A stretch of 64,000 nt of DNA, from contig CAZGWK010000013.1 of assembly GCA_964529285.1 (NCBI GenBank), positions 4,468-68,467 of the forward strand, given 5' to 3'. This stretch comes from an uncultured Actinomycetota bacterium (GTDB taxonomy: Bacteria; Actinomycetota; Geothermincolia; Geothermincolales; RBG-13-55-18). The notes under the pieces are model-generated. The model saw only the letters and a list, made by a program, of their open reading frames with translations, made no database searches and was not told the origin of the DNA. This document shows, piece after piece, positions 1-64,000 of the stretch; position 1 is the stretch's first letter, and each line of letters begins with the position of its first letter. The position numbers and the translations under genes were made by a program.

Positions 1-1
1 C

Positions 2-1774
2 GGCGGGGGATTCGATACCTACGTCCTGATGATGAACCCCACCGACGGCGACGCCAACGTCCATCTGAAGCTGATGAAGCCGCAGGATGGTAAGTATTAC
101 AAGTTCAAGGTCACCGTGCCCGCCGGCAGGAGGACGACGGTCAAGCTGGACGACCTGGTATGGACGGAGGGGGAGGACAACATCATCCCCGCCAGCGGCG
201 AAGGCGGCGAGGAAGAGGAGCCCCTGCAGGTCAGGTTCGACGACACCGACGTCTCCACCCTCATCTACGCGGACAGGGGCATCGTAGCCGAGCGGGCCAT
301 GTACTTCGACTACTACGGCAAGTCGGGGGGCTCCAGCTCCATCGGCACCACCTGCGCGGCCTCGGAGTGGTACCTGCCCGAGGGCTACACTGGCGGCGAT
401 TTCGATACCTGGGTCATGGCCATGAACCCCTCAGGCAATACCGTGGACATCACCTACACTTTCTATTCCAACTCGCCCGGCTTCGAGCCGGTGAGCGTCA
501 CCCATGAAGGCGTGGCGCCGTGGTCGCGTGACACCATCCACGTGGACGAGGTGGAAGGACTCGAGGGGACCGACGTATCCACCAAGGTGACCGCCACCCG
601 GCCGGTGCAGCTGGCATCGGTGGAAGACGAAGTGAAGAGGTACGCGGTGCTCTTCGGGGTGGAGGACTATCCGAGCGGCGACGATCTGCAGTATTCCGTA
701 GACGACATGTACGATATCAAGCACAAGCTGGCGGGTAACGGCGACTTCACCTACTACTACTACGAGGGCGAGAACGCGACCCTGGAGAACTTCCAGCACA
801 AGATGGAATGGCTGGCCGCAAACGCCGACGCCAACGACGTCGTGGTCTTCTTCTTCGGGGGCCGCAGCGACACAGTGGCGGAGAACCAGATCGACCTCTA
901 CGACGGTAGCGTGACGAAATCGGAGCTCGAGGCGTACTTCTCGGCCCTGCAGACCGAAAACTTCGTGGGCCTGTTCAGCTGCGACAACAGCGGCGAGCTC
1001 GCCGAAGAACTGATGGCTAACGGCCGCGTGCTCCTGGCGTCCTGTGCCAAGGGAGGGGACTCCTACGAGTTCCCGGACGCCGCCTTCACGGCGGCCAGCG
1101 GCGATTCCGGCAACGGTGCCTGGGCCTACTACTTCGTCGAGGCGCTGGGCGCGAAGGCCGCGGACACCAGTGGCGACAACCTCGTGAGCGCCGAGGAGGC
1201 CCACGAATACCTGAAGAACAGGGTTACAGACCTCGTGGCCGCCGAGGAGGGCGCCTCCCAGGTGCCGCAGATATACGACGGCGTCGAGGGAGAGGTGAAC
1301 CTCACCGTGGACGAGGTACCCGCCAACATCGTGGCGGAGCGCTCCGTGTACTTCAACTACGGTTCGTCTGACGACGGTGCCACCTCCATAGGCGCCTCCC
1401 GGACCTACCCCAGGTGGTTCCTGGCCGAGGGTTACACGGGCGGGCAGTTCGATACCTTCGTGCTCGTCATGAACCCCTACGACTTCTTCCAGAAGATCAC
1501 GGCGACCTACATGACGCCGGAGGGTGAGCCCATCGTCATGGAGTACGTGTGCCCGCCGAAATACCGCATGACCATCAAGGTGGATGACCAGGACCCGAGA
1601 CTGGCCTCCACGGACGTGTCCACCATGATCTACGCGCAGCCCACCGAGGTGGCTTCCGCCGGCTTTGGAGGCGGCGTGGTGGTGGAGAGGGCCATGTACT
1701 TCACTTACACCGATCCCCTGGACGGTTCCGTCAAGGCCGGCGGCTCTTCATCGATCGGTTACGGTACCTGGTAA
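2..1774 (+). CDS. Secreted repeat protein, 5'-truncated by the window edge. A caspase/gingipain-like (clan CD peptidase-like) core is flanked by ~100-aa beta-rich repeats.
   Basis: The open frame runs from nt 2 (GGFDTYVLMMNP...), so the gene starts upstream of the window. The central block VLFGVEDYPSGDD...VVFFFGGRSD...LFSCDNSGE...LLASCAKGG resembles a caspase/C25-type fold. The flanking repeats (WYLPEGYTGGDFDTWVMAMNP...AERAMYF) share a signature with the repeats of CDS 7769-9385. The stop is at 1772-1774. Confidence 0.6.
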   Translation, partial: GGGFDTYVLMMNPTDGDANVHLKLMKPQDGKYYKFKVTVPAGRRTTVKLDDLVWTEGEDNIIPASGEGGEEEEPLQVRFDDTDVSTLIYADRGIVAERAMYFDYYGKSGGSSSIGTTCAASEWYLPEGYTGGDFDTWVMAMNPSGNTVDITYTFYSNSPGFEPVSVTHEGVAPWSRDTIHVDEVEGLEGTDVSTKVTATRPVQLASVEDEVKRYAVLFGVEDYPSGDDLQYSVDDMYDIKHKLAGNGDFTYYYYEGENATLENFQHKMEWLAANADANDVVVFFFGGRSDTVAENQIDLYDGSVTKSELEAYFSALQTENFVGLFSCDNSGELAEELMANGRVLLASCAKGGDSYEFPDAAFTAASGDSGNGAWAYYFVEALGAKAADTSGDNLVSAEEAHEYLKNRVTDLVAAEEGASQVPQIYDGVEGEVNLTVDEVPANIVAERSVYFNYGSSDDGATSIGASRTYPRWFLAEGYTGGQFDTFVLVMNPYDFFQKITATYMTPEGEPIVMEYVCPPKYRMTIKVDDQDPRLASTDVSTMIYAQPTEVASAGFGGGVVVERAMYFTYTDPLDGSVKAGGSSSIGYGTW

Positions 1775-1788
1775 TAAACGAGAACAAG

Positions 1789-1820
1789 AGGGGCCGGGCC
1801 GACCCGGCCCCTCTTTCTTA
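1789..1820 (+). terminator. Rho-independent terminator: 11-bp perfect GC stem, 4-nt loop, T-tract.
   Basis: GAGGGGCCGGG-ccga-CCCGGCCCCTC followed by TTTCTTAT, 15 nt after the stop of the upstream CDS. Confidence 0.55.
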
Positions 1821-2016
1821 TCGTCTGCGCATGATGAACCGCTGCTTGAATCGCGTAAGCGGCAGCGGCATCCGAAGGATGACGCGGCGGTGTCCAGTGC
1901 CTGGACAAGTCCGGCCTCGCTGACGAATCCCGTGATTGTGGCATGACTTGCCCAGGCCTGACACGTTTACATCCAGATGATACACGTGTACGTTCACACG
2001 TTAGAATCAGGCTCGA

Positions 2017-2838
2017 TTATTTCTGACACCTCGGACAGAAGTAAGAGCTGCGGCCGGAGATGACCTCGCGCAAGATAGCCGAGCCGCATGCGGGGCATCT
2101 CTTCCCTTCGCGGCGGTAGACGCGGTGGTCGTCCTGGAAGTCTCCCCTCTGCCCGCGCAGGTCCACGTAATCGCTCACCGAGGAGCCCCCGAGCGAGATG
2201 GCCTCGCCGAGCACCTCGCGCAGCGCGGCGTGGATGCGCTCGATCTCCGCCGGGAAGAGCTCGTTCAGACGGCGCAGGGGGCTTATCCCGGCGCGGTGCA
2301 GAGACTCGTCCGCGTAGATGTTTCCGATGCCCGCCACCCGCGACTGGTCCATGAGGGCGGACTTGACCCTGCATTTGCCGCTCAGCGCAGCGGCCAGGAC
2401 CTCGCAAGTGAAGTCATCGGCAAGGGGCTCCGGGCCGATGGAATGCAGGCCGCGCAGGGGCGCGCGGTCTCCGCGGCGCAGCAGGGCCGTCTCCCCAAAA
2501 GTGCGCGGGTCGACGTAGAGCAGGTCCCTGCCGTCCTCGAGGTGAAAAACGAGATGGGTATGGCGGGGGCGTTCCTCCCGCGGCGAGGAAAGGACCAGGG
2601 AACCGGTCATCCCCAGGTGTATGATAAGTTCCTTCCCGTCGTCCAGGGCGAGCAGGAGGTACTTCCCCCTGCGGCCGATTCCCTCTATGCGGCGCGCTTT
2701 CAGGCCCCTGCGGTATCCCAGGGGCGTGGGATAGGTCACCAGCCTGTCCAGGCCGACTTCGCAGCTGGAGACGCGCGCTCCCGCGAGTTCCTTCTCCAGC
2801 TGTCCGCGGATTATCTCGACTTCCGGCAGCTCCGGCAA
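2017..2838 (-). CDS. fpg: Formamidopyrimidine-DNA glycosylase (Fpg/MutM).
   Basis: An N-terminal PELPEVE catalytic motif and a C-terminal CPxC...CxxC zinc finger (CPACGSAI...YFCPRCQ). The start is reassigned to TTG at 2838 so the protein begins M-PELPEVE. The ORF-track ATG at 2856 would add 6 residues ahead of the catalytic Pro. Confidence 0.85.
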   Translation of the reverse strand: MPELPEVEIIRGQLEKELAGARVSSCEVGLDRLVTYPTPLGYRRGLKARRIEGIGRRGKYLLLALDDGKELIIHLGMTGSLVLSSPREERPRHTHLVFHLEDGRDLLYVDPRTFGETALLRRGDRAPLRGLHSIGPEPLADDFTCEVLAAALSGKCRVKSALMDQSRVAGIGNIYADESLHRAGISPLRRLNELFPAEIERIHAALREVLGEAISLGGSSVSDYVDLRGQRGDFQDDHRVYRREGKRCPACGSAILREVISGRSSYFCPRCQK

Positions 2839-3022
2839 TATCTCCACTTCCTTCATGCGAGGGCCCTACGCATACTATGCAACATCCACGCCCGGTCCGA
2901 CATTGACGGATGTTTGTCGTGCGCATGCCGTTTATCTCAGCGCCGTCGTCCAAGCTGGCCGCACGCGGTTTCGCTGCGAGGAGATGCAGCATCTCTGCGC
3001 AAGTATAACCTTTGCTTGACAC

Positions 3023-4504
3023 CTAAGGGCCGCCGGCGTTGTGGATGTCCGGGGGCGAGAGCGGCAGCTCCAGCGTGAAGACGGTCCCGACGCCGGGCTT
3101 GCTCCACAGCGATATCCTGCCCCCCAACAGGTTGAGGAGTTCGCGGCAAAGGGCCAGCCCCAGCCCCGAGCCACCATAGCGCGGTGAGCGGGAACGCTCC
3201 ACGCGCGAGAAACGGTCGAAGATGTGCTCCAGCTCCTCCTCGGGGATGCCCTGCCCGTTGTCCCTGACCTGGATACGCGCTCCCCCGGGAAGGGGATCCA
3301 CGGAGAGCATTACCTCGCCCCCCGCGGGCGTGAACTTGATGGCGTTGTCCAGCAGGTTGTACAGGACCTGCTCCAGGGTATCGCTGTCCGTCTTTACAGG
3401 TGGGGTGCCGGGATGGACCTCGACCTTTAGCTTGATGCCTTTTTCGCGTGCAGCGGGAAGGAGCTTCTCTCCCAGCGCCTCCGCGTATTCGGCCAGAGGA
3501 AGAGGCGCCGGATGCAGGGCCCAGACCCCGGCATCTATGCGTGACAGCGCCAGGAGCTGCTCCAGCACCCGTTTCAGGCGGGCGGTCTCGTCGCTGATGA
3601 TAGTGAGGTAGCGCCGCTTGTCCTCGTCCGACTCCACCATGTCGTCCAGCAGGGCCTGCGAGAAGCCCTCGATGGAGGTAAGCGGGGTGCGTATCTCGTG
3701 CGAGACGTTGGCCACGAAGTCCTTCTGCAGCTGCGTGCTGTTCTGGATGCGCTCGGCCATGTAGTTGAAGTAGCGGGAGAGATCCGAGATCTCGTCCCGG
3801 CCGCTCACCTCCACTCGCCTGTCGAGGTTGCCGTGGGCCAGCTCCCAGGCCGCATTGCTCAGCTCGCGCAGGGGCTTGAGCACGTAGCTGCTGGTATAGA
3901 GGGCGAGGATGATGGAGAGTAACAGCGCCGCGCCGCCGGCGATGACCAGGTAACGCAGCAGCCCGCCGCTGGAAGTGGGGACCAGGTTCTCGTAGCGTTT
4001 GGCGACCAGCAGGTTGTAAAAGGAAGGTTGGCTGGATATGTCCAGGCGGATGGCGACTACGAGGGAATCGCCCATTATGGCGATTTCGGCGCGGTTTGTA
4101 GCCATGCCCTCGACGGCCAGGAGCGCGGGGTCGATCTTACGAGGCATGCGCAGCGGCAGCGGCAGCGGGGCTAGCACATCCCCGCTATCGTTCACCACGA
4201 CGCTCGCTGCGTTGATCAGCTTGCCCTCGAGGCGCAGCAGCTGGGTGACCCTTTCGACGTTGGCGATGGGCTGCTCGGGGAACTGCTGTCCCAGCCCGAA
4301 AGCCAGCTCCAGGTCGCGAGCCATCTCCTGGGTCTGCTCTACGAGCTCGCTGCGGGCGCTTTCCTCCTCGCGGTTCTTCTCCCGCCATACGAAGTACGCG
4401 AAAAGCGTCCCGAAGAGCAGGAGGCTCAAGACGCTCAATACGAGGAAGTAAAATAGGAACCTGCCGCGCAGGGAGCGGAACTGGGCACCACTTCCTGCGG
4501 CCAT
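3023..4504 (-). CDS. Sensor histidine kinase: two TM helices, periplasmic sensor, HAMP, HisKA, HATPase_c.
   Basis: The H-box SHEIRTPL, the N-box NLLDNAIKFT, and DNGQGI and GGSGLGLAL (G1/G2 boxes). Two hydrophobic segments flank a ~150-aa extracytoplasmic region. Confidence 0.85.
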   Translation of the reverse strand: MAAGSGAQFRSLRGRFLFYFLVLSVLSLLLFGTLFAYFVWREKNREEESARSELVEQTQEMARDLELAFGLGQQFPEQPIANVERVTQLLRLEGKLINAASVVVNDSGDVLAPLPLPLRMPRKIDPALLAVEGMATNRAEIAIMGDSLVVAIRLDISSQPSFYNLLVAKRYENLVPTSSGGLLRYLVIAGGAALLLSIILALYTSSYVLKPLRELSNAAWELAHGNLDRRVEVSGRDEISDLSRYFNYMAERIQNSTQLQKDFVANVSHEIRTPLTSIEGFSQALLDDMVESDEDKRRYLTIISDETARLKRVLEQLLALSRIDAGVWALHPAPLPLAEYAEALGEKLLPAAREKGIKLKVEVHPGTPPVKTDSDTLEQVLYNLLDNAIKFTPAGGEVMLSVDPLPGGARIQVRDNGQGIPEEELEHIFDRFSRVERSRSPRYGGSGLGLALCRELLNLLGGRISLWSKPGVGTVFTLELPLSPPDIHNAGGP

Positions 4505-4507
4505 GCC

Positions 4508-5200
<693 letters not shown>

Positions 5201-5206
5201 CCTGCT

Positions 5207-6127
5207 TCACTCCTCGAGTACATAGGCGCATGATCCTTGCGCCCGCGCCTTCAGGAGGACCTGGGCGCCCCACTCCGCCATGGCCGCATAGGTGGCGACG
5301 AAACGGAAGGCGTTGCATACCCCCCCGAGGGTGAGATTGACGTAAGGTACGTGTATGAGGTCGCCACGGTAATCGTAATATGTAAGCTCGCCGAGATTGC
5401 GGTGTTGTTCGAAGTAATGCTCCAGCCGCTCTTCCTCGAAGCGTTCGATCAGGGATTCGCACAGGGAAGGGATCTCGGCGCTGGGAGCGAGGAAAAAGAA
5501 CTCCTCGTAGGAGGGCTGCCCCAGAAAAGCCCCGCCTGCAGGGAACCGGGACACCGCGTCTTCCAGAAGTCGCGAGACGTGCAAGAGCAGCCTGTCGCCG
5601 CGGCTGATGCCGTAGGCCTCCCGGTACTCCCGGAAGTTGTCGATGGCGGCGAAAACTGCGGTGAAGGTGTCTCCTTCGTGCAGGCGCCGGTTCACTTCCC
5701 TCTCGATGGAGGGAGCGCCGGGCAGACCGGTGACGGGGTGTGACGATAGCTCCTCCTTGCTGCTGCGGATGTGTGCCTTGATCCTGGCCATCAACTCCTG
5801 GTTGTTGAAGGGCTTGGTGATATAGTCGACACCCCCGGCCTCCAGCCCCACTATCTTGTCCTCCACCGATTCGCGAGCGGTGAGGAATATTATGGGTATA
5901 AGGCGCGTACGCGAACGGGTGCGCAGCTGACGGCATATCTGTATGCCGTCCATCACCGGCATCATCACGTCCAGGATTATCAGGTCGGGCTGGATGGACT
6001 CCGCGAGTTCGACGGCCTTGTTGCCCTCCTCGGCGACGTGCACCTCGAAGTCCTCGTCCTCGAGGTAGAATTTTACCGCCTTGAGGATCTCCGGCTCGTC
6101 GTCTATGAACAGTATTCTTCCCTGCAT
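5207..6127 (-). CDS. Response regulator with a degenerate GGDEF domain (SYEEF in place of GGEEF).
   Basis: A receiver domain (ILFIDDEPEI...DVMMP...LTAR), then a GGDEF-like domain (VTGLPG..., IDNFREYREAYGISRGDRLL) in which the signature reads PSYEEF. The start is moved to the ATG at 6127 (MQGRILFIDDEP), which has a GGAAGGGG Shine-Dalgarno. The ORF-track start at 6334 adds 69 non-conserved residues. Confidence 0.75.
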   Translation of the reverse strand: MQGRILFIDDEPEILKAVKFYLEDEDFEVHVAEEGNKAVELAESIQPDLIILDVMMPVMDGIQICRQLRTRSRTRLIPIIFLTARESVEDKIVGLEAGGVDYITKPFNNQELMARIKAHIRSSKEELSSHPVTGLPGAPSIEREVNRRLHEGDTFTAVFAAIDNFREYREAYGISRGDRLLLHVSRLLEDAVSRFPAGGAFLGQPSYEEFFFLAPSAEIPSLCESLIERFEEERLEHYFEQHRNLGELTYYDYRGDLIHVPYVNLTLGGVCNAFRFVATYAAMAEWGAQVLLKARAQGSCAYVLEE

Positions 6128-6475
6128 AGGACCCCTTCCTGACTCCTGTAGATATATTACCGCTGGCGCGCGCTTTGTCCAACACCGCGCCTCGCTCCGG
6201 GGAAGGCGGCCCGGTCCGCTGAGAGTGTCGATATGCCTACAGGTTAGGCCGCAATGAGCCGAATAAATACACAGGCAATGGACATGATCCCAGGTAGGGA
6301 CTAACATAATATTACAAGTAAGGGAAGCGGACATTTTTGGGAGCGGGGGAACCCCGCTCCCACGCGGCCCTCAGGCAGGCATGAAAGCAAGGACAGGAGA
6401 CGTGGATTCCGCCGTCTCGGACGAGGATTCCGGGCGGGATACGAAGGGGGTGCAGTGACAGTGGATGAGGCAAGG

Positions 6476-7534
6476 ATGAGTAAAGGGTGGCGTCGCCTGG
6501 TGGCGATCTCCTGCACCCTGCTCCTCGCGGGAAGCTTGTTCCTGTTCCTGGGCATGACGGTCTGGGCACAGGACGAGCCGCAGCCCGCTGATACGGAGCA
6601 GCCGGTGGAAACGGAACAACCTGCGGAGACGGAGGAGACGGCCACGCAGCCGGCCCAGACCTCCGAGCAGGACGGCCTGACCATCGATTACTGGGAGCCC
6701 CAGGTGGGCACCCGCACCGTCTACTATATAAACGACTACATGAACGATATCCACGGTAACATCTTCGGGACGAGTATGCTGGGGTACTGGGACGCAGTGC
6801 TTCTCTATTCGACCAGTATAAGCCCGATAAACTACTCCAGCGATTTCTATTATTCGGTCGAAGCGCTAAGCGAGATGGTCAGTGTCTATTTTGACCTCGA
6901 GGGTCCCTGGTACTTCAATATGACGACGCCGTTTAAGTACATAGAGGAAGTCATAGGAATACACGAGGCGCCCGATGCGGACAAGTTCCCCGAGGCCACG
7001 TACGCAGTGGATTACCTGGTCATTGGCTCAGGAGGATGGCGGATCTGGGGCACCGAGTATCGCAGTAACGATGCGACTGAGAAGACATGGAAGGTCTGGG
7101 GCACTACGATGGAATATTTCCCACCGGGCGAAACTTACTCCGTAAAAGAGCTGTATTATACACGCAGCCCGATCGACAGGAAGACCCCGGTTGCGCAGAC
7201 AATAGCTGCATTTCCCATGAGCGTGGGGATGACCGGTCATGTAGACGCTATCTTTGTAGAGGGTTCCGGGTTGAACGAGACTTCCGGTTCGGCGACTTAC
7301 GAGGTGATCGCGGGAGGAGAACTGTCTTTGCCGGCAGGTACGTATGATGCCCTGCTCTTCAAGTACGATTGGACATCTCCGCCAGACGGTGAACAGTTCA
7401 CGCAGATCGAGTACGTATGGTTCGTGCCCGAAATCGGTTTCGCCGTTGACGCTAAGAGCTTGCCCAACATCCTCGGTCCGACTTTCGGGGAAACCGTTGA
7501 TGCTGCAGTACTGGAGGAACAGACGACCCCGTAA
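6476..7534 (+). CDS. Secreted hypothetical protein with a signal peptide and an acidic Pro/Glu/Thr-rich linker.
   Basis: MSKGWRRLVAISCTLLLAGSLFLFLGMTVWA|QDEP is a classic n-h-c signal peptide with a VWA cleavage site. The ATG at 6476 is preferred, with GAGG 5 nt upstream. An in-frame GTG at 6455 is possible. I recognise no conserved catalytic motif. Confidence 0.55.
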   Translation: MSKGWRRLVAISCTLLLAGSLFLFLGMTVWAQDEPQPADTEQPVETEQPAETEETATQPAQTSEQDGLTIDYWEPQVGTRTVYYINDYMNDIHGNIFGTSMLGYWDAVLLYSTSISPINYSSDFYYSVEALSEMVSVYFDLEGPWYFNMTTPFKYIEEVIGIHEAPDADKFPEATYAVDYLVIGSGGWRIWGTEYRSNDATEKTWKVWGTTMEYFPPGETYSVKELYYTRSPIDRKTPVAQTIAAFPMSVGMTGHVDAIFVEGSGLNETSGSATYEVIAGGELSLPAGTYDALLFKYDWTSPPDGEQFTQIEYVWFVPEIGFAVDAKSLPNILGPTFGETVDAAVLEEQTTP

Positions 7535-7558
7535 AGCAACACTGCGAATTATATCGGG

Positions 7559-7590
7559 GGGCGGCCCGCCGGGCCGCCCTCGTTAGTGTC
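7559..7590 (+). terminator. Possible intrinsic terminator: 9-bp GC stem with a weak U-tract.
   Basis: GGGCGGCCC-gcc-GGGCCGCCC followed by TCGTTAGTGT, 25 nt after the stop at 7534. Confidence 0.3.
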
Positions 7591-7768
7591 CGCGGACGGG
7601 CACGGATACCTTATCTTAATGGGAGGAAGGCTTATCGTGGCGTTGCCCCCGCCCTCCGGCGAAGAGCCTTATAATATAGTCTGCGTTTCGTGATATATTA
7701 CTCGGGGCGCGGTAGAAGCAGCGCCGCGCTCGGGCAAGTGAGTCGAAGGTCGAGCCTGGAGGTGCGAG

Positions 7769-9385
7769 ATGCGATGGGCTAAGGTCTTCCCGGTGTTCAT
7801 TCTGCTGGCCGCGCTGGTCCTGTCGGCGGCTCCCCTCGCCGAGGCCCAGGTGATCGCGCAGGTTCCCGTGATAGACAACATCCTGCCTTCAGCCGCCTGG
7901 AGGGGCACTCCCGTGGTCATCCAGGGCAGCGATTTCGGCAGCCTGCAGGTACCCTTCATCAGCACGGTGACCTTCAACGGCGTGGACGCCGGTTCGGCCA
8001 TCGAATGGAGCGACAGCTATATCGTGGTCTTCGTGCCCCAGGAGGCCACCTCGGGTCCCGTGGTCGTTAGCAATCTCTTCGGGGAGAGCGAGCCCTACGA
8101 ATTCACCATCTACGAGCAGCCCCCCGCCGTACCCTGCTACTTCGCGGAGGGCACCACCCGCGCCGGCTTCGAGGAGTGGCTGACGCTCTACAACCCTTAC
8201 GACGTGGAGCACACCGCAACCGTGACCTACCTGGTGGCCGACGGGGCTAACCGCATCCGCTACTACAACATCCCCGCCCACGCCCGGGTGAACATTTACG
8301 TCAATTCCGAGATCGGTTCCGACCGCGACGTCTCCCTGGTGGTGACGGGCACCGAAAGGCTCTATGCCGAGCGCCCCATGTACTTCCGTTACAAGGACAG
8401 CTGGACGGGCGGCCACTGCAGCGAACCGGCACTGGATACCAGCAATACATGGTTCTTCGCGGAGGGCACCACGCGCGCCGGTTTCGAGGAATGGCTTTGC
8501 CTGGCCAACCCGAGCGCCGTGGACGCCGAGGTCGAGGTGACTTTTGTCTTCTCGGACGGAGGGGTTGTGACCCTGCCCTACACGGTGCCGGCATGGAAGA
8601 GGTACACGGTCGACGTGAACGCTACCATTGGGCCGGAAAAGGACGTAGCGATAGTGGTCAATTCCGACCAGCCTGTAGTCGCGGAGCGCCCCATGTATTT
8701 TTCCTACCGCGGCATGTGGGACGACGGGCATATCAGCATTGGGGCGCCTGCCGCCCTCAACACCTGGTATTTCGCGGAGGGCACCACGCGCGCCGGCTTC
8801 GAGGAATGGCTTTGCCTTGCCAACCCCAACGGAAAGGACGCCGAGGTGGAGGTGACGTATCATCTCGCTTCCGGCGATGAGATAAAGCAGTACGTCACCG
8901 TAGCGGCGGCGAGGAGGCACACCATCTTCGTCAACTCCATCATCGGTCCCGAGCAGGACGTCGCCATAAAGGTCGATTCGAGCCATCCTGTAGTCGCGGA
9001 GCGCCCCATGTACTTCGATTACCGCTCGCAATGGAACGGGGGCTCTCTCTGCATCGGTGCGGAGGCCCCCTCCAACTCCTGGTTCTTCGCGGAGGGCAGC
9101 ACCCGCGAGGGCTTCGAGGAGTGGCTTTGCCTGCTCAACCCGGGTGATTTATACGCAGAGGTAAACGTCACCTACGTATTCCAGGACGCCACCACCCGGA
9201 CACAGGACCTTATTCTGGCGCCCGGCCAGCGCTTTTCCGTTAACGTCAACGAAGTGGTGGGCCCCGGCAGGGACGTGGCGATATGGGTGGAGTCGGGACA
9301 GGGAGTGGTGGCCGAACGCTCCATGTATTTTTCCTATCACGAGGCCTGGGACGGGGGGCATACCGCCCTGGGCGTAGCGCCTTGA
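7769..9385 (+). CDS. Secreted protein: signal peptide, IPT/TIG-like domain, then four tandem ~105-aa repeats.
   Basis: A signal peptide MRWAKVFPVFILLAALVLSAAPLAEA. An Ig-like N-terminus (VIQGSDFGS...). Four repeats each start [WY]-[FY]-F-A-E-G-[TS]-T-R-x-G-F-E-E-W-L-x-L-x-N-P and contain V-V-A-E-R-[PS]-M-Y-F-x-Y. This is the same family as the repeats in CDS 2-1774. Confidence 0.7.
   Translation: MRWAKVFPVFILLAALVLSAAPLAEAQVIAQVPVIDNILPSAAWRGTPVVIQGSDFGSLQVPFISTVTFNGVDAGSAIEWSDSYIVVFVPQEATSGPVVVSNLFGESEPYEFTIYEQPPAVPCYFAEGTTRAGFEEWLTLYNPYDVEHTATVTYLVADGANRIRYYNIPAHARVNIYVNSEIGSDRDVSLVVTGTERLYAERPMYFRYKDSWTGGHCSEPALDTSNTWFFAEGTTRAGFEEWLCLANPSAVDAEVEVTFVFSDGGVVTLPYTVPAWKRYTVDVNATIGPEKDVAIVVNSDQPVVAERPMYFSYRGMWDDGHISIGAPAALNTWYFAEGTTRAGFEEWLCLANPNGKDAEVEVTYHLASGDEIKQYVTVAAARRHTIFVNSIIGPEQDVAIKVDSSHPVVAERPMYFDYRSQWNGGSLCIGAEAPSNSWFFAEGSTREGFEEWLCLLNPGDLYAEVNVTYVFQDATTRTQDLILAPGQRFSVNVNEVVGPGRDVAIWVESGQGVVAERSMYFSYHEAWDGGHTALGVAP
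8135..9385 (+). repeat. Intragenic tandem repeats of ~306-318 nt (4 copies), with long near-identical DNA stretches.
   Basis: The stretch TTCGCGGAGGGCACCAC(G/C)CGCGCCGG(C/T)TTCGAGGA(A/G)TGGCT recurs at about 8140, 8455, 8770 and 9076. The last copy is the most diverged. Confidence 0.5.
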
Positions 9386-9454
9386 TGTTATAATCTCAAG
9401 GTGTGAGCGCGGCAGAAAGGATGTTAGCTCGTGGTTTTCGGCAGGTGAACGATC

Positions 9455-10222
9455 TTGGATGAGGATTGCATCAGGCGCGCCGCACAGATGATCCTGGAGT
9501 CGATCCAGGTGGTGGCGCTCACGGGAGCGGGTATATCCGTGGAATCCGGAATCCCTGACTTCCGTTCCCCTGGCGGCCTGTGGACCAAGTACGATCCCCT
9601 CCTGTACGGCACCTACGAGTCTTTTGTGAACCATCCCGAACGTTTCTGGGAGATGGCCAAGGAGCTCAACCCCACGCTGGAGAACGCCGAGCCGAACCCG
9701 GCCCATTACGCCCTCGCCGAACTCGAAAGCCTGGGAAAATGCAGGACGGTCATCACCCAGAACATAGACCATCTACACCAGCGTGCCGGCTCCAGCGACG
9801 TCCTCGAGCTCCACGGCACCCACCGTACCGGCCATTGCATGACTTGCAGCCGCGTCTTCAGCCTGGAGGAGATGAAGGAGCTCAGCGGGCACGGCGAATG
9901 CGTAGCCTGCTGTCCCGAGGACCAGGCTACCATCAAGCCGGACGTGGTCTTCTTCGGCGAACCGTTGAATTCAAAAGTCCTTTCGCGCGCCGCCGAACTG
10001 GCATCCACATCCGACCTGATGCTGGTGGTGGGCTGCAGCCTGGAGGTTTATCCGGCTGCCGCCCTTCCCGAATACACCAGACGCCGCAGAGGAAGGCTGA
10101 TATTCGTCAACACCGTGTCTACCTGTCACGATGACCAGGCGGACCTGGTCTGCCTGGGCAAAGCGGGTGAAGCCCTCCCCGCGATCGTGGATGCCTACAG
10201 GAAACTGTCCGCGAGGAGATGA
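9455..10222 (+). CDS. cobB: NAD-dependent protein deacylase, SIR2 family.
   Basis: GAGISVESGIPDFRSPGGLW and QNIDHLHQRAG motifs, and a CxxC...CxxC zinc module (HCMTCSRV...CVACC). The ORF begins at a TTG (9455) with an AGGTGA Shine-Dalgarno 6 nt upstream. Confidence 0.8.
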   Translation: MDEDCIRRAAQMILESIQVVALTGAGISVESGIPDFRSPGGLWTKYDPLLYGTYESFVNHPERFWEMAKELNPTLENAEPNPAHYALAELESLGKCRTVITQNIDHLHQRAGSSDVLELHGTHRTGHCMTCSRVFSLEEMKELSGHGECVACCPEDQATIKPDVVFFGEPLNSKVLSRAAELASTSDLMLVVGCSLEVYPAAALPEYTRRRRGRLIFVNTVSTCHDDQADLVCLGKAGEALPAIVDAYRKLSARR

Positions 10223-10413
10223 TCTAAGAGCGGTGGACAATGGCCGCCTGAAAGGCCAGCGACGGAAAGGGGGTTTTCAAGCGGTGCTTTTGTCTGCTTT
10301 TATTAAGGGAACGAATAATATAGAAGGGACCGTGACGGCAGCCGGCTAGTTTCAAACGGGAAACAGCACGATTGGTCTGGGCTCGGCTCGAGGCTCTTAA
10401 GGAGGATTTAAAC

Positions 10414-13335
10414 GTGCCAGAAGAAAAATTCCCATGGGATTCCCTTTTCAGGGGTGGGGGTGGAGACGGGGGAGAACTGCCCTCCATATTCCGCCGCAAG
10501 GAGGGCAAACAGCCCGCAGAGGGGTTCAAGGAGAGATGGGACAAGATCAAGCCCCGCACCAAGTGGATAGTGGGGATCGTTATCGTCGTGCTCGTCGTCA
10601 TCTTTCTCAGCGCGTCCTGGCTCTCTACCTTCTACACGGACCTGCTCTGGTACGACGAGGTGGGATATACCTCGGTATTCTGGAAGAGGATAGTCACCCA
10701 GATCTGGCTCTTCTTCGCCTTCGGCCTGCTCTTCTTCGTCATCCTTTACGCGAACATATGGCTGGCGCGGCGCTTCACGCCGCGCTACGAGAAGCCGGAG
10801 GGCAATATCTCGCCGATCGAGGAATCGATCGCCAACTTCCGCGAGTCGGCGGGCAAGTGGCTGGGCCGCGGCCTGATCATTCTCTCGGCATTGATCGCCT
10901 TCATCGTAGGTTGGGCATCCGCGGGGCAGTGGGAGAACGTCCTCAAGTTCTTCAATCACACCGCATTCGGGAAGGTGGATCCCATCTTCGGCAAAGACCT
11001 GGGCTATTACGTATTCGAATACCCGTTTCTGCGCTATTTCACGGGGTGGTTGTTCACCTCCCTTATCTTTATCCTGATCATCACGGCGGTGGTGCATTTC
11101 CTGTACGGAGCGATCAATTTCAATGCCGGTAAGGGCCAGCGCTTCGCGACGCACGTCAAGGTACACCTTTCGGTGCTGGCGGGTATCATCCTCCTCGTCC
11201 AGGCATGGCGCTTCCGCCTGGACATGCTGGGCCTGTTGTACTCGCCGCGCGGCACCGTCACGGGTGCCAGCTACACCGACGTGCATGCCCAGATCCCCGC
11301 CTACTGGATACTGATAGCGGCCTGCTTCATATGCGCCGCGCTGTTCATCCTCAACATACGTTACAAGGGATGGAAGCTCCCCGTGGCGGGGGTGGCGGGC
11401 ATCGTGATCGTCGCCCTTCTCGCAGGAGCGCTCTATCCCCTCATCATCCAGAACTACGTGGTAAATCCCAAGGAACTTTCACGGGAGAGTGAGTACATCG
11501 GTCATAATATCGAGTTCACCCAGGATGCCTACCGCATCCAGAACGAGGGCGAGGGCGCAACCATGGACGTGCGCGAGTTCCCCGCCGACCCCGACCTGAC
11601 ATATGACGGTATCGTAGCCAATGCGACGACCATCAATAACGTCCGGCTGTGGGATCCACGGCAGCTCAAGCAGGTCTTTATACAGCGACAGGAGCTGCGC
11701 CAGCTCTACGATTTCGGCGACGTGGACGTGGACCGCTACACGGTCTTCGACGGCGTGTACACGCAGATGATGGTCTCCGGCCGCGAGCTGGTCGTCGATC
11801 AGCTGCGCGAGGACGCGCAGACCTGGCAGAACACGCATCTGTCGTTCACGCACGGATACGGCTCGGTCATGGCCCCCTCCAACCAAGTCACCTTGCAGGG
11901 CGACCCGGAATTGCTCATCAGGAACATCCCGCCCGTATCCGAGCCTGGCCTGGGCGTGGAGATAGAACGGCCCGAGCTGTACTACGGGGAGATGACCCAG
12001 GATTACGTAGTGGTGCGCTCCGGGGCCGATGAGGTAGACTACCCGCTCGAGGACACCAACAAGCTCGTGGAGCCCTATTACGAGGGCGAGGGCGGCGTAC
12101 CCGTATCCAATTTCCTGAAGAGGCTGGCTTTCTCCATCCGCAACGCGGATATCACCTTCCTCTTCAGCGGTTACATAACCAGCGAGTCACGGCTCATGTT
12201 CCGCCGCAACGTTAAAGTCAGGGCGAGCGAGGTCGCGCCCTTCCTGACGCTGGATAACGATCCTTATCTCATGATCACCGAAGACGGGCGGCAGAAATGG
12301 ATAATAGACGCCTATACCACGAGCGACCTTTACCCCTATTCCGAACCCCTCGACCTGTACGATAAGAGGATCAATTACATCCGCAACTCGGTGAAGGTGG
12401 TCATAGATGCCTACGACGGCACTCTCACCTACTATCTCGTGGACCCGGACGACCCCGTAGCGGCGACGTACGGCAAGATATTCCCCGACCTCTTCACTCC
12501 CCTGGAGGAGATGCCCGAGGATATCAAGAGCCATCTGCGCTATCCCGAGGACCTCTTCTCCATCCAGATGGAGCAGTATAAGACCTACCACATAAACGAC
12601 GTGGACGCCTTCTACCAGAAGGAGGACGTATGGGAGGTCTCCACCGAGACCTACGACGTCAACCAGACCCAGCCCGTGACGCCTTACTACGTCATCCTCA
12701 AGCTGCCGGGCGAGGCGGAGGAAGAAATGGTGCTCATGCTGCCCTTCAACCCGCGCGGCAAGGACAACATGGTGGACTGGGTGGCGGCGCGCTGCGATTT
12801 CCCGGACTACGGTAACCTGATCAACTACACCTTCCCGCCGGGAACGCTGGTCAAGGGAACCCAGCAGTTCGAGGCCCTGGTGGACCAGCAGACGGAGATA
12901 TCGGAGCAGATAACCCTGTGGAGCCAGGCGGGCTCCAGGGTGATGCGGGGCAACACCCTGGTCATCCCCATAGAGGGGTCGCTGCTCTACATAGAGCCGT
13001 TATACCTTGAGGCCACCAACCCCGCCATCCCGCAGCTAAGGCGGGTGATAGTCGGCTTCGCCGACCGCATCGAGATGCGGGAAACGCTGGAGGAGGCGCT
13101 GGAAGCCATCTTCGGCACGGAGCCCGAGCCTGAGCCCGAGCCCGAGCCTGAGCCCGAGCCCGAGCCGGAAGCGGTTGGCGACGTGGCGCAGCTCGTGCAG
13201 CAGGCGAACCAGGTCTATGACGAGGCGCAGGCGGCACTGCGCAACGGAGACTGGACGACGTATGGGGCGAGGATAGACCAGCTCAGCCAGATACTGGACC
13301 AGTTGGCTGAACTCACATCTGAGCTGGCTCAATGA
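10414..13335 (+). CDS. UPF0182-family large polytopic membrane protein.
   Basis: YTDLLWYDEVGYTSVFWKRI, multiple TM helices and a large extracytoplasmic domain are typical of actinobacterial UPF0182 proteins. The start is set at the in-frame GTG at 10414, 7 nt after a strong TAAGGAGGA Shine-Dalgarno. The ORF-track ATG at 10372 has no Shine-Dalgarno. The C-terminus carries an (EP)8 tract. Confidence 0.8.
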   Translation: MPEEKFPWDSLFRGGGGDGGELPSIFRRKEGKQPAEGFKERWDKIKPRTKWIVGIVIVVLVVIFLSASWLSTFYTDLLWYDEVGYTSVFWKRIVTQIWLFFAFGLLFFVILYANIWLARRFTPRYEKPEGNISPIEESIANFRESAGKWLGRGLIILSALIAFIVGWASAGQWENVLKFFNHTAFGKVDPIFGKDLGYYVFEYPFLRYFTGWLFTSLIFILIITAVVHFLYGAINFNAGKGQRFATHVKVHLSVLAGIILLVQAWRFRLDMLGLLYSPRGTVTGASYTDVHAQIPAYWILIAACFICAALFILNIRYKGWKLPVAGVAGIVIVALLAGALYPLIIQNYVVNPKELSRESEYIGHNIEFTQDAYRIQNEGEGATMDVREFPADPDLTYDGIVANATTINNVRLWDPRQLKQVFIQRQELRQLYDFGDVDVDRYTVFDGVYTQMMVSGRELVVDQLREDAQTWQNTHLSFTHGYGSVMAPSNQVTLQGDPELLIRNIPPVSEPGLGVEIERPELYYGEMTQDYVVVRSGADEVDYPLEDTNKLVEPYYEGEGGVPVSNFLKRLAFSIRNADITFLFSGYITSESRLMFRRNVKVRASEVAPFLTLDNDPYLMITEDGRQKWIIDAYTTSDLYPYSEPLDLYDKRINYIRNSVKVVIDAYDGTLTYYLVDPDDPVAATYGKIFPDLFTPLEEMPEDIKSHLRYPEDLFSIQMEQYKTYHINDVDAFYQKEDVWEVSTETYDVNQTQPVTPYYVILKLPGEAEEEMVLMLPFNPRGKDNMVDWVAARCDFPDYGNLINYTFPPGTLVKGTQQFEALVDQQTEISEQITLWSQAGSRVMRGNTLVIPIEGSLLYIEPLYLEATNPAIPQLRRVIVGFADRIEMRETLEEALEAIFGTEPEPEPEPEPEPEPEPEAVGDVAQLVQQANQVYDEAQAALRNGDWTTYGARIDQLSQILDQLAELTSELAQ
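13120..13167 (+). repeat. Hexanucleotide tandem repeat (GAGCC[CT])x8 encoding (Glu-Pro)8.
   Basis: GAGCCCGAGCCTGAGCCCGAGCCCGAGCCTGAGCCCGAGCCCGAGCCG, read directly in the UPF0182 C-terminal coding region. Confidence 0.8.
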
Positions 13336-13406
13336 TCCGGAAGGCCCGCGCCTAGAGGAGACCGCACCACCCTCCAGGGTGCAGGGGCCGGAGGTGGCTG
13401 CGAAGC

Positions 13407-14507
13407 ATGGCTCTGTGCAAGTGTAAGCAGTGTGGCCTTCCGCTGCGTTTGTCACAAGGATATATCTGGCCTGGCAACGGCGTCATACTCGCGCGCCAGG
13501 ATCCCTCCACGCGCATGGTGATATTCGAGTCCGACTATAACGTATACGTATGGAACGAACTCGAGGAGCGCCTGGGGGTGAGCATTTCGGACACCATGAT
13601 CCGCGGGCAAAAAGCCTCTAACCAGGATTATCTCGACAACCATATTCTCTACGGATGGCGCAAGTATGCGCTGCAGCACATACCCTTGCGCTTTATGTTC
13701 GAGCGCATCGCCAACGACCTGTCCCTCTTCGGGTTCGGCAGCCTCGAACTCCTCGCGTACCGCAAGAAGAAGACGCTGGTGATGAAGGTCAAGCACCCCT
13801 TCGACGTCATCTCCATAGCCTGGGGGGCCAAAGGGGTCTTCGAGCTCGCGGAGAACATGGGCTCGGAGGTGGCATGGATAACTGAAGGAGAGGAAACCAT
13901 ATTCACCATACAGTTCGTGCCCGGTAAAAAGTACACGAAGGAGACGGACCTGGAGGCGATGCGCCTGTTAAGGGATGCTAAGAGGGAGCTCTCCCTGGCA
14001 GGCAGATTGCTGCCCCCACAGGGCGACAGGGGCGAGCCCTGCCCTTCCTGCGGTCTCCCGGCCGCCCTTACGGAGCTGGAGTGGAGGGAGGATGAAGGGA
14101 CCATACGCAGAAGCGACAGCGGCAGGAGGTACATCTTCACCAGCGGGCACATCTTCCTCGCTATCATCCGCGACCTCGAGAGAAGCTCCGGCAGGGATGT
14201 TGAATCAATAATCACGCAGATAACCAGGGGTTACCATCTGCGGGGCCTCAAGGGCATCAACATCCACAGCAGAAAAGGGGCATACCGTGCGGCGGCCAGA
14301 TACCTTTTCGCCGGTGGTTTTGGCGAGGTAAAGAGATTCAACTGCGGAGAGGGGTACCTGGAGATGACCATCGTAAACCCATTCTATATACCCAGGCTGG
14401 TAGGCCGCATAGCCGGTCTCTTCGAATACGTGGAGGATCAGGAGGCGGATATCGATTACCGTCTCCCCGATGCCAATGTGCTCGAGCTGGAGATAAGGGC
14501 TACTTGA
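13407..14507 (+). CDS. Uncharacterized protein with a split zinc ribbon (N-terminal CKQCG plus a CPSCG ~200 aa downstream). Paralog of CDS 43016-44050.
   Basis: MALCKCKQCGLP at the N-terminus and CPSCGLPAALTELEWRE in the second half. CDS 43016-44050 has the same architecture and collinear motifs (CRDCGVP / CPVCGMPGELSSFRWEP). I recognise no enzymatic motif. The middle region resembles a V4R-like small-molecule-binding fold, which is speculative. Confidence 0.6.
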   Translation: MALCKCKQCGLPLRLSQGYIWPGNGVILARQDPSTRMVIFESDYNVYVWNELEERLGVSISDTMIRGQKASNQDYLDNHILYGWRKYALQHIPLRFMFERIANDLSLFGFGSLELLAYRKKKTLVMKVKHPFDVISIAWGAKGVFELAENMGSEVAWITEGEETIFTIQFVPGKKYTKETDLEAMRLLRDAKRELSLAGRLLPPQGDRGEPCPSCGLPAALTELEWREDEGTIRRSDSGRRYIFTSGHIFLAIIRDLERSSGRDVESIITQITRGYHLRGLKGINIHSRKGAYRAAARYLFAGGFGEVKRFNCGEGYLEMTIVNPFYIPRLVGRIAGLFEYVEDQEADIDYRLPDANVLELEIRAT

Positions 14508-14513
14508 TGATTT

Positions 14514-15233
14514 TTATTCCATCTCCTCGACGGGGGTGAAGCCTTTGAGCTGGGCGCGCACGATCAGGCGCAGCGTCGCATCTCCCTCCGGCGCGCAGGT
14601 AGTGAGGGTAAGGATGGCGTCCTCCGTCTGCAGGGTCACGTTCTCGATAGGATCTATGTAGCGGAGCTCATATACCTGGTATTCGTAAAGGCCCCGCGGG
14701 TTCTCGATATATATAACCTCTCCCGGCTCGAGTTCGTCCAGGTGGTTGAAGGGTTTTGTCTTGGTGGTGCGGTGGCCGGAAATGACGCAGTTGCCGGGAC
14801 AACCCGGAAAGCCGGTGTGGGGAAGATGTACCGGCCCCATGGAGAGTATGGTATACAGCTCCTCCTCGTAGTCGCTTCCCTCCCTGACCTCCTCATCTAT
14901 TTCTACCGCGGGGATACGCAAATAGGCGGGTGTCTCGAAGGAGAGGGGAGGGCCGAGGACCTCGTCGTGGGTAAGGGGCTCGAACTCCTCGGCCGCCCTT
15001 GCCTGCTCTTCGCTCGCCTGCGCGGAATCCCGGCGCAAGCGGTCGTAGAGCACGGGCCCCAGGAGAGCCAGGGCGATCAGGATGGCTACGCTCAGTGCGA
15101 TGGCCAGGACGGCTCCTTTTCTGCCTTTCAAGTTCCGACGCCCTCCGTTCAATATGGACGCTATCTTTTTCTCGCCGAGAGAGAAATACGGCCGCCTGCG
15201 GACCCGGCCGGGCTGTTTTCCCCCTGCAGCCAC
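14514..15233 (-). CDS. Sortase (class E-like), membrane-anchored.
   Basis: An N-terminal TM anchor, the His motif GNCVISGHRTT, and the active-site TLTTC motif with a downstream Arg (TLRLIVRAQ). Confidence 0.75.
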   Translation of the reverse strand: MAAGGKQPGRVRRRPYFSLGEKKIASILNGGRRNLKGRKGAVLAIALSVAILIALALLGPVLYDRLRRDSAQASEEQARAAEEFEPLTHDEVLGPPLSFETPAYLRIPAVEIDEEVREGSDYEEELYTILSMGPVHLPHTGFPGCPGNCVISGHRTTKTKPFNHLDELEPGEVIYIENPRGLYEYQVYELRYIDPIENVTLQTEDAILTLTTCAPEGDATLRLIVRAQLKGFTPVEEME

Positions 15234-15415
15234 TCCGTGCCGCTTAGCCTCCTGTTAAAAATTGTATACGTTCGTTGTTCGTGTTGACAACGTTATCGCG
15301 CGGAAAGGGACCAGCGGGGGCGCTTGCGCTGCACGGGCCCTTCCTTTACATTTACACCGCTTGCTGTTACATATAGTAATAGAACTTTGAAAAGCGATAA
15401 TAAGTTCTTAAGCGG

Positions 15416-15492
<77 letters not shown>

Positions 15493-15502
15493 GCGCATAC
15501 CA

Positions 15503-15533
15503 GGCCGGAGGGTAATCCCTCCGGCCTGTTCGT
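15503..15533. terminator. Bidirectional intrinsic terminator: 10-bp perfect stem, TAAT loop.
   Basis: GGCCGGAGGG-taat-CCCTCCGGCC followed by TGTTCGT. It sits 10 nt after the tRNA and 49 nt beyond the stop of the convergent MCP gene. Confidence 0.6.
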
Positions 15534-15581
15534 AGGACCTGTTTACCTTTGTGGCGCAAATACAATGCCCGGCTCCGGTCG

Positions 15582-16892
15582 TCAATTCGTGCTCTCGCTG
15601 GCCGGGGTGTACATGGACAAGAGGCCGTGCAGGCTCCTGGACATCTCGTCCAGATCGTGCATGAGAGCGGCTATCTCCTGCACGGAACCGGCCTGTTCCT
15701 GCACCGATGCCGCAACCTCCTGCATGTTTGCGGCCACATCCTCGGAGAGCAAGGTTATGGCGCTCAAGACCCCGGATATTCTTTCGTTGCTCGGCCCCAT
15801 GGCCCCGGCAGCCTCGCCGATAGATTCGATGAAGTGGCCTATCCTTAGCGATACGTCGTTTATCTCCGCCAGCATGGCCTGGGCTTCCGCAGCGACGTTC
15901 GTGCCGTCTTCCACGCGTCCGATGCTCTCCTGCATGGCTTTTGTTGCCTCGCCCACGTAACGTTCTATCTCTCTTATCAGACTTTCTATCTTCCCCGCAG
16001 CCTCCGCGGAGCCGTCCGCCAGCCTTCCCACCTCGCTGGCGACGATGGAAAAACCGCGGCCGTGTTCTCCCGCCCTCGCTGCCTCGATGGCCGCGTTCAA
16101 GGCGAGCAGCCTCGTCTCGTCTGCTATGGAGGTGATGACTTCCACGATCATCCCGATCTCCTCCGACCTCTCGTCGAGGCTCTCTATGAGGCCGGCGAGC
16201 AGGCCTGTCGCGCTCCTGATCTCCGCCATTTTCTCCGCGACACGCTCCACGGTGGCCGTCCCCCTTCCCACGGTCTGCATGACCTTTTGCGAGAAGTCCA
16301 GGGATTGCCCGGCCGCCTTCTCTACTAGCTTGATGTTATCCAGGATCTCGCCGGTGGCGATCTCGACCCCCGAGACGCTGTTCAACTGGTCCTCCGCTTT
16401 CGAGGTCAGGTCTACCAGGGTCCTGGTTATCTCCTGAAGGGTGACGTTGCTGGCGTCGGTGATGTGCAGGAGGGTCTCGCTCGAACCCGCGAGGTTGCCG
16501 GACGTGTCCCTGGTCTGCGACAGGAAGGTGGCCAGCGCGGTGCTGAGCTCGTTCATGGTCTCGATGGCGCTGCGCAGGAGCCCCGCCCCCTCCACCTCTT
16601 CTATGGTATGGAAATTATTGTCCTTGAGTTCACTTGCGAAGGCGTTTATGAACACCATCGGCTTGATATAGGTCTTGGAAGCGTATGCCACTGCGGCGAA
16701 AGAAGCCACCATCACCGTAAGCGCTCCGGTCAGTCCGCCTACCAGGTAGGGGTTTATACCTGTATTCGCTGCCAGCCAGGCAGTCAGGATAATGCCGCCG
16801 ACTCCCGGCGGCATGGCGAGAAGCAATACCTTACCGTAGAGCAGTAAGGCCTCTTTTCTGTACCTCTTGCGTGTTTTTTCGCGTATGTACAA
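15582..16892 (-). CDS. Methyl-accepting chemotaxis protein.
   Basis: Two N-terminal TM helices and the highly conserved MCP signalling-domain core [31 protein letters not shown]. Confidence 0.85.
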
Positions 16893-17037
16893 TCTGTCGC
16901 GCCCCTCGATTCGAAGGAATTATTCACTAATATCGGCATAGCATGCCGCAACTTGAAGCGGCAGTTCTCGGAAAAGAGCGGCGTTTGTGGTTGAATATAA
17001 ACGTGGTATTTCGGCTGCTGCGAAGGGAGGTCATACC

Positions 17038-17259
17038 ATGTCCTGTTATTTCCGGCACATGGCCGATGTCTTCGCGGAGGCTGGATTAGACCTGGATGAG
17101 GTCAAGGCGGATAAGGCGAAGAAGAAGGAAATCGACGAGAAGATCCACGCGCTGGTGGGAGTGGAGTACAAAGACTGCTCTCCGACGTGGAAAAGGGTGA
17201 AGGAGATGCTGGCCGACGACGAGGGCCGCGCTAAGCTGGTCAGGGCACTGAGATCCTGA
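17038..17259 (+). CDS. Small hypothetical protein (73 aa), Lys/Glu-rich.
   Basis: The ATG at 17038 lies 7 nt after a strong GAAGGGAGG Shine-Dalgarno. The ORF-track GTG at 16987 has none. I recognise no family. The lysine/acidic-rich helix-like sequence is MSCYFRHMADVFAEAGLDLDEVKADKAKKKEIDEKIH... Confidence 0.45.
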   Translation: MSCYFRHMADVFAEAGLDLDEVKADKAKKKEIDEKIHALVGVEYKDCSPTWKRVKEMLADDEGRAKLVRALRS

Positions 17260-17286
17260 GCGGGAGGAGCGATCGGAGGAGGGGGC

Positions 17287-18078
17287 ATGGGTTCAGAGGC
17301 TTTCATCGTAGAGATAGAGGACGGCGTCGCACGCTGCAGCATGAACCGCTCCGAGGATATGAACGCCCTCAGCGTGGAGCTGGGTTATCCCATGGCGGAG
17401 GGGCTTACCAGGGTGCTCGACGACGACGGCGTGAGGGTGATCGTGCTGCGCGGTGAGGGCGGACATTTCTGCTCCGGGGCGGACCTGAGCCTGCTGGGAG
17501 AGAACCTGGACCCTACCTTCCTCAACGAGAGCATGAGGACCATATCCGCCATCATCCTCAGGCTCTACGAGGGACCGAAGCCGGTCATCACCGAGGTGGA
17601 CGGCTTCGCCGTGGGGGGCGGTCTGGGGTTCGCCCTGGCCTCGGACATAACCTATGCGACGGAGAGGGCCCTCTTCTGCATGGGCTTCATCAGGATAGCC
17701 GCCGTGCCGGACATGGGATCTTCCTATTTCCTTGCCGAGAGGGTCGGCGTGGCCAGGGCCAAAGAGATGGCTTTCACCGGCGATATCGTGGATGCGGCCG
17801 AAGCCCTGCGCATCGGCATGGTCAACAGGGTCGTGGAACACGAAAAGATATCGCAGGAAGTGATGGAGCTGGCGGGACGGATAGCGAGGCGGTCACCGAC
17901 CGCCCTGGCTTCCACCAAACGCATGCTGAACCGATATCATCTGGTGGAGCTGCAGACTGCGTTGAGCATGGAAAACCACGCCCAGCCCGTCTCGCTCCTG
18001 TGCGAGGAACACCGCGCCGCCATTAAAAAGATCCTCGATCGCTGGGAAAGGGGGCTGGGCGCACGCGGCGCCGATTGA
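17287..18078 (+). CDS. Enoyl-CoA hydratase/isomerase (crotonase family).
   Basis: The crotonase oxyanion-hole region GEGGHFCSGADLS, a ~260-aa length, and a second conserved block ITEVDGFAVGGGLGFALASD. Confidence 0.8.
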   Translation: MGSEAFIVEIEDGVARCSMNRSEDMNALSVELGYPMAEGLTRVLDDDGVRVIVLRGEGGHFCSGADLSLLGENLDPTFLNESMRTISAIILRLYEGPKPVITEVDGFAVGGGLGFALASDITYATERALFCMGFIRIAAVPDMGSSYFLAERVGVARAKEMAFTGDIVDAAEALRIGMVNRVVEHEKISQEVMELAGRIARRSPTALASTKRMLNRYHLVELQTALSMENHAQPVSLLCEEHRAAIKKILDRWERGLGARGAD

Positions 18079-18130
18079 TGCAGCCTGACCATTCCCAAGC
18101 ATGTTCGAGCCTTCGGGTGGGTATCTGCTT

Positions 18131-18157
18131 ATAGAGAGGATATCTATAGAGGATATC
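18131..18157 (+). promoter_or_regulatory. Direct repeat of (A)TAGAGGATATC, two copies 13 nt apart, each containing a GATATC palindrome, ~75 nt upstream of pfkA.
   Basis: atagAGAGGATATC / tatAGAGGATATC at 18135-18144 and 18148-18157. Confidence 0.3.
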
Positions 18158-18231
18158 GAGACGCCGCAACGCATCGCGAAGGTATATAGTACGATAATAG
18201 GAGAGCGACGGGAAAAGAAAGGTGGGACAGC

Positions 18232-19257
18232 ATGAGGGTGGCCTTGCTTACCGGCGGCGGAGACTCCTCCGCCATCAACGCCGCCATCCGCGCCGTGGTC
18301 TGCAAGGCCCTCTCCGAGGGTTTTGAGATCATCGGCATCAAGCGGGGATGGAGGGGGCTGGTGTACGATGAAGTAGAGCCGCTGTTTCGCGGTTCCGTAT
18401 CCGGCATCATACAGAGGGGCGGCACCATCCTCGGCACCTCCCGCCACAATCCTTTCAAGACGGAGAGCGGGCTGGAGAACATCATGTCCAACCTACGCAA
18501 GCACGGCATAGATGCGATCATAGCCATGGGTGGGGACGACACCAACGGCGTCGCTCACCGCCTGGCGGACTACGGCGTTAAATGCGTCGGCGTGCCCCAG
18601 ACCATAGACAACGACCTGCGGGGGACGGATTACTCCATAGGCTTTGATACGGCGGTAGCGGTCGCGACCGACGCCTTGGACAAGCTGCACACCACGGCGT
18701 TCTCGCACCACCGCATCATGGTCCTGGAGGTGATGGGAAGGGACGCGGGATGGATAGCGCTTATCTCCGGCATAGCTGGGGGAGCGGACGTCATCCTCAT
18801 ACCGGAAGTGCCCTTCACCCTGGAGGAGGTCATCGCGCGCATCGAGAAGCGCCACAAGGCCAACAAGCACTTCTCCATCATCGTGGTGTCGGAGGGCGCC
18901 AAGCCGGCGGGACAGGAGGAGCAGTTCGTGCAGGACCAGAAGAAGGACCCCTTCGGGCACGTGAGGCTGGGGGGCATCGGCAACTGGCTGGCCGACCGGA
19001 TCGAGGAAATGACCGCCTACGAGACGCGCGTTACCCACCTAGGCCACCTGCAGAGAGGCGGGGTGCCAACCGTTTTCGACCGCGTGCTGGCTACCCGCCT
19101 GGGGGCTTATGCGGTGGATATGATAAAGCAGGGTGATTTCGACCACATGGCCTGCATGAGCGCGGGCGAGGTGATCTCCGTCCCTTACGACGAGATCGTA
19201 GGGGAGGTCAAGCAGGTGGACCTCAGGATCTACGAGCTCTCCAAGCTGTTCTTGTGA
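18232..19257 (+). CDS. pfkA: 6-phosphofructokinase (ATP- or PPi-dependent PFK family).
   Basis: MRVALLTGGGDSSAINAAIRAVV, GGDDTNGVA, PQTIDNDL and MGRDAGWIAL are canonical PFK motifs. A Shine-Dalgarno GAAAGGTGGG precedes the ATG. Confidence 0.85.
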   Translation: MRVALLTGGGDSSAINAAIRAVVCKALSEGFEIIGIKRGWRGLVYDEVEPLFRGSVSGIIQRGGTILGTSRHNPFKTESGLENIMSNLRKHGIDAIIAMGGDDTNGVAHRLADYGVKCVGVPQTIDNDLRGTDYSIGFDTAVAVATDALDKLHTTAFSHHRIMVLEVMGRDAGWIALISGIAGGADVILIPEVPFTLEEVIARIEKRHKANKHFSIIVVSEGAKPAGQEEQFVQDQKKDPFGHVRLGGIGNWLADRIEEMTAYETRVTHLGHLQRGGVPTVFDRVLATRLGAYAVDMIKQGDFDHMACMSAGEVISVPYDEIVGEVKQVDLRIYELSKLFL

Positions 19258-19300
19258 AGTAATAATCCGCCTTTCATAACTCGTGATTCAGCATTGAGGC

Positions 19301-19329
19301 TTGACATAGATAATGCATAATGATAATAT
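19301..19329 (+). promoter_or_regulatory. Sigma-70-type promoter with consensus -35 TTGACA, a 17-nt spacer and -10 TAATAT, in an AT-rich island upstream of the TetR-led operon.
   Basis: TTGACA (19301-19306), a 17-nt spacer, then TAATAT (19324-19329). The surrounding ~110 nt are far more AT-rich than the rest of the window. Confidence 0.55.
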
Positions 19330-19359
19330 GTAAGCCATTAATCACAATATATGATTATG
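19316..19359. promoter_or_regulatory. Inverted repeat CATAATgAT ... ATcATTATG (9-bp arms) overlapping the -10 and transcription start. Candidate TetR operator.
   Basis: Arms at 19316-19324 and 19351-19359 with 8 of 9 complementary positions. It lies between the promoter and the TetR start codon at 19379. Confidence 0.35.
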
Positions 19360-19378
19360 TATTTACTCTGGGGAAGAT

Positions 19379-19990
19379 ATGAGCATCGTCGATAAAGCGA
19401 AAGAGAGATACGAACAGTACGAGCAGCAGCGTAAAAGGATAATACAGGCCGCAATAAAGGTCTTCGGAGAGACGAACTACGATGTTGGTACCATGGCCAT
19501 GGTCGCAGAGGAGGCGGGCATCTCCGAAGCCATGCTCTACAAACATTTCGACGGCAAGAAAGAGCTCTTCGTAACCTGTTTTCATGAGATAGTCGATGAA
19601 CTGATGTCGCTATACAGGGAATGCTACGCAAGAAACAGGGATGACCCACTGGGATACCTGGAAGACAGTGGCGTGGCGTACCTCAACTACATAAAGTCCT
19701 CCGCCGGTGGCTCCAAGTATTTCTCCCATCTCCTGAGCAGCACCTATGATCCCGAGCTTAAGAAGCCCTTGGTGGATTATTTCAAGGCCAGCGTGGGTAC
19801 GGTAAAGAAAGCGCTGGATCGCGCAAAGGAAGCCGGCGATCTGGGCAAGGACGTGGACACCGAGCTCCTGGCTTGGGATTACGTGGGACAGTATTATGGC
19901 CTCATCCTGGCCAGGGAAATGGATATCAAACCCATGCTCGACGAGAGCAGGATACGCGCCTTCATGAGGGCGATGTTCGGCAGAAAATAA
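19379..19990 (+). CDS. TetR/AcrR-family transcriptional regulator.
   Basis: An N-terminal HTH (TNYDVGTMAMVAEEAGISEAMLYKHF) and a ~200-aa all-helical length. Confidence 0.8.
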   Translation: MSIVDKAKERYEQYEQQRKRIIQAAIKVFGETNYDVGTMAMVAEEAGISEAMLYKHFDGKKELFVTCFHEIVDELMSLYRECYARNRDDPLGYLEDSGVAYLNYIKSSAGGSKYFSHLLSSTYDPELKKPLVDYFKASVGTVKKALDRAKEAGDLGKDVDTELLAWDYVGQYYGLILAREMDIKPMLDESRIRAFMRAMFGRK

Positions 19991-20123
19991 CTTGTAACCT
20001 GAACAGGGGTGATAGAAACCAGCGGCGGCTAAGAGCAGTTTTCTTACGCTCTTGTATAATCCATCGCTCACAGTTCGTGATTTTTCACTTATATAGAGTA
20101 TGCGTAACGAGAGGAGGAGAAAG

Positions 20124-21047
20124 ATGATCATCGACTGCCACGTACATATCTGGATTCCGGGGATGGTCCCCCTGGCCTACGAGGAAGGTTGTATCCGCAC
20201 CATGGTCATGGCGGCGGGTAGGGCCCTGGGGCAGAAGTTCACCTACGAACAGGGCAAGGAGATGCTCTACCCCATGCTCCAGGACGAGAAGGGCGAGAAA
20301 TATCTTGCCCACATGGACGAGGCGGGCATCGACAAGGCGGTGCTCTTCGGGGTGGACTTTGGGGAGGAGATGGGCGAGCCGGAGATCCCCATCTTCGAGA
20401 TGAACAGGATGTACGCGGAACTTTGCAAGGCCCACCCCGACCGCTTCGTCGCCCTCTGCGCCATCGATCCGCGCCGCAAGGGCGCAATGGATCACATAGT
20501 GCAGTGCATCGAGGAATGGGGCATGAAGGGGATCAAGCTCCACCCCTCCGCCGGCTTTAACCCCATGGACCCGGTGATGTATCCCGTTTACGAGAAATGC
20601 GCGGAGTGGGACCTGCCCCTGCTCCTCCATTCCGGGGCGCAGCCGGCGGCTCCGGTGGTGCTGGAGACGGCCCGCCCCGTGTGGATCGCGGAGGCGGCGA
20701 GCAGGTTCCCGGACACCAAGTTCATCGCCGCCCACTTCGGCATGGACTGGTGGCCCGAGGCCATCATGTTCGGCAGGCTGCTGCCCAACCTTTACTTCGA
20801 CTGCTCCTACTGGCAGCTCCTCTTCGGTCTGCACGCAGAGGAGTACTACTCACTGCTGCGCCGCTTTATCGACGATTGCGGCGCGGAGAAAGTGATGTGG
20901 GGCACGGATACCCCGCTTCCCAACGTGCTCGTGCCGCCCAAGGAATGGCTGGATATCCACACCAACCCCAGGACGGATATCGCCTTCACCCCCGAAGAGA
21001 TAAAGACCATCACCGAGGCAAACGCAGCGGAGCTCTTCAAGCTCTAG
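20124..21047 (+). CDS. Amidohydrolase_2 family metal-dependent hydrolase/decarboxylase (ACMSD / LigW / LigI-like TIM barrel).
   Basis: The N-terminus MIIDCHVHIW carries the HxH metal motif and follows a GAGGAGGAG Shine-Dalgarno. Later His/Asp ligands are present (LHPS, AAHFGMDWWPE). The ORF-track start at 20100 is less likely. Confidence 0.75.
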   Translation: MIIDCHVHIWIPGMVPLAYEEGCIRTMVMAAGRALGQKFTYEQGKEMLYPMLQDEKGEKYLAHMDEAGIDKAVLFGVDFGEEMGEPEIPIFEMNRMYAELCKAHPDRFVALCAIDPRRKGAMDHIVQCIEEWGMKGIKLHPSAGFNPMDPVMYPVYEKCAEWDLPLLLHSGAQPAAPVVLETARPVWIAEAASRFPDTKFIAAHFGMDWWPEAIMFGRLLPNLYFDCSYWQLLFGLHAEEYYSLLRRFIDDCGAEKVMWGTDTPLPNVLVPPKEWLDIHTNPRTDIAFTPEEIKTITEANAAELFKL

Positions 21048-21070
21048 GCAGGAGAAAGCGAGGCGCCAGT

Positions 21071-21538
21071 ATGGTTAACGAGGCAATCGTTGGAATGGAG
21101 TTCCCGCCCTTCGAGTTCATTATCGAGAAGGGTAAGATCAAGGAGTTCGCCAGGGCCCTGGGAGACAGGAACCCGGTCTACAGCGACGAGGAACTGGCCA
21201 GGAGCATGGGCTTCCGCTCCATCCCGGCGCCGCCGACCTACACCGCCTCTTTTCTGCATCATGTTCCCGACGAGAACTTCCTCCTCAACATGATGCAGGA
21301 GATGGGCATCTCCGTAGCCACCAGCGTGCACGGGGAATCGGAGTTCGAGTATCTCGCGCCTATATGCGCCGGGGACGTGCTGACCGTAAGGGTAAAGGTA
21401 AAGGACTACTATCAAAAGGAGGGCAAGCGCGGAGGGAAGATGAACTTCATCACCGTCGAATCCACTTATACCAACCAGGATGGCATGCTGGCGCAGAAGG
21501 ACCGCATGCTCTTCATCGAGCGCGAGTCGGCGGCGTGA
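21071..21538 (+). CDS. MaoC-like (R)-specific enoyl-CoA hydratase, hotdog-fold subunit 1.
   Basis: A ~155-aa hotdog-fold protein with the N-terminal-type motif FEFIIEKGKIKEFARALGDRNPVYSDEE. The ORF track merged it into an overlapping frame. The real ATG is at 21071. Confidence 0.75.
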   Translation: MVNEAIVGMEFPPFEFIIEKGKIKEFARALGDRNPVYSDEELARSMGFRSIPAPPTYTASFLHHVPDENFLLNMMQEMGISVATSVHGESEFEYLAPICAGDVLTVRVKVKDYYQKEGKRGGKMNFITVESTYTNQDGMLAQKDRMLFIERESAA

Positions 21539-21544
21539 GGGGGG

Positions 21545-21982
21545 ATGGCCATGCCTGTAGAGAAGCTTTTCTTCGAGGACGTGTCCGAGAGCGACGTGTC
21601 CCCGGAGCTCTCCCTCGAGGTCACCCGCACCCACATCGTCAAGTACGCAGGCGCGGGCGGCGATTTCAACCCCATCCATACCGACGAGACCTTCGCCACC
21701 GCCATAGGACTTCCCTCCGTCTTCGCCATGGGCCTGATGCAGGGAGGATACCTGGCACGCATGCTCACGGACTGGGTGGGCGCAGGAAACCTCCGGCTGT
21801 ACAAGATCCGCTTCACGGGGCAGGTGTGGCCGGGCGAGACCATCACCTGCAGGGGGAAGGTGGCGCGCAAGTATGAGCAGGCCGGCGAGAAGCTCGTCGA
21901 GTGTGAGCTCTCCGTCACCAACCAGTCGGGAGAGAGCAAGATCGAGGGCACGGCAGTGGCAGCCTTGCCGTCAAAGGAGTGA
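21545..21982 (+). CDS. MaoC-like dehydratase, hotdog-fold subunit 2 with catalytic motif.
   Basis: AGAGGDFNPIHTDETFA is the MaoC dehydratase active-site region. It is paired with the upstream hotdog gene in a HadAB/PhaJ-like two-subunit arrangement. Confidence 0.75.
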   Translation: MAMPVEKLFFEDVSESDVSPELSLEVTRTHIVKYAGAGGDFNPIHTDETFATAIGLPSVFAMGLMQGGYLARMLTDWVGAGNLRLYKIRFTGQVWPGETITCRGKVARKYEQAGEKLVECELSVTNQSGESKIEGTAVAALPSKE

Positions 21983-21985
21983 GCA

Positions 21986-23131
21986 ATGGATTTCGGTTTC
22001 TCGGACGAACAGAAGGCCTTCGCGAGATCGGTGCAGGAGTTCGCGGAGAAGGAGATAGCCCCCGGGGCGCGGGAGAGGGAGCAGACGGAGGAGTTCCCCC
22101 ACGATATATGGAAGAAGATGGCCGATTTCGGGCTGTTGGGCCTCCCGGTCCCCGAGGAGTACGGCGGCGGCGGTGCGGACGCGGTGACCACCACCCTGGC
22201 CAACGAGGTCTTCGCCCGCTACTGTCGGGACTTCGACCTCATGATCGAGTGGGGCTCGCACACCATGATCTGCGCCATGCCCATCGCCGTGCTGGGAAAC
22301 GAGGGGCAGAAGCGAAGGTACCTGCCGGACTTGTGCGAGGGCACCCGCATCGGCGCCTTCGCTCTCACCGAACCGGAGGCGGGCTCGGATGCCAGCGCCA
22401 TGAAGAGCAAGGCGGTGAGGGATGGTGATTCCTACGTCCTCAGCGGCAACAAGATATACATCTCCAACGCCCCCCACGCCGACACCTTCGTCACCTTCGC
22501 CAAGACGGCCGGTGAGGATGGAGGCGAGGGCATCTCCAGCTTCATCGTGGAGAGTTCATCCCCTGGTTTCGTGCGGGGCAAGCCCCTGAACCTGTATACA
22601 CCCTCGCTGGGCTCCGACGTGGGTGAGATAGCCTTCGACGACTGCCGCGTGCCGGCGGATAACCTCCTCGGGGTGGAGGGTCAGGGGTTCTACGCCATGC
22701 TCACCTCCCTGGGGTGGGAGAGGCTTGCCTTCGCCGGTTTCCTGGGCGCCATGGCCTGCAACCTCGAGGACTGCATCGCCTACGCCAAGGAACGGCAGGC
22801 CTTCGGCAAGCCCATCTCCAAGTTCCAGCTCATCCAGGCCAAGCTGGCGGACATGGCGGTGGACCTGGAAGCAGCACGCTTGCTCACTTACAAGCTGGCC
22901 TGGATGTTCGACACCGGACAGGTCATCCACCTGCAGGCGGCCATAGCCAAGCTCTTCACCACCGAGGCCGCGCTGCGCAACGCGCTGGAGGCCATCCAGG
23001 TCTTCGGGGGGTACGGCTGCATGACCGACGAGAACGTCGGTCGTACCCTGTGGCCAGCCAAGGCCTCGGTGATAGGCGGGGGGACCTCGGAGATACAGCG
23101 CATCTTCATCGCCAGGATGCTGCTGCGTTAG
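21986..23131 (+). CDS. Acyl-CoA dehydrogenase.
   Basis: MDFGFSDEQKAFARSVQEFAEKE at the N-terminus, ~380 aa, a conserved central beta-domain, and a C-terminal catalytic Glu region (IFGGYGCMTDENVGRTLWPAKASVIGGGTSEIQ). Confidence 0.85.
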   Translation: MDFGFSDEQKAFARSVQEFAEKEIAPGAREREQTEEFPHDIWKKMADFGLLGLPVPEEYGGGGADAVTTTLANEVFARYCRDFDLMIEWGSHTMICAMPIAVLGNEGQKRRYLPDLCEGTRIGAFALTEPEAGSDASAMKSKAVRDGDSYVLSGNKIYISNAPHADTFVTFAKTAGEDGGEGISSFIVESSSPGFVRGKPLNLYTPSLGSDVGEIAFDDCRVPADNLLGVEGQGFYAMLTSLGWERLAFAGFLGAMACNLEDCIAYAKERQAFGKPISKFQLIQAKLADMAVDLEAARLLTYKLAWMFDTGQVIHLQAAIAKLFTTEAALRNALEAIQVFGGYGCMTDENVGRTLWPAKASVIGGGTSEIQRIFIARMLLR

Positions 23132-23215
23132 AGGCGGATTAATACGGTGTATGAATCGAAGGATATCGCCGCGAAGGGATACTTCCGCGTGATAAGGGAG
23201 GGGTGAGACTAAAAA

Positions 23216-24763
23216 ATGGATATGTGGAGCATCATGAAGAGGGGCTTCATGTACAGACCCGACAGGGACTGTGCCATCTGCGCTGAGAAGCGGGTTACCT
23301 ACCGGGAGTTCGAGAAGCGCATCAACCGCCTGGCGAACGTGCTTTACGGCTTGGGACTGCAGAAGGGCGACCGGGTATCGGTTCTGGCCGAGAATTCCAT
23401 GATGGCCAAGGAAGCCATGATCGGCATCGAAAAATGCGGCCTTGTCTGGGCGCCGCTCAACTTCCGGCACGTTCCGGCGGAGCACGTTTACCATCTAAAC
23501 AACGCCGGATCCAGGGCCGTTATCATGCAGCAGCAGTTCGCCGAGGGCATCGCCTCGGTGCGGGACGAGCTGGAGACGGTGGAGCACTTCATCGTGGACG
23601 GAGAGCGCTGCGGTGGCATGGAGTCCTACGAGGAGCTCATGGCCAGGGCCAGCGCCAAGCATACCGCGGTCGATATTGACGAGGAAGACCCGGTGGCGCT
23701 CATGTACACCTCCGGCACCACCGGCAAGCCCAAGGGGGTGCTGCACACCCACAAGAGCTTCGGCGCCCTGGCCACCTTCGCGGCCATCGAGCTGGGAATA
23801 CAGGACAGCGACGTGGTCATCTACGTGGCCCCCATCAACCACGGCGCGGGCATACTGCTCCCGCCCCACCTCATGATGGGGGTGCCCAACATCCTCATAG
23901 CCCACCTGGACGTGGACTACATCCTGGACGTCATCCAGAAGGAAGGGGTTACCACTATGTGGCTGGCTCCCACCATCATCTACTTCCTCCTGGCTTATCC
24001 CAATCGGGCCAATTTCGACCTCTCCTCGCTGAGGTCGCTTCCCTATTCATCGGCCCCCATAGCGGTGGAGAGACTGAAGGAGGCGCTCGATGTCTTCGGG
24101 CCCGTCTTCGCCCAGGCCTACGGGCTGGTGGAGTGCCCCGTGATCAGCATGTTGTCCAGGGACGACCACGTGATCGGGGGCAGCGAGGAACAGACCAGGA
24201 GATTGGGGTCGGCGGGAAGGGAGATCATCTACACCCGGGTGCGCGTGGTCGACGACGACGGCAACGAGCTGCCCCCCGGTGAGACGGGGGAGATCATCGT
24301 GAACAGCCCCCTGGTGATGAAGGAGTACTGGCGGGATCCCGAGGCAACGGCGCAGGCGCTCAGGGAGGGGTGGCTGTACACGGGGGACGTGGGCTACCTG
24401 GACGACGACGGCTACCTCTTCATCGCCGACCGCCTCAAGGACATGATTATCACCGGGGGATACAACGTATACCCCAAGGAGGTGGAGAACGCCATCTTCA
24501 AGCACGCGGCGGTTCTCGAGGCAGCGGTTATCGGCGTCCCAGACGAGACCTGGGGGGAGTCGGTGAAGGCCTTCGTGGTGCCCAAGCCGGGCATGCAGGC
24601 CACTGAGGAGGAGATAATCGCCCTGTGCAGGGACAACCTCGCTTCGTATAAGAAGCCCAAATCGGTGGAGTTAGTCGATGCCCTGCCCAAGAACATGGCG
24701 GGCAAGATCCTCAAGACGGAGCTGCGCGCCCCCTACTGGGAGGGCAGGGAGCGCCAGGTTTGA
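23216..24763 (+). CDS. AMP-dependent acyl-CoA synthetase/ligase.
   Basis: The AMP-binding motif I LMYTSGTTGKPKGV, a YGLVE motif, and motif III GEIIVNSP...YW...GWLYTGDVGYLDDDGYLFIADRLKDMII. Confidence 0.85.
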   Translation: MDMWSIMKRGFMYRPDRDCAICAEKRVTYREFEKRINRLANVLYGLGLQKGDRVSVLAENSMMAKEAMIGIEKCGLVWAPLNFRHVPAEHVYHLNNAGSRAVIMQQQFAEGIASVRDELETVEHFIVDGERCGGMESYEELMARASAKHTAVDIDEEDPVALMYTSGTTGKPKGVLHTHKSFGALATFAAIELGIQDSDVVIYVAPINHGAGILLPPHLMMGVPNILIAHLDVDYILDVIQKEGVTTMWLAPTIIYFLLAYPNRANFDLSSLRSLPYSSAPIAVERLKEALDVFGPVFAQAYGLVECPVISMLSRDDHVIGGSEEQTRRLGSAGREIIYTRVRVVDDDGNELPPGETGEIIVNSPLVMKEYWRDPEATAQALREGWLYTGDVGYLDDDGYLFIADRLKDMIITGGYNVYPKEVENAIFKHAAVLEAAVIGVPDETWGESVKAFVVPKPGMQATEEEIIALCRDNLASYKKPKSVELVDALPKNMAGKILKTELRAPYWEGRERQV

Positions 24764-24805
24764 CGGACCCGAGTCAATGGGATGGAGAGAAAGGGGAATG
24801 CCGTA

Positions 24806-26095
24806 ATGTCCAAATACGACGCTTTGTTCGAGCCCATTACCCTCAAGAACGTGGAGCTCAAGAACCGCATTGCCATGGCGCCGATGAACGTCTGTTTCAC
24901 CGGCCCCAATCACATGGTCAGTAAACAGCAGACCGCATACTACGCCGCACGCGCCATGGGTGGGGCGGGGTTGATCATCATCGAGGCGGTGGGGGGCACC
25001 GACCACGAAACGGTCAAGACCTACGAGGCGCACAACAACCTCATGCTGGTCTACCCCTACCAGGCGGCTGACCATTCGGAACTGGTGGAGACTATCCATA
25101 CCCACGGAGCGAAGGTGATGTGCCAGATCGCCCCGGGAGCCGGCCGCCAGGGGAGCTCGGAATATTCCGGCGTCCAGCCCGTAGCCCCCTCTCCCATTCC
25201 CTGGGCACCCCAGGAGGAGATGATGCCCAAGGGCGTGAAGATGGAGGACATGGCGAAGATGATGGGGCTGTTGGGGGGATCGTCGACCCTGGTGCCCGAG
25301 ACGCCCCGCGAGCTGAGGAAGGACGAGATAGCGGTGCTCGCGGAGGACATGGGCAAGTCGTCCCGCCTGGCCAGGATCGCCGGCTACGACGGGGTGGAGC
25401 TGCATGCCCCCCACGGCTACCTGCTGCACGAGTTCCTCTCGCCCCGCTCCAACAAGCGAGATGACGAATACGGGGGTTCCCTGGAGAACCGGGCCCGTTT
25501 CATGTGTGAGTGTATAAAGAACATGCGCCAGGCAGTGGGCGATGAATACCTGGTAACGGTGAGGATCAGTGCCGATGAGCACCAGGAGGACGGCTTCCAC
25601 GTTGAGGAAACCATCGAGTTTGCCAAACTGGCCATCCAGGCGGGGGCGGACGGCCTCCACCTCTCCGACGGTTCCTACGAGTCCATGCGCTATTTCCTCC
25701 CCGATACCGACGGGCAGGTGGTTGAAGAGTCCGGGATCATAAAGGCCGGCATAAGAGAGGGATTGGGCGATGACTATCCGGTCATATGCCCCTCGGTGCA
25801 CGATCCCGACCTGGCGGCCGAGAGCGTTGCCTCGGGCAAGGCGGACATCATCTCCCAGGGACGGGCCCTCATCGCCGACCCCGAGTGGCCCAACAAGGTC
25901 AGAGAGGGGAAGGTTGAAGATATTGTGAGGTGCACCCGCTGCAACAAGGGGTGCATCCAGCGCTTCGTCCTGGGCCTCCCATCCCGCTGCGTGCTCAATC
26001 CCGAGATGGGACAGGAACAGTACATAGAGAAGTACAACACCAGGCAGCTGCTGCCCTTGCAGGAGAGGGTCTGGAAGATACCCAAAGAGATCTGA
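24806..26095 (+). CDS. NADH:flavin oxidoreductase, Old Yellow Enzyme family (ene-reductase / 2,4-dienoyl-CoA reductase-like FMN domain).
   Basis: LKNRIAMAPMNVCFTG at the N-terminus, the HGAKVMCQI and ELHAPHGYLLHEFLSPRSNKRDDEYGGSLENRARF OYE signatures, and the TIM-barrel FMN-binding pattern. The start at 24806 (MSKYDALF) versus 24782 is uncertain. Confidence 0.75.
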   Translation: MSKYDALFEPITLKNVELKNRIAMAPMNVCFTGPNHMVSKQQTAYYAARAMGGAGLIIIEAVGGTDHETVKTYEAHNNLMLVYPYQAADHSELVETIHTHGAKVMCQIAPGAGRQGSSEYSGVQPVAPSPIPWAPQEEMMPKGVKMEDMAKMMGLLGGSSTLVPETPRELRKDEIAVLAEDMGKSSRLARIAGYDGVELHAPHGYLLHEFLSPRSNKRDDEYGGSLENRARFMCECIKNMRQAVGDEYLVTVRISADEHQEDGFHVEETIEFAKLAIQAGADGLHLSDGSYESMRYFLPDTDGQVVEESGIIKAGIREGLGDDYPVICPSVHDPDLAAESVASGKADIISQGRALIADPEWPNKVREGKVEDIVRCTRCNKGCIQRFVLGLPSRCVLNPEMGQEQYIEKYNTRQLLPLQERVWKIPKEI

Positions 26096-26221
26096 AAGTC
26101 GACTGCCAATGCATGTTAAGAAGACGAGACGATATGCGCGCCGGATATGCAGGAGAGGGTAATGATCGGACTGCTGGCGGCGACGGCAGGCAGTCTGGCA
26201 CGCTGAAGGAGGGCTGAAAGT

Positions 26222-27406
26222 ATGGATAGTATTAGAGGCAAAACGGCCATCGTGGGCATAGGCGAGATACCCACCGGCATCTACCCGGAGAGGTCTTTCA
26301 TCGAACAGGCGGTAGCGGTCGGCGAGATGGCCATACGGGACGCGGGTATCGACAAGGAGGAGATCGACACCGTGATCCCCATCATCGCCGTGGCCAACCC
26401 CATAGACAACGCCAACCTGGTCTGTTCCTGGCTGGTGGAGGAGATGGGGATGGGAAAGACCTGCAAGGCAAATTTCGTCTGTGCCTCCGGCGGGTCGAGT
26501 TCCTCCAACTCCCTCAAGACCGCCATGGGGATGATCGTCTCCGGGCTGTCCGAGGCGGTGCTGGTGGTGCACACCGACAAGCTGGGGACGGGCCTGGACA
26601 TGGGAGCGGCCATCGCCCAGTTCGCGGTGGTCTCCATGAGCCAGGAGTACGAGATCCCTTACGGTTTCAGCCAGCTCGCCCTGGCGGGGTTCCTGCAGCA
26701 GCGCTACATGTACGACACCGGCACCACGGAGAGGCAGATAGCAAGCGTAGTAGAGACCCTGCGCAAGTGGGCGGCGCTCAATCCCAATGCCATGCTGCGC
26801 GAGTTGAGGACCGCCGACGATGTGCTGGCCTCCAAGATGATCTCCGCCCCGGTGAGGAAAAGGATGATGAACAAGCTGGCCGACGGCGCCTCTGCCTTCA
26901 TCGTCACCAGCGCGGAGAGGGCCCGGCAACTCAGCGACCGGCCGGCCTACATCCTGGGGGTGGGCTCCCGCTGTACCAACTTCACCGCCACCGAGGGACA
27001 GGGTGATTTCTACCAGACCTGGACTCCGGCGGCGGATGATGCCTTCGCCATGGCGGGCATCGGACGCGAGGACATCGACGTGGCGGAACTCTACGATGCC
27101 TTTCCCACCTTCATCCTCATCTCCATGGAACTTGTCGGGTTGTGCAAGAGAGGCACGGCGGGGGTTTTCTTCGAGGAAGGCAGCGCCGCGCCGGGAGGAA
27201 AACTCCCGGTGACCACCAACGGCGGCATGATGGCCCAGGGCCACACCGGCGCCGGTGGCGGCGTGGCGGTGCTGGTCGAGGCGGCCCGCCAGGTTATGGG
27301 CAAGGCGGGGGAGCGGCAGGTGCCGGACGTGAAATATGCCCTGGATACGGCCTCAGGAGGCATCGGTATGGACTTCCACGTCGGCATACTGGGAAGCGAG
27401 GTGTGA
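26222..27406 (+). CDS. Thiolase-like protein of the SCP-x / lipid-transfer (Ltp) type, the kind that partners with DUF35 proteins.
   Basis: The thiolase nucleophile region NFVCASGGSS, a C-terminal GGMMAQGHTGAGGGV loop, and no classic biosynthetic thiolase signature. A DUF35 gene follows immediately. Confidence 0.8.
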   Translation: MDSIRGKTAIVGIGEIPTGIYPERSFIEQAVAVGEMAIRDAGIDKEEIDTVIPIIAVANPIDNANLVCSWLVEEMGMGKTCKANFVCASGGSSSSNSLKTAMGMIVSGLSEAVLVVHTDKLGTGLDMGAAIAQFAVVSMSQEYEIPYGFSQLALAGFLQQRYMYDTGTTERQIASVVETLRKWAALNPNAMLRELRTADDVLASKMISAPVRKRMMNKLADGASAFIVTSAERARQLSDRPAYILGVGSRCTNFTATEGQGDFYQTWTPAADDAFAMAGIGREDIDVAELYDAFPTFILISMELVGLCKRGTAGVFFEEGSAAPGGKLPVTTNGGMMAQGHTGAGGGVAVLVEAARQVMGKAGERQVPDVKYALDTASGGIGMDFHVGILGSEV

Positions 27407-27409
27407 GAG

Positions 27410-27823
27410 ATGAACGAATATAACCTGCCGCTGCCGCTGATAACCACCCTGAGCAAGGTCTTCTGGGACGGGTGCAGGGAGAACAAGCTTCTCTACCAGC
27501 ACTGCAGGGACTGCGGGAGGGTCATCTTCTTCCCCAAACACCTCTGCCCGGACTGCATGGGCCACGACCTTGAATGGCTGGAGTCCAAGGGAAAAGGAGT
27601 GATCGACACCTTCACCGTGACCTACGAGGGCGCGCCGCCCGCCTTCATGGGGGTGACCCCCTACTGCGTGGCCGTCATCCGCATGGACGAGGGCTACCGC
27701 ATGATGAGCAACATCATCGACTGCGACTTTGAGGAACTCGAGTGCGAGATGCCCGTAGAGGTAATCTTCCAGCCGGTGACGGAGGAGATCACCCTCCCTA
27801 AGTTCCGGCCCGCAAAGTGCTAA
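27410..27823 (+). CDS. DUF35 OB-fold / zinc-ribbon protein (thiolase partner subunit).
   Basis: A CxxC...CxxC rubredoxin-like ribbon (HCRDCGRVIFFPKHLCPDCMG) followed by an OB-fold. It starts 4 nt after the thiolase stop. Confidence 0.8.
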   Translation: MNEYNLPLPLITTLSKVFWDGCRENKLLYQHCRDCGRVIFFPKHLCPDCMGHDLEWLESKGKGVIDTFTVTYEGAPPAFMGVTPYCVAVIRMDEGYRMMSNIIDCDFEELECEMPVEVIFQPVTEEITLPKFRPAKC

Positions 27824-27856
27824 TGGTCTACGTTGCGATAGAAAGGGGAATTCATA

Positions 27857-28513
27857 GTGCATGAGGGAGATACGAGCAAGCTGTTTTTGCTGACCCAAGC
27901 CGTTGCCGCCTTGGAGGAGGACGACCTCAATGATCTCCTTGAAGGTCTTATCTCCGTTGCAACACCTCCACTGGAGATAATCAACGCTCTCTCGAGGGGT
28001 ATGGAAAAAGTTGGAGCGATGTACGATGGAGGTATATATTTTCTTTCGGAACTGATCTTCTCGGGGGAGATATTCAAGGAGGCCATGGGCAGAATCAAGC
28101 CTCTCCTGGAAGATGAAGGGTGCGGGGAATCCATGGGTAAGGTGCTCATGGGAACGGTAAGAGGGGATATACACGACCTGGGCAAAAACATTGTAATAGT
28201 CCTTCTGGAGTGCGCGGGCTATGAGGTGATCGATCTCGGTGTGGACGTACCGCCCGAGGTTTTTGTTCAGGCCCTCAAAGACGATTCTATAACCCTGGTC
28301 GGGATGAGCTCATTGCTGACAACCGCTTTTGAGGCCATGGAGCAGACAGTCGAGGCTGTTTGTGAGGCGGGCTTGAGAGATGACGTAAGGATCATGATTG
28401 GTGGCGGGTCGACCAGCGACATGCTGAAGGAGAAGATCGGGGCCGACTTCTTCGGTAAGAACGCCACGGCGGCAGTTGAATTCGCAAACATGGTTTACGG
28501 GAAACAGCGGTGA
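27857..28513 (+). CDS. Cobalamin-binding corrinoid protein of a methyltransferase system (MtaC/MtbC-like).
   Basis: An N-terminal helical cap followed by the B12-binding Rossmann domain with the D-x-H-x-x-G motif (GDIHDLGKNIV) and a GG(G/S)xS region (IGGGSTS). It starts at a GTG with GAAAGGGGA 7 nt upstream. Confidence 0.8.
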   Translation: MHEGDTSKLFLLTQAVAALEEDDLNDLLEGLISVATPPLEIINALSRGMEKVGAMYDGGIYFLSELIFSGEIFKEAMGRIKPLLEDEGCGESMGKVLMGTVRGDIHDLGKNIVIVLLECAGYEVIDLGVDVPPEVFVQALKDDSITLVGMSSLLTTAFEAMEQTVEAVCEAGLRDDVRIMIGGGSTSDMLKEKIGADFFGKNATAAVEFANMVYGKQR

Positions 28514-28524
28514 AGGTGGCACCC

Positions 28525-29853
28525 ATGTCCGATCGCGAGCAACCATCGCATGGTCCGGGTGTATTCGAAGCGTTCTATACCCGCAAGTGGGAGGTCTTCG
28601 AGGCGGGGTTCTTGAAGGATAAGCGGATAGATTTACTCGCTGCCAGGCTGTTTCGTCATGCTACTCGCTTCAGGAGATTCAAAGATCCATTGGTCGAGGA
28701 TTCCTTTAAAAGGAAACTCGAACGGTGCTATACAGCCATCGCTATCGGTATTCCTGACCGCGTGCCTCTTATCAGCAGCGGGATAAATTTCTACCCCGCG
28801 TATTACTCGGGCTTATCCTTCGCCGACTACGTTAACGACAGAAAAAAGAACCTGGCGGCATTCTTCAGATTCTCGCGCGAGATGTGTGGTTTTGATGCCA
28901 TGTTCCCATCGCAGATCGCATGCATGGGCCCGCTGATTCAAGCCACCAAACTGGATGTGCTCAAGCTGCCCGGCATCGATCTGCCGGACAACGTTGGCTA
29001 CCAGTACGTTGAGAGGGAAAGGCTGAGGCCGGAGGAGTACAGGCAGTTTCTCGACGAGAAATGGGATTTCTTCAGGAAAACGATCCTTCCTCGCATGAGC
29101 CCTCTTCATCGCGGTGGAAGGGGCTGGGAGACCGGAACGCTTCTCAAGGCGGCCTTCGCGGCAACAGCGTATGCGCATTCCTTCAACCACGCAATAGATA
29201 TCATAGAGAAGAACTACGGAATACCCATACTCCCAGGCGCCTTTTCGTTCGCCCCCTACGATCTCGTATCTTTTCTCTTCAGAGGTTTGGAGGGTATATC
29301 CGGTGACCTGTTCCGGCGTGCCGAGGACCTGGAGGGTACCGTGGATATGATGGTCCAGGTCATAACTATGGCCTGTGAGAACATCGCCGTGCTTTCGGGG
29401 ATAAACAGCGCCGTTATCCTTTGCGAACGTGCCTTTTCTTTGTCCCCCCGCCAGTTCAAGCGTTTCTACATGCCGTATTTGAAGAAACTCGTGCATAACC
29501 TGATTGACCGGGGCATAATACCGCTGCTTGCTCTTGAGCAGGATTGCAGCCATCTTATCGAGTTCATACTGGAGTTGCCACCCCGGAAATGCATTGTAAA
29601 TCTGGATACCTCGGATATCTTCAAGGCAAAGAAGATACTGGAGGGACATACGTGCATAGCGGGCAACGTTCCCATGAACCTCATGGTCACCGGGACGCCG
29701 CAAGACATCAGGGACTACTGTGCCAGGCTTATACAGGAACTGGCGCCCGGAGGGGGGTTCATGATGAGCGGTGCTTTAGGTATTCCCGACAACGCCAGGG
29801 AGGAAAACGTGCGGGCCATGATCGAATATACGCTGGAGCAAGGAAAATACTAG
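28525..29853 (+). CDS. Uroporphyrinogen decarboxylase (URO-D) family methyltransferase (MtaA/MtbA-like corrinoid methyltransferase).
   Basis: A ~440-aa URO-D/MtaA-type TIM barrel adjacent to the corrinoid protein. The ATG at 28525 has GAAGGTGG 4 nt upstream. The ORF-track GTG at 28510 overlaps the upstream stop. Confidence 0.7.
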   Translation: MSDREQPSHGPGVFEAFYTRKWEVFEAGFLKDKRIDLLAARLFRHATRFRRFKDPLVEDSFKRKLERCYTAIAIGIPDRVPLISSGINFYPAYYSGLSFADYVNDRKKNLAAFFRFSREMCGFDAMFPSQIACMGPLIQATKLDVLKLPGIDLPDNVGYQYVERERLRPEEYRQFLDEKWDFFRKTILPRMSPLHRGGRGWETGTLLKAAFAATAYAHSFNHAIDIIEKNYGIPILPGAFSFAPYDLVSFLFRGLEGISGDLFRRAEDLEGTVDMMVQVITMACENIAVLSGINSAVILCERAFSLSPRQFKRFYMPYLKKLVHNLIDRGIIPLLALEQDCSHLIEFILELPPRKCIVNLDTSDIFKAKKILEGHTCIAGNVPMNLMVTGTPQDIRDYCARLIQELAPGGGFMMSGALGIPDNAREENVRAMIEYTLEQGKY

Positions 29854-29889
29854 AGAGATCGCGATTCAGAACCGCCAATATCGAGCCAT

Positions 29890-30948
29890 ATGGATTGCGG
29901 CCTTCTCACGGGCATCCCAGGTTGCAGGGAGGCAGAAGACTTGAAATCGAGCGTTCACAAGCTGAAGGTCAAAGAGCTTAAAAAGGGGCGCCGTGCCAAC
30001 CCCCTGTTTTTCCCCGTTACCTTTTCCATGTTCGGTTTGTTTAATGCGGCACGTATGATCACGAAGATCCTTGGGCGCATCTACGATGGTTACGGACCCA
30101 CAGATACGAGTCCGGAGAGCCAGGAATATTTCATCAACTATCTCGATTTTGTTGGCTGGAAACCTTTCCTGCAGGAGGTGAAGGATCTGGCTCCCATCAG
30201 CCCTTATTTCCTTGCAAACGAAGCCGTGGTCTTTGGCGCCTTACGAAGGATGATCAAGTCCCAATGCATGAAAGAAGCCAGGACAGAAGCGCAGTCGGAT
30301 CTGTGGCAGGAAATGGAGGAGAATGCGAGAAAACTGGGTGTGGATATGGTTGGTTATTCTCTATTGAACAGGGACTATATCTTCCAGGGTATGCATGTCT
30401 TCTACCCGAATCTTGTCGTGCTGGGCATGGAGATGAGATGGCAGGGCATGTTGGATGCGCCGGGTATTGGAGCGGGCAAAGAGACCATGAGGACCTACCA
30501 TAGACTGGGCGCAGCCACCAACAAGCTGGCCGATTTTTTTATGGACCGCGGCTACCGCGCCCAGCCGATGCCACCTTATTCCGCCTACGTCCTCTGGCCG
30601 GCCATAGCAAAAGAAGCCGGCCTGGCGGAACGGGGCCTTCACGGGCTGATGATAACCCCCCGATTCGGCCCGTTACAACGCTGGTCTGCGGTAGCGGTCG
30701 AGGCCGCGCCTCTGCCCGAGACGGATGCCGTGCGGCTGGACTGGCTAGAGGGATTCTGCGCATCCTGCAGGCAATGCATCCAGGCGTGTCCTGCGCAGGC
30801 GATAATGAGCGAGCCGGTTCGCGGCCGGGGTGAGCTGGTAAGGTATATAGATAACGAGAGATGCTATCCTTATTTCGCCCGTTACAAGAGCTGCTCCATA
30901 TGCATCAAAGTATGTACGGCAAAGCTTAGGAAGGAAGGGCGAATCTGA
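29890..30948 (+). CDS. QueG/RdhA-superfamily protein (epoxyqueuosine reductase-like) with two [4Fe-4S] ferredoxin motifs.
   Basis: The central block AGLAERGLHGLMITPRFGPLQRWSAVAVEAAPLPETD matches the QueG core GLGWIGKNTLLI...FGSW. The C-terminus carries CASCRQCIQACP and C..CSICIKVCT cluster motifs. I see no strong Shine-Dalgarno at the annotated ATG. Confidence 0.65.
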   Translation: MDCGLLTGIPGCREAEDLKSSVHKLKVKELKKGRRANPLFFPVTFSMFGLFNAARMITKILGRIYDGYGPTDTSPESQEYFINYLDFVGWKPFLQEVKDLAPISPYFLANEAVVFGALRRMIKSQCMKEARTEAQSDLWQEMEENARKLGVDMVGYSLLNRDYIFQGMHVFYPNLVVLGMEMRWQGMLDAPGIGAGKETMRTYHRLGAATNKLADFFMDRGYRAQPMPPYSAYVLWPAIAKEAGLAERGLHGLMITPRFGPLQRWSAVAVEAAPLPETDAVRLDWLEGFCASCRQCIQACPAQAIMSEPVRGRGELVRYIDNERCYPYFARYKSCSICIKVCTAKLRKEGRI

Positions 30949-31147
30949 CCGGGTATAGAGGAATCGTGTACATGGGAAAAAGCGTATGCGCACGTGTTCT
31001 TAATGAAGTGAAGGCATCCGCTGGCATTCCTTCGCAAATGGCTCGCTCATCAGCCCCATGCTTCCCGCCGTCTCCTTACAAAAGGCGCTTGTGGCCCGTT
31101 ATGAACTCGAGGAGCTGGTCTTCGGCACAAAGAAAGGCCTTTGCATC

Positions 31148-31912
31148 TCAAACAGGCGGAGTTATCTCGATGGGCTGGTTGATGCCGGTTATGTCTATGT
31201 CGATATATACGTCGACGCCTTCGTAGCCGGATCCCAGGGTCACTTTTCGGAAGACCATCTCGTATTTCAGCGGGTAATATGACGCCGCATCGATCCATAT
31301 ATCCACCTGGCCGCCCGTGCTCGCCTGCAGGCTGGATGGGGGGATATCGTCGAGAAGGCCGGAGAGGTTTTCGGGGCTCAATTCAAAGCGCAGGTGGACC
31401 GCCTGTACGCCCCGCAGATCCTCTACCCCGAGCTTCTGCGCCGAGATGGAAAGGGAGAGGTAATCGGAGATATGAGCCGTGTAGACGGTGGCGGTCTCCT
31501 CGTCCAGGGTGGCCTGCTGTTCCACCCAGCCGCCTCCGGCAAGGTCCTTTCCCCACTGTCTGTCGCCGACGCGCACGACCTCCTGGATAATCGTGCCCTC
31601 GCCGCTCTCCGGGTCGTAGTAGGTGTCGGTGAGGCTGATATCGTCACCGGCCGTATCGATTACCAGTTCCTCCGTCTTCACCCGGACCGCATCCGCGCCG
31701 GCGAAGGACATGGAAAGCACCATGTGATACGAATCTATCGTCTCGCCCGCTTCCTGCGCCTTGGCGACGATGGATTCGACCTCGGAGGGTGGCGTCCCGT
31801 TCCCACCGCATCCCGCAAGAATCACTACGGTCAACAGCGCAGGAAGGGCGAGAAGCAGAGGCCTTCTCGAGACAGCCGTTCTTCTGCGACTGTGCATCGA
31901 CACTCCAGTCAC
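31148..31912 (-). CDS. Putative lipoprotein (LolA/LppX-like fold possible).
   Basis: A signal peptide with lipobox LLTVVILAGC|GGNG, then a Gly/Thr-rich linker. I recognise no catalytic motif. Confidence 0.55.
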   Translation of the reverse strand: MTGVSMHSRRRTAVSRRPLLLALPALLTVVILAGCGGNGTPPSEVESIVAKAQEAGETIDSYHMVLSMSFAGADAVRVKTEELVIDTAGDDISLTDTYYDPESGEGTIIQEVVRVGDRQWGKDLAGGGWVEQQATLDEETATVYTAHISDYLSLSISAQKLGVEDLRGVQAVHLRFELSPENLSGLLDDIPPSSLQASTGGQVDIWIDAASYYPLKYEMVFRKVTLGSGYEGVDVYIDIDITGINQPIEITPPV

Positions 31913-31930
31913 TAGGATATATCCGTCCTC

Positions 31931-33010
31931 CTAACCAATGGCGCCGGGAGGTTTTTCAGCGGCGAAGATCAGGATCCTGTCCCCCTCCTGAATACGGTAT
32001 TTACTATCGTTGGGCCTGACCCCGTCCCGCCATGTTATCGCCACCATCTGGGCTCCATATCTCTCCTGCAGTTCCTTGTTCACCTCTGACCTTGTTTTTC
32101 CAACCATCTCCTTGTCGGCGGGGATATAGTAGGAACTCACTCCCGCCTCCCTGGTCACCAGGTCGCTGACCGTGCTGATCAGGCCGTAATGCAGGGCAGA
32201 GCGGGCCATGAGGTTGCCCAGGAACGAGGTCACGTCGAGTATCTCCCGCACACCCGCCAGCTTCAGGTGGTGTATGTTCTCGGGCCTCAGGGCCTCCGCC
32301 GTTATCTCGATGTCGGGGTTCAACTGCTTTATGTTCAGGGCGGAGAGCACCGTCCTCGCGTCGATGTCTCCCTCGGATACGCCCCTGCTCTCGTCCGCGA
32401 GGAGTATGGCCGATTTCGCCTCGGGGATGTTCACTCTTCCCAACGCCTCCACGCTCGTGGGGTCTCCTCGGAAGAAGAAGGTGAAATCGTCGTCTATGGG
32501 GCTTCCCTCCAGGTCGCACAGGAGAACCACCTGGACGCGTTGGTGCTGCAGCTCTTCACGCAACCTGTCCAGGACATATTCCCCCAGCAGGTTCCAGCCG
32601 CACACGACTACGTGGCCCTTGCTCTTCAGTTTTTCCTGCAAACCGCTGTACCTCCTTCTCGCCTTATCCGCTCTCCTGGTAGCCAGCAGGGTAATAAAGG
32701 CGCTCAGGGTGCCGACGCCGAACACCAGGACCAGGATAACAGCTATTCTGCCGCCGGTCGTGATAGGAGTAATATCCCCGTATCCAACCGTGGCGATGGT
32801 TATTATGATCATGTAGAAAGCGTCGAAGTAGTTGTGGATGTTGGGGTTCTTACCCCTCTCGAGCAGGAAGACCACCAGGGCGCCGAGGAGTATGATTATG
32901 CTCACGTTGAGCAGCAGTATATATCCGGCGCGCTTCCTGTAGAAGCCCTGGCGCAGGTTTTCCCTCTTGTAACGGACCCAGGAAATCAGATTTCCCTCCG
33001 ACATGGTCAT
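31931..33010 (-). CDS. Potassium channel with a C-terminal RCK/TrkA-N domain (MthK/Kch-like).
   Basis: The K+ selectivity filter TVGYGD between two TM helices, and an RCK Rossmann motif HVVVCGWNLLG. Confidence 0.8.
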   Translation of the reverse strand: MTMSEGNLISWVRYKRENLRQGFYRKRAGYILLLNVSIIILLGALVVFLLERGKNPNIHNYFDAFYMIIITIATVGYGDITPITTGGRIAVILVLVFGVGTLSAFITLLATRRADKARRRYSGLQEKLKSKGHVVVCGWNLLGEYVLDRLREELQHQRVQVVLLCDLEGSPIDDDFTFFFRGDPTSVEALGRVNIPEAKSAILLADESRGVSEGDIDARTVLSALNIKQLNPDIEITAEALRPENIHHLKLAGVREILDVTSFLGNLMARSALHYGLISTVSDLVTREAGVSSYYIPADKEMVGKTRSEVNKELQERYGAQMVAITWRDGVRPNDSKYRIQEGDRILIFAAEKPPGAIG

Positions 33011-33225
33011 CCCATCCCGCGGTATATTCGCTCCGCCGCACTATCTGGCTAAATGCTACCAGATAACCCCTTGCAGGTCAGCTTCCTCGGGGTCAGGTGT
33101 CGCATATCGAGTTTCTCGTATAATATTGGAACATGCTTACGCGATCACGCTTGCATCATGCCTGTTGATGTTAGGTTAAGCGATGTGCGAGACCTGACCC
33201 CGAGGACACGGGAGGGAGGCGGAAA

Positions 33226-33906
33226 ATGCCCCACTACGATCACCGCGAGGAGGAGGCCTGGAAGGACTTCGCATTCAACTTTCCCTACGAGAAAGGCCTG
33301 CGTAGGCTGCGGGAGGAGGTCCTGGACAAGACCGACTTCGATCCCGGCGTGTTGTGGATATGGGGGACGATGCAGGCCATGGCGGTCATCCGCGTCCTCA
33401 AGGCCTGCGAGCGCGAGTTCGGGGAGGAGGGGCAGAGAGTGGTCACCGCTGCCCTGCGCGAGGTGGGCCTGGATATAGGCCGCCAGATGATGGAGGGCCT
33501 GCAGAGACCGGAGGGCATGAGTGATGCGGAGATGGCCAGCTTCTTCGCCACCGCGATAAACTGCATCGCCTACGCCTCCCTGGAGGATCCCAGCATCGAT
33601 TCCGAAGAAGAGGTGAGCTTCCATATCCTGTGGTGCCCCCACCAGGACTACTACGCCCCTTTCGACTGCCGCGTGCAGCGCTATTTCGTGCAGGGGATGC
33701 TGGAGGCGGTGAAGGAGAAGGGGATGCTGGAAGGTTGGCAGGTTCGCTTCACCCAGACCATCCCCGCCGGCGCGGAGACATGCCGCTTCGTGTTGTGGCG
33801 CGCCCCCGACGAAGAAAAGTCGCAGTGGGAGAAATACAGCGAGCAGCTGGAGGCCAAGGCCCTGGAGATCGCCGCGCAGGAAAAGGGGTCAAATCTTTAC
33901 TCTTGA
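33226..33906 (+). CDS. Hypothetical protein (226 aa).
   Basis: A clean ORF preceded by a GGGAGG Shine-Dalgarno. I recognise no family. Confidence 0.5.
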   Translation: MPHYDHREEEAWKDFAFNFPYEKGLRRLREEVLDKTDFDPGVLWIWGTMQAMAVIRVLKACEREFGEEGQRVVTAALREVGLDIGRQMMEGLQRPEGMSDAEMASFFATAINCIAYASLEDPSIDSEEEVSFHILWCPHQDYYAPFDCRVQRYFVQGMLEAVKEKGMLEGWQVRFTQTIPAGAETCRFVLWRAPDEEKSQWEKYSEQLEAKALEIAAQEKGSNLYS

Positions 33907-34081
33907 ATTTACATCCAATATATGGGAATTAATTAAAATATAGAGATGTGACATCGTGCCGGTTACACGAGGTTGGCTACACGGGATAATATTAGTGTGC
34001 GGGTGTCACGGTCCTTATATAACGTGTAATGAAATCCGGAAGAGCACTGGGAGACGTTATCTTCGCAGGGGGTGAGGTGCC

Positions 34082-34669
34082 ATGAGTAGGAAAGAGGAGC
34101 TGGTATCCGAGATACTCGAGATCGAATGGGAGATGTTCACCGCCGTGCAGGCCAAGGGGAGGAGTGCATCCTGCCAGGAAGACCCGGATTCCTTCCGCGT
34201 CATCCGCACCGCCAATTTCCTCACCTGGTCCGAGACCACACTGGCCAGCTATCTTAACGACCTGAAGATGGCCAGGGCCAAGGGCAGGAACTTCATGACC
34301 GAGAAATACGCGCGCATGGAGGGCCTTATCCCGCCGCTGAACCCCGAAGCCGGATCCCTGATCGACCGCATCGTGCGCAAAGAATGCCTGTGGGCCGAGG
34401 AGCATCTCAAGGGCACCCCGGGTGCAAGGCTGGCACGGCCCATATACTCACGTGACGACACGCCGGAGATCACTTCCTCGGAGACTTACTCCCGCGCCGA
34501 GCTGGACACGTATTCCACCAACACCCTCGACTTCTACTATGCGGACATCCTCGGTATGTCCGCGCGGGGCGAGAACCGCATAGCCCTGGCGGTAGGTTAC
34601 ATGGAGGCGATGTCCTCCGACAGGGATCTTGACTGGAGGCAGCTGCTTTCTTCCCAGGAGAACGGCTGA
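34082..34669 (+). CDS. Hypothetical protein (195 aa).
   Basis: The ORF is preceded by GGGGGTGAGG. I recognise no family. Confidence 0.5.
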   Translation: MSRKEELVSEILEIEWEMFTAVQAKGRSASCQEDPDSFRVIRTANFLTWSETTLASYLNDLKMARAKGRNFMTEKYARMEGLIPPLNPEAGSLIDRIVRKECLWAEEHLKGTPGARLARPIYSRDDTPEITSSETYSRAELDTYSTNTLDFYYADILGMSARGENRIALAVGYMEAMSSDRDLDWRQLLSSQENG

Positions 34670-34837
34670 GCGGGCAGGCTGAAGAACTCAACATTTTCGC
34701 CTCCAGTAATGCAAGCTGTCATTGAGGACCGATGTGGATTATGCTTGTGTGGTAAAGACAACAACGGGGTTGCTCAGACGTAGGAGGCGGGCTCGCGTAC
34801 AGCGATGGGTGTCCTTTTAGCGTGAAGGGAGATCGTC

Positions 34838-36079
34838 ATGGAGGGGGATGAGAAGACCGGTACCTATCGCTACAGGTGGGTGGTGCTGGTGGCGTTCATG
34901 TTCGTAGCCGCCCTCACGCAGCTGATGTGGTTGAACTATGCCCCCATACTCTCACGCACCCAGGAGTTGATGGGCTTTTCATCCGAGCTGCCCATAGTGA
35001 TATTGATGCTCATGTTTCCCCTGGTTTACATACCCGTATCCATCCCGGCCGGTTTTATCATCGATCGCAAGGGCTTCCGCTACGCGGTCATGATCGGCGC
35101 ATTTCTCACCGCGGCCTTCTCTTTCCCTCGCCTCTTCGTGGACAACTATACCCTGGTGCTTATCGGGATGATCGGTATCTCCGTCGGTCAGCCCTTCGTG
35201 CTCAACAGCATCACCAAGATGGTCAGTACCTGGTTTTCCACCGAGGAATCGGCGCTCGCCAGTGGTCTGGCAACCCTCTCCCTCTTTCTGGGCATGATCG
35301 TCGCCCAGGCTGCCACCCAGCCGATGCTCGAGGCTTTCGGCGACGACCTCGGCGCCTTGCGCTTGGTGGTGCTCGTCTACAGCCTTCTGGCCCTGGGCGG
35401 GTTCGTACTTTTCGCGCTGTTAGGCAAAGCACGGCCGCCCAAGCCGCCTCTGCGGACGGAGAAGGAGGTACTTGGCGAGGACGTGGCCATAAACATGCAG
35501 AGCCTGCGCTCCCTCTTCAAGCTGCGAAATTTCCGCATACTGTGCTTGATAATATTCGTAGGCAACGGGTCATTTGTCGGCCTCATGCAATTGATCGAGG
35601 ATGTCCTCGGGCCTAAGGGCATCACATCCGAGACGGCGGGATATATAGGCGCGGTGATGGTGCTTGCGGGGGTAGTGGGGTGCATTGTCATCCCAGCTGT
35701 CTCCGATAAACTCATGTGGCGCAAGCCTTTCCTGCTCCTGGCGGCGTTTATGGCGGTGCCCACCCTGTACCTGCTGGGAGCCCTGGATAGCACCCTCCTC
35801 ATCTTCATCGTAGGGGGTTTCCTCGGTTTCTTCCTGCTCAGCGCCCTGCCCGTCCTGCTGGCTTTCGCCGAGGAGAATACCGGGGCCCAGCTGACCGGCA
35901 CGGCCACGAGCATGTTGTTCCTGCTGGGAAACGCTGGAGGCGTGGTCCTGACCCTGGCCATGGAGGGCATCAAGGCAGCGACGGGCGGTGAGAATTTCTT
36001 CTGGGCTTTGGTCTTCCTGGCGACGCTTTTCGTGGCGGCCTTCTTCGTCGCCCTGCGCATCGAAGAGGAACGACCCTAG
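34838..36079 (+). CDS. MFS transporter.
   Basis: Twelve predicted TM helices and the MFS loop 2-3-like motif (GFIIDRKGFRY). Confidence 0.75.
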   Translation: MEGDEKTGTYRYRWVVLVAFMFVAALTQLMWLNYAPILSRTQELMGFSSELPIVILMLMFPLVYIPVSIPAGFIIDRKGFRYAVMIGAFLTAAFSFPRLFVDNYTLVLIGMIGISVGQPFVLNSITKMVSTWFSTEESALASGLATLSLFLGMIVAQAATQPMLEAFGDDLGALRLVVLVYSLLALGGFVLFALLGKARPPKPPLRTEKEVLGEDVAINMQSLRSLFKLRNFRILCLIIFVGNGSFVGLMQLIEDVLGPKGITSETAGYIGAVMVLAGVVGCIVIPAVSDKLMWRKPFLLLAAFMAVPTLYLLGALDSTLLIFIVGGFLGFFLLSALPVLLAFAEENTGAQLTGTATSMLFLLGNAGGVVLTLAMEGIKAATGGENFFWALVFLATLFVAAFFVALRIEEERP

Positions 36080-36180
36080 GGGGTCAGCCCCGGACATGGG
36101 ACAATGTCAGCGAACTCAGCGAGCGCAATCGATTTAAATCCAAGGTTAGCTAAGAATGTCCCATGTCCGGGGCTGACCCC
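36080..36180. repeat. 24-bp perfect inverted repeat flanking a 53-nt spacer (101-nt potential stem-loop), immediately after the MFS stop codon.
   Basis: GGGGTCAGCCCCGGACATGGGACA at 36080-36103 and its exact reverse complement TGTCCCATGTCCGGGGCTGACCCC at 36157-36180. Confidence 0.8.
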
Positions 36181-36213
36181 ACAATCGGGACATTAGACGA
36201 GAAGGCGGGGCGC

Positions 36214-38010
36214 ATGAGCTCTTTTCTCAAGAAACTGGCAAAAGGGATATTCATCTTCGTCCTGGTCTGCTTTGCATTGCTGGGAGGATTGCTGTCTTTT
36301 TTGCACTCGCCCTTTTTCAAGTACCCCGCCGACGGCGAATACCCCCCGCCGCGCATCAACGAGCTCATCTGGCCCACCATAGGGTATCCAGCCATGGTCG
36401 AGCCGGGAGGAATCATGGTGATAGAGGTGGACCTCTGGGCGGGAGAGGCGTCGAAGGCGGTCGAGGCCTCGGGATGGATAGCCAGTTTGACCCCGTCCCG
36501 GAAAGAGCTCGCGGGCTTGACCTACGAACTCGAAGCTGCGGGCGTGCGCACGGGCGCCTCGGAGAGGTGGCCTTACCGTAGCGCTCATGGGCGCAGCGAG
36601 GAGGTCTGGCACGTCACCTTCACCCTACCGGAAGATATAGCCCCCGAGCTATACGACCTCAGAGTGGAGGCCAGCGCCGGTGGCGCACTTATAGCGGACA
36701 GCCAGCCCCACGCCGTGGCGGTCGCGGGCGACGACGACGAATTCACCTTCGTCACCCTCTCGGATATTCACGTTCACGAACGGGATAATTCTACCTTCTT
36801 CTCAACCCAGACGGACAAGGGTATCTCGGAGGACGGCGACCCCGTTTTCTTCTCGGAGGCCATCCGCCAGGTCAACCTCATCCGGCCCGACTTCGTGCTC
36901 ATGCTGGGGGATTTCGTGCGCGGGCAGCGCCGCCCCGGAGAACTGCTGAGGGAGTACGGAAAGTTCTACGAGACTCTGCTGGAACTGGAGATACCCGCTT
37001 TCCTGCTGCCCGGGAACCACGACCAGTACGTAAACGAGATCGACGGAGCGAGGTGGTACGAGAACAATATAGGGCCCCTCTATTACTCGTTCGATATCGC
37101 AGGGAGCCATTTCTCGTGTCTCAATACCTACGAATGGCCCGAGGACGACCGCCTGGTGATGAACAAGCTCTTCTACATGGAGCCGCGCAAGTGGCAGGGA
37201 CAGGTCCTGGGCGCGGAGGACGAAAGTGACCCTTCCACCTACTCCAGCCAACTGGCGTGGCTGGATGAAGACCTCGCGGCCAGCCGTACTGCGCCCCTTA
37301 AGGTGGTGGCGCTGCACCACGATCCCTATACGCCGGACGGTAAAGGTTATTCCTACGCCAATATCATCTACGGACTCGTATACGTGTCCGCGGGAGGCGG
37401 GCAGGGGAAGCAGGCGTTGCTGCATACGGTATCGCGCCACGGCGTGCACGCCGTCTTCGGCGGTCACCGCCATAGCGACGAGATAGCGTGGGTGCCGTGT
37501 GCGGATGGTGGTGATACCATGTACTCCTGCCAGACCTGCGTCTATTTCGACGAAGGCGGGGACAGCGACCATTACCCCGGCTACCGCCTGGTCGAGGTGG
37601 AGGAGGGGGAGATAACCTCCTATGCCTACCTGGACGGCGTATCCTCCTACCCCTTCTACGACGGCTCGCTCCCCGGCGGCACTACCGATCTGGACGGGCT
37701 GGAGGTCCCTTCACTGGACGTGGAGGTAGTGCAGACCCGGACCGCGGGGGAGGAGGAACCGTATATCCGGCTCGTGGTGGAGAACTACCTGGCCGCCGCC
37801 ATGGAGCTGGAGGGCATCGTGGTGGAGGTGCCTGCACCGCCCGCCGAGGGCTATGCCGTCACGGGAGGAGAACTCTATCGCATGGTCGAGATGCCCGGAC
37901 GGCCGGACAGGGTCCTTCTCTACCTCAGGACGGATATCGACGCCGGATCGCCCGGCGAGGCGGCCGGATCGCCCGGCGACCCCGCCGTGAAGTACGTAAT
38001 CATAAGGTAA
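36214..38010 (+). CDS. Calcineurin-like metallophosphoesterase, secreted or membrane-anchored.
   Basis: An N-terminal TM/signal segment, TLSDIHVHE (the DxH motif) and GNHD. The start is set at the ATG at 36214, after AGGCGGGG. The ORF-track start at 36163 lies inside the inverted-repeat arm. Confidence 0.7.
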   Translation: MSSFLKKLAKGIFIFVLVCFALLGGLLSFLHSPFFKYPADGEYPPPRINELIWPTIGYPAMVEPGGIMVIEVDLWAGEASKAVEASGWIASLTPSRKELAGLTYELEAAGVRTGASERWPYRSAHGRSEEVWHVTFTLPEDIAPELYDLRVEASAGGALIADSQPHAVAVAGDDDEFTFVTLSDIHVHERDNSTFFSTQTDKGISEDGDPVFFSEAIRQVNLIRPDFVLMLGDFVRGQRRPGELLREYGKFYETLLELEIPAFLLPGNHDQYVNEIDGARWYENNIGPLYYSFDIAGSHFSCLNTYEWPEDDRLVMNKLFYMEPRKWQGQVLGAEDESDPSTYSSQLAWLDEDLAASRTAPLKVVALHHDPYTPDGKGYSYANIIYGLVYVSAGGGQGKQALLHTVSRHGVHAVFGGHRHSDEIAWVPCADGGDTMYSCQTCVYFDEGGDSDHYPGYRLVEVEEGEITSYAYLDGVSSYPFYDGSLPGGTTDLDGLEVPSLDVEVVQTRTAGEEEPYIRLVVENYLAAAMELEGIVVEVPAPPAEGYAVTGGELYRMVEMPGRPDRVLLYLRTDIDAGSPGEAAGSPGDPAVKYVIIR

Positions 38011-38119
38011 ACTGTTCACGCGGTGTCAGGGTGACCTATCCCGTACGATATGATTGAATGTATTCGAGTTCGCGGGAGTTTTTTGAAGTACGGGTTTTGC
38101 GCGGCTGCGAGAGGGGGAG

Positions 38120-39871
38120 ATGCGGTTGTTCGATATCATTATCGAGGATGCGCTGGTGATAGACGGCTCGGGCAGGGAGCCATACGAGGCGGACGTGGGT
38201 ATTATGGGCACCCATATAGAGAAGACAGGCGACCTGGGGGGAAGCGAGGCGGCGAAGCGGATCGACGCGGGAGGGCGCGTGGTCTGCCCGGGCATCATCG
38301 ACGTACATTCCCACGCCGACCTCACCATGTTCAAGGATGACGCCGCGGTACTTCTGCAGCCCCTGGTGAGGCAGGGCATCACCACCTTCGTGGGCGGAAA
38401 CTGCGGCATGTCGCTTGCGCCCATCACCGACGAGCACCGCGAGGGGCTCAAGACCTACCTGGAGGTCTTCACCCAGATGGACTTCGATACCGACATCCAG
38501 TGGAAGAGCATGGGCGAATTCATGGACCGCATGGACGAGAAAGGTCTTTTGCTCAACATGGCTCTCCTCGTCCCCCACGGCATGCTGCGCATCTCCGCCC
38601 TGGGAATGGAGGACAAGCCGGCGGACACGGGCGCCATAGAGATGATGAAGTGGCTGCTGGAGGAGTCCATGGAGGCGGGTGCCTTTGGGCTCTCCACCGG
38701 TCTGCAGTATTTCCCGGGGCTTTTCTCCGACACCGCCGAGCTCGTGAAACTGGCCGGGCCGCTGCAGGGATACGGCGGTATCTTCACTTCCCACTTGCGC
38801 TCCTATACCTCGTCGACCCTGGGCAAAGCCATCGACGAGATAGGGGAGGTTGCGCGGGCCAACGGCATCCGGGGCCAGGTCTCCCATATCTTCTCGGTAC
38901 CGTGGGCGGGACCGGTGCACCCCCTGGCCCTCAAGGGTCTGAAGTGGATGTGCAAGCACCCCGATTTCACCCTCAAGGTCGCCCCGGATTTTCTCCTGGA
39001 CATGTCCATGAACGTGGTGCTGAAGAGGCTGGAGAAGAACCGGAAGAACGGCGCGGACATGGCCATGGACATCATGCCCACCACCGCCGGCTTCACCCAT
39101 CTCCTCGCCTTCTTCCCGCCTTGGGTACTCGTCGGCGACCGGGAGAAGGTGCTGGCGCGCGCATACGATCCCGAGCAGCGCAAGGAGATGCTGCGCGACA
39201 TCGAGAAGGGCAAGCCCACCTGGCCCCATCGCGGGAAGAACGACTGGTCCCTGAACATCATGAGGCAGATGGGATGGGATGCCGTGACCATCATGGCCGT
39301 GCACAGCGAGAAGAACAAGCACCTGGAGGGCCGCCTTTTCACCGACATCGCCGAGGAGCAGGGCAAGCACCCCTTCGACGTCATGTGCGACCTGCTCATC
39401 GAGGAGGACGGGCAGGTGCTCGTCTTCGAGTCCATGTCCGAGCCAGACGACGCTTTCACGGAGCGCTACACCTTCCCGGCCCTGCAGGACCCCCGCACCA
39501 TGATCACCACCGACACCATCCTCATGGGGATGGGCAAGCCCTCCTACCTCTTCTACGGCTGCTATCCCAAGTTCATCGGCCGCTACGTCAACGAGAGGAA
39601 GCTGGTGGAGCTGCCCGAGGCTATCCGGCGCCTGACCTCCATGCCGGCGGAGTTCTTCGGCATCGAGAAACGCGGCCTGCTGGAGGAGGGATATTACGCC
39701 GACCTGCTGCTCATGGACGCGGACAACTTCAAGACGGAGGCGGTCTTCCGCGACCCCGAGCGCTATCCCACCGGCCTGGACACGGTGATCATCAACGGCG
39801 TCCCCGTGGTGGAGAAAGGGGAATCCGTCCCCGGCGCCCTGGCGGGAAAGATGCTGCGCAAGAATAAATAA
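38120..39871 (+). CDS. Amidohydrolase, N-acyl-D-amino-acid deacylase (D-aminoacylase)-like.
   Basis: GIIDVHSHAD (the HxH motif), GGNCGMS, ~580 aa, and a composite barrel with a C-terminal beta domain. Confidence 0.8.
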   Translation: MRLFDIIIEDALVIDGSGREPYEADVGIMGTHIEKTGDLGGSEAAKRIDAGGRVVCPGIIDVHSHADLTMFKDDAAVLLQPLVRQGITTFVGGNCGMSLAPITDEHREGLKTYLEVFTQMDFDTDIQWKSMGEFMDRMDEKGLLLNMALLVPHGMLRISALGMEDKPADTGAIEMMKWLLEESMEAGAFGLSTGLQYFPGLFSDTAELVKLAGPLQGYGGIFTSHLRSYTSSTLGKAIDEIGEVARANGIRGQVSHIFSVPWAGPVHPLALKGLKWMCKHPDFTLKVAPDFLLDMSMNVVLKRLEKNRKNGADMAMDIMPTTAGFTHLLAFFPPWVLVGDREKVLARAYDPEQRKEMLRDIEKGKPTWPHRGKNDWSLNIMRQMGWDAVTIMAVHSEKNKHLEGRLFTDIAEEQGKHPFDVMCDLLIEEDGQVLVFESMSEPDDAFTERYTFPALQDPRTMITTDTILMGMGKPSYLFYGCYPKFIGRYVNERKLVELPEAIRRLTSMPAEFFGIEKRGLLEEGYYADLLLMDADNFKTEAVFRDPERYPTGLDTVIINGVPVVEKGESVPGALAGKMLRKNK

Positions 39872-39957
39872 AGGCCCCAGTCACTGTGGGGTCACATCTT
39901 TATATTTGAAATCCCTACCATATTATGGGTGATAATTCAGAAATAAAGATCTGACCC

Positions 39958-41976
39958 TCAGCTTCCCCTCAATCTGAGATATACCTTCGGCAGTTCTACG
40001 GGAAGGTCCTCCACGCTCTTGAGCACCAGGTAGCCGTGGGGTGGGCACATGCGGCGCAGGTAGTCGTGACCGGCGGCGTCCACGGTGAGGTTGAAGGGGA
40101 TGATGTGGTCGGCCTCGGCCTCGCGCAAAGCCTGGGCGGTGTCGCGCAGGCCGTACTCGCGGTCGGTGCGGTCCTCGCCGTAGTCGAAGTCCTGGGGATA
40201 GCCGTCCGAGAGCAGCAGCATCATCTTCAGCGACGAAAGCTCGGTGTTGAGCAGGTGATGGGCGTGGCGCACCGCCGTCCCCATGCGCGTGCTCTTCAGG
40301 GGCTTCAAGGCGCCCAGGCGCTGCCAGACCGCGTCGCTCAACGGCTCGTCGAAGGACTTGATGCGCAGGAAATCCACCTTCTTGCGGCCGTAGCCGGAGA
40401 ATCCGTAGATGCCGTAGCGGTCTCCCAGCTGCTCCAGGGCCCGGGCCATGATGGCCACGCTGGCCACCAGCAGCTGCAGTACCGTCTCCCCCGCGTGGCT
40501 TCCCTCCGCGACCTCGGAAGAGGTCGAGGCGGAAAGGTCGAGCAGAAAAAGGGCGCTCACCTCGCGGGTGACGCGCCGTTTCTCCATGTATACCTTCTCG
40601 GTGGGGGGCAGCCCGCAGCGCAGCTCCACCTGGCGCTCCACCGCCGCGGCGATGTCGATCTCCTCGCCCCATTCCAGACGTTTCCTCCAGGTGCGTTCCT
40701 GCAGCCTCAACATGCGGAACTGCCTGGTCACCTCCCTTACCAGGTCGTCCCATTCATCCAGCAGGTGCTTGGCGGCTTGTGCGCTCCCTTCATCGGCCCT
40801 CAATGCATAGAGGGTCGCCCAGTCGCGGCGGTAGCCCGACGCGAGATAGTCCCACTCCGGGTAGAGTATGCGCTGCTCCTCGACTCCGGGCTCTTGCGCC
40901 TCGCCGTTATCCGCGCCATCCGCATTCGCGCTGCCGTCGGCGTCCGCAGGGGTCTCCTGCCCCAATCTCCTACCCAGGGCGTCCTCTATCAGGAACTCCC
41001 CGACTCCTGTGGGCAAGAGGTAGGAGTAGAAGTCCAGGCCCAATGCCTCGGCCAACTCCGGCGGCACCAGCGCCATACCCTCTTCCTCTTCCTCCTCCCT
41101 GCCGAAACGGGTGGCCCTGTTCCCGCGCAGGCCGGGCATGGTATCGGTGAAGAAATCGTCGAGTCCCTCCAGCATAATGCGCTCCCCGGGCATGAGGGAG
41201 GACTTCAGCATGGGCTCCAGGACGGCGTAGATAGCCAGGGTCGCGTTGAGGCTGTCCTTGAGGCCGGCGCCGGGAAGGACTGCCGCCTCGGCCGCGTCCA
41301 TTATCTCGCGCGGGTAACCGCCCTGCGCCGCGCTGCCGCTAAGCGTAGCGAGCAGGTCGAAGAAGAGGTTCCAGAGCATGGCGGAGTGGTCCACGGGCTC
41401 GATGTTCGGCCCCAGGCGGGCGAGGAACCACGCAAGGTCCGATGCCAGACCGCCGAAGAGCCTGGCCATGGCGGAGGATACGCGCGCCGTCTCCAGGGTG
41501 ATGAAGATATCCGCGGCCAGGAAAGGCATGGGAAACTTTCCCAGGAAATAACGCAGGAAGGCCATGGGTTCCTTCCTGTCCATCCAGGCCTGCCGCCCGT
41601 GACGGCCTGCCGCTTCGTCCGCGCGCGGGCGATCGAAGGTGCCCGCCTCCCATTGTCCCGCCTGCAGCGAGGTATAGAGGCGGAAGGCTCTCCAGTTATC
41701 CTCGCGGGAAGCGAAGACGTCGAGGTAAGGGGGGAGATATATCTCCCTGCCGTTACTGAAGGGGAAGGCACGGCGGGGGTTGGCGAGGATCGCGGGGGCA
41801 TCCCCCAGCGATTTCGCCTGCAGGTACTTCTCGCTCAAGCCCTTTCCGAAGAGAGAGAAAGACGCCCGGGCTTCCTCCAGGGTTACCACCATGCGGGACG
41901 CCTCGTCGCCTGAGTCCAACATGGCCTCGTCCAGGAGGGAACAGGTGTAGATGGATATGTTCAGCGAAGAGGTCAC
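39958..41976 (-). CDS. von Willebrand factor A domain protein, CbbO/NorD/CoxE-like partner of the upstream AAA ATPase.
   Basis: A C-terminal VWA with MIDAS-like residues (LLLSDGYPQDFDYGED...). It is large (672 aa) and lies directly downstream (31 nt) of a CbbQ/NorQ ATPase gene. It starts at a GTG. Confidence 0.7.
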   Translation of the reverse strand: MTSSLNISIYTCSLLDEAMLDSGDEASRMVVTLEEARASFSLFGKGLSEKYLQAKSLGDAPAILANPRRAFPFSNGREIYLPPYLDVFASREDNWRAFRLYTSLQAGQWEAGTFDRPRADEAAGRHGRQAWMDRKEPMAFLRYFLGKFPMPFLAADIFITLETARVSSAMARLFGGLASDLAWFLARLGPNIEPVDHSAMLWNLFFDLLATLSGSAAQGGYPREIMDAAEAAVLPGAGLKDSLNATLAIYAVLEPMLKSSLMPGERIMLEGLDDFFTDTMPGLRGNRATRFGREEEEEEGMALVPPELAEALGLDFYSYLLPTGVGEFLIEDALGRRLGQETPADADGSANADGADNGEAQEPGVEEQRILYPEWDYLASGYRRDWATLYALRADEGSAQAAKHLLDEWDDLVREVTRQFRMLRLQERTWRKRLEWGEEIDIAAAVERQVELRCGLPPTEKVYMEKRRVTREVSALFLLDLSASTSSEVAEGSHAGETVLQLLVASVAIMARALEQLGDRYGIYGFSGYGRKKVDFLRIKSFDEPLSDAVWQRLGALKPLKSTRMGTAVRHAHHLLNTELSSLKMMLLLSDGYPQDFDYGEDRTDREYGLRDTAQALREAEADHIIPFNLTVDAAGHDYLRRMCPPHGYLVLKSVEDLPVELPKVYLRLRGS

Positions 41977-42007
41977 CGTGAACCTGCCTTATGTCTCGCT
42001 CGCTCTC

Positions 42008-42856
42008 TCAGGGAAAGACCGCGGCCACCAGGTCGCGCATGGCCTGCTGCATGACCGGGTCGTCGGATACCGCCGAGACCACCGCCGTCTCGCAGGAGCG
42101 CCTTGCTCCGACCCCCTGCCCGATGAGCCTGGCGGCATAGATGAGCAGCCGCGTGGAAGGGCCTTCCTCGAGCTCCTTCTCTCCCAGGTTGCGTGCTTTC
42201 TCCCCCAGCAGTGCGAGCTGTTGCGCCACATTATCACTTACGCCGCCCTCTCCCGCGATGATGCGGGCCTCAACCGCGCGCGCGGGATAGGAGAAATCGA
42301 TGGCCGCGAAGCGCTGGCGGGTGCTTATCTTGAGGTCCTTGAGCATGCTCTGGTAACCGGGGTTGTAGGAGACCACCAGCAGGAAACGCGGGTGGGCGCG
42401 GATGAAGCCGCCTTTCTTCTCCAGCGGCAGGATGCGCCGGTGATCGGCCAGGGGATGGATGAGCACCATGGTGTCCTTGCGGGCTTCGACCACCTCGTCC
42501 AGGTAGCATATGGCTCCCGTCTTCACCGCCGCGGTGAGGGGGCCGTCCACCCATACCGTCTCGTCCCCACGCAACAGGTAGCGTCCGACCAGGTCCCCTG
42601 CGGTGAGATCCTCGTGACAGGCGACGGTGATGAGCGGCAGCTTGAATCCACCCTCGTCCCCCAGCAGCCAGGACATGTATTCGAGGAAGCGGGTCTTGCC
42701 GCAGCCGGTGGGGCCTTTGAGGTTCACGGGAAGGCAGGCGTGATAAGCTGCGCGGAAGGTCTCCACCTCGTCGCCGGTGGGGATGTAGAAGGGCTCCTCC
42801 TCGAAGACGTGTTCCTCGTAGGGTATCTCCCTGCTGACGCTGGTGACTTCTTTCAC
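42008..42856 (-). CDS. CbbQ/NirQ/NorQ/GvpN-family MoxR-type AAA+ ATPase.
   Basis: Walker A LKGPTGCGKTRFLEYM, Walker B CYLDEV, and a characteristic CbbQ C-terminal region (ARLIGQGV...). Confidence 0.8.
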   Translation of the reverse strand: MKEVTSVSREIPYEEHVFEEEPFYIPTGDEVETFRAAYHACLPVNLKGPTGCGKTRFLEYMSWLLGDEGGFKLPLITVACHEDLTAGDLVGRYLLRGDETVWVDGPLTAAVKTGAICYLDEVVEARKDTMVLIHPLADHRRILPLEKKGGFIRAHPRFLLVVSYNPGYQSMLKDLKISTRQRFAAIDFSYPARAVEARIIAGEGGVSDNVAQQLALLGEKARNLGEKELEEGPSTRLLIYAARLIGQGVGARRSCETAVVSAVSDDPVMQQAMRDLVAAVFP

Positions 42857-43015
42857 GTGATTAACTCCTTGACCGTCACGCCCGACCTCGCCGCCATCGC
42901 CGGCGGGTTCGCTGTCAAGGATTATTCTAGCAGAGTTTGTTTATTGACCCCGCAGCAGTGCAGAGGAAACCACGTCCGCGCAGGGTTTTCAGCGTAAAAG
43001 TCCGGGGACGGTGGA

Positions 43016-44050
43016 TCAGGGCACGGCACCGCCTACCTTGACCCTGATTATCCCCTCTGCGGGACTGTCCCAGCTCCAGACAGGATGGTTACCGCCGCAC
43101 ACGGCAGCGACTATGCCGGCCAGTATGGGCCCGTTGAAGCCGTTGCGGATCCTCACGCCTTCCTCGAGTTCCAGCGGCGTGGGAGCCTCGATCTCCGGGA
43201 TCCCTATTCCCCGCAGCTTCAGGAAAGCGAGGTCGCAGAAGACCCCGGGGTGCTCTTCTTTCATGCGGCGGAAGAACTTCCAGGTCAGATCCGCGACAAG
43301 TCCGGGTATCTCCTCGCCCAGCTCGAACTCCAGTTCTCTCAATACGGCGTCGAGAGCGCGGGTGCCCTGGATGAACATCCACTCTCCCGTCCTGCCGTCG
43401 AACATCCTGCCCGTCTCCGGCTCCCACCTGAAACTGGAGAGCTCCCCGGGCATGCCGCAGACCGGGCATCTTTCATAATGTGCATGGGCGTCAATGACCG
43501 GACTTTCCTGCAGCCGCAGCCTCTGTTCATCCTCTCTATCTTCAGAGGCCTTGACACTGACGAAGAACTCCTGCCCGAAAAACCCGCAATCCATACTGGC
43601 CCTCAGCCCCTCGAAGTTCTCGAAGGCGCCCCAGGCGTCGCCCGCGAAGAGGGCGTGATAATACACGGGGTCTATCCTGCCTATCAGCCTTTCACCCTTG
43701 CGGTGTTCCAGCAGTTTGACCTTTCCCAGCCCTATCAGGGCGGCCTGTGCGACCATGGCGTAGTATGCGAACCGCCTCAACGGGGGCAAACGCAGCAGTC
43801 TTCCCAGCAGCGGCGGCAGGACGTCCTGCACGTAGGCGAAGGCATCCCTACGTTTCGCCTCGGTGATGATCTTGTCGATGGGAAACCCGAGCTTCTCCTC
43901 GATGCCCAGGAAGATCTCCACCATGTGTTCGCGTTCCATCATGATCAGGCGGACCAGCTTCCGGGGCATGGAGAGCAGTATGCCGTCGTCCGTCCATTTG
44001 TTGCTGAAACTGAAAAGCCTCGGAACTCCGCAATCCCTGCACCTCAGCAT
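43016..44050 (-). CDS. Uncharacterized split-zinc-ribbon protein, paralog of CDS 13407-14507.
   Basis: MLRCRDCGVPRLF at the N-terminus and CPVCGMPGELSSFRWEPETG ~200 aa later. It is collinear with the 13407 protein (CKQCGLP / CPSCGLPAALTELEWRED). Confidence 0.6.
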   Translation of the reverse strand: MLRCRDCGVPRLFSFSNKWTDDGILLSMPRKLVRLIMMEREHMVEIFLGIEEKLGFPIDKIITEAKRRDAFAYVQDVLPPLLGRLLRLPPLRRFAYYAMVAQAALIGLGKVKLLEHRKGERLIGRIDPVYYHALFAGDAWGAFENFEGLRASMDCGFFGQEFFVSVKASEDREDEQRLRLQESPVIDAHAHYERCPVCGMPGELSSFRWEPETGRMFDGRTGEWMFIQGTRALDAVLRELEFELGEEIPGLVADLTWKFFRRMKEEHPGVFCDLAFLKLRGIGIPEIEAPTPLELEEGVRIRNGFNGPILAGIVAAVCGGNHPVWSWDSPAEGIIRVKVGGAVP

Positions 44051-44218
44051 AGTATTCCTCCAGCACGCCGGTTCTCGAGCACGCCCCTAACATTACCTTC
44101 GGTATTATTCGCGGGATGTATTAGAGCTCGACGCTCCGATCACGACGTCGTAACCGCCGTGGGCGTGGTCACGCAGGCGCGCGCCCGCCATAAATGTCGC
44201 CGCCGCCCGCGTGCCCTT

Positions 44219-45865
44219 CTAAACGGACGGAGGGGGATCCGACCATGTCCTGTCCTTGATCAGCTCCAGCAACCTCGAGAGTTTGCTTTCCTCCACGGCC
44301 GAGAGGTCGAAATCCGCCTCTCCCGTGTAGAACCCCGCATCGGCTGCTTCTCCCGGGTCCAGGGCATTCCGGATCTTGCGCTGCCAGTGGTTGTAGTTGC
44401 CCTGCATGGGGCCGAAGAGTTTGCGCATGCGCGGGTCGAAATTGAAACCCTGCTCCATGCACTGCTCGATGGCGGTTATGGCGAAATCGACGCTCAGCGG
44501 GTCTATGGCCTCGGTATGCGAGCGGTTGCGCGGGTCGTAGGCGAAGATCTCCTCGCAGTGCGCGTAGGCGCTGTTTTCGTAGAGGGTCATCCAGGCGCAG
44601 TCGCCCATGTCATCCAGTATGCCCCCCCTCTCTATCCATTCCTCCTTGGTCTTCTGGCTGAACTCCGCGTAGTCGACCAGCTCGTCCCAGGTCTCGTCCT
44701 TGGGCCATCCCGTGGAGAACTGCCCCCCGGGACGGTAGATGAGGGGTATTATGGTAACCCGCAGGAAATTCATCCAGAACATGGACCCCATGGCGGGGAT
44801 GCCATGAAAAAGCTCCAGGCCCATGCCGGCGTGCTCGGAGAGCACCCGCTTGAGCACCTTCTCCTGGTAGGCCATCTCGCTTTCGGAATCGCATGCCAGA
44901 ACCACCATGAGGAGGTACTTGAGGGAATCTCTTAAGACCGCCCTCAGGGCATGCTTACCGGGGAGCTTTTTCAGGAAGTGGGGCAGGATGTTAAGGAGAT
45001 AACCGGCAATCGAGGCCTTGGTGACCACGTATCCGATCTCGGCTTCGCCCAGTTTATACCCCGCGTCCGCGAACGTCTCCTTGGTGGGGAAAAAGCACAG
45101 GAAGAACTTGAGCTCGTCGGGCACCTCCGCGGCATAGTCCAGCAGCATCCCGCTGCCCTCGCTGGACGGTGGCCCCGGCCAGTGGAAGAGCTTCAGCGCG
45201 CAGCGCGTGAACACCCCGTTACCCCCCATGGCCCCCACGTACCCCCGCATTATCCCCCGCAGGGAGGGGCCCGGGCCGTCCCCGTTGAACCACCCCATAC
45301 CTGATCCCAGGCTACCCAGTTCGAGGATCTCTCCATCGGGCAGCACCCACTCGACTCCGAGGAGGTTGCGCGGGCTGTAGCTCATGTACTGGCCGTCCCA
45401 TCCCACTCCCCAGCACGACGTGGCGCTGGCCAGCGGCGAGCAGGCGGGACCGGCACCGATGATGTGGGTGTTGAGCCCGAGCTTCATGGCCTCGGCCTGG
45501 AGTTGCGCGCCGGATACGTAAGGCTCGACCACCGCGTACATGTTCCTCTCGTCTATCTCCAGGATGCGGTTCATCCGCCTCAAGTCGATCTGTACCACGC
45601 CGCCTTCCGTCGGGCCGCCGTGGGCCCCCCAGCCGGTGCTGAACGCCTTGAACTTCAGCCCGTGTTCGTTGCATATCCTCACCACGGCTTGCACTTCCGG
45701 GGTAGTGGAGGGCAGGGCCACGGCCGCGGGTCGCGGCACCCAGATGTCGGGATCGGTGTTGAATGAAGGCTGCCAGGCATAGCCGTCGAGCACCGCGGGT
45801 TCCCTGGAGACGTTTTCCTGCCCCAGGGCTTCTTCCAGTTCCCTGTACGCTTGCGCGGGGATCAC
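44219..45865 (-). CDS. FAD-linked oxidase (PCMH/VAO-type FAD_binding_4 family, glycolate oxidase/D-lactate dehydrogenase-like).
   Basis: The N-terminal FAD-binding domain ALPSTTPEVQAVVRICNEHGLKF...STGWGAHGG, ~550 aa, and a C-terminal substrate domain. Confidence 0.8.
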   Translation of the reverse strand: MIPAQAYRELEEALGQENVSREPAVLDGYAWQPSFNTDPDIWVPRPAAVALPSTTPEVQAVVRICNEHGLKFKAFSTGWGAHGGPTEGGVVQIDLRRMNRILEIDERNMYAVVEPYVSGAQLQAEAMKLGLNTHIIGAGPACSPLASATSCWGVGWDGQYMSYSPRNLLGVEWVLPDGEILELGSLGSGMGWFNGDGPGPSLRGIMRGYVGAMGGNGVFTRCALKLFHWPGPPSSEGSGMLLDYAAEVPDELKFFLCFFPTKETFADAGYKLGEAEIGYVVTKASIAGYLLNILPHFLKKLPGKHALRAVLRDSLKYLLMVVLACDSESEMAYQEKVLKRVLSEHAGMGLELFHGIPAMGSMFWMNFLRVTIIPLIYRPGGQFSTGWPKDETWDELVDYAEFSQKTKEEWIERGGILDDMGDCAWMTLYENSAYAHCEEIFAYDPRNRSHTEAIDPLSVDFAITAIEQCMEQGFNFDPRMRKLFGPMQGNYNHWQRKIRNALDPGEAADAGFYTGEADFDLSAVEESKLSRLLELIKDRTWSDPPPSV

Positions 45866-46219
45866 CGTGTATGCCCTCCCTGCACTATGCCGAAGCCTTC
45901 CCGTCGGGAAGCCTATTCTGCTGACAGCCTCACCATCATTGATATTCTACCATTTTCGGCGGCGCTTGCCTGACAACGTCGCGAGGCGTTCCGCCGGCCC
46001 TGTTCCGGTCTCGGGGCGTATGGGCGTATTGCTCCGGGCTCGGGCGCTTCCTTGCTCCCCGCTATATTGCAGTCTGCTCATCCCGTTTGTGGTCTCATAC
46101 CCCGGGGGCGGGATATAATCTTTGCAGGCAAGAAGGCTTTTACCAGCGAGCTCGCACGCAGCTGTGAGCATACCTACGCGGAGCGGGGCTTTCCCGCCCG
46201 CGAGTAGAGGAAGGAGTAC

Positions 46220-47224
46220 GTGGCTATGCTAAAAGTCGGCATTGTCCAGATGCAGGCCGAGCCGCTCAAGGTGGACGAGAACCTTCTCAAAGCAGAGCGC
46301 TATATCGCGAAGTGCGCCGAAGGCGGCGCGCGGCTGGTAGTGCTTCCCGAGATATTCAATGCCGGCTTCCACCTGGGCGAATCCCTGATGATGGTCGCCG
46401 AACCGCTGGAGGGCAGGACCGTTGCCTGGCTCAAGCAGCAGGCGTCCCGGCACGGCGTTTACATCACGGGAAGTATATATGAGATCTACCGGGAGCATTT
46501 CTACAACACCATGGTCATGGTGGGCGACGACGGCAGCGTGCAGCATTATCGTAAGCGCAATCCGACCTGGTCGGAATCGGCAGTATGGCGCCGCAGCGAT
46601 GAGCCCGGTCCGGGGATATTCGATACCCCCTGCGGACGCATCGGGGGTGCTATCTGCTTCGATTCTTTCGCGCGCGAGACCTACGAGGGTTTCCGGCGCT
46701 CCGGCGTAGAGGCGGTGGTAATAATCGCCCTGTGGGGGGCCCCGCATGCCAGGTCCTTTCACTGGCGCCCCGACCTCTTTCTCTCCAGGGCAAGCCTGAG
46801 GCGCTGGTCGAAGATAGCCTCAGGTGACGTCCCGCGCCAATACGCGAAGGAGCTGGGGGTGCCGGTCGTCTTCGTAAATCAATGCGGAAGGATCCGTATG
46901 AGCAGTCCGGTCCCCTTTCCCGATTGGCCGGTGCAGAACGGGTATTACGATTTCACGGGCAGGTCCCATTTTCTCGACGCTTCGGGCGAGGTCGTCGCCC
47001 GGGCGGTCGACGACGAGAAGGATTCCGTCATCGTCGCCGGGCTGGACGTGAAGACATCGCAGGGCAGGACCGAGGTAAGCCGGGTCGACATCCCGCAGCA
47101 GTACCTGAGCAAGGAATACTATTTCGTCCAGCCGCCGCTCGTATGCAAGCTCTTTCAGGTCTGGTTCTTGAGCGGGCTGGTGGCGACCGAGTACGAGGCC
47201 CGCCGGGTACGTCACGCACCCTGA
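46220..47224 (+). CDS. Carbon-nitrogen hydrolase (nitrilase superfamily) with a C-terminal extension.
   Basis: LKVGIVQMQ...VVLPEIFNAGFH holds the E of the E-K-C triad, and GGAICFDSF holds the catalytic Cys. Confidence 0.8.
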   Translation: MAMLKVGIVQMQAEPLKVDENLLKAERYIAKCAEGGARLVVLPEIFNAGFHLGESLMMVAEPLEGRTVAWLKQQASRHGVYITGSIYEIYREHFYNTMVMVGDDGSVQHYRKRNPTWSESAVWRRSDEPGPGIFDTPCGRIGGAICFDSFARETYEGFRRSGVEAVVIIALWGAPHARSFHWRPDLFLSRASLRRWSKIASGDVPRQYAKELGVPVVFVNQCGRIRMSSPVPFPDWPVQNGYYDFTGRSHFLDASGEVVARAVDDEKDSVIVAGLDVKTSQGRTEVSRVDIPQQYLSKEYYFVQPPLVCKLFQVWFLSGLVATEYEARRVRHAP

Positions 47225-47315
47225 TCGCTGCGGCCGGCGATGCCGGCCCTCGCGTCCTTGATCGCGTGGGACAATGCATGTTGCACGGCGGCACAGACGG
47301 CCGGAAGCATCCCCC

Positions 47316-47425
47316 GAAAAAAGCCTGAAAAAACCCTGTGAAAAACGGGAACCTTTCCCGGAAAACAGCATCGAAAAGGGCTGTAGAACGCGGTCTGAAA
47401 AGCCGATAAAAAAGCAGCAGAAAAG
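47316..47425. other. Helically phased A-tracts (GAAAA(A) every ~11 bp, 8 tracts), a predicted intrinsically curved DNA region upstream of the EamA transporter gene.
   Basis: A5-7 tracts centred near 47320, 47331, 47343, 47364, 47376, 47400, 47411 and 47422, spaced at multiples of ~11 nt, in an otherwise GC-rich intergenic region. Confidence 0.4.
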
Positions 47426-47526
47426 TGCTTGCATGTGTCTTGCGGGGGGCGTAAACTCCCTCCTGGCAAGATTGATAACCCACCATAGAGATTTCCTTAA
47501 AATCCCAGGAAGAAAGGTATGCCCTG

Positions 47527-48390
47527 ATGCCTGGTACCGTTCTTGCGCTGCTGGTCGCCTTTTTCGTGGCCGGCAGGGACGCATTGAGCAAAATAACATT
47601 GCAGGAGACCGACGAGTACGTGGTTTGCTGGGCCACGGCTCTCTTCAGCTTTCTCTTTCTTCTGCCCACCCTCTTTTTTGTGCCCATGCCCTACATCAGA
47701 GAGGGGTTCCTGCTGTCACTTTTTATCGGGGCGGTGTTGAACCTGCTGGCGAGGCTGGTCTTCCTCAAGGCCATAAAAGGGGCGGACCTCTCCCTGGTGG
47801 CTCCCCTGCTCAGCTTCTCTCCGGCCTTTCTCATGCTCACATCGCCCTTGCTCTCTCATGAGACCCCCACGCTTTACGGGATGGTTGGGCTGGCGCTCAT
47901 GCTCACCGGCTCCTGCGTTCTGGCCATCAGGAAGGGCGAGGCGGGGTACAGGGCATCCATCAGGACCTTACTCATGCAGAGATGGGTCAGGATGGGCCTT
48001 ATGGTTGCGGTTATCTGGGGGATGGCGGGCCTGGTGGACAAGGCCGGCATCCACGATTCCTCGCCCCTTTTCTGGGCGGTGTGCATGCAGGGCTTCATGG
48101 CCGTACTCGCCATGCCCTTTGTCGTGCGCAGGACCTGGGCCAGAGGGAAAAGGATCCGCCCCGTGATCAGACCCATGGTCCCCATCGGATTCAGCAACGC
48201 CATAGTCATCGGTTGTTACGTGCTGGCCTTGAGCATCTCCCAGGTCTCCGTGGTCTTCACCCTCTATCAGACTAATATAATCATCAGCGTCCTGCTGGGA
48301 TGGCTGCTGTTCAGGGAGAAGGACATCAAGGACAGGCTCAAGGGCGCGAGCGTCATGCTGGCCGGGGCCGTCTTTATCAGCGTCCTCTAG
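47527..48390 (+). CDS. EamA/DMT-family transporter (10 TM).
   Basis: Two EamA-like 5-TM halves in 287 aa, hydrophobic throughout. Confidence 0.7.
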   Translation: MPGTVLALLVAFFVAGRDALSKITLQETDEYVVCWATALFSFLFLLPTLFFVPMPYIREGFLLSLFIGAVLNLLARLVFLKAIKGADLSLVAPLLSFSPAFLMLTSPLLSHETPTLYGMVGLALMLTGSCVLAIRKGEAGYRASIRTLLMQRWVRMGLMVAVIWGMAGLVDKAGIHDSSPLFWAVCMQGFMAVLAMPFVVRRTWARGKRIRPVIRPMVPIGFSNAIVIGCYVLALSISQVSVVFTLYQTNIIISVLLGWLLFREKDIKDRLKGASVMLAGAVFISVL

Positions 48391-48708
48391 GGTCGGGGGC
48401 AGGGCTCCGGGTGCTCCTTGGCGGCGGCCACGTCCTCTTCGTCCTTTGCGCGGGGAGCTCTCACCGTAGCGGTTGCTTCGTGCAACAGGCTCCGCATCTA
48501 TGTTTGGCCTCATGTAACCTTTTACGTCTGCGGCGTGTTTCCCCATTCAATACAAACAGTCAACACAACAGCCCGGGCACACGCGGATGCGGGAGAAGGA
48601 GGCTGTCCCGGGGCTGCACGGCAACAACTGGTTAGTCTATCAGGGGGCATCTCTTTGCCTTTTTTCTGAAAGCGTAGGGTAAGGCATAAGTCAAAGGAGG
48701 TAATGTTT

Positions 48709-50394
48709 ATGGTGAGCGTAAGTAACGTATGGCAGGGTATCTGCAAGGGCCTGTCCCGGTCTCAGCGGGGCTTGAATATATTGCTCGAGGAAGGCGAGAA
48801 GGTGTATACGCCTGCGGAGCTCAAGGCCGCCGCCGAAAGGGCTGCGCTCGGGCTGGTAAAAGCGGGCATAGTGCCCGGAGACCGCGTGGGCATCATGGCC
48901 CAGACCACGCCTTCCACGGTCGTTTCTTTCCTTGGTTGCTGGGCGGCGGGAGCGGTGGCCGTACCCCTGCCCCTGCCCATGCGCGCCGTCGAGCCGCACT
49001 CTTTCATAGAACAGAGCCGCAGGCGCCTGGAAAAGGTCGAGGCGAAGCTCCTCACCCTTCCGGGCTCACTCATCCCCATGGTCGGAGAGATGGGAGAAGG
49101 CATGCGCATCGTGGCAAGCGAGGAACTCGACCGCGCCGGGGACCTGCCTCCCGCATTATCCAAGCCGGGAGATACCGCCCTGGTGCAGTTTACCTCCGGC
49201 TCCACCACCGAGCCGCGCGGCGTCATCCTCTCCCATGCCAACGTCATGGCCAACGTAAGGGCCATAACCCGCAAGGTCAAGGTCTCGCGCCGCGACCGGA
49301 TAGTCTCGTGGATGCCGCTCTATCACGACATGGGCCTCATCGGCTTTCTCATCACCGCCCTGTCCGCGGGCGCAAGCCTCATCCTGATGTCGCCGCAGCG
49401 CTTCGTCTCCGACCCGGCATTCTGGATGCGTGCCATGGGCGAACACAAGGCCACCATCACCGGCGGGCCCAACTTCGCCTACGCACTCTCTACGCGCGTG
49501 CTCGCGTCGGGGAGCGCGGGAGACCTGGACCTCTCCTCACTGCGCCTGGCCTTGAACGGGGCAGAAGCGGTGGATCACGAGGTAATGGACGGCTTCGTCA
49601 CGGCAGGGGCGGCATACGGCCTGCGGCCGGAGGTGCCGTACCCCGTTTACGGACTGGCCGAGGCCACGCTCGCGGTGACCTTCCCGCAGCCGGGAAAGAG
49701 GTACGGCCTGGACCACGTATCGCGGGAGGGCATAGAGGAGGACGGTTTCGCCCGCCCGGCGGAACCGGGAGAGGAGGGAACGCGCACCCTGGTCTCCCTG
49801 GGGAGCCCTCTCGATGGGGTAGAGGTGAGCGTGTTCAGGGAGGACGGCAGCGAGGCTGGTGAGAGGGAGATAGGCGAGGTGTGCGTGCGTGGTGATTCCG
49901 TGATGCAGGGATACTGGGCGAATGCGGCCGCCACCGCCGAAGCGCTGCGAGGAGGCCGCCTGCATACCGGAGACCTGGGCTACTTCGCCGGCGGCGAGCT
50001 CTACCTGGTGGGAAGGATCAAGGACATGGTCATCATCGGAGGCCGCAACCTCTTCCCCGAGGACGTGGAGCGGTGCGTGGAACGGATAAGGGGCGTGCGC
50101 AAGGGGAATGCGGTTGCCTTCGGTGTGAGCACGCGCCGCGGCCGCGAGCGCCTGGTGCTCGTCGGTGAGACTCACCTCTCATGCATGCAGGCAGCCGGGG
50201 AGACGGCGCGCGCCATCTCCTCCACAGTGAGGGAGGAGATAGGGGTACCGGTGCGGGAGGTGGTCCTGGTGCCAGCGGGCAGCCTCCCCAAGACGTCGAG
50301 CGGAAAAAAACGCCGCTTCCTCTGCCGCGACCTCTACCTGGGGAACGCCCTGCAGGCGGTGGCCCGCAGCGGTGCGGCGGTCATCGGCATTTGA
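48709..50394 (+). CDS. Fatty acyl-AMP ligase (FAAL)-type adenylating enzyme.
   Basis: LVQFTSGSTTEPRGVILSHANVMANV, a FAAL-like motif I/II with the typical insertion. The start is set at the ATG at 48709, 8 nt after AAAGGAGG. The ATG at 48703 is only 2 nt from the Shine-Dalgarno. Confidence 0.8.
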   Translation: MVSVSNVWQGICKGLSRSQRGLNILLEEGEKVYTPAELKAAAERAALGLVKAGIVPGDRVGIMAQTTPSTVVSFLGCWAAGAVAVPLPLPMRAVEPHSFIEQSRRRLEKVEAKLLTLPGSLIPMVGEMGEGMRIVASEELDRAGDLPPALSKPGDTALVQFTSGSTTEPRGVILSHANVMANVRAITRKVKVSRRDRIVSWMPLYHDMGLIGFLITALSAGASLILMSPQRFVSDPAFWMRAMGEHKATITGGPNFAYALSTRVLASGSAGDLDLSSLRLALNGAEAVDHEVMDGFVTAGAAYGLRPEVPYPVYGLAEATLAVTFPQPGKRYGLDHVSREGIEEDGFARPAEPGEEGTRTLVSLGSPLDGVEVSVFREDGSEAGEREIGEVCVRGDSVMQGYWANAAATAEALRGGRLHTGDLGYFAGGELYLVGRIKDMVIIGGRNLFPEDVERCVERIRGVRKGNAVAFGVSTRRGRERLVLVGETHLSCMQAAGETARAISSTVREEIGVPVREVVLVPAGSLPKTSSGKKRRFLCRDLYLGNALQAVARSGAAVIGI

Positions 50395-50536
50395 ACCCAT
50401 TCCCCTCAAGGGGTGATGTGAGACCGGCAAGAGGGGCGCAGTATGCGCCCCTCGACCATGCTTTGAGGCCGAGGATGAGGGTTACACATGGCTCGGTTCT
50501 GATACGGGACTTCGGTCGTATATCGCCGCGTCGTCT

Positions 50537-51460
50537 CTATAAGGAGCCGAGTATTCTTTCTCCCTCCTCGACCATGCGGCGTATCACCTCTCCCGCGGGC
50601 AATATCTCGTTTATGGCCCCGCAGCATTCCCCGGCTATTACCAGCCCGGATCTGACGTCGCCGTCCTGGAAGGCGGCTGGTGCCCGCATCCAGGCCTCGG
50701 TGGCCTTGGATACTCTCTCCTGCGGCGGCATGTCTCTGATACTGCGCGCGAGTTCGTTTGCCAGTACCCTGACGCTGCCCATGCCCATGGGAAGGACGGT
50801 GGTGTCTCCCGGCTGCGCTTCCAGCAGGGCTTGCTTGATATCGGTATGGATGCGGCATTCCTCGGTAAGCATGAGGCCCGTCCCGATCTGCACGCCCTTT
50901 GCCCCCATGGCGAAGGCAGCCGCGTAACCGCGCCCGTCGTGGATGCCGCCGGCGGCAATAACGGGGACGTCCACCGCCTCGACCACTTGGGGGACAAGGG
51001 TCAGGGTGGAAACGGCCTGGGGAGCCTGTACGCCGCCCGATTCTCCTCCTTCGGCCACGATGCCGTCCACGCCGGCCTGCGCGGCCTTGACCGCCAGGGC
51101 GGGCGAAGGGACGACGTGAAAGACCCTTATGCCGGCCTCGGCGAGCAGGGGGGCCAGGGTGGCGGGCGAACCTGCCGATGTGGTAGCCACCGTTATTCCT
51201 TCATCGGCCATGACCTCCACCATGGCGGGGGAGAGGGGATTGCGGGCCACCAGGTTTACGCCGAAGGGCCTGGAGGTGAGCTCTCGCACCTCGCATATGG
51301 CCTTGCGCAGGCCGTCCGCGTCCATCCCCACCGAGGCGATCAGGCCGAGGGCCCCGGCCTCTGAAACGGCGGCCACCAGTTCCGCGTTGGAAATGGTGCC
51401 CATGGCTCCCATTATCACCGCATGTTCAATGCCGAGAAGCTCCGCTACTGATTTCATCAT
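50537..51460 (-). CDS. Nitronate monooxygenase-family FMN enzyme (NMO / 2-nitropropane dioxygenase / FabK-like).
   Basis: LGIEHAVIMGAMGTISNAELVAAVSEAGALGLI at the N-terminus, the GADGIVAEGGESGG and AGGIHDGRG FMN-binding motifs, and a TIM-barrel of ~300 aa. Confidence 0.8.
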   Translation of the reverse strand: MMKSVAELLGIEHAVIMGAMGTISNAELVAAVSEAGALGLIASVGMDADGLRKAICEVRELTSRPFGVNLVARNPLSPAMVEVMADEGITVATTSAGSPATLAPLLAEAGIRVFHVVPSPALAVKAAQAGVDGIVAEGGESGGVQAPQAVSTLTLVPQVVEAVDVPVIAAGGIHDGRGYAAAFAMGAKGVQIGTGLMLTEECRIHTDIKQALLEAQPGDTTVLPMGMGSVRVLANELARSIRDMPPQERVSKATEAWMRAPAAFQDGDVRSGLVIAGECCGAINEILPAGEVIRRMVEEGERILGSL

Positions 51461-51467
51461 CCCCTCC

Positions 51468-52523
51468 TCAGGCCAGGCCGCGTTCCTGCAGTATCCTCGC
51501 GTTCATCTCCACCATGTTCGCGGGCGGCACCACGGCGTCTACCTTGGGTACCATCTCTATGGCGTCCGCCGGGCAGGTGGGTACGCACAACCCGCACCCG
51601 ATACACCTGGCCGTGTCCACATCCATGTATTCGTCTCCCTCGACGATAGCGTCGATCTGGCAGCGGTCCAGGCAGGTGCCGCATGCGGTACATTCATCCG
51701 CATCTATCACGGCCCTGTAGGTGGACTGCACCTCGTCGGCCGGCCTCTCCATGGTGGAGAGCCCCCGCAGCATGCCGCAGCAGCAGCTGCAGCAGCAGCA
51801 GATGTTCACGAAGTTCTGGGCGTTGCTGGGTGAGAGCACCAGCGCGGCCTCCTCGGCCTCGTCCAGGATCTCCAGGCATTCCTCGAGGCTTATCTTGCGA
51901 CCGATGCCGTTCTCGGCGTAGTAGTCAGCGGCGAAACCGAAGACCAGGCAGGTCTCCAGGGGGCGTTCGCACTCGCGCCCCAGGAGACCGCGCTCCACGC
52001 GGCAGATACAGTCCGCCACGGCAAATTTGTCCTGACCTTTCACCATCTCCCGGACGCGGTCGTAGGTCGCGACCTCCTTGCCTGCCTCCACTGCCGTCTC
52101 CACCGGGACCACCCTAAGCTGTTTTGTCTTTCCGCCGCTCCAGGATTCCGTCAGGTGGGGCAGGTATTCGTCGAGCAGCTCGGCCAGCTCACGGTCCATG
52201 CTCTTGAGGTGAAACTCGTATATGCCGACGAGGAAGGACATGGCCATGTACATGGTTTGCTCGCCCGCCCTGATCCTGAAGATCGACCCCTGACCGGACA
52301 TGGACTCCAGCATCTCTGCCGCCTTGGCCTCGTCCATGCCGGCGCGCTCCGCGATGGCTGCCGCCGTCTCCGGAAAGATATTAAGGTGCATCTGGAGTTC
52401 CGCTTCCTCCGGGGTGAAATACCGCGCGAGCAGCTTCAGTTCCACCCCGCTCTCGGTGGAGGGAAATCCACCCGGCAGACCGTCCATGAACTCCCGCAGC
52501 CTCACATAAACATCCTCCGCCAT
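51468..52523 (-). CDS. Cys-rich iron-sulfur protein, paralog 1 of 3. N-terminal helical domain, a Cx(6-7)C...CCCCxCCC block, and a C-terminal 2x[4Fe-4S] ferredoxin domain.
   Basis: The start is MAEDVYVRLREF (ATG at 52523, with AAGGAG 5 nt upstream), not the longer ORF-track start. Motifs are CICRVERGLLGREC, NICCCCSCCCG, CTACGTCLDRCQ and CIGCGLCVPTCP. Confidence 0.7.
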   Translation of the reverse strand: MAEDVYVRLREFMDGLPGGFPSTESGVELKLLARYFTPEEAELQMHLNIFPETAAAIAERAGMDEAKAAEMLESMSGQGSIFRIRAGEQTMYMAMSFLVGIYEFHLKSMDRELAELLDEYLPHLTESWSGGKTKQLRVVPVETAVEAGKEVATYDRVREMVKGQDKFAVADCICRVERGLLGRECERPLETCLVFGFAADYYAENGIGRKISLEECLEILDEAEEAALVLSPSNAQNFVNICCCCSCCCGMLRGLSTMERPADEVQSTYRAVIDADECTACGTCLDRCQIDAIVEGDEYMDVDTARCIGCGLCVPTCPADAIEMVPKVDAVVPPANMVEMNARILQERGLA

Positions 52524-52540
52524 GCTCGCTCCTTTCACCC

Positions 52541-53626
52541 CTAGGGTTTGATGACCTCCATGAACGCCTCCAGCTTGCCCTTCTCCTGCAGGATCTTCAT
52601 GCCCATCTCGGAGGTGGTCAGCGGGGGTTCCGCGTACTCGTCCGTCTTCACCAGCCGCAGGGCTCCCTCGGGGCAGCCGCTGACGCACAAGCCGCACCCT
52701 ATACAGCGTTCTCGCTTCACTACCGCCGTCCCGTTAGATACCTCTATGGCCTGCACCGGGCACCTCTCGTCGGCGCAGATCCCGCACCCCGTACACAGCT
52801 CCTCATCGACCAGCGGTGTAAAACCTGAGGAGGTGAAGACTGGGGGGTTGCCCCATTGCGTGCTCATGCGCAGCAGGCCGCAGCAGCAGGTGCAGCAGTT
52901 GCACACGAAGGTCAGGTGCTCCTGCACGTTGTTGATCTGGTGCACCAGCCCGGCCTCGTCGAACTCCCTGAGCTTCTCCTTCATCTCCTCCTTGGTTATA
53001 TAGCGGCCGAAGCCCCGCTCCACCAGGTAGGTACAGGTCTCGTCGAAGAGCATGCAGGCTTCAAGCGGGTTGTCGCAGTTCCTCTCCATGTCGCGGCAGG
53101 CGCAGGTGCCGATGCCCACCACCCTGGCCTTGTCGATCATCTCGTAGACCTTCTGGTAGGGGAGCACCCCCGGCTCGCTATCCACTTCCTCCTGTATGGG
53201 GATGATGCGGGAGAACCGGGTGTCGGTGCCGCCGAAACCCCTGCCGAGCTTGGGCAGGTAGCTTTTCCACAGCGGGGTGAGCCTGGCCCTCATCTCGTCT
53301 GACATCCCCTTCATGTAGGGGAACTCGAAGAGGCCCGGCATCACGGGAAGCAGGGCGTAGCTGCGCTTACCTTCCTTTTCGCGCACAAAGACCACGGCCT
53401 TGTCCGCGAGTGACTCGAGGCAGCGTTCCGCCGTCTTCTCGTCCACGCCGGCGCGGCGCGTCACGTCCTCCACGCTGAAGGGCCTGAATCCGAGGCCTAA
53501 AGCCACTTCTGCCTCCTCCTGCGTGAAGAATATCTTGAGGATCTTTATGATCTCGGGCGCGGGCTGGCAGCCGGTGGGGTGGCGGTCCAGCAGTTCCCGC
53601 AGCTGCTCGTATACATCTTCCGGCAT
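52541..53626 (-). CDS. Cys-rich iron-sulfur protein, paralog 2 of 3.
   Basis: The start is MPEDVYEQLREL (ATG at 53626, with GAGGAG 6 nt upstream). Motifs are CACRDMERNC, FVCNCCTCCCG, CTGCGICADERCP and CIGCGLCVSGCP. Confidence 0.7.
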   Translation of the reverse strand: MPEDVYEQLRELLDRHPTGCQPAPEIIKILKIFFTQEEAEVALGLGFRPFSVEDVTRRAGVDEKTAERCLESLADKAVVFVREKEGKRSYALLPVMPGLFEFPYMKGMSDEMRARLTPLWKSYLPKLGRGFGGTDTRFSRIIPIQEEVDSEPGVLPYQKVYEMIDKARVVGIGTCACRDMERNCDNPLEACMLFDETCTYLVERGFGRYITKEEMKEKLREFDEAGLVHQINNVQEHLTFVCNCCTCCCGLLRMSTQWGNPPVFTSSGFTPLVDEELCTGCGICADERCPVQAIEVSNGTAVVKRERCIGCGLCVSGCPEGALRLVKTDEYAEPPLTTSEMGMKILQEKGKLEAFMEVIKP

Positions 53627-53696
53627 ATGCATCTCCTCTTCCATGCACTCGTTGTTTTCAGGAATGCAATATTTAAATTAAATGTGTTGTTGGATG

Positions 53697-54752
53697 CTAC
53701 TGCGTCTGGCCGACTATGAACTCCTCCAGGGTGGGGACTCCCTTGGGCGCCTCACGGCGCTCCAGGGTCAAAGCCTCTCCGGAGCAGGTGGGGATGCACA
53801 CCCCGCACCCAAGGCACAGGTCCTCGTCTACCTGGGCGATCTCCTCGTCGTCAAGCTTAATGGCCTCCACCGGGCAGCGTTCCTCGCAGGTGCCGCACCC
53901 GATACATAATTCCTCATCCACCCGTGGTACGTAGCTGGAAGGGGCCATGGCATTCGCATAACCCAACTGCTTCCTGGTCTGGATGAAAGCGCAGCAGCAG
54001 CCGCAGCAGCAGCAGATGGTGGAGACCTTGCCCTGGTAGTTGTCGGTGGAGAACACCAGCCCCTCCTCGTGGGCATCCTCCAGCTTCTCGAGGGTCTCCT
54101 CCAGGGTCAATTCCCTGCCCATGCCCTGCTCCACGATATAACGTCCCATGGAGCCGAAGTGGAAGCAGTTCTCCCGCTCGTGCTCGCATCCCTCACCCGC
54201 ATAGGCCCTTATCTGTCGGCAGGGGCAGTAGGCCACCGCCCGGTAGTCGACCTCCTCCACCAGGTTTCGAACCGTCTCATAGGGGAGCACCTGCGATTCG
54301 GAGGCGATCTCCTCCTGCACGGGCACAGCTCTCAACAAGGGGACCTTTCTGCCGCCGACCTCTTCAGCGAAAGCGGATCTGAAGTACTTGTTCCAGAGCG
54401 GGGCAAGTCTGCGCACTATCTCGTTGTCCTTGCCCGGCCAGAAGGGCGTCTCGGAGAAGCCCACTACGGTGGGGAGCAGGCGGTATTTCGACTCCGCTCC
54501 CTTCACTCTTTTGAATACGGTGCCCTTGGAGGCCATGGTGTCCAGCATTCCCTCCAGTTCCTCGGCGGGCATGCCAACCGTCCCGGAGAGCTCCTCCAGG
54601 GCCGTGTTCATGAAGGGAAGCTTGACTGCCAGTTCCGCCTCCTCGGGAGTGAACAAGATGCGCAGTATGTCCATCAACTCGTCGCTCATGGGAGCCCCGA
54701 TGGGCATCTCGTCCAGGTGCTGGGCCAGCGCTTCGTACACATCGTCCGACAT
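53697..54752 (-). CDS. Cys-rich iron-sulfur protein, paralog 3 of 3.
   Basis: The start is MSDDVYEALAQHL. Motifs are CPCRQIRAYAGEGC, ICCCCGCCCA, CIGCGTCEERCP and CLGCGVCIPTCS. Confidence 0.7.
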   Translation of the reverse strand: MSDDVYEALAQHLDEMPIGAPMSDELMDILRILFTPEEAELAVKLPFMNTALEELSGTVGMPAEELEGMLDTMASKGTVFKRVKGAESKYRLLPTVVGFSETPFWPGKDNEIVRRLAPLWNKYFRSAFAEEVGGRKVPLLRAVPVQEEIASESQVLPYETVRNLVEEVDYRAVAYCPCRQIRAYAGEGCEHERENCFHFGSMGRYIVEQGMGRELTLEETLEKLEDAHEEGLVFSTDNYQGKVSTICCCCGCCCAFIQTRKQLGYANAMAPSSYVPRVDEELCIGCGTCEERCPVEAIKLDDEEIAQVDEDLCLGCGVCIPTCSGEALTLERREAPKGVPTLEEFIVGQTQ

Positions 54753-54779
54753 GTGATTCTCCTCCCTGTCTAAAAGTAT

Positions 54780-55412
54780 CTATGACCGTTCCTTAGTCTC
54801 CGCGAACTGCTTGAGGATGAGCGTGATGCTGTTGCGCATGGGTGCGGGGTCGTGGGTGACCTTGCTGATCATGATCCCGCCCTCCAGGGCGCTGATGGCG
54901 AAATCAGCGTACCTTGCGCAGTCGAAGTCGGGCGGCAGCTCTCCCGCTGCTTTCATCTCCTCCAATCCGGAAGCGATGATTCCCGACCAGTCGCGGAAGG
55001 CCCTGGCGAGTCGCTCGCGGAAGCCCTCGCTCAGGTTGCTGGTCTCCAGCGCCAGGTTGCCCAGGATGCATCCGCGGGTGCATTCGGCCTCCTCGACGAT
55101 GCCCTGTATGCCCTTGAGCATGGCCTCGATGCGCTGGTAGGGGGACAGTTCCGGAAGGTCGAGGACCTTTTTCAGGCTGTCCATGATATGAGCGGAGGCA
55201 TTCTCGATCACCGCGTATCCCAACTCCTCCTTGGACGAGAAATGAAAGTAGAAGCTTCCCTTGGTGACCCCGGCTGCCTCTATGACGTTGTCGATGGTCG
55301 TCTTGGCATAGCCCTTCTCGTACATGAGGAGAGTGGCGTAGCCTACGATGCGCCGTCGCGTCTTCTCTCCCTTGGATACTGTCGTCTTTGTACTGGACAA
55401 ATCAATCTCCAT
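54780..55412 (-). CDS. TetR-family transcriptional regulator, first gene of the Fe-S protein operon.
   Basis: The HTH YAKTTIDNVIEAAGVTKGSFYFHF. The candidate operator overlaps its own promoter. Confidence 0.8.
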   Translation of the reverse strand: MEIDLSSTKTTVSKGEKTRRRIVGYATLLMYEKGYAKTTIDNVIEAAGVTKGSFYFHFSSKEELGYAVIENASAHIMDSLKKVLDLPELSPYQRIEAMLKGIQGIVEEAECTRGCILGNLALETSNLSEGFRERLARAFRDWSGIIASGLEEMKAAGELPPDFDCARYADFAISALEGGIMISKVTHDPAPMRNSITLILKQFAETKERS

Positions 55413-55418
55413 AAATAG

Positions 55419-55432
55419 ACCAACTAGTCGGT
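55419..55432. promoter_or_regulatory. Imperfect 14-bp palindrome ACCAACTAGTCGGT, 7-20 nt upstream of the TetR start codon and overlapping a TATAAT-like box. Candidate autoregulatory operator with a leaderless or short-leader promoter.
   Basis: 12 of 14 positions are self-complementary. On the minus strand the context is AATTATACCGACTAGTTGGTCTATTTATG. Confidence 0.4.
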
Positions 55433-55563
55433 ATAATTATTTTAGCAGCCGCTTTCTTCCTGTCAAGCAAGATTGAGAGGCTTGATCGGGAGGGCGGTGT
55501 CCGCTCGGCCTTTGCAGGCAAGGCAAAAGCTATTTCGAGAAGTGCGGGAAACGAATGGATCGC

Positions 55564-56433
55564 TCAGATCGACTGCAGCACTCGCTTCGGTAACCTCCTT
55601 CGCCACCAGGCGAAGAACTTCGCCACGCCCAGCCCGGAGCGGGTCGCCAGGCGTGGGAACAGCCGGTGGTAGTGGTAAATGATCTTCGAGGGCAGGCCTG
55701 GTATGACCAGGAACCGGTTGCACGAGATCGCGTCCACCACTTGGCGGGCTACCTTGCGAGGCGAACCGCCCAGGCTCAGAAGGAATCTTTCCACCAGACG
55801 TGCGCCGATGAAGTGGAGTGGCAGGTCCTTGATGGTAGACGTATTCGCCAGGGGCGTCTTGACGTAGCCGGGGCAGACGAGAGTCACACCTACGCCGTTG
55901 CCCCTCAGATCATAGTAGAGGACTTCGGTGAAGCCGGTGACGGCGAACTTGCTGGCGCAGTATGCCGACTGCCCGGGGATGGGGATGATGCCGTCGATAG
56001 ACCCGATGTTTACGATGTGTCCCGACCTTCGCTCTATCATGGACGGCAGGAAGGTCTCGATGGTGTTGATGGTGCCCATGAGGTTGACGTCGATAATGCG
56101 CCGCATCTCGTCGTGGTCGGTGGCGGAGAAATGGGCGATGAGGGTGATGCCGGCACAGTTGACCAGGATATCCGGGCTGAGGCCTTTCTCTTCCAGTTCC
56201 TCTCTGACGCGGCGCAACTCGTCCCTGGAGGTCACGTTGGCCTGAAAGCCGAAAGCCTGGTAGCCCTCGCCCCTCAACTCGGCTAAGCTTTTATCCAGGG
56301 AATCCCTGTTTATGTCGAGGAGGATGGGCTCGGCGCCCTTGCCGGCGAGTCTTGCCGCTATGGCAAGACCGATACCGCTTCCACCCCCGGTTACCAGGGC
56401 CTTTTTGCCCTTTACGTCCATGCTGTTTCGCAT
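55564..56433 (-). CDS. Short-chain dehydrogenase/reductase (SDR).
   Basis: TGGGSGIGLAIA (the Gly-rich NAD(P) motif), NCAG, the catalytic Y-x3-K (YCASKFAV) and PG. The start is set at the ATG at 56433. A GTG at 56442 is possible. Confidence 0.8.
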   Translation of the reverse strand: MRNSMDVKGKKALVTGGGSGIGLAIAARLAGKGAEPILLDINRDSLDKSLAELRGEGYQAFGFQANVTSRDELRRVREELEEKGLSPDILVNCAGITLIAHFSATDHDEMRRIIDVNLMGTINTIETFLPSMIERRSGHIVNIGSIDGIIPIPGQSAYCASKFAVTGFTEVLYYDLRGNGVGVTLVCPGYVKTPLANTSTIKDLPLHFIGARLVERFLLSLGGSPRKVARQVVDAISCNRFLVIPGLPSKIIYHYHRLFPRLATRSGLGVAKFFAWWRRRLPKRVLQSI

Positions 56434-56582
56434 CGCATTCACCCGTCTATTTATATCACGGATACCGGCAAGTTACACTGATGGAGGTTAGCGCTTCTCC
56501 CGGGCGCAAGCACGCCGACTGCGCACCCATCTTCCAGAGCGTCCATCGCGCTCCTCCTCATAATATTTGAAATGAGAAACCT

Positions 56583-56595
56583 TTGCAATATGCAA
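56583..56595. promoter_or_regulatory. Perfect inverted repeat TTGCA-ata-TGCAA in the divergent intergenic region between the SDR gene and the GlpA-like oxidoreductase cluster.
   Basis: TTGCAATATGCAA, read directly, in a relatively AT-rich ~300-nt intergenic region. Confidence 0.25.
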
Positions 56596-56754
56596 ATTAT
56601 CGCGGGAAGGCCGGCGCAAGCCCGTTGCTGGTGTGTTTGTGCGCATATGCCATGTTTAATATAATCGATGCAGCGTCTCGGTGAGTATTGCTCATCGTAA
56701 AGCGGCGTTTCCGCGGACTTATGCGGAAAACCTCAAAGAGAAAAGGATGGTATC

Positions 56755-58236
56755 ATGCCTGCCCTCGAAACTGAAATCCTCATCATCGGCGCCGGCGTGC
56801 TGGGCGCTGCCACTGCAAGAGAGCTCTCCAGGTACAAGCTCGATGTCACCGTGGTGGAGAAGAACGTTGATGTAGGCTGGGGCATCACCAAGGCCAACGT
56901 CGGCGTGGTATGCCAGGGAAGGGATACTCTCGAGTTCCGGCCCGAATACCACCGCAGCCACCTCCTGTGGAAGTCCATTCCCGTTATGGAGCCCCTGTGC
57001 AAGGAACTGGAGGTGCCCTTCAAGAATATAGGGTGCCACATAATGATCAAGGACCTGACCAAGAAGGAGAAGCTGGACAAGGGAGCAAAGCGCACGGAGA
57101 GCCTGGGGCTGGGCACCGACAGGTACTGCACCTACTCCGAGCTCAAGGAGATGGAGCCCTACGTATCCAAGGACATCGTGGGCAGCCTCTACGATCACGC
57201 CATCTCCATCGTGCACCCGGTTGTCTATACCGAGGCCCTGATGGAGAACGCCACGGCCAACGGGGTCAAGCTCATGCTGGAGACGGAGGTCACCGGCATC
57301 GAGCATGACCACCACATGTTCACCGTGCAGACGAACCAGGGGGAGATAAAGGCGCGCTATATCGTCAACGCGGCGGGGGAGTGGGTGGACAGGATAGCGG
57401 CCATGGTGAACGCCGACGACTTCGTACTCTTTCCCATCAAGGGATACGTGGGCGTGATGGACAGGAAATGCGGCGGCATGGCCAACAGCCTGCTGGCGCT
57501 CTTTCCCGAGGAGCCAGGTGACATGAACATCATCGTGCCCTCGGTGGAGGGCAACCTTCTCTTCGGTATCCAGCTGCAGATAAACCGCAGGCACGATCGA
57601 TCCTTCACGGATCATATGGCAAGGGAGGCCCTGAAGAACGCCCGCAAGGTGATACCGGACCTCTCCGAGAAGGACGTCATCAAATCGTTCTGCGGTTTCC
57701 TCATGTTCCGCAACTTCGAGATAGGATGGCACGAATGCGAGGTAGCCATGTCGCAGAGGGCGGAACGTTTCATAAACATGACCATCGGCTACCCGGGGGT
57801 GAGCGCAAGCCCCGGGGCCGCCATGGAGGTGGTGGATATTCTCCAGAAGGACGGCGTGAAGATGGTGCCGGACCCGAAGTTCAACCCCCGCCGCAAGGCC
57901 ATCCCTGATTTCAGCGAGCTGTCCGATGCGAAGAGGCGCGAGCTGATCAAGAAGGACCCGCTCTACGGCCACGTGATATGCCGCTGCGAGACGGTGACCG
58001 AGGGAGAGATCGTGGAGGCTATAAGGCGTGGCGCGACCACCCTGGACGGGGTCAAGTTCCGGGTCAGGCCCGGGACGGGACGCTGTCAGGGAGGTTTCTG
58101 CGGGCCGCGCGTCACGCGTATCCTCGCCCGCGAACTGGGCATACCGGAGACCGAGGTCACCAAGAAAGGCGGCGAGTCCGAACACCTCCATTACCGGACG
58201 AAGGAGATCCTGGAAGAAGGTGAAAAAAATGCCTAG
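56755..58236 (+). CDS. FAD-dependent dehydrogenase (GlpA / glycerol-3-phosphate dehydrogenase-like) with a C-terminal BFD-like [2Fe-2S] domain.
   Basis: LIIGAGVLGAATARELS (GxGxxG), a DAO-type fold, and C-terminal CRCETVTEGEIVEAIRRG...GRCQGGFCGP, which is a BFD-like cysteine pattern. Confidence 0.8.
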   Translation: MPALETEILIIGAGVLGAATARELSRYKLDVTVVEKNVDVGWGITKANVGVVCQGRDTLEFRPEYHRSHLLWKSIPVMEPLCKELEVPFKNIGCHIMIKDLTKKEKLDKGAKRTESLGLGTDRYCTYSELKEMEPYVSKDIVGSLYDHAISIVHPVVYTEALMENATANGVKLMLETEVTGIEHDHHMFTVQTNQGEIKARYIVNAAGEWVDRIAAMVNADDFVLFPIKGYVGVMDRKCGGMANSLLALFPEEPGDMNIIVPSVEGNLLFGIQLQINRRHDRSFTDHMAREALKNARKVIPDLSEKDVIKSFCGFLMFRNFEIGWHECEVAMSQRAERFINMTIGYPGVSASPGAAMEVVDILQKDGVKMVPDPKFNPRRKAIPDFSELSDAKRRELIKKDPLYGHVICRCETVTEGEIVEAIRRGATTLDGVKFRVRPGTGRCQGGFCGPRVTRILARELGIPETEVTKKGGESEHLHYRTKEILEEGEKNA

Positions 58237-59482
58237 GCGGGTGGACGTTGCGGTTATCGGAGCCGGTCCGGCGGGCCTTGCCGCGGCAATCGCAGCCAGG
58301 GAGAGGGGAGCGGAGAGGGTCCTCATCGTGGAAAGGGCGGAACAGCTGGGAGGGCTCCTGCCCCAGTGCATACACAACGGCTTCGGGCTTCTCTATTTCA
58401 AGGAGGATATGACCGGGCCGGAGTACGAGAAGGCTTTCATCGACAAGGCCATGGACCTGGGTGTGGAGGCACAACTCGAGACCATGGTCATCGACTTCAA
58501 CGCCAAGCGGGAGATGACCGCCGCGAGCCGCAAGCACGGTTACATGAAGTTCAAGCCGGGTGCGGTGGTCCTGTCCATGGGGTGCCGCGAGAAGGCCAGG
58601 TTTGCTCTGGGCATACCGGGAAACAGGCCCGCGGGCGTGATGACCGCGGGGACCTGCCAGCGCTACGTCAACATCGAGGGCTATATCCCCGGGAAGAGAT
58701 ATGTCATCCTGGGCTCTGGCGATATCGGGATGATCATGGCCCGCCGGCTCACCCTGGAGGGCGCCGAGGTGGAGGCAGTAGTGGAGTTGATGCCCTGGGC
58801 GGGAGGCCTTATACGCAACGAAGTGCAGTGCCTGCACGATTTCGGCATCCCCCTGCTTCTCGAGCACACCGTCACCTTTATCCACGGTGAGGATAGGCTG
58901 GAGGGTGTGACGGTGTCGAAGGTGGACGCGGAGAGGCGTACGGTGAAGGGCTCGGAGCGCTTTTACCCCTGCGACTGCCTGCTCCTCTCCGCCGGGCTCA
59001 TCCCCGAGAACGAGCTCTCTCTCAAGGCCGGGGTGGAGTTGGACGCGGTTACCGGCGGACCGCTGGTGGACCAGTACCGCCAGACCAGCGTGCCCGGTGT
59101 CTTCGCCGGCGGCAACGTGGTGCAGGTGCACGACCTGGTGGACTGGGTTAGCTGGGAGGCGGAGATAGCCGGCGCCGCGGCCGCGGAATTCGCCGATAAA
59201 GGTAAGCTCAAGGCCGCGAGGGCGGTAAGGGTGGTGCCCGGCAAGAACATCAAGTACGTGGTGCCCCAGTATATATCGGGCAAGGACGACGTAACCCTGT
59301 ACATGAGGGTGGCGGAGCCTGGGATGAAGGCGACGGTCAAGGTGGGCGACGTGATTTCGAAACGCTACCGTACCGTGCGGCCCAGCGAGATGGTCATCAT
59401 CGACATCAAGGCCGACAGGCTGAAGGAGTCGGGGGTGGGCGAGGAGTTGGTCGTTGACTGCGAGACAAAAGGAAGTGGTTGA
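58229..59482 (+). CDS. FAD/NAD(P)-binding pyridine-nucleotide-disulfide-type oxidoreductase, second subunit of the GlpA-like module.
   Basis: VDVAVIGAGPAGLAAAIAARERGAE and a second dinucleotide motif VILGSGDIGMIMARRL. The ATG at 58229 overlaps the upstream stop by 8 nt. The ORF-track start at 58028 lies inside the upstream gene. Confidence 0.8.
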   Translation: MPRRVDVAVIGAGPAGLAAAIAARERGAERVLIVERAEQLGGLLPQCIHNGFGLLYFKEDMTGPEYEKAFIDKAMDLGVEAQLETMVIDFNAKREMTAASRKHGYMKFKPGAVVLSMGCREKARFALGIPGNRPAGVMTAGTCQRYVNIEGYIPGKRYVILGSGDIGMIMARRLTLEGAEVEAVVELMPWAGGLIRNEVQCLHDFGIPLLLEHTVTFIHGEDRLEGVTVSKVDAERRTVKGSERFYPCDCLLLSAGLIPENELSLKAGVELDAVTGGPLVDQYRQTSVPGVFAGGNVVQVHDLVDWVSWEAEIAGAAAAEFADKGKLKAARAVRVVPGKNIKYVVPQYISGKDDVTLYMRVAEPGMKATVKVGDVISKRYRTVRPSEMVIIDIKADRLKESGVGEELVVDCETKGSG

Positions 59483-59483
59483 G

Positions 59484-59864
59484 ATGGCGGCCAGGGAGAC
59501 CATCATCTGCATAGGTTGCCCGCTGGGATGCAGGGTGACCGTGACCCAGGACAAGAAAGGCAACGTCACCGCGATGAAGGGGGCGGAGTGCAAACAGGGT
59601 GAGAAATACGTGCTCGAGGAGCTGAAGAACCCAGTACGCACCCTCACCGCCACGGTACGTACCGGCGACGAGGCCTTTCCCCTCCTTCCAGTCCGCACCT
59701 CCAAGCCGGTTCTCAAGGTGTTGTTGAAACCGATCATGAGGGAGACGGTCAAGGTAAAGGTAAAGCCCCCCGTCAAGGAGGGTGACGTGATCGTCAAGAA
59801 CGTCGCCAAGTCTAAGGCGGACCTCGTAGCCACCACGGATTGGCCCGGACAGATGGGAGTATAG
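59484..59864 (+). CDS. DUF1667 zinc-ribbon protein (small subunit commonly encoded with the two flavoproteins).
   Basis: ICIGCPLGCRVTV...KGAECKQGEKY. The ATG at 59484 follows the AAAGGAAGTGG Shine-Dalgarno, 1 nt after the upstream stop. Confidence 0.75.
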   Translation: MAARETIICIGCPLGCRVTVTQDKKGNVTAMKGAECKQGEKYVLEELKNPVRTLTATVRTGDEAFPLLPVRTSKPVLKVLLKPIMRETVKVKVKPPVKEGDVIVKNVAKSKADLVATTDWPGQMGV

Positions 59865-59866
59865 AG

Positions 59867-60757
59867 ATGTCTAACGGCAACGAGATCGACGTTGTGACCT
59901 TGTACCTCTCGCGCAAGGGCCTCCAGGCGGCGGAAAGGGTGGCCGACGACCTCATCGGCTGGCCCTGCAGCATAGTGGTGGTGGATAAGGCGGGAGCTAT
60001 AATCGCGGGACACCGCATGGAAGGCGCACCGCCCGCCACCTTCGATATCGGGGTGGAGAAGGCCTGGACGGCGGCGACTTTTCTCGCTCCCACCCTCATG
60101 CTGGGGCGCATGACCGACCCCCGTACCGCACTGATGCCCCTGGACCAGCTCCCCCTCGGCCAGCACGGCATGGGCCTGCAGTTCAAGCACAAGGGGAGGC
60201 TGACCACCATCATGGGAGGCATCCCCATACGCGATAAGGACATGAAGGTCATAGGGGGCGTGGGCACCAGCGGCACCCCTTCAGCCCTTGACGACAATAC
60301 CGTGAGCCAGCGCTGCTGGTCCGCCATGTACGACGCCGAGGACCCTCCCCTGCAGAGCGGGCTGGACGACTACGTGAAAGTGGTGGAGGCGGCCATGGCC
60401 AAGGCCGAAGACATGGGCCTGCCGGTCAGCGTGTGCCTCTCCGACGCGGAAGGATGGCCCAGGGTGTTCTACCGCATGGACGGGGCCATCTATCCTTCTG
60501 CTGAGCTGGCCAGGGACAAGGCCTGGACGGCGGCCGCCTTCCGGGCGCCCAGCTCCGATATAGCCGGCTATGGGGTCAAGTCCCTTCCCGGGCTGGGTAT
60601 ACCCACCAGCGGCTGGAACGAGCGGGTCTGCCCCGTGCCCGGCGGGCTGCCAATCTTCGACGCGGACGGCGCGCTGGTCGCCTCGCTAGGCGTTGCCGGC
60701 GGCACCACCGAACAGGACGTGCGCATAGCCAAAGCCGCCGTAAAGGCCTACAAATGA
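59867..60757 (+). CDS. Tandem GlcG/HbpS-like (DUF336) protein with two ~140-aa domains.
   Basis: Each half has the pattern (S/V)VVVDKAGAIIAGHRMEGAPPATFDIGVEKAWTAATF / (V)CLSDAEGWPRVFYRMDGAIYPSAELARDKAWTAAAF, typical of GlcG/PduO-C domains. The ATG at 59867 is 2 nt after the upstream stop. Confidence 0.7.
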   Translation: MSNGNEIDVVTLYLSRKGLQAAERVADDLIGWPCSIVVVDKAGAIIAGHRMEGAPPATFDIGVEKAWTAATFLAPTLMLGRMTDPRTALMPLDQLPLGQHGMGLQFKHKGRLTTIMGGIPIRDKDMKVIGGVGTSGTPSALDDNTVSQRCWSAMYDAEDPPLQSGLDDYVKVVEAAMAKAEDMGLPVSVCLSDAEGWPRVFYRMDGAIYPSAELARDKAWTAAAFRAPSSDIAGYGVKSLPGLGIPTSGWNERVCPVPGGLPIFDADGALVASLGVAGGTTEQDVRIAKAAVKAYK

Positions 60758-61713
60758 AAGTCATCGACTGCCTTTGCAACCTGTCGACCAGGGAAGCCGT
60801 CATCGACCAGATCACCGGCCTGCCGCCGCAGATGTCCGAGTACCTCAGAAAGATCTACGGGCCGCGGGTAGCTCCCCTGCTGGGCATTACTCCCGAAGAG
60901 CTCGCAAGTGCGAAGGAGGAGATGAGCGAGGACGAGCTCTACCGCTTTCTGGAGCCCAAGGTGGAGCCCATGGCCCAGACGGAAAAGCAGTTCCTGGCGA
61001 TGCTGGATTCCTGGGACGTGGAGATAGCGGTGCTCTACAACATGGACGAGGAGACGGTCGCGGGGGTAAAAGGACTTCCCAACGATTACTTCGCGGAGGT
61101 GGTCAACCGCCACCCGCAGCGCCTGCGCTGCTTCGCAGGTATAGATCCGCACAAGGGCATGGATGCCGTGCGCGAGGTGGAACGCTGCGTGAAGGAATTG
61201 GGGCTGCACGGCGTGGCCATGCGACCTTTCATGCAGCAGATGCCGGCGGACCACCGCCGCTTCTATCCCATCTACGCCAAGTGCGTTGAATTGGGCGTTC
61301 CCGTATGGCTGCACCAGTCGGTGAGCTTCGCAAGCCTGCCCATGTTCCTCGAGCATCCCTCCCACCTCGACCAGGTGGCGCTGGACTTCCCCGAACTCAA
61401 GCTGATAGCGGGACACGGGGGCTGGCCCTGGACCGCGGAGCTGGTGGCGGTGGCCTGGCGGCACCCAAACGTGTATATCGACTTCGCCTCCATGCGCCCC
61501 CGCTACGTGGGAAGGCACAATACCGGCTGGGAGCCGCTGGTCGAATACGGCAATACCATCCTGGCCGACCGCATCCTCTTCGGCTCCACCTGGATCTTCA
61601 TGGGTATGAGCGTGCCGGAGATGGTGGAGGAGATAGAGCAGATGCCGCTGAGGGAGGGCATACTGGAGAAATGGCTGCACGACAACGCTGCGCGCCTTCT
61701 CAATATTCGGTAA
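60754..61713 (+). CDS. Amidohydrolase_2 family protein (second copy) lacking the N-terminal HxH.
   Basis: The AGHGGWPWTAELVAVAWRHPNVYIDFAS C-terminal His/Asp region is conserved with CDS 20124-21047, but the N-terminus reads IDCLCNLS instead of IDCHVHIW. It overlaps the upstream gene by 4 nt (ATGA). Confidence 0.75.
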   Translation: MKVIDCLCNLSTREAVIDQITGLPPQMSEYLRKIYGPRVAPLLGITPEELASAKEEMSEDELYRFLEPKVEPMAQTEKQFLAMLDSWDVEIAVLYNMDEETVAGVKGLPNDYFAEVVNRHPQRLRCFAGIDPHKGMDAVREVERCVKELGLHGVAMRPFMQQMPADHRRFYPIYAKCVELGVPVWLHQSVSFASLPMFLEHPSHLDQVALDFPELKLIAGHGGWPWTAELVAVAWRHPNVYIDFASMRPRYVGRHNTGWEPLVEYGNTILADRILFGSTWIFMGMSVPEMVEEIEQMPLREGILEKWLHDNAARLLNIR

Positions 61714-61895
61714 ACATTTCGCAAGTATGAATCGCGAAAGCGACAGCGCCGAAGGCGCGGCGGTGCCAGTCGCCTGGACGGAGACGGAAAGAGCCAGAGG
61801 CGAGTGGAGCGAGGTCCAGGCCTGGTACGCATACGTATGGTGATATGAAAGTTTGAAGGCATGGCACGCATACTTTGTCTCATAAGGAGGTCCGC

Positions 61896-62954
61896 ATGCT
61901 GACCAAGTACATGCAGGAAGACAAGCGCATGACTGCGAATGAGGCGGTGGAGCGCTTCGTCGCTGACGGGGATTCCATGGTCATCGCCAACTGCCTTTAC
62001 GGCACCCCCTACGCCCTGCTGCACGAGGTCATCCGCCAGCGCAGAAAAGACCTCACCGTCTTCCAGCAGGGCGGCATCGACGAACTGGACCTGTTGATCC
62101 TGGGCAGGTGCGTGAGCAAGCTCCTGATAGCCTACAACTTCCGCATAGCGGGCGAGCGCATAGAGACGGTGCTGGAAAGGGCGCTGCGCAGGGGAGAGGT
62201 GGAGATAGAGGACTACTCCAACTACACCCTGCTCGCCATGCTGCAGGCCGGCGCCATGGGCTATCCCTTTCTACCCGTGATGTCCGGCATCAGGGAGAGC
62301 GACGTCTGCCGGGTTGAGAGTTTCTGCGCGGGCCAGAAGTTCGGGGAGGTGGAGTGTCCCTTCACCGGCGAAAATGTGACGGTGGTCAGGGGCCGCAATC
62401 CGGACGTAGCCGTGGTGCACGTGCAGAGGGCGGACAAGTCCGGCAACGCCCAGCTCTGGGGGGCCCTCATCAACACCAAATGGGCCTGCCTTGCCTCTGA
62501 CCGGGTCATCGTATCCTGCGAGCAGATCGTGGACGAGGAGGTGGTACGCAGCTCCCCCCATCTGACCGTCGTGCCGGGTTTCCGGGTGTGCGCGGTGGTG
62601 GAGGAGCCCTGGGGCGCCCACCCCTCCGAACTGCTCGGCTTCTACGACTACGACATGGTCTACCGCAGCCTTCTCTTCATGCAGACCATGAGCGAGGAGG
62701 GAGGAAAGGCCTTCATGGACGAATGGGTTTACGGGACGCAGGACCGCCAGTCGTACCTGCAGCACTACGCGGACCGCTTCGGTTTGAAGTATATAAACGA
62801 GCTCAAGGCAAAGCCCTATCTCAGCGTCCCCGCCGACTACGGCGCGTCCTGGCGGCGGGCATGGGACGACAACGACGTGAGTTTCAACTTCCAGATGACC
62901 CGCGCCGAATTCCTGCAGGCCCTGGAGGAGAAAGGGGGGTTCACAGGTGGTTAA
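61896..62954 (+). CDS. CoA-transferase family I, subunit A (glutaconate CoA-transferase GctA-like).
   Basis: MTANEAVERFVADGDSMVIANCLYGTPYALLHEVIRQRRKDLTVFQQGG. The ATG at 61896 is 5 nt after a perfect AAGGAGG. Confidence 0.75.
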   Translation: MLTKYMQEDKRMTANEAVERFVADGDSMVIANCLYGTPYALLHEVIRQRRKDLTVFQQGGIDELDLLILGRCVSKLLIAYNFRIAGERIETVLERALRRGEVEIEDYSNYTLLAMLQAGAMGYPFLPVMSGIRESDVCRVESFCAGQKFGEVECPFTGENVTVVRGRNPDVAVVHVQRADKSGNAQLWGALINTKWACLASDRVIVSCEQIVDEEVVRSSPHLTVVPGFRVCAVVEEPWGAHPSELLGFYDYDMVYRSLLFMQTMSEEGGKAFMDEWVYGTQDRQSYLQHYADRFGLKYINELKAKPYLSVPADYGASWRRAWDDNDVSFNFQMTRAEFLQALEEKGGFTGG

Positions 62955-63765
62955 GTACACCGAAGCCGAGATCATCGTGGCCAACGCCGCCAGGGAGATT
63001 GCGGACGGCGACCTCGTGGTGATCGGCCAGGGTATCCCCATGGCGGCGGGAGTGCTGGCCAAGGCGACCCACGCACCCAACTGCGTCATCCTCACCGAGG
63101 CGGGGATGGTGGGCATCGACCCCTTCCGCAACCTGCTGCACATCGCGGATCCTACGTGTACGCACGGCTACGCCTACTCATGCGACATGATCGACGTCTT
63201 CACCACCATCGTCAACCGCGGCCTGGTGGACGTGACCTTCCTCGGCGTGGGCCAGATAGACCGCTACGGGAACATGAACTCCACCGTTTTCGGCGACTAC
63301 AATGACTTCCGCATGCGCATGATGGGGGCGGGAGGGGCGCCGGAGTTCTTCGGTTACGCCAGCAAGGCCGTGCTCACCATGCGCGGAGGCAAGTTCGTGG
63401 AGAAGGTGGATTACGTCTCTTCTCCAGGTTATCTCGACGGCTACGATGCCAGGGAAAAGGCAGGCTTTCCGCCGGGGAGCGGCCCCAAGGCGATCTACAG
63501 CACCATGGGGGTCTTTCACTTCGCAGCGGAGAGCAAGGAGATATATCTCTACGGGCTCTTTCCCGGCCACAGCGTCGAGGAGGTCAAGGCAGAGGTTCCC
63601 TGGGAGCTGAAGGTGGCGGAAGACCTCAAAGAGCTGCCTCCTCCCACGCAGGCGGAGGTCGACCTGATACGGGAGTTCGCGCCGGAGATATCCGCGGGAC
63701 GCAGGCTGCAGGTGGAGCTGTCCATCCCGCGCATACTGAACATAATCTCGGAGCGGTCGGCATAA
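62947..63765 (+). CDS. CoA-transferase family I, subunit B (GctB-like).
   Basis: MVKYTEAEIIVANAAREIADGDLVVIGQGIP and the catalytic-Glu region LTEAGMVG, typical of the beta subunit. It overlaps subunit A by 8 nt. Confidence 0.8.
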   Translation: MVKYTEAEIIVANAAREIADGDLVVIGQGIPMAAGVLAKATHAPNCVILTEAGMVGIDPFRNLLHIADPTCTHGYAYSCDMIDVFTTIVNRGLVDVTFLGVGQIDRYGNMNSTVFGDYNDFRMRMMGAGGAPEFFGYASKAVLTMRGGKFVEKVDYVSSPGYLDGYDAREKAGFPPGSGPKAIYSTMGVFHFAAESKEIYLYGLFPGHSVEEVKAEVPWELKVAEDLKELPPPTQAEVDLIREFAPEISAGRRLQVELSIPRILNIISERSA

Positions 63766-64000
63766 GGCCGATCCTTCTTGCTCGCCGGCGTACGGCTTTT
63801 CGGCCCGGACCCTTATATTCAAGATTCCTTTCTATGCGGTCGAGGCAGGGATTAGTAGTTTGGAGGATTACATCTGCTGGTACTGGACATGAGGGCGGGA
63901 CTACCTTGAAAGCATCCGGAAAGGCGGGCCGGTTCCCGGCAGTCGCACGCAAATACACAGAGGCATGGTACTGGGGCTATCTGCTCCAGGGGGTCATCGT

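Follow-up and report, generated by a model that had tools for sequence, protein, structure and literature searches.

Does a run of 12 genes that joins beta-oxidation-type enzymes to a corrinoid methyltransferase module encode a single pathway? The question is raised by positions 19379-30948 of a 64,000-nt stretch of DNA (the window) from an uncultured Actinomycetota bacterium (Geothermincolales; RBG-13-55-18; GCA_964529285.1, contig CAZGWK010000013.1, 4,468-68,467 of the forward strand). In an earlier note, the run had been read as one operon for the catabolism of methoxylated aryl-alkanoates. The 12 co-directional genes described there are indeed present, all on the plus strand, and each of the 12 family assignments was recovered by Pfam or NCBIfam profile searches (Table 1). 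Promoter, families and recurrent linkage agree with the idea of one operon and pathway, but the locus consists of two evolutionary layers. The core (genes 1-9, 19379-27823) encodes TetR, an amidohydrolase_2 protein, a MaoC pair, an acyl-CoA dehydrogenase, a CoA ligase, an Fe-S OYE and an SCP-x thiolase with its DUF35 partner. The cassette (genes 10-12, 27857-30948) encodes a corrinoid protein, a CdmB/MtoB-type methyltransferase I and a compact cytoplasmic RdhA-type enzyme.

Table 1. Features of the gene cluster and its borders (positions in the window).
Feature	Position	Strand	Remarks
Sigma-70-type promoter	19301..19329	+	-35 TTGACA 19301-06; -10 GATAAT 19322-27 or TAATAT 19324-29
Candidate TetR operator TGTAAGCCATTAATCACA	19329..19346		imperfect palindrome TGTAAG-N6-ATCACA directly downstream of -10
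TetR-family regulator, 203 aa	19379..19990	+	PF00440 (TetR_N) 1.9e-13
TetR-to-amidohydrolase spacer, 133 nt	19991..20123	+	TATAAT 20055-60; 27-nt upstream-region repeat 20056-82; degraded second operator copy
Amidohydrolase_2-family metal hydrolase/decarboxylase/hydratase-type enzyme, 307 aa	20124..21047	+	PF04909 4.7e-36; N-terminal HxH motif
MaoC/hotdog hydratase subunit A (HadA/ChsH-like), 155 aa	21071..21538	+	PF13452 (FAS1_DH) 1.5e-35; HadA 64 bits, below cut-off
MaoC/hotdog hydratase subunit B (HadB-like), 145 aa	21545..21982	+	PF01575 1.5e-20; HadB 70 bits, below cut-off
Acyl-CoA dehydrogenase, short/medium-chain (Bcd/AcrC-like) type, 381 aa	21986..23131	+	three ACAD domains
Acyl/aryl-CoA ligase, 515 aa	23216..24763	+	PF00501 (AMP-binding) + PF13193 (C-terminal domain)
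FadH/NCR-type OYE flavoenzyme, 437 aa	24782..26095	+	PF00724 (Oxidored_FMN) 3.5e-65
SCP-x/Ltp-type thiolase, 394 aa	26222..27406	+	PF22691 (Thiolase_C_1)
DUF35 thiolase partner (zinc ribbon + OB fold), 137 aa, last core gene	27410..27823	+	PF12172 (zf-ChsH2) + PF01796 (OB_ChsH2_C)
Left cassette junction	27824..27856	+	no terminator; SD AAAGGGGA for corrinoid protein gene
Corrinoid protein, 218 aa	27857..28513	+	PF02607 (B12-binding_2) + PF02310 (B12-binding); TIGR02370 153.8 bits, below cut-off
UroD-superfamily methyltransferase I, CdmB/MtoB/MtvB clade, 442 aa	28525..29853	+	PF01208 (URO-D)
Compact cytoplasmic RdhA-type B12/2x[4Fe-4S] enzyme, 335 aa	29941..30948	+	ORF opens 29890; TIGR02486 RDH
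Right conserved flank, lipoprotein-like gene	31148..31912	-	weak SCO4651-family match; L013 homology resumes

Four gene starts were revised. The true starts are likely to be 20124 for the amidohydrolase (SD GGAGGAG), 21071 for MaoC subunit A (giving 155 aa, like its relatives), 28525 for the methyltransferase (SD AAGGTGG, the gene caller concurring) and 29941 for the RdhA-type gene (a TTG with SD GGGAGG, backed by alignment of homologues). With these starts, the spacers measure 133, 23, 6, 3, 84, 18, 126, 33, 11 and 87 nt, with 3 nt between the thiolase and DUF35 genes. The spacing of 3-90 nt or overlaps given earlier does not hold, and the term "translationally coupled" was overstated, since none of the genes overlap, two spacers are longer than 90 nt and just three junctions are tight (3-6 nt). 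The junctions from the OYE to the RdhA-type gene were reproduced in an independent assembly (L001).

The promoter TTGACA-17-TAATAT proposed in the note was found, with 10/12 matches in a consensus scan. By phylogenetic footprinting of seven Actinomycetota loci, CTTGAC and TGATA were invariant and a palindrome, GT[AG]AG-N7-T[CT]AC, was conserved in all seven; in the window it falls within the inverted-repeat operator candidate that had been placed at 19316-19359. A conserved candidate operator thus supports control by TetR at the site that had been proposed, and TetR orthologues 69-85% identical occur in L013, L014, L016, L022, L024 and L037. In relatives, the operator palindrome appears a second time (GTAAGT-N-ACTTAC) in the spacer between the TetR and amidohydrolase genes. 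This copy and the TATAAT of the spacer make it likely that another regulated promoter lies there.

The internal terminator before 27857 that the note had named as a sign of separate transcripts was looked for in the spacers and not found: this junction matches neither a terminator nor a promoter, none of the intergenic spacers of the cluster contains a terminator-like site, and the folding of the spacers is no more stable than that of shuffled sequence (z = 0.0-0.7). The cluster is presumably co-transcribed.

The border between the two layers is sharp. Nucleotide homology to five relatives (L013, L014, L016, L022, L024) ends at 27809-27813, at the DUF35 stop codon. Towards L013, blastn gave 84-90% over 17038-27810, then a break, then a resumption at 31155 with 70% identity over 31155-31681. 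GC3 amounts to 0.80-0.88 in genes 2-9 and to 0.63-0.66 in genes 10-12 (corrinoid protein 0.63, methyltransferase 0.66). This compositional break inside the cluster had gone unremarked in the earlier note. In other genomes, the same slot is filled differently: Fer4-Fer4-MT in L013 and L004 (MT, methyltransferase, 52% identity), Fer4-MT-RdhA-like in JGI 3300042731, SDR-MT in L037, SDR-ACAD-short UroD in L014, SDR-short UroD in L022, and an OLD-family nuclease, hence unrelated DNA, in L024. Judged by homology and composition, genes 10-12 are a swapped-in, exchangeable cassette, and the 12 genes do not form a single evolutionary unit.

Since unrelated DNA is also accepted, the slot could be a mere insertion hotspot. 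Two unrelated units would then lie side by side, namely a self-sufficient core acting on a substrate that bears neither methoxy nor halogen groups and a mobile C1/dehalogenation module in a 3' recombination hotspot, their co-transcription being incidental. The homology and GC3 break at 27824 and the different cargo of close relatives, including the defence nuclease of L024, would fit such an arrangement, as would methyltransferase homologues that stand elsewhere with FAD_binding_4/CCG genes or alone, and the Desulfobacterota versions of the core, in which no UroD or RdhA gene was found. However, in six of the seven informative Actinomycetota loci the slot holds a UroD-family gene, although these genes share just 32-55% identity, and the junction lacks any terminator or promoter match. 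Moreover, UroD-family methyltransferase-like or RdhA-type genes adjoin core-type genes in about eight arrangements: an RdhA-type gene lies directly 3' of the MaoC pair in L044 (MaoCA-MaoCB-RdhA-like), UroD-RdhA-like adjoins thiolase-DUF35-OYE in L010, and a corrinoid protein-methyltransferase pair is found 3 kb from OYE-thiolase-DUF35-ECH-ACAD in L005/L039; pairs of this kind linked to FAD_binding_4 also have OYE-thiolase-DUF35 within 3 kb. Because such genes recur in varied arrangements beside beta-oxidation-type genes, a shared pathway is favoured over chance adjacency and a functional link is likely; we regard the separation into unrelated units as unlikely.

The nine-gene core is a widely conserved yet uncharacterised operon, probably for the shortening of a bulky organic acid. 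Counterparts occur in at least six MAG loci of Actinomycetota and, in rearranged form, in five of Desulfobacterota (L017-L021); gene order is kept, at 63-95% amino acid identity, in L013, L014, L015, L016, L022, L024 and L037, and thiolase orthologues 65-94% identical occur in 12 MAG loci. The ligase, which exceeds the cut-off of NF004837 (524 against 476 bits), best matches 8weu/8wev in the PDB (7e-89), closely related chains named fatty-acyl-CoA synthase and feruloyl-CoA synthetase, followed by FadD13. Among NCBIfam families, the acyl-CoA dehydrogenase best matches PigA and AcrC (about 332 bits, all below equivalog cut-offs). The OYE combines an FMN barrel with a C-x2-C-x3-C-x11-C [4Fe-4S] motif, is devoid of the C-terminal FAD/NAD(P)H domains and best matches 2,4-dienoyl-CoA reductase 1ps9 and 2-naphthoyl-CoA reductase 6qkg, whereas the matches of the thiolase include 4u4e, Ltp-type proteins and BbsB 7pxp. 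The amidohydrolase has weak PDB matches (3irs, an uncharacterised protein, 3e-12; LigW 4e-9). CouO, of the amidohydrolase superfamily, is documented to take part in the beta-oxidative deacetylation of hydroxycinnamates (PMC4737184).

All NCBIfam equivalog scores in the cluster are far below cut-off; therefore, no enzyme can be assigned to a substrate. Side-chain shortening by beta-oxidation, as claimed, agrees with the ligase, dehydrogenase, hydratase and thiolase families, but a 3-hydroxyacyl-CoA dehydrogenase (SDR), present in relatives, is absent from the cluster, the nearest SDR lying 25 kb away and being just 36% identical. Could the acid be non-aromatic (alicyclic, a steroid or bile-acid side chain, an isoprenoid), with the UroD-family protein working in this pathway not as a corrinoid methyltransferase but, say, as a decarboxylase that needs no cofactor? 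Pathways for steroid side chains and benzylsuccinate typically combine a MaoC heterodimer with an SCP-x thiolase/DUF35 pair, the OYE resembles BaiCD, FadH and NCR, the ligase scores 294 bits on steroid-24-oyl-CoA synthetase, and the majority of core-linked UroD genes stand without a corrinoid protein next to them. Nevertheless, the steroid and Bbs equivalogs all score far under their cut-offs, a corrinoid protein adjoins the methyltransferase in the window, L005, L008 and L042, and the UroD-family protein matches CdmB (PDB 9rui) at 5e-36 and true UroD at 1e-3 only. This reading is considered improbable.

In the cassette, the corrinoid protein has the cap domain and all cobalamin-binding motifs (DxHxxG as DIHDLG, SxL, GG). 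It is found in one of seven core-linked arrangements (the window), and because four or five others lack one, the corrinoid dependence of core-linked UroD proteins is not secured. A canonical O-demethylase requires methyltransferase II and an activase. No genes for methyltransferase II, corrinoid activase or tetrahydrofolate functions were found within the 64-kb window or in the 10-kb flanks of seven annotated methyltransferase homologues. The corrinoid O-demethylation claimed earlier thus keeps its methyltransferase I and corrinoid protein families, but not these partners, and the closest solved homologue is CdmB (about 28% identity over 295 aligned residues). While the methyltransferase of the window belongs to its clade, CdmB is a chloromethane methyltransferase I/dehalogenase inactive on methoxy-aromatics (PMC13222342). 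The O-demethylases MtoB, MtvB, OdmB and VdmB fall into this clade as well (PMC13222342), so that homology does not reveal specificity. Homologues of the methyltransferase come from Actinomycetota and Asgard archaea, those of Sigynarchaeum (37-41% identity) belonging to a group flagged as Cdm-like (PMC13222342).

The third cassette protein had been called QueG/RdhA-like. It is of reductive-dehalogenase type and not QueG-like: although the QueG profile is also matched, the AF2 model (pLDDT 80.7) was ranked by Foldseek with PceA (7e-12) ahead of NpRdhA (7e-9) and QueG (3e-5), the PDB search gave PceA at 1.6e-15, and the Tyr and Arg that correspond to Y246 and R305 of PceA, together with eight Cys, are invariant among homologues. 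An organohalide module could be pictured in place of an O-demethylase, with the methyltransferase, like CdmB on chloromethane, using Co(I) attack to remove the carbon of a halomethyl or haloalkyl group, the RdhA-type enzyme removing aryl or vinyl halides and the operon degrading halogenated acids. The haloalkane activity of CdmB, the Cdm-like Asgard homologues and the RdhA fold with its catalytic residues point that way; the low identity to CdmB, the O-demethylases of its clade, the TIGR02486 score of 68.6 bits against a cut-off of 160 and a compact subfamily that has no characterised member weaken the case, to which we give a low probability.

For the reading of both layers acting on one substrate family, the following scheme can be drawn. 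The ligase would convert a bulky carboxylic acid into its CoA thioester, to be shortened or opened in a beta-oxidation-like manner by the acyl-CoA dehydrogenase, the heterodimeric R-specific MaoC hydratase and the SCP-x thiolase/DUF35 pair. The FMN/[4Fe-4S] OYE would serve as a ferredoxin-dependent enoyl- or dienoyl-CoA reductase, and the amidohydrolase_2 enzyme would hydrolyse, hydrate or decarboxylate an intermediate. The cassette, which would have joined the core at its 3' end by recombination and be read from the core promoter(s), probably strips substituents from the substrate of the core. The neighbouring corrinoid protein would receive, on its Co(I), a methyl that methyltransferase I takes from a methoxy, or halomethyl/haloalkyl, substituent; genes for the corrinoid activase and for the methyl acceptor (methyltransferase II, tetrahydrofolate) would have to lie elsewhere. 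The RdhA-type enzyme would reductively eliminate a group from substrates of the same family, in the simplest case a halide beside a phenol unmasked by demethylation. We infer this reaction order, an aryl-alkanoate substrate and its methoxy and/or halogen substituents from gene content; a methoxylated aryl-alkanoate or, equally well, a halogenated substrate may be used. Taken as a whole, there is about an even chance that this uncultured anaerobic Actinomycetota bacterium possesses here a TetR-repressed, two-layer catabolic operon, in which the core and the corrinoid/RdhA cassette would act on one substrate family.

Inspection of the open reading frames confirmed twelve genes on the + strand between 19379 and 30948, and profile searches against Pfam and NCBIfam recovered all the gene families that the earlier note had named. 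The first nine genes (the core) encode a TetR regulator, an amidohydrolase_2 protein, the hotdog proteins MaoC-A and MaoC-B, an acyl-CoA dehydrogenase (ACAD), a CoA ligase, an Fe-S OYE, an SCP-x thiolase and a DUF35 protein. The last three (the cassette) encode a corrinoid protein, a CdmB/MtoB-type methyltransferase I and a compact RdhA-type enzyme. Further matches comprised a three-domain ACAD, Oxidored_FMN, Thiolase_C_1, zf-ChsH2 with an OB fold (the DUF35 protein) and URO-D. The two hotdog proteins belonged to FAS1_DH/MaoC and were HadA-like and HadB-like, both below the NCBIfam cut-offs (64 versus 180 bits and 70 versus 203 bits, respectively). The AMP-ligase was the sole protein to exceed a curated cut-off, that of the subfamily-level model NF004837 (524 versus 476 bits).

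The genes had been described as separated by 3-90 nt or overlapping. Short spacers from 3 nt upwards were indeed found, but no overlaps, and the range extended to 133 nt, with two spacers longer than 90 nt. An internal terminator before 27857 was looked for as a sign of separate transcripts; no intergenic terminator-like site was detected in a scan of 18.0-32.5 kb, where promoter-like and terminator-like matches were fewer than in shuffled sequences. Similarly, the 84-, 126- and 33-nt spacers and the spacer following the operon contained no structured RNA or terminator, and their folding was no better than that of shuffled sequence. The gene starts retained are given in the table. An overlapping start of MaoC-A at 21044 was rejected, the codon at this position being CTA, and a GTG start of the methyltransferase at 28510 was less likely than the ATG at 28525, which has an SD. 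An 857-aa antisense ORF (24671-27244, - strand) runs across the OYE and thiolase genes; it was considered a high-GC artefact and not a gene, because its GC3 is 0.59 versus 0.82-0.84 for the sense genes.

The promoter TTGACA-17-TAATAT was present at 19301-19329. The region upstream of the TetR gene was then aligned for seven orthologous Actinomycetota loci. In this phylogenetic footprint, CTTGAC and TGATA were invariant, and a palindrome, GT[AG]AG-N7-T[CT]AC, was found directly 3' of TGATA. Its copy in the window, TGTAAGCCATTAATCACA (19329-19346), is a candidate operator site and falls within the interval in which an inverted-repeat operator had been proposed. In the relatives, a second copy of the palindrome was present in the spacer between the TetR and amidohydrolase genes; in the same spacer of the window its right half alone remains, beside TATAAT at 20055-60. 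In addition, both regulatory spacers share a 27-nt direct repeat (19262-19288 and 20056-20082, 74% identical), each copy of which ends in TCGTGATT. The simplest reading of these motifs would be that TetR regulates its own expression and that a second regulated promoter serves the structural genes. The gene cluster observed in the earlier note was real and better than chance, with a regulatory site and a core that are phylogenetically conserved.

In order to survey the core, a genome collection was scanned with the thiolase and all twelve proteins were then used in tblastn searches. Genes 1-9 were found in the same order, at 63-95% identity, in the homologous loci L013, L014, L015, L016, L022, L024 and L037. 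The cluster had its closest relatives in MAGs that bear the labels Actinomycetota/Actinobacteria (Zodletone, SURF_21) and Geothermincolia. The core was rearranged in five MAG loci of Desulfobacterota type (L017-L021), in the order TetR, a different ligase (about 600 aa), MaoC-A, MaoC-B, ACAD, thiolase, DUF35, in some cases OYE, Amidohydro_2 and one or two SDRs. The window carries an enoyl-CoA hydratase (crotonase) and a phosphofructokinase gene (17287-19257, + strand) upstream of the TetR gene. The crotonase gene is conserved at the nucleotide level in L013 and L014, and may therefore belong functionally to the pathway.

The cassette behaved differently from the core. GC3 was 0.63-0.66 in genes 10-12 versus 0.80-0.88 in genes 2-9. 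The nucleotide match between the window and L013 (84-90%) covered 17038-27810, ending no more than 13 nt from the DUF35 stop codon; beyond this point it was absent, except for a 66%-identical stretch within the methyltransferase gene, and it returned at 31155, in the convergent downstream gene. Homology to the window was also lost at 27809-27813 in L014, L016, L022 and L024. Furthermore, the genes found at this position 3' of the DUF35 stop codon (the slot) differed from one locus to another (see table). Because of the GC3 shift, the break in homology and the differing cargo of the slot, genes 10-12 were regarded as a replaceable cassette lying outside the ancestral operon. The locus is a conserved core followed by a swapped cassette.

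Gene starts adopted in the operon, and genes occupying the slot in the window and in homologous loci
Feature	Position	Strand	Basis or content
Amidohydrolase start	20124	+	start-codon inspection
MaoC-A start	ATG 21071	+	start-codon inspection
Methyltransferase start	ATG 28525	+	SD present
RdhA-type gene start	TTG 29941	+	start-codon inspection
Slot cargo, window			corrinoid protein, methyltransferase, RdhA-type
Slot cargo, L013/L004			Fer4 (272 aa) x2, methyltransferase at 52%
Slot cargo, JGI contig 3300042731			Fer4 (272), methyltransferase (443), RdhA-like (337, 55%)
Slot cargo, L037			SDR, methyltransferase at 55%
Slot cargo, L014			SDR, ACAD, short UroD (378 aa)
Slot cargo, L022			SDR, short UroD
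Slot cargo, L024	9613-11499	-	OLD-family nuclease, AAA_15 with TOPRIM

The 272-aa Fer4 proteins of L004 and L013 were considered as short RdhA-like proteins, and this was rejected, their BLASTP similarity being confined to the ferredoxin motif. They belong to a CCCxCCC Fe-S family that has paralogues in the window at 51468-54752. These two window paralogues (51468-52697 and 53697-54752, - strand) are 34% identical to each other, combine the CCCxCCC motif with a 2x[4Fe-4S] domain, and are distant from the slot Fer4 proteins of L013 and JGI 3300042731 (29% identity, E 1e-13). They are accompanied by a TetR gene (54780-55412) and an SDR gene (55564-56442). In L014, from a SURF_21 MAG, genes for an alpha-L-rhamnosidase, a class II aldolase and an L-rhamnose isomerase (15353-20049) lie directly 3' of the core-SDR-ACAD-short UroD series; they may reflect the use of a plant glycoside, for example a flavonoid rhamnoside, or a coincidence.

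The window proteins are on record from NCBI and from the Logan assembly of SRR7048218. The latter showed the order OYE-thiolase-DUF35-corrinoid protein-methyltransferase-RdhA at 100% identity; since an independent assembly gave the same gene order, the junctions are not a single-assembler chimera. The window also encodes a UPF0182 protein, a sortase, a caspase-domain protein, and chemotaxis and two-component proteins. Another small acyl-CoA catabolic unit may lie at 60754-63765 (+ strand), where a CoA-transferase A/B pair comes after a second Amidohydro_2 gene that shares 27% identity with gene 2.

A replaceable cassette could be linked to the core by function, or could simply have landed at a permissive site. 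Of the seven Actinomycetota loci extending far enough, six had a UroD-family gene in the slot, although with a mutual identity of just 32-55%. In L005 and L039, a corrinoid protein-methyltransferase pair was found 3 kb from an OYE-thiolase-DUF35-ECH-ACAD series; in L010, thiolase-DUF35-OYE had both a UroD and an RdhA-like gene (56%) beside it; and in L044, an RdhA-like gene lay directly 3' of a MaoC-A/MaoC-B pair. Against a link, the slot of L024 accommodates a defence nuclease, which suggests that the core has an insertion hotspot at its 3' end. Moreover, homologues of the methyltransferase are found elsewhere alone or accompanied by FAD_binding_4/CCG genes or by acyl-CoA dehydrogenases, and neither a UroD nor an RdhA gene was present in the Desulfobacterota cores. 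A metagenome scan with the methyltransferase profile yielded 7 loci, too few for co-occurrence statistics. On balance, a functional link between core and cassette was considered more likely than a mere hotspot. The proposal that beta-oxidation-type enzymes and a corrinoid methyltransferase belong together was partly right, the two being linked repeatedly and in several independent arrangements.

Other neighbours of the corrinoid protein-methyltransferase pair were also noted. In L005 (9553-11156), L008 (11354-12960) and L039 (6243-7843), all headed by FAD_binding_4-CCG-FAD_binding_4, the pair is always followed by adjacent genes for proteins of 263 and about 272 aa. These proteins matched nothing in Pfam or NCBIfam, and their assignment (in L005/L008) as RdhA-like or as methyltransferase II was rejected, as they had no similarity to either. 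An FAD_binding_4/FAD-oxidase_C gene and a CCG-domain gene, the same type of pair as that found beside the corrinoid protein-methyltransferase pair in Actinomycetota, are located divergently upstream of the Desulfobacteraceae core in L017 (1931-4411, - strand). An FAD_binding_4 protein of the window (44219-45865, - strand) is 37% identical to the FAD_binding_4 partner in L005/L008; within 39958-45865 (- strand), it adjoins a CbbQ/NirQ-type AAA protein (42008-42856) and a VWA protein (39958-41976).

The methyltransferase (442 aa) matched CdmB of Acetobacterium dehalogenans (PDB 9rui) over residues 59-442 in phmmer (5e-36); the 295 aligned residues were about 28% identical. PF01208 was present, and true uroporphyrinogen decarboxylases scored 1e-3. 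Homologues were found in uncultured Actinomycetota (49-58% identity) and Asgard archaea (37-41%). CdmB serves as methyltransferase I in a corrinoid system specific for chloromethane, is zinc-free and shows no activity on methoxy-aromatics; it belongs to one clade with the O-demethylases MtoB, MtvB, OdmB and VdmB, and its homologues are known in Bacillota and Asgard archaea (PMC13222342). Owing to the similarity to the CdmB clade and to this set of homologues, the predicted class, a methyltransferase I acting on a corrinoid protein, is well supported.

The corrinoid protein combines PF02607 (B12-binding_2 cap) with PF02310 (Rossmann) and has DIHDLG (DxHxxG), SSL and GGG motifs; its gene is absent from the cassettes of L013, L037 and JGI 3300042731. 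The module was compared with CdmBCA (chloromethane, A. dehalogenans), MtoABCD, MtvABC and OdmABCD, the three- or four-component corrinoid methyltransferase systems of anaerobes. Common to the module and these systems are a methyltransferase I from one clade of the UroD superfamily, carrying an N-terminal extension, and a small adjoining corrinoid protein that has a cap, a Rossmann domain and DxHxxG. Unlike these systems, it terminates an acyl-CoA operon and is paired with an RdhA-type enzyme, and the orthologous methyltransferase genes of its relatives often lack the corrinoid protein too.

Two further components, a methyltransferase II and an activase, are required in a canonical corrinoid methyltransferase system, and the module differs from the known systems in having neither nearby. 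Neither the 64-kb window nor the annotated flanks (10 kb) of seven homologues contained a Pfam family of a methyltransferase II (pterin-binding/MtrH-type) or an ATP-dependent corrinoid activase (RACE/RamA type). It is less usual for the methyltransferase II to be unlinked than for the activase. In A. dehalogenans, too, the activase is unlinked (PMC13222342), and the missing local activase is therefore weak evidence. Of the components expected under the O-demethylase reading of the earlier note, a methyltransferase I of this clade and a corrinoid protein were present, but no local methyltransferase II or activase, and the nearest solved relative is CdmB.

The twelfth gene had been labelled QueG/RdhA-like. 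In sequence searches, its product matched PceA-type reductive dehalogenases at 1.6e-15, NpRdhA at 9e-8 and QueG at 6e-3; against the TIGR02486 RDH model it scored 68.6 bits, below the cut-off of 160.35, and the QueG match was weak. Nine homologues were used to build an AlphaFold model (pLDDT 80.7, pTM 0.82), which had the B12-binding RdhA/QueG core fold, and Foldseek gave PceA at 7e-12, NpRdhA at 7e-9 and QueG at 3e-5. The RdhA side of the label was therefore retained, QueG ranking last by sequence and by predicted structure. Two [4Fe-4S] motifs were recognized, CxxCxxCxxxC and C...CxxCxxxC, with all 8 Cys invariant in the family alignment. The catalytic residues Y246 and R305 of PceA align with Y203 and R264 (352-aa numbering, assigned by a hand residue count along the HMMER alignment), which are likewise invariant.

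The protein thus resembles respiratory PceA and catabolic NpRdhA/BhbA in its B12 core fold, its two [4Fe-4S] motifs and its equivalents of PceA Tyr246/Arg305. Like NpRdhA, it is predicted to be cytoplasmic: no RR motif indicative of a TAT signal was seen at its N terminus. Unlike known RdhA proteins (460-700 aa), it has about 335 aa, with neither an RdhB anchor nor a fused reductase domain, and the next gene is convergent. A word-indexed search had suggested a tiny family of 10 sequences; this idea was overturned by an exhaustive HMMER profile search, which returned 373 clusters at E<=1e-30, mostly of 300-350 aa. Members occur in Psychrilyobacter ("reductive dehalogenase domain-containing protein") and Promethearchaeota; they are annotated at most as "RDH domain-containing", and others are mis-annotated as epoxyqueuosine reductase (QueG). 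On sequence and modelled fold, the product of gene 12 is assigned to an uncharacterised compact RdhA subfamily.

Within the core, the OYE is FadH/NCR-type, with an FMN barrel followed by a C-x2-C-x3-C-x11-C [4Fe-4S] motif. It shares the OYE barrel and [4Fe-4S] Cys motif with FadH (2,4-dienoyl-CoA reductase) and type III aryl-CoA reductases (NCR), but is shortened and ends at 437 aa, without the C-terminal FAD/NAD(P)H-binding module; it must therefore take electrons from a separate redox protein. The NCR-like OYE had suggested the anaerobic naphthalene (thn) pathway as a model for the core. This was rejected, as the OYE lacks the type III FAD/NADH domains and no other thn-specific gene was seen. 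The best solved relatives of the ligase were a fatty-acyl-CoA synthase/feruloyl-CoA synthetase pair (7e-89), slightly ahead of FadD13; this resemblance is suggestive rather than diagnostic. BbsB was among the matches of the thiolase, an SCP-x/Ltp-type enzyme. For the amidohydrolase, the similarity to LigW-type decarboxylases (4e-9) and an uncharacterised protein (3e-12) was remote.

No 3-hydroxyacyl-CoA dehydrogenase is encoded by the twelve genes, and the reaction scheme proposed in the earlier note silently left this step out. A conserved SDR gene lies 3' of the core in L014, L019, L022 and L037; the nearest SDR of the window (55564-56442) is 36% identical to it.

The core was also compared with ChsH1-ChsH2/Ltp2 (steroid side chain) and BbsAB (benzylsuccinate). 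The architecture is shared (two-subunit hotdog hydratase, SCP-x thiolase with DUF35, ACAD and TetR control), as expected from the earlier note, but the Had scores and those for BbsA (38.8 versus a cut-off of 250) and BbsB (111 versus 750) were far below the equivalog cut-offs. Unlike both systems, the window has a free-standing DUF35 protein, an additional Fe-S OYE and an amidohydrolase_2 protein, and no hydroxyacyl-CoA dehydrogenase. In the Cou pathway of Rhodococcus jostii RHA1, p-hydroxycinnamates undergo beta-oxidative deacetylation, the last enzyme being the amidohydrolase-superfamily protein CouO (PMC4737184). Both systems are actinobacterial and combine a CoA ligase, side-chain beta-oxidation and an amidohydrolase-superfamily enzyme, and CouO offers a precedent, by analogy, for the role that the window amidohydrolase may play. 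They differ in the regulator (TetR in the window, MarR in Cou) and in the anaerobic host of the window, and the Cou pathway itself is without thiolase/DUF35, OYE and B12 module.

The interpretation of the locus was partly right: it stood as regards the linkage of beta-oxidation with a corrinoid methyltransferase, and fell short as regards a local methyltransferase II, activase and SDR. That the substrate is an aryl-alkanoate is an inference. O-demethylation is one of at least two possibilities, the other being an organohalide reading; the methyltransferase substrate could be methoxy or halomethyl. It is also conceivable, although improbable, that the CdmB/MtoB-type methyltransferase and the compact RdhA-type enzyme form a two-enzyme "substituent-stripping" unit acting on CoA-activated aryl-alkanoates in subsurface Actinomycetota, in which O-demethylation would unmask a phenol and reductive ortho-halophenol dehalogenation would follow. 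In a more radical form of this proposal, there would be no methyltransferase II and the RdhA-type enzyme would dispose of the corrinoid-bound methyl or alkyl group reductively. If this pair were real, the large compact RdhA subfamily would gain a function for the first time, and the operon would be the first of a catabolic kind to hard-wire B12 demethylation/dehalogenation to beta-oxidation.

A literature search for this cluster in Geothermincolia or Actinomycetota found no description, and the locus was rated as a previously undescribed, modular combination of known enzyme families. The nine-gene core is a conserved, unstudied catabolic operon common to uncultured Actinomycetota and Desulfobacterota. 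The slot reveals a natural modularity, a B12 methyltransferase, an RdhA-type enzyme, Fe-S proteins and an SDR being swapped at one defined site, and its variety represents a ready-made comparative experiment for the assignment of function. Furthermore, the locus gives the compact RdhA-type subfamily, which has no characterised member, a genomic context and candidate partners that are testable. The anaerobic turnover of methoxylated or halogenated aromatics derived from lignin, coal or fungi, in sediments and the deep subsurface, is credited for the most part to acetogens, together with organohalide respirers and a few archaea. If the link between core and cassette is functional, corrinoid-dependent demethylation/dehalogenation would extend to Actinomycetota, and would be coupled directly to the degradation of the carbon skeleton, beyond C1 energy metabolism alone.

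Follow-up and report, generated by a model that had tools for sequence, protein, structure and literature searches.

Four described systems (MtvABC, OdmABCD, MtoABCD and CdmBCA) share a common core, in which the gene for a corrinoid protein, composed of a B12-binding_2 cap and a Rossmann domain with a DxHxxG motif, is coupled to an adjacent gene for a UroD-fold substrate:corrinoid methyltransferase (MT-I, about 440 aa). CdmB forms one clade with MtvB, OdmB, VdmB and MtoB; the activating enzyme of cdmBCA is encoded outside the cluster and is not co-regulated, and the completeness of corrinoid systems is scored genome-wide rather than by synteny alone (PMC13222342). Among the reductive dehalogenases (RdhAs), PceA (Sulfurospirillum/Desulfitobacterium) is respiratory, and NpRdhA and BhbA are catabolic and non-respiratory. 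Putative "hybrid" RdhAs, which lack a TAT signal but possess an ExE motif and three transmembrane helices at the N-terminus, have been recovered from genomes of subsurface and sediment anaerobes, where they are annotated as hypothetical proteins or ferredoxins (Atashgahi 2019, PMC6797604). According to work cited in PMC3727330, Desulfitobacterium hafniense PCP-1 performs stepwise O-demethylation and dehalogenation on the same precursors.

The locus described here lies in a 64-kb window, by which the whole stretch of DNA analysed (64,000 nucleotides) is meant. Three ORFs that a preliminary description had placed at positions 27857-30948 were all found there on the + strand, encoding a corrinoid protein, an MT-I and an RdhA-like protein. 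An operon of 12 genes (19379-30948), headed by a TetR gene, has this trio as its 3' end. The best sigma-70-like promoter match of the region (19301-19329, + strand; TTGACA-17-TAATAT with a TG extension, consensus only) is located just upstream of the TetR gene, and such sites are as numerous as expected in shuffled sequence. The TetR-family regulator (19379-19990; Pfam TetR_N, 1.9e-13), which occupies the same position in a JGI relative, is followed, all on the + strand, by an Amidohydrolase_2 protein of the decarboxylase/hydrolase superfamily (20100-21047; PF04909, 4.7e-36), two HadA/HadB-like MaoC/hot-dog hydratase subunits (21059-21538 and 21545-21982), an acyl-CoA dehydrogenase (ACAD, 21986-23131), an AMP-forming acyl-CoA ligase (23216-24763), an OYE-family FMN enzyme of 437 aa (24782-26095; Pfam Oxidored_FMN, 3.5e-65), and an SCP-x-type thiolase-like protein (26222-27406) with its DUF35/ChsH2 OB-fold partner (27410-27823), both assigned by Pfam and NCBIfam. 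The OYE protein has no C-terminal NAD(P)H/FAD domain, and it matches the BaiCD/FadH-type models of NCBIfam, which have ~640 profile positions, over the N-terminal ~375 only.

The corrinoid (B12-binding) protein of methyltransferase systems (27857-28513, + strand, 218 aa; Pfam, NCBIfam, PDB and motif) is encoded 33 nt after the DUF35 gene. It contains B12-binding_2 (1.2e-13) and B12-binding (9.9e-24) domains and, as had been claimed, a DxHxxG motif (DIHDLG at residues 104-109, nt 28166-28183), followed by SSL...GGG. Among solved structures it is closest to the corrinoid protein of the D. hafniense O-demethylase (4jgi, 4.9e-45) and, judged from its sequence, it is of the MetH/MtaC type. The next ORF opens at 28510; translation probably begins at the ATG at 28525, whose Shine-Dalgarno sequence (AAGGTGG) overlaps the stop codon of the corrinoid gene, and the product (28525-29853, + strand) comprises 442 aa, as in the public gene call. 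Its assignment to the UroD family was confirmed by Pfam (URO-D, 8.3e-20, covering residues 227-440 only) and by an AF2 model (pLDDT 93.3) with the UroD TIM-barrel fold. The only strong solved relative is CdmB (9rui, 5.3e-36, vs 1e-3 for UroD), and the protein is accordingly classed, by similarity, as a predicted MT-I of the chloromethane/O-demethylase clade (MtvB/OdmB/MtoB/CdmB). Because identity to CdmB amounts to only 27.8% over 295 aligned positions, its substrate cannot be transferred by homology.

The pair thus has the core of the Mtv, Odm, Mto and Cdm systems. It differs from them in that an MT-II gene is absent from operon and window, and in being embedded in an acyl-CoA catabolic operon, carried by what is probably an Actinomycetota MAG, instead of a C1/acetogenic context. 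Neither an MT-II nor a RACE/RamA domain was detected among the ~50 ORFs scanned in the window; as far as the operon and these ORFs go, the methyltransferase set is incomplete, as had been stated. As a sign of anything unusual this incompleteness is a weak premise, since the activating enzyme of cdmBCA is encoded elsewhere as well (PMC13222342), and unlinked, shared activators are usual in characterised systems.

The third ORF opens at 29890. Its probable start is the TTG at 29941, preceded by an 87-nt gap that carries a GGGAGG Shine-Dalgarno sequence 8 nt upstream; the resulting protein (29941-30948, + strand) of 335 aa agrees with the public call and with the N-termini of homologues. It is a short cytoplasmic RdhA-like B12/2x[4Fe-4S] reductase (NCBIfam, PDB, alignment and AF2). 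The superfamily proposed for it, QueG/RdhA, was correct, but the label QueG-like fits less well than RdhA-like: the protein matched the reductive dehalogenase model TIGR02486 at 8.1e-19 vs 1.2e-6 for the QueG model TIGR00276, and in the PDB it matched PceA at 1.6e-15, NpRdhA at 8.8e-8 and QueG at 6e-3. Its AF2 model (pLDDT 80.7) retrieved PceA (7e-12) and NpRdhA (7e-9) with TMq values of 0.51-0.57, and QueG at 3e-5 only. The fold is that of a reductive dehalogenase, clearly nearer to PceA and NpRdhA than to QueG; the TIGR02486 score of 68.6 bits is well under the family cutoff of 160.35. For all three proteins of the trio the E-values set the assignments far beyond chance.

Two CxxCxxCxxxCP motifs had been reported in this protein. 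The first was found (FeS1, C290-P301, nt 30757-30789), whereas the second is Cx9CxxCxxxC without the proline (FeS2, C325...C342, nt 30862-30915), as in the second cluster of RdhAs. In the HMMER alignment Tyr246 and Arg305 of PceA correspond to Y203 (codon at 30496) and R264 (codon at 30679), so that the protein keeps the counterparts of the RdhA catalytic dyad; both are invariant in an alignment of nine sequences. The family is uncharacterised and sizeable (373 clusters at E<1e-30), and among 120 representatives Y was present in 116, R in 118, and each of the eight cluster cysteines in at least 116, a conservation of 97-100%. Cobamide binding is predicted from the fold and the aligned residues. 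In five family members a Pyr_redox_2 flavoprotein reductase is fused to the C-terminus, an arrangement shared with self-sufficient catabolic RdhAs that makes the RdhA-like module the terminal acceptor of electrons. Further fusion partners in the family include a SAM methyltransferase, a U32 domain and a GNAT domain.

PceA, the best match in both sequence and structure, shares with this protein the Tyr/Arg dyad, the CxxCxxCxxxCP motif of FeS1 and an FeS2 with a distal first cysteine; unlike PceA, the protein lacks a twin-arginine signal, rdhB and rdh accessory genes, and it is ~130 residues shorter. With NpRdhA and BhbA it has in common the cytoplasmic location without TAT signal or RdhB, the RdhA fold with two [4Fe-4S] clusters, an active-site Tyr and a carbon-catabolic context, and also the fused reductase, which is present in some members of its family and absent from the protein in the window. 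It differs from them in length (335 aa vs ~700), and Lys488 of NpRdhA, which is remote in sequence (E 9e-8), is replaced by Arg, giving a dyad of the PceA type. The hybrid RdhAs are likewise uncharacterised homologues without TAT signal or rdhB; unlike them, the present family lacks a convincing transmembrane segment (over 19 residues, hydropathy at the N-terminus peaks at 1.38, a value that homologues do not retain) and is found in a distinct, acyl-CoA-linked context.

In loci of relatives (numbered with the prefix L, plus one designated P0005) a UroD-like gene stands immediately before the RdhA-like gene at P0005, L006 and L021, and one gene intervenes between the two in L012. The surroundings of the RdhA-like gene in L010-L015 and L020 include ligase, ACAD, OYE, thiolase, DUF35, MaoC or amidohydrolase_2 genes, the last of these recurring next to it in L012, L014, L015 and L020. 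In such acyl-CoA operons the RdhA-like gene often stands beside an MT-I-like gene, usually without a corrinoid protein nearby; MT-I-like proteins, which lack an adjacent corrinoid gene in most related loci, either have a remote partner or serve some other function. More distant family members occur in unrelated contexts, with PAS kinases or sulfate permeases, for example, as neighbours. All three genes in precisely this arrangement were found in this organism only, in the window and in two identical SRA contigs.

The trio is a compositionally foreign cassette (GC3 0.65 vs 0.85), which arrived together and replaced the SDR/UroD/RdhA-like cassette that the close relative L021 has at the same slot. 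Gene by gene, GC3 is 0.63-0.66 in the trio vs 0.81-0.88 in the eight upstream genes, and nucleotide identity to L021, 82-84% as far as the DUF35 stop, ends exactly at 27824, beyond which it drops sharply; with their counterparts in relatives, MT-I and the RdhA-like protein each share only ~55% identity. Between 27824 and 30948 neither promoter-like nor intergenic terminator-like sites were found, and hence none that would belong to the RdhA-like gene alone; the single terminator-like match (28873-28889) falls within the MT-I coding sequence, and such sites are fewer than in shuffled sequence.

The trio is best read, with a probability of roughly 45%, as a substituent-removal module of an operon for acid-CoA degradation. 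A substituted carboxylic acid, in the form of the CoA thioester, would be broken down by means of the ligase, the ACAD, the MaoC pair, the OYE enzyme, the thiolase/DUF35 pair and the amidohydrolase_2 protein. The neighbouring corrinoid protein would receive, on its Co(I) corrinoid, a methyl group that MT-I takes from the substrate (the donor being most likely an aryl methyl ether), and discharge of the methyl-corrinoid (MT-II) and reactivation of Co(II) (RACE-type ATPase) would be provided from elsewhere in the genome. The RdhA-like protein would act as a separate cytoplasmic reductase, in which electrons run via the pair of [4Fe-4S] clusters to a buried cobamide of the protein's own, with Tyr203 as putative proton donor tuned by Arg264, as in PceA; most likely it would take a further substituent off the carbon skeleton on which MT-I acts. 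The most plausible candidate is a halogen adjacent to the hydroxyl group that demethylation exposes, although the sequences do not point to halogen over alternatives. The stepwise reactions of D. hafniense PCP-1 offer a chemical precedent. For both reactions we infer the direction, the substrate and the sharing of one substrate from the gene context and the homologies. Of the two roles that the preliminary description had offered, its interpretation being partly supported as a whole, a cobalamin-dependent reductive step on an intermediate is favoured by the conserved dyad, by both clusters, by relatives in acyl-CoA operons without a nearby corrinoid protein, and by the fusions to NAD(P)H-flavoprotein reductases.

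A less probable reading is that the RdhA-like protein is a B12/Fe-S reductase other than a dehalogenase, acting downstream of the demethylase or parallel to it on a non-halogen group of a CoA-bound intermediate, such as an aryl hydroxyl or methoxy group, an epoxide (cf. epoxide reduction by QueG) or another activated C-O bond. QueG is itself a non-dehalogenating member of the superfamily, the score under the RDH cutoff fits this reading, as does the fact that the 373-cluster family is at home in subsurface Actinomycetota MAGs, within acyl-CoA catabolic operons of a generic kind, and the SAM methyltransferase, U32 and GNAT fusions suggest varied chemistry. The partner of the RdhA-like gene also varies, being a ~720-aa molybdopterin oxidoreductase in L012-L015, and enzymes of that class catalyse aryl dehydroxylation and hydroxyl transfer in anaerobes. 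Against this reading stand the PceA-type Tyr/Arg dyad and a similarity to PceA and NpRdhA much stronger than that to QueG, and we know of no RdhA-clade enzyme that cleaves aryl C-O bonds.

It is quite unlikely that the adjacency is meaningless, cassette replacement at the 3' end of the operon having joined the pair to an RdhA-like gene with an unrelated substrate. The slot between DUF35 and the UroD-like gene is indeed variable, with an SDR in L021, the corrinoid protein in the window, and one or two poly-Cys Fe-S proteins in L023 and the P0005 locus; the RdhA-like gene is missing after the UroD-like gene in L023 and internally deleted in L021, two-gene units of corrinoid protein and MT-I without it exist in L024, L025 and L026, and it occurs without a UroD-like gene in L010, L014, L015 and L020. 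However, the order UroD-like to RdhA-like is kept at the same operon position in two ~55%-identical versions, and the trio has a common deviant GC3, tight spacing and no internal regulatory signals. Moreover, in L011, from a different, apparently Gram-negative lineage, one 20-kb stretch again contains all components, namely a corrinoid protein and MT-I pair and genes in the order TetR-RdhA-like-ligase-MaoC-MaoC-ACAD-thiolase-DUF35-OYE-OYE.

The other role offered at first, that of a low-potential redox partner or reactivator of the corrinoid protein in place of RACE/RamA, is very improbable, and any helper function for the B12 carrier is unlikely. The lack of a RACE/RamA domain in the scanned ORFs and the presence of two low-potential [4Fe-4S] clusters in a protein encoded two genes downstream of the corrinoid protein would suit it, but unlinked activators are the norm in characterised systems, the dyad would be needless in a pure electron carrier, and there is no ATPase domain for the uphill step from Co(II) to Co(I). 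Relatives both close and distant lie in loci devoid of any corrinoid protein, and the reductase fusions mark the module as an electron sink; operon context, the usual lack of a corrinoid protein nearby and these fusions are in keeping with a catalytic reductase and not with a corrinoid activator.

Direct methylation of the RdhA-like cobamide by MT-I, with the corrinoid protein optional and the methyl group then released reductively, is scarcely credible. UroD-like/RdhA-like pairs without a nearby corrinoid protein and the missing MT-II would agree with it, whereas MT-I must dock on an exposed corrin, as modelled for CdmB-CdmC, and a canonical corrinoid protein is translationally coupled to MT-I in the window. 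The cobamide of the solved RdhAs (PceA and NpRdhA) is buried behind a narrow substrate channel. The idea that a true queG, encoding epoxyqueuosine reductase, came to lie in third place by accident can be dismissed for practical purposes: QueG is a cytoplasmic B12/2x[4Fe-4S] reductase of the same superfamily and of similar size, and QueG structures did appear in the fold search, but the weak TIGR00276 match (residues 231-308) reaches 27.8 bits vs a cutoff of 200, the protein has no C-terminal tRNA-binding domain because it ends 10 residues past the last cluster cysteine, and its neighbours are acyl-CoA catabolic genes and not those of tRNA modification.

With substituent removal from a CoA-bound acid as the preferred reading of the trio, the locus represents a new combination of known parts.

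The three genes considered here (27857-30948, forward strand) encode a predicted corrinoid protein (gene 1), a putative substrate:corrinoid methyltransferase of UroD fold (gene 2, MT-I) and an RdhA-like protein (gene 3). They close a series of 12 closely spaced forward-strand genes (19379-30948) in the following order: a TetR regulator, an amidohydrolase_2 protein, two MaoC/hot-dog hydratase subunits, an acyl-CoA dehydrogenase (ACAD), an AMP-forming CoA ligase, a 437-aa flavoenzyme of the OYE type devoid of the nucleotide-binding C-terminal domain, an SCP-x-type thiolase-like protein, its DUF35/ChsH2 OB-fold partner, and genes 1 to 3. The top promoter-like match of the region was located upstream of the TetR gene (19301-19329). 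Because neither promoter-like nor intergenic terminator-like sites were detected between the stop codon of the DUF35 gene (27823) and the end of gene 3, and because the gene downstream of gene 3 is convergent, the trio was assigned to the 3' end of a catabolic operon. A free-standing methyltransferase cluster was thereby ruled out, and the promoter and terminator that the preliminary description had considered for gene 3 were not found. An Rfam scan of the window returned a single tRNA (tRNA-Met, CAT, 15416-15492) and no cobalamin riboswitch or other regulatory RNA. The pathway substrate could not be read from NCBIfam subfamilies, as the matches of the ligase, the ACAD and the amidohydrolase were all generic or below cutoff.

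Gene 1 (27857-28513, +) was matched by the four-helix cap domain B12-binding_2 (PF02607, 1.2e-13) and by the Rossmann-type B12-binding domain (PF02310, 9.9e-24). The signature of His-on, base-off cobalamin binding, DxHxxG...SxL...GG, is complete (DIHDLG at 104-109, SSL at 151, then GGG). TIGR02370 gave 3.5e-45 (153.8 bits, below the cutoff of 215), and the corrinoid protein of a Desulfitobacterium O-demethylase (4jgi) was matched at 4.9e-45. These matches point to a standard corrinoid protein of methyltransferase systems (MtaC/MtbC/CobDH type). A role as a B12 chaperone in RdhA maturation was unsupported, the protein being of the standard methyltransferase type and coupled to an MT-I.

Gene 2 (28525-29853, +; probable start ATG 28525) follows after a spacer of 11 nt, and its Shine-Dalgarno sequence (AAGGTGG) overlaps the stop codon of gene 1. 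PF01208 was matched at 8.3e-20 over residues 227-440, and the AF2 model (pLDDT 93.3) is a UroD TIM-barrel with human UROD as the top Foldseek match (3e-12). Human UROD was likewise reported as the closest fold for CdmB, the chloromethane:corrinoid methyltransferase I of Acetobacterium dehalogenans, which groups with the O-demethylase MT-Is MtvB, OdmB, VdmB and MtoB (PMC13222342). CdmB was the sole strong solved relative of gene 2 (5.3e-36, 127.8 bits), whereas true UroD was matched at only 1e-3; annotation as a uroporphyrinogen decarboxylase was rejected for this reason in spite of the fold. The NCBIfam models for hemE and MtaA gave only 25-35 bits against cutoffs of 244-400. The product is thus nearer to characterised MT-I proteins than to HemE/UroD or MtaA-type MT-II, the second methyltransferase. 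Given this relationship and the corrinoid identity of gene 1, genes 1 and 2 were read as a probable corrinoid protein/MT-I pair. The identity to CdmB (27.8% over 295 positions) is too distant for the methyl donor to be deduced. Homologues from Asgard archaea (38-42% identity to the window protein) do not link gene 2 to the chloromethane-specific CdmB clade, as they are no closer to CdmB (99.8 versus 127.8 bits).

Gene 3 (29941-30948, +) probably starts with TTG at 29941, with GGGAGG 8 nt upstream. The NCBIfam reductive dehalogenase model TIGR02486 was matched at 8.1e-19 and the QueG model TIGR00276 at 1.2e-6; a sequence search of the PDB returned PceA (1.6e-15 and 8.2e-13), NpRdhA (8.8e-8) and QueG (6e-3). 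The same ranking was obtained by Foldseek with the AF2 model (pLDDT 80.7): PceA 7.4e-12, NpRdhA 6.7e-9, QueG 3e-5 and MMACHC 1e-2, with TMq values of 0.51-0.57 for PceA and NpRdhA. The predicted fold is that of RdhA, a nitroreductase-like B12 domain joined to a ferredoxin domain. The Fe-S motifs are C290/293/296/300-P301 and C325/335/338/342. By sequence alignment (HMMER), the catalytic residues Tyr246 and Arg305 of PceA correspond to Y203 and R264. Among 120 family representatives, Y203 is conserved in 116, R264 in 118 and each of the eight cluster cysteines in at least 116. The score against TIGR02486 (68.6 bits) lies below the cutoff of 160.35, and the protein is therefore named RdhA-like and not filed as a reductive dehalogenase; PF13486 gave no match. 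No rdhB gene adjoins gene 3, and no twin-arginine (TAT) signal RRxFxK was found in it. The segment 'KGRRANPLFFPVTF...' was rejected as a TAT signal or membrane anchor, since it lacks RRxFxK, its maximal hydropathy (1.38) is below the transmembrane range and it is unconserved in homologues.

The preliminary description had recognised the three-gene arrangement, which was confirmed; its gene starts, the second of its two CxxCxxCxxxCP motifs and its QueG-like reading of gene 3 had to be corrected. Placement in the RdhA/QueG superfamily holds, and the profile and PDB matches (PceA 1.6e-15 versus QueG 6e-3) put gene 3 on the dehalogenase side. A genuine queG, which the same description had also considered, it is certainly not: TIGR00276 gave 27.8 bits against a cutoff of 200 and matched only residues 231-308, and the protein ends 10 residues past the last cluster cysteine, with no C-terminal tRNA-binding domain.

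No MT-II of the MtrH, pterin-binding or MtaA type was detected in the operon or among approximately 50 scanned ORFs of the window, and no RACE/RamA-type ATP-dependent reductive activator among the same ORFs. The set had thus been described correctly as incomplete at this scope, but the idea that this is unusual is not supported: the activating enzyme of cdmBCA is likewise not linked to its cluster (PMC13222342), so that the lack of a RACE/RamA gene in the window is not diagnostic. Gene 3 itself carries no ASKHA-type ATPase domain, as Pfam gave Fer4-type matches only and the fold is that of RdhA.

An exhaustive profile search for relatives of gene 3 yielded 373 clusters (50% identity) at E<1e-30, a family of 300-360-aa proteins, and 1769 clusters at E<1e-10, canonical RdhAs certainly among them. 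The short RdhA-like family is sizeable and unannotated, with database labels of 'ferredoxin' or 'hypothetical'. Eight fusion proteins were collected (P0125, P0131, P0132, P0134, P0149, P0116, P0122 and P0065). In five of them a Pyr_redox_2 flavoprotein reductase is attached at the C-terminus, the domain layout of self-sufficient terminal reductases; each of the other three has a different fusion partner (SAM-dependent methyltransferase, Peptidase_U32 domain or GNAT acetyltransferase).

Some of the related loci (L numbers) were retrieved from genome contigs with a 6-sequence alignment of RdhA-like proteins, a single protein as query giving no match. With metagenome contigs the alignment gave no match, and the homologue P0005 alone returned one locus (L021). 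The closest homologues of gene 3 share 54-56% identity. The JGI locus of P0005 has the same operon with the RdhA-like gene directly after the UroD-like gene, and a 272-aa Fer4-type Fe-S protein in place of the corrinoid protein of the window. L006 carries the UroD-like and RdhA-like genes in this order with thiolase, DUF35 and OYE genes nearby, and in L010 a MaoC pair is directly followed by the RdhA-like gene. The upstream operon of L021 is 82-84% identical to the window at the DNA level as far as the DUF35 stop codon, past which an SDR gene, a UroD-like gene (55% protein identity) and an internally deleted RdhA-like gene were found. The latter (L021 10001-10310), which belongs to the closest related operon, keeps only about residues 1-62 and 297-352, mutually out of frame; it is a pseudogene, or else the deletion arose in assembly.

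More distant homologues (31-38% identity; L011-L015 and L020, from Actinomycetota and other MAGs) are surrounded by ACAD, OYE, CoA-ligase, thiolase/DUF35, MaoC and amidohydrolase_2 genes; L011, L012 and L013 also have a UroD-like gene. The most telling neighbourhood is L011 (TetR-RdhA-like-ligase-MaoC-MaoC-ACAD-thiolase-DUF35-OYE-OYE), with a corrinoid protein/MT-I pair 8 kb upstream. Its thiolase (L011 14916-16094 versus window 26222-27406), DUF35 partner and ACAD are 73, 66 and 56% identical to those of the window. The L011 MAG carries DUF1302/DUF1329 genes, which are typical of Gram-negative bacteria, and its lineage is apparently Gram-negative; such high identity across lineages implies that the acyl-CoA/RdhA-like operon has spread horizontally. 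Molybdopterin oxidoreductases of about 704-741 aa (Fe4S4, Molybdopterin and Molydop_binding domains) were found in L012 (7550-9664 and 10825-13014), L013 (9136-11289), L014 (7535-9760) and L015 (5850-8006). The distance between their end and the RdhA-like gene downstream is 10-16 nt in L012 and L014 and about 50 nt in L015; L012 has its second enzyme just past that gene, and the enzyme of L013 comes after the UroD-like gene, at a distance of about 6 kb from the RdhA-like gene. This arrangement suggests an alternative partner for the RdhA-like family. Still more distant members were found in unrelated gene contexts.

The corrinoid protein/MT-I pairing recurs in L011, L024, L025 and L026, the homologous pairs of L024-L026 being two-gene units without an RdhA-like gene. 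The pair, or MT-I alone, stands beside FAD_binding_4-CCG (HdrD-like)-FAD_binding_4 genes in L024 (4645-12960), L025 (2780-11156) and L022 (9001-16150), under a MerR/TetR-type regulator; a gene of the FAD_binding_4 type also lies in the window (44219-45865, -). In L024 and L025 the corrinoid protein/MT-I pairs are followed by two secreted paralogues (263 and 271-272 aa) of no known domain, which were rejected as MT-II or activator candidates.

The GC3 of the trio (0.63-0.66, 27857-30948) departs from that of the eight upstream genes (0.81-0.88, 20100-27823), and the UroD-like genes of L021 and L023 have values of 0.80-0.84. Homology between window and L021 stops precisely where the DUF35 gene ends (boundary 27824). 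This coincidence with the GC3 break indicates cassette replacement by recombination, and the trio was classed as a foreign cassette. The MT-I and RdhA-like proteins of the window are each about 55% identical to the relatives' versions, which are 74-89% identical among themselves. Taken together, these data indicate that the 3' cassette was exchanged for one of equivalent function, which brought its own corrinoid protein. The joint transfer of the three genes and their continued linkage speak, if modestly, for a shared function.

Relatives have a 272-aa 'Fer4' protein instead of the corrinoid protein. Its derivation from RdhA or from a corrinoid protein by degeneration was considered and rejected, because it falls into a poly-Cys Fe-S family of its own. 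In L023, such proteins (VCFCCECCC) precede the UroD-like gene and occupy the slot of the corrinoid protein of the window. Three tandem paralogues of 351-409 aa (51468-54752, -; mutual identity 34-38%) are homologous to them (28-31%), each with an HTH-like N-terminus, a poly-cysteine run (ICCCCSCCCG, VCNCCTCCCG, ICCCCGCCCA) and a C-terminal 2x[4Fe-4S] ferredoxin domain; Pfam and NCBIfam gave no family name beyond Fer4. Further acyl-CoA-type catabolic genes at 48703-50394, 50537-56442 and 60754-63765 include a second AMP-ligase, a nitronate-monooxygenase-like enzyme, TetR, SDR, a second amidohydrolase_2 protein and a two-subunit CoA transferase, and the region looks like a catabolic island. The window also carries genes for a DUF5719 protein (7769-9385), a UPF0182 protein (1e-285, 10372-13335) and a sortase (14514-15233); these proteins and the naming of some homologues as 'Actinomycetota bacterium' point to an uncultured member of the Actinomycetota as the source.

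On this evidence, we tentatively propose, as the most likely reading (probability about 0.45), that a substituted carboxylate, aromatic or alicyclic, is broken down by the operon in the form of its CoA ester and that the cassette removes substituents. MT-I and the corrinoid protein would take off a methyl group, for which an aryl methyl ether is the most likely donor, and MT-II and the ATP-dependent activator would be supplied from other parts of the genome. The RdhA-like enzyme would eliminate a second group reductively, with electrons delivered through its two [4Fe-4S] clusters to a cobamide of its own and with Tyr203 and Arg264 acting as in PceA. We infer cobamide binding by this protein, the two substrates and the coupling of the two reactions. 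A reductive step on a pathway intermediate, one of the two roles first suggested for gene 3, is supported. NpRdhA-type and CprA-type enzymes act on ortho-halophenols, and the most economical guess for the leaving group would be a halogen in ortho position to the hydroxyl that demethylation frees. In the work on D. hafniense PCP-1 as cited in PMC3727330, the same precursors were demethylated and dehalogenated stepwise.

A B12-dependent reduction of a pathway intermediate other than dehalogenation is rather unlikely, though three points favour it: a reductive dehalogenase score below cutoff, a gene context of generic catabolism and neighbouring molybdopterin enzymes. As a doubtful extension, the short cytoplasmic RdhA-like proteins might form a new functional branch of the RdhA/QueG superfamily that uses B12 to remove a substituent other than halogen reductively from aromatic or alicyclic acids activated with CoA, together with corrinoid demethylases or, in other lineages, molybdopterin enzymes. 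One such target could be an aryl C-O bond that the neighbouring MT-I has exposed or generated, and the reaction would be a so far unrecognised step in the anaerobic breakdown of lignin-type compounds by subsurface Actinomycetota. Accidental juxtaposition of the genes in a variable 3' slot is improbable, since the adjacency of UroD-like and RdhA-like genes recurs in two diverged versions. The other role first suggested for gene 3, reactivation of the corrinoid protein, is more improbable still: relatives of the RdhA-like gene occur without any corrinoid protein, and the family has a conserved active-site dyad and flavoprotein reductase fusions. Direct use of the RdhA-like protein's cobamide by MT-I is scarcely credible.

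Each of the three proteins can be placed in a known superfamily. The novelty lies in their combination: a corrinoid demethylase pair is linked, within an acyl-CoA operon, to a member of an uncharacterised family of short cytoplasmic RdhA-like proteins. One catabolic operon would hard-wire two cobamide-dependent chemistries, methyl transfer and RdhA-type reduction. The finding draws attention to short, TAT-less RdhA homologues that retain the catalytic dyad and accompany genes for the degradation of acyl-CoA compounds in subsurface Actinomycetota and other MAGs. If the family consists of dehalogenases, catabolic organohalide turnover would be broader than surveys of organohalide respiration suggest; if it does not, it would represent a third reaction type of the superfamily after dehalogenation and epoxyqueuosine reduction. 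Either way, the three proteins make up a compact set that can be tested by expression.

Follow-up and report, generated by a model that had tools for sequence, protein, structure and literature searches.

An orphan CbbQ/NorD-like chaperone pair beside a flavoprotein gene in uncultured Geothermincolales

MoxR-VWA pairs are widespread, but few of them have a known client to date (cNOR, Rubisco, Mo-Cu CODH and Frd/Nuo). What such a pair acts upon is the question raised by a 64-kb stretch of DNA from an uncultured member of the Actinomycetota (hereafter the window), in which genes for a CbbQ/NorQ-type ATPase and a NorD-like VWA protein follow genes for a VAO-type flavoprotein and an unannotated protein, here named P3. 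The first-pass annotation had treated the four genes as one operon and proposed that the pair serves as an ATP-dependent activase for the flavoprotein or for P3. Our analysis indicates, with a probability of about 60%, that the block consists of two or more modules, each promoted separately and lying side by side, rather than a dedicated four-gene system, and that the client of the pair is not the flavoprotein. The pair itself is an orphan NorQD/CbbQO-type chaperone, well conserved throughout an order of uncultured anaerobic Actinomycetota, and three independent metal-themed clues in its neighbourhoods (a CooC-like Ni insertase, a ZnuA-ABC unit and an unannotated Cys4 protein family) make the client question testable.

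Products of the four genes

An ORF check of the window placed all four genes on the minus strand, at 44219-45865 (flavoprotein), 43016-44050 (P3), 42008-42856 (ATPase) and 39958-41976 (VWA protein), separated by gaps of 168, 159 and 31 nt, and the domains assigned earlier to the flavoprotein, the ATPase and the VWA protein were found to be correct, as were the two CxxCG knuckles of P3. The flavoprotein (548 aa, FAD4) belongs to the VAO/PCMH superfamily, with a Pfam FAD_binding_4 domain (E 2.8e-22) and a cap domain in a VAO fold. Its AF2 model, covering the whole protein (pLDDT 79), matched 4-phenol oxidases, PCMH and D-LDH over the full length in Foldseek (E ~1e-22, TM 0.70-0.76), with TMq values of 0.70-0.72 against 4-phenol oxidases/PCMH and ~0.62 against D-LDH. 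Although the FAD_binding_4 domain and the whole-protein fold are shared with VAO/PCMH 4-phenol oxidases and D-2-hydroxyacid dehydrogenases, identity to these enzymes is just 17-20%, the cap domain is recognised by no Pfam model, and the PDB sequence matches are restricted to the N-terminal FAD domain. The family is large (2960 matches), with many paralogues among Actinomycetota MAGs. Published genomic analyses of "Ca. Solincola" (PMC12917137) suggest that the host is an anaerobe, so that the flavoprotein probably acts as a dehydrogenase, not as an oxidase.

P3 (344 aa) matched no family in Pfam or NCBIfam, and the Pfam V4R profile did not match it even at E up to 5. Only 31 close homologues were found among 5.8 billion proteins, and the superfamily comprises 379 representatives (~380 clusters at 50% identity). 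The first knuckle, CRDCG (residues 4-8; 44027-44041, minus strand), is conserved in alignments A1 and A2, and the second, the rubredoxin-like CPxCG motif CPVCG (residues 195-199; 43454-43468, minus strand), is invariant in A2. Within A2, an alignment of the P3 family, only Cys 4, 7, 195 and 198 are conserved (invariant or nearly so), and both knuckles are kept together, in the manner of rubredoxins and zinc ribbons, in 117 of 125 full-length family representatives. Since the alignment contains no other conserved ligand, these four cysteines are predicted to make up a single, split Cys4 metal site. Comparison of the N half with the C half by hhalign (probability 99.9, E 9e-33) identified P3 as a tandem duplication of a module made up of a CxxCG knuckle and a V4R/phenol-sensor-like alpha/beta domain. 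Structure prediction yielded a confident model (AF2, pLDDT 85, pTM 0.87), whereas the fold assignment derives from weak Foldseek matches in the PDB (E 7e-3 to 3e-2, TMt 0.55-0.62), in which the ligand-binding alpha/beta folds of PoxR/MopR phenol-sensor domains were best for each half, followed by H-NOX and Bet3. MopR/PoxR phenol-sensor domains carry structural zinc. P3 departs from these V4R-like proteins (Foldseek E ~1e-2) in standing alone as a tandem duplicate, in carrying N-terminal CxxCG knuckles and in lacking an output domain, and its superfamily represents an undescribed family of tandem V4R-like proteins with a predicted split Cys4 site. A further P3 paralogue is encoded in the window, far from the CbbQ-VWA pair.

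The ATPase (282 aa) is a member of the CbbQ/NorQ subfamily of MoxR AAA+ proteins, combining an AAA_5 core (Pfam, E 7.6e-27) with CbbQ_C (E 6.3e-27), and its Walker A (GPTGCGKT, residues 48-55; 42692-42715, minus strand) and Walker B (CYLDE, residues 117-121; 42494-42508, minus strand) motifs are intact. Its partner, with a Pfam VWA match above cut-off, begins with an N-terminal domain (~290 aa), which an acidic disordered linker joins to a VWA domain at the C-terminal end. The alignment to NorD (9qhd_G, E 2.5e-40) spans residues 368-671, with 32% identity over the C-terminal ~310 aa, and the MIDAS pattern DxSxS...T...D of NorD is intact, with DLSAS at 40525-40539 and SDG at 40195-40215 (both minus strand) and STRMGT also present. 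The CbbQ_C ATPase, the NorD match and the intact MIDAS bear out the earlier assignment of the pair to the NorQD/CbbQO-type chaperones. In one public gene call the VWA gene begins at an alternative start 18 codons downstream.

Among known systems, the pair can be compared with NorQ-NorD, which inserts the non-haem FeB into cNOR. In both, the MoxR ATPase is of the CbbQ_C type (E 6e-88 to NorQ, PDB 9qh4), and the partner has an N-terminal domain followed by a disordered acidic linker and, at the C terminus, a VWA domain with MIDAS; the VWA "finger" of NorD enters the ATPase pore (PMC13036017). However, BLASTP against an annotated NorD (P0379) aligned residues 360-669 only and recovered no NorD-type N-terminal domain, phmmer gave an insignificant match for the N-terminal stretch, and this domain aligns instead with ~1000-aa orphan VWA proteins. 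The host also differs, being an uncultured actinomycete with genes for the Wood-Ljungdahl pathway, and the pair is not encoded with a norCB client: no norC/norB, haem-copper oxidase or NOR family was found among the Pfam matches to the scanned window ORFs or in related loci. Similarly, the ATPase is as close to CbbQ (5c3c, E 4e-97) as to NorQ, and the Rubisco activase CbbQ-CbbO likewise has a large VWA adaptor, while the Pfam matches to the scanned window ORFs include no Rubisco family. The CoxD-CoxE-CoxF system, which matures Mo-Cu CO dehydrogenase, shares the logic of metal-centre maturation by a MoxR and a VWA protein, but its MoxR protein falls in another subfamily; cox genes are lacking here, and the VWA_CoxE profile scored 15.8 bits on the VWA protein, below cut-off.

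Promoter-like elements and gene neighbourhood

The proposal of one operon agrees with the co-directionality of the genes, but a single operon could not be confirmed, as the flavoprotein and CbbQ genes are each preceded by a promoter-like extended -10 element, recognised by consensus match and conservation rather than by mapping of transcription starts. These are TGGTAGAATA (45943-45952, minus strand), 78-87 nt upstream of the flavoprotein start codon, and TGCTAGAATA (42923-42932, minus strand), 67-76 nt upstream of the CbbQ start codon. The pattern TGNTAGAATA has two matches in the window, at these two sites, where 0.16 would be expected. An extended -10 (TGnTAGAATA; cTGnTA(G/A)AATA) recurs 60-90 nt upstream of CbbQ in 12-13 loci, with or without the flavoprotein, and similar elements lie upstream of the flavoprotein in two related loci (L006 and L015). 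The gap between P3 and CbbQ contains no convincing terminator (fold z-score 0.3; terminator scan), so that read-through from the flavoprotein promoter is possible. At the other end of the block, a terminator-like hairpin called on both strands (39873-39893) separates the VWA gene from the convergent D-aminoacylase-like gene that had been noted beyond the cluster, and which was confirmed as an Amidohydro_3 gene by its Pfam domain (38120-39871, plus strand).

For comparison we used 19 distinct Geothermincolales ("Ca. Solincola"-like) loci with a full-length orthologue of the VWA protein. The CbbQ and VWA genes are the sole unit that is invariant over all 19. The flavoprotein lies upstream of them in only four, all from close relatives whose VWA proteins are at least 80% identical to that of the window, is absent in 14 and is not callable in one, a distribution that speaks against a link with the flavoprotein. 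In Ca. Solincola quzhuomuensis, a flavoprotein-P3-MFS unit is located on contig049 and CbbQ-VWA on other contigs. Flavoprotein homologues of 55-58% identity occur after pyk/eno or within an ETF/GlcDF-like cluster, with no CbbQ/VWA. Given that the pair is lineage-wide and has its own promoter-like element, and that the flavoprotein module adjoins it in none but the closest relatives, the pair probably does not have the flavoprotein as its client. A single order of uncultured Actinomycetota supplied all the compared loci, and the gene order conserved within it weakens every neighbourhood argument, including that for the P3 paralogue P3b given below.

On the preferred reading, the first module would comprise the VAO/PCMH-fold flavoprotein followed by P3, a tandem V4R-like and putatively ligand-binding protein with a single, predicted split Cys4 site (rubredoxin/zinc-ribbon-like), a combination that also occurs without an adjoining chaperone. 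The second module would comprise the CbbQ/NorQ AAA+ hexamer motor and the NorD-like VWA adaptor, and is conserved over Geothermincolales, where its chromosomal position is fixed. If it works as NorQD and CbbQO do, the MIDAS face of the VWA domain may bind an acidic residue of the client, and ATP hydrolysis may remodel the client so that a metal centre is inserted or reset. A P3-family Cys4 protein is the best local candidate partner of the pair, and a client encoded elsewhere, for example CODH/ACS or a similar Ni/Fe-S enzyme, is equally possible. That the client of the Geothermincolales pair belongs to a class new to MoxR-VWA chaperones is conceivable but somewhat doubtful.

Candidate clients of the pair

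The suggestion that the zinc-ribbon protein is the client can be kept as a tentative one. Here a P3-family protein (P3 or P3b) would act as client or substrate adaptor, and the NorQD-like motor would load or exchange the Cys4 metal or open the V4R-like pockets. A P3-family gene (P3 upstream or P3b downstream) directly flanks CbbQ-VWA in nine of the 19 loci and is found within ~8 kb in three more, and all nine backbone-type loci with both flanks visible have at least one; the window and L005 have P3 and no P3b, and L015 has P3b without P3. The retention of both Cys4 knuckles throughout most of the family is consistent with this proposal, as is the insertion of non-haem iron by NorQD (PMC9976466, PMC13036017). 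However, five CbbQ-VWA loci show no P3-family gene in the available flanks, and the VWA-to-P3b spacers (~90-150 nt) contain -10-like hexamers. In addition, distant P3b-like genes (34-55% identity), which form tandem arrays next to housekeeping genes, have no CbbQ/VWA nearby in any of ~40 metagenome loci (5 kb or longer); CbbQ/VWA is not adjacent in P3 clades B and C either, and the other P3 paralogue of the window is likewise remote from the pair.

A client acted upon in trans, namely a Wood-Ljungdahl Ni/Fe-S enzyme (CODH/ACS) or a related metalloenzyme served jointly with CooC/AcsF-type insertases, is rather unlikely on the present evidence. It is suggested by two deep-branching genomes with putative orthologues of the pair, in which CdhC-like, CooC-like, CbbQ and VWA genes form a tight operon (gaps of 1, 43 and -4 nt). 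The CdhC-like protein corresponds to the ACS middle-domain region only (E 1e-11), and the CooC/AcsF-like ATPase carries GKGGVGKT and GCYC (a CXC motif). This association with a Ni-insertion ATPase hints at metal-centre maturation with a client encoded elsewhere, and Ca. Solincola encodes the Wood-Ljungdahl pathway (PMC12917137). Against it, the arrangement was found in two genomes only, CODH/ACS and CooC genes are absent from the window, and the literature searched describes no MoxR-VWA role in Ni-CODH/ACS maturation. In another locus (L025), ZnuA and an ABC ATPase gene follow the VWA gene after 26 nt.

A four-gene operon in which CbbQ-VWA is the activase or cofactor inserter of the VAO-type flavoprotein is improbable. 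The genes are adjacent and co-directional, their order is kept in four related genomes, the P3-CbbQ gap lacks a strong terminator, and action in trans on the flavoprotein would be compatible with the synteny. Set against these points are the 14 orthologous loci without the flavoprotein, the contig separation in Ca. S. quzhuomuensis, the unrelated contexts of close flavoprotein homologues and the conserved promoter-like element of CbbQ itself. Moreover, flavinylation in the VAO family is autocatalytic where it has been studied. The activase claim is thus unsupported and should not be propagated.

Equally hard to sustain is a neighbouring metallohydrolase as client, whether the downstream Amidohydro_3 or Metallophos protein or the Amidohydro_2 protein encoded upstream in relatives. 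Most backbone loci preserve the order Amidohydro_3, Metallophos, MFS next to the pair, and many have divergent Amidohydro_2 and DUF169 genes upstream. However, these genes are convergent or divergent to the pair, neither the deep-branching loci nor L021-L023 have them, and the window has no DUF169, its sole Amidohydro_2-like gene being ~22 kb away at 20100-21047. The pattern fits inherited gene order, and the Amidohydro_3 gene is part of this conserved chromosomal backbone and not demonstrably of the system.

A conflict or anti-phage function can practically be set aside: MoxR-VWA pairs reportedly occur in some conflict systems (PMC7159879), but PADLOC matched none of the four proteins, the ATPase falls in the CbbQ/NorQ subfamily (CbbQ_C; E 4e-97 to CbbQ), and the pair occupies a stable chromosomal position across an order.

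Composition and conservation of the four-gene block

Four minus-strand open reading frames (ORFs) lie where the first-pass annotation placed them, separated by its spacers of 168, 159 and 31 nt: a flavoprotein (44219-45865; Pfam FAD_binding_4), the CxxCG knuckle protein P3 (43016-44050; no Pfam match), a NorQ/CbbQ-type ATPase, hereafter CbbQ (42008-42856; AAA_5 and CbbQ_C), and its NorD/CbbO-like partner, hereafter VWA (39958-41976; VWA). The domains claimed for them were borne out, as was a convergent amidohydrolase beyond the cluster, assigned to Amidohydro_3 by Pfam/NCBIfam (38120-39871). For the four ORFs, NCBIfam gave no specific name beyond Pfam, and PADLOC returned no match to their proteins; within the window, an Rfam scan detected tRNA alone, and a Pfam scan of the ORFs revealed no CODH/ACS, NOR or Rubisco genes.

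Nearly all homologues belong to MAGs with the label Actinomycetota, Candidatus Geothermincolia or "Candidatus Solincola"; the last is a genus of the Geothermincolales, for which the Wood-Ljungdahl pathway has been reported (PMC12917137). A VWA-side scan with one genome per species gave 35 loci, including 17 from Actinomycetota with full-length orthologues (55-83% identity); these 17, the metagenome locus L048 and two further look-ups make up 19 distinct loci, identical loci being counted once. Gene maps of relatives were drawn with a codon-usage caller, which is unreliable for outgroup phyla. Comparison of the 19 loci revealed CbbQ and VWA as the sole invariant unit, and the four-gene synteny expected of the proposed operon was limited to close relatives of the window. 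Where P3 is at least 73% identical, in those close relatives, the order flavoprotein, P3, CbbQ, VWA is kept with the flanks of the window; at about 60% (L003/L004, L012), flavoprotein and P3 are followed by an MFS gene, without CbbQ or VWA; and at 47% or less, P3 is single or tandemly duplicated, without the flavoprotein. Juxtaposition is the best explanation of the block: a lineage-wide orphan pair of the NorQD/CbbQO type adjoins a flavoprotein-P3 module; the pair would use its own promoter-like element, and the module would have arrived in the window's nearest relatives only.

Most loci share a backbone with the gene order SDR, TetR, two or three wHTH-ferredoxin paralogues, NMO, AMP-ligase(-), DUF169(-), Amidohydro_2(-), CbbQ, VWA (and P3b, a paralogue of P3), Amidohydro_3(-), Metallophos(-), MFS(-); the window carries EamA, CN_hydrolase, the flavoprotein and P3 where others have DUF169 and Amidohydro_2. 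The wHTH-ferredoxin genes of the window (51468-54752, minus strand) are three tandem paralogues of ~350-409 aa, each joining a TrmB/DUF7342-like winged helix at the N-terminus to a 2x[4Fe-4S] ferredoxin domain at the C-terminus, and may be redox-sensing regulators or enzymes. The TetR gene (54780-55412), SDR and an NMO-like gene stand beside them, a set conserved across Solincola-like loci. Several related loci also share, as part of their backbone, the pair formed in the window by an ATC_hydrolase-like gene and the DUF4125 gene after it (33226-34669, plus strand).

Promoter-like elements

An extended -10 element, (c)TGnTA(G/A)AATA, lies 60-90 nt 5' of the CbbQ start, both in the window and in 12 related loci, irrespective of which gene comes before it (P3, the flavoprotein, Amidohydro_2, DUF169 or AMP-ligase). 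Across the 64 kb of the window, TGNTAGAATA has exactly two matches where 0.16 would be expected, one upstream of CbbQ (42923-42932) and one upstream of the flavoprotein (45943-45952), and similar elements stand 5' of the flavoprotein in L006 and L015. The sequence thus favours at least two promoters for the four genes. A terminator scan and fold test found no convincing terminator after P3, so read-through is possible; a terminator-like hairpin after the VWA gene was called on both strands, the generic promoter/terminator scan being otherwise uninformative. The description of the genes as one operon is therefore unproven: their co-directionality stands, but -10-like elements precede both CbbQ and the flavoprotein. 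Elsewhere in the window, the extended -10-like element TGCTAAAAT (55439-55447, minus strand) precedes the start of the TetR gene by 27 nt, as would be expected if motifs of this class mark promoters in the organism.

The CbbQ-VWA pair and its candidate clients

As first proposed, the pair is of the NorQD/CbbQO type. CbbQ matches solved structures of CbbQ (5c3c, E 4e-97) and NorQ (9qh4, E 6e-88) in a PDB search and has intact Walker A (GPTGCGKT) and Walker B (CYLDE) motifs; the C-terminal ~300 residues of VWA match NorD (9qhd_G, E 2.5e-40), with an intact MIDAS (DLSAS...T...SDG) preceded by an acidic linker. Whereas the C-terminal half is 32% identical to NorD, the N-terminal domain gave no alignment to annotated NorD; it aligns with orphan VWA proteins (~1000 aa) from other phyla, the contexts of which were uninformative. 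Kahle et al. (PMC9976466) note that NorD and CbbO have unrelated N-domains, each binding a target of its own; the distinct N-domain here thus implies a distinct client, that is, a different protein on which the pair acts. On the model of NorQD/CbbQO, the MIDAS face would bind this client, and its ATP-driven remodelling would let a metal centre be inserted or reset. Outgroup CbbQ-VWA loci (30-44% identity; Proteobacteria, Desulfobacterota and Binatia) had housekeeping neighbours and no visible client, and literature searches (V4R with CbbQ; CooC with MoxR/VWA; Solincola/Geothermincolia metabolism) returned nothing linking these parts.

Neighbours of CbbQ-VWA across the clade are metal-themed, including CooC/AcsF-like and ZnuA-type proteins and the Cys4 P3 family. 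P3 itself has just 31 close homologues among 5.8 billion proteins, and a profile search extended its ~350-aa family to 379 representatives, none with a Pfam domain. The AF2 model of P3 is confident (pLDDT 85, pTM 0.87), and in the PDB it comes closest to the PoxR and MopR phenol-sensing domains, followed by H-NOX and Bet3; the predicted fold would be of the V4R/H-NOX-like ligand-binding type, the matches being weak (E 7e-3 to 3e-2; TMt 0.55-0.62). Profile-profile comparison of the two halves gave a probability of 99.9% (E 9e-33), which indicates that P3 is internally duplicated, the repeat unit being a CxxCG knuckle with a predicted V4R-like domain. The four knuckle cysteines are the sole conserved potential metal ligands in the superfamily, both knuckles being kept in 117 of 125 full-length representatives, and we infer that they would form one split Cys4 site bridging the repeats. 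Searching PDB sequences with the superfamily profile returned knuckle-level noise alone (rubrerythrin, L37e; E ≥ 0.03). The superfamily is expanded in the genome of the window; a further paralogue of 366 aa without a Pfam match lies far from CbbQ-VWA (13407-14507, plus strand) and matches P3b by tblastn (E 3e-29).

P3b (~357 aa) is only distantly related to P3 (27-30% identical) and lies downstream of VWA in L006/7, L015, L016, L017, L019, L045 and L048. Both P3 and P3b are present in L006/7, and P3 only in the window and L005; L015 has flavoprotein, CbbQ, VWA and P3b, without P3. A P3-family gene directly flanks CbbQ-VWA in nine of the 19 loci, lies within ~8 kb in three more and is absent in five (17 readable), weakly pointing to this family as the best local association of the pair over related loci. 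With such adjacency, a P3-family Cys4 protein is among the leading candidates for the client, a tentative assignment, since the linked loci are related to each other, the VWA-to-P3b spacers contain -10-like hexamers, and none of the ~40 metagenome loci (≥ 5 kb) that carry more distant P3b-like genes has CbbQ/VWA. These were collected with a narrow P3b alignment (A4), the superfamily alignments A2 and A3 being too diverse. Such genes form tandem arrays of two to four paralogues (L053, L057, L065, L067, L068, L088), often beside housekeeping genes; as their neighbours are heterogeneous or housekeeping (gltX, mfd, pth, rplY (L25), glpK), no enzyme partner emerges from the metagenomes.

Another leading candidate, though a rather unlikely one, is a Ni/Fe-S enzyme encoded elsewhere. 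Among the orthologous loci, the two that branch deepest, Ca. S. sediminis L115 (= L024; VWA 56% identical) and L113/L114 (50%), have the genes for a CdhC-like protein, a CooC/AcsF-like ATPase, CbbQ and VWA in a tight operon (L115 7697-11890; L113 1-4216), the gaps being 1, 43 and -4 nt. Similarity of the 232-aa CdhC-like protein to the acetyl-CoA synthase beta subunit is confined to positions ~19-173 of the latter (middle-domain region; E 1e-11), and the MinD-type ATPase carries GKGGVGKT and GCYC (CXC) motifs. In L025, a ZnuA-type metal-binding protein and an ABC ATPase (12021-13841) follow VWA by 26 nt on the same strand. Downstream of the deep-branching operon, on the opposite strand, lie a PocR histidine kinase, a GerE regulator and a BcrAD/HGD-D (benzoyl-CoA-reductase/dehydratase-like) cluster.

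The flavoprotein and its family

The flavoprotein, for which the first-pass annotation considered an activase role of the pair, is a very improbable client: it lies directly upstream of CbbQ in four of the 19 loci (the window, L005/L014, L006/L007 and L015, all with VWA at least 80% identical to that of the window) but is absent in 14 of the 18 where its status is readable, is unlinked in Ca. S. quzhuomuensis (JACVJF; flavoprotein-P3-MFS on contig049, L012, and CbbQ-VWA on other contigs, L026 and L043), and has homologues in two unrelated contexts without CbbQ or VWA nearby. One of these homologues follows pyruvate kinase and enolase. The other (58% identical) belongs to a cluster (L111 2826-11669) with ETF alpha/beta, GlcD-like, GlcF-like (CCG), FixC-like and FixX-like genes, which suggests that the family includes electron-bifurcating or ETF-linked dehydrogenases of the 2-hydroxyacid type.

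PDB sequence matches cover the FAD domain alone. An AF2 model built from 37 homologues (pLDDT 79) matches 4-ethylphenol oxidase, vanillyl-alcohol dehydrogenase and PCMH over the full length (TMq 0.70-0.72) and D-lactate dehydrogenase at TMq ~0.62, with 17-20% identity throughout, so the label "VAO-type" appears right at the level of the modelled fold. The family is large (2960 matches), with many 55%-identical paralogues in Actinomycetota/Solincola MAGs. L003 (13092-17219) and L004 (6872-10630) carry a second paralogue (46% identity), with genes for a B12-binding protein and a URO-D-type methyltransferase after it; together they make up a corrinoid methyltransferase module (O-demethylase-like) close to the flavoprotein-P3-MFS unit.
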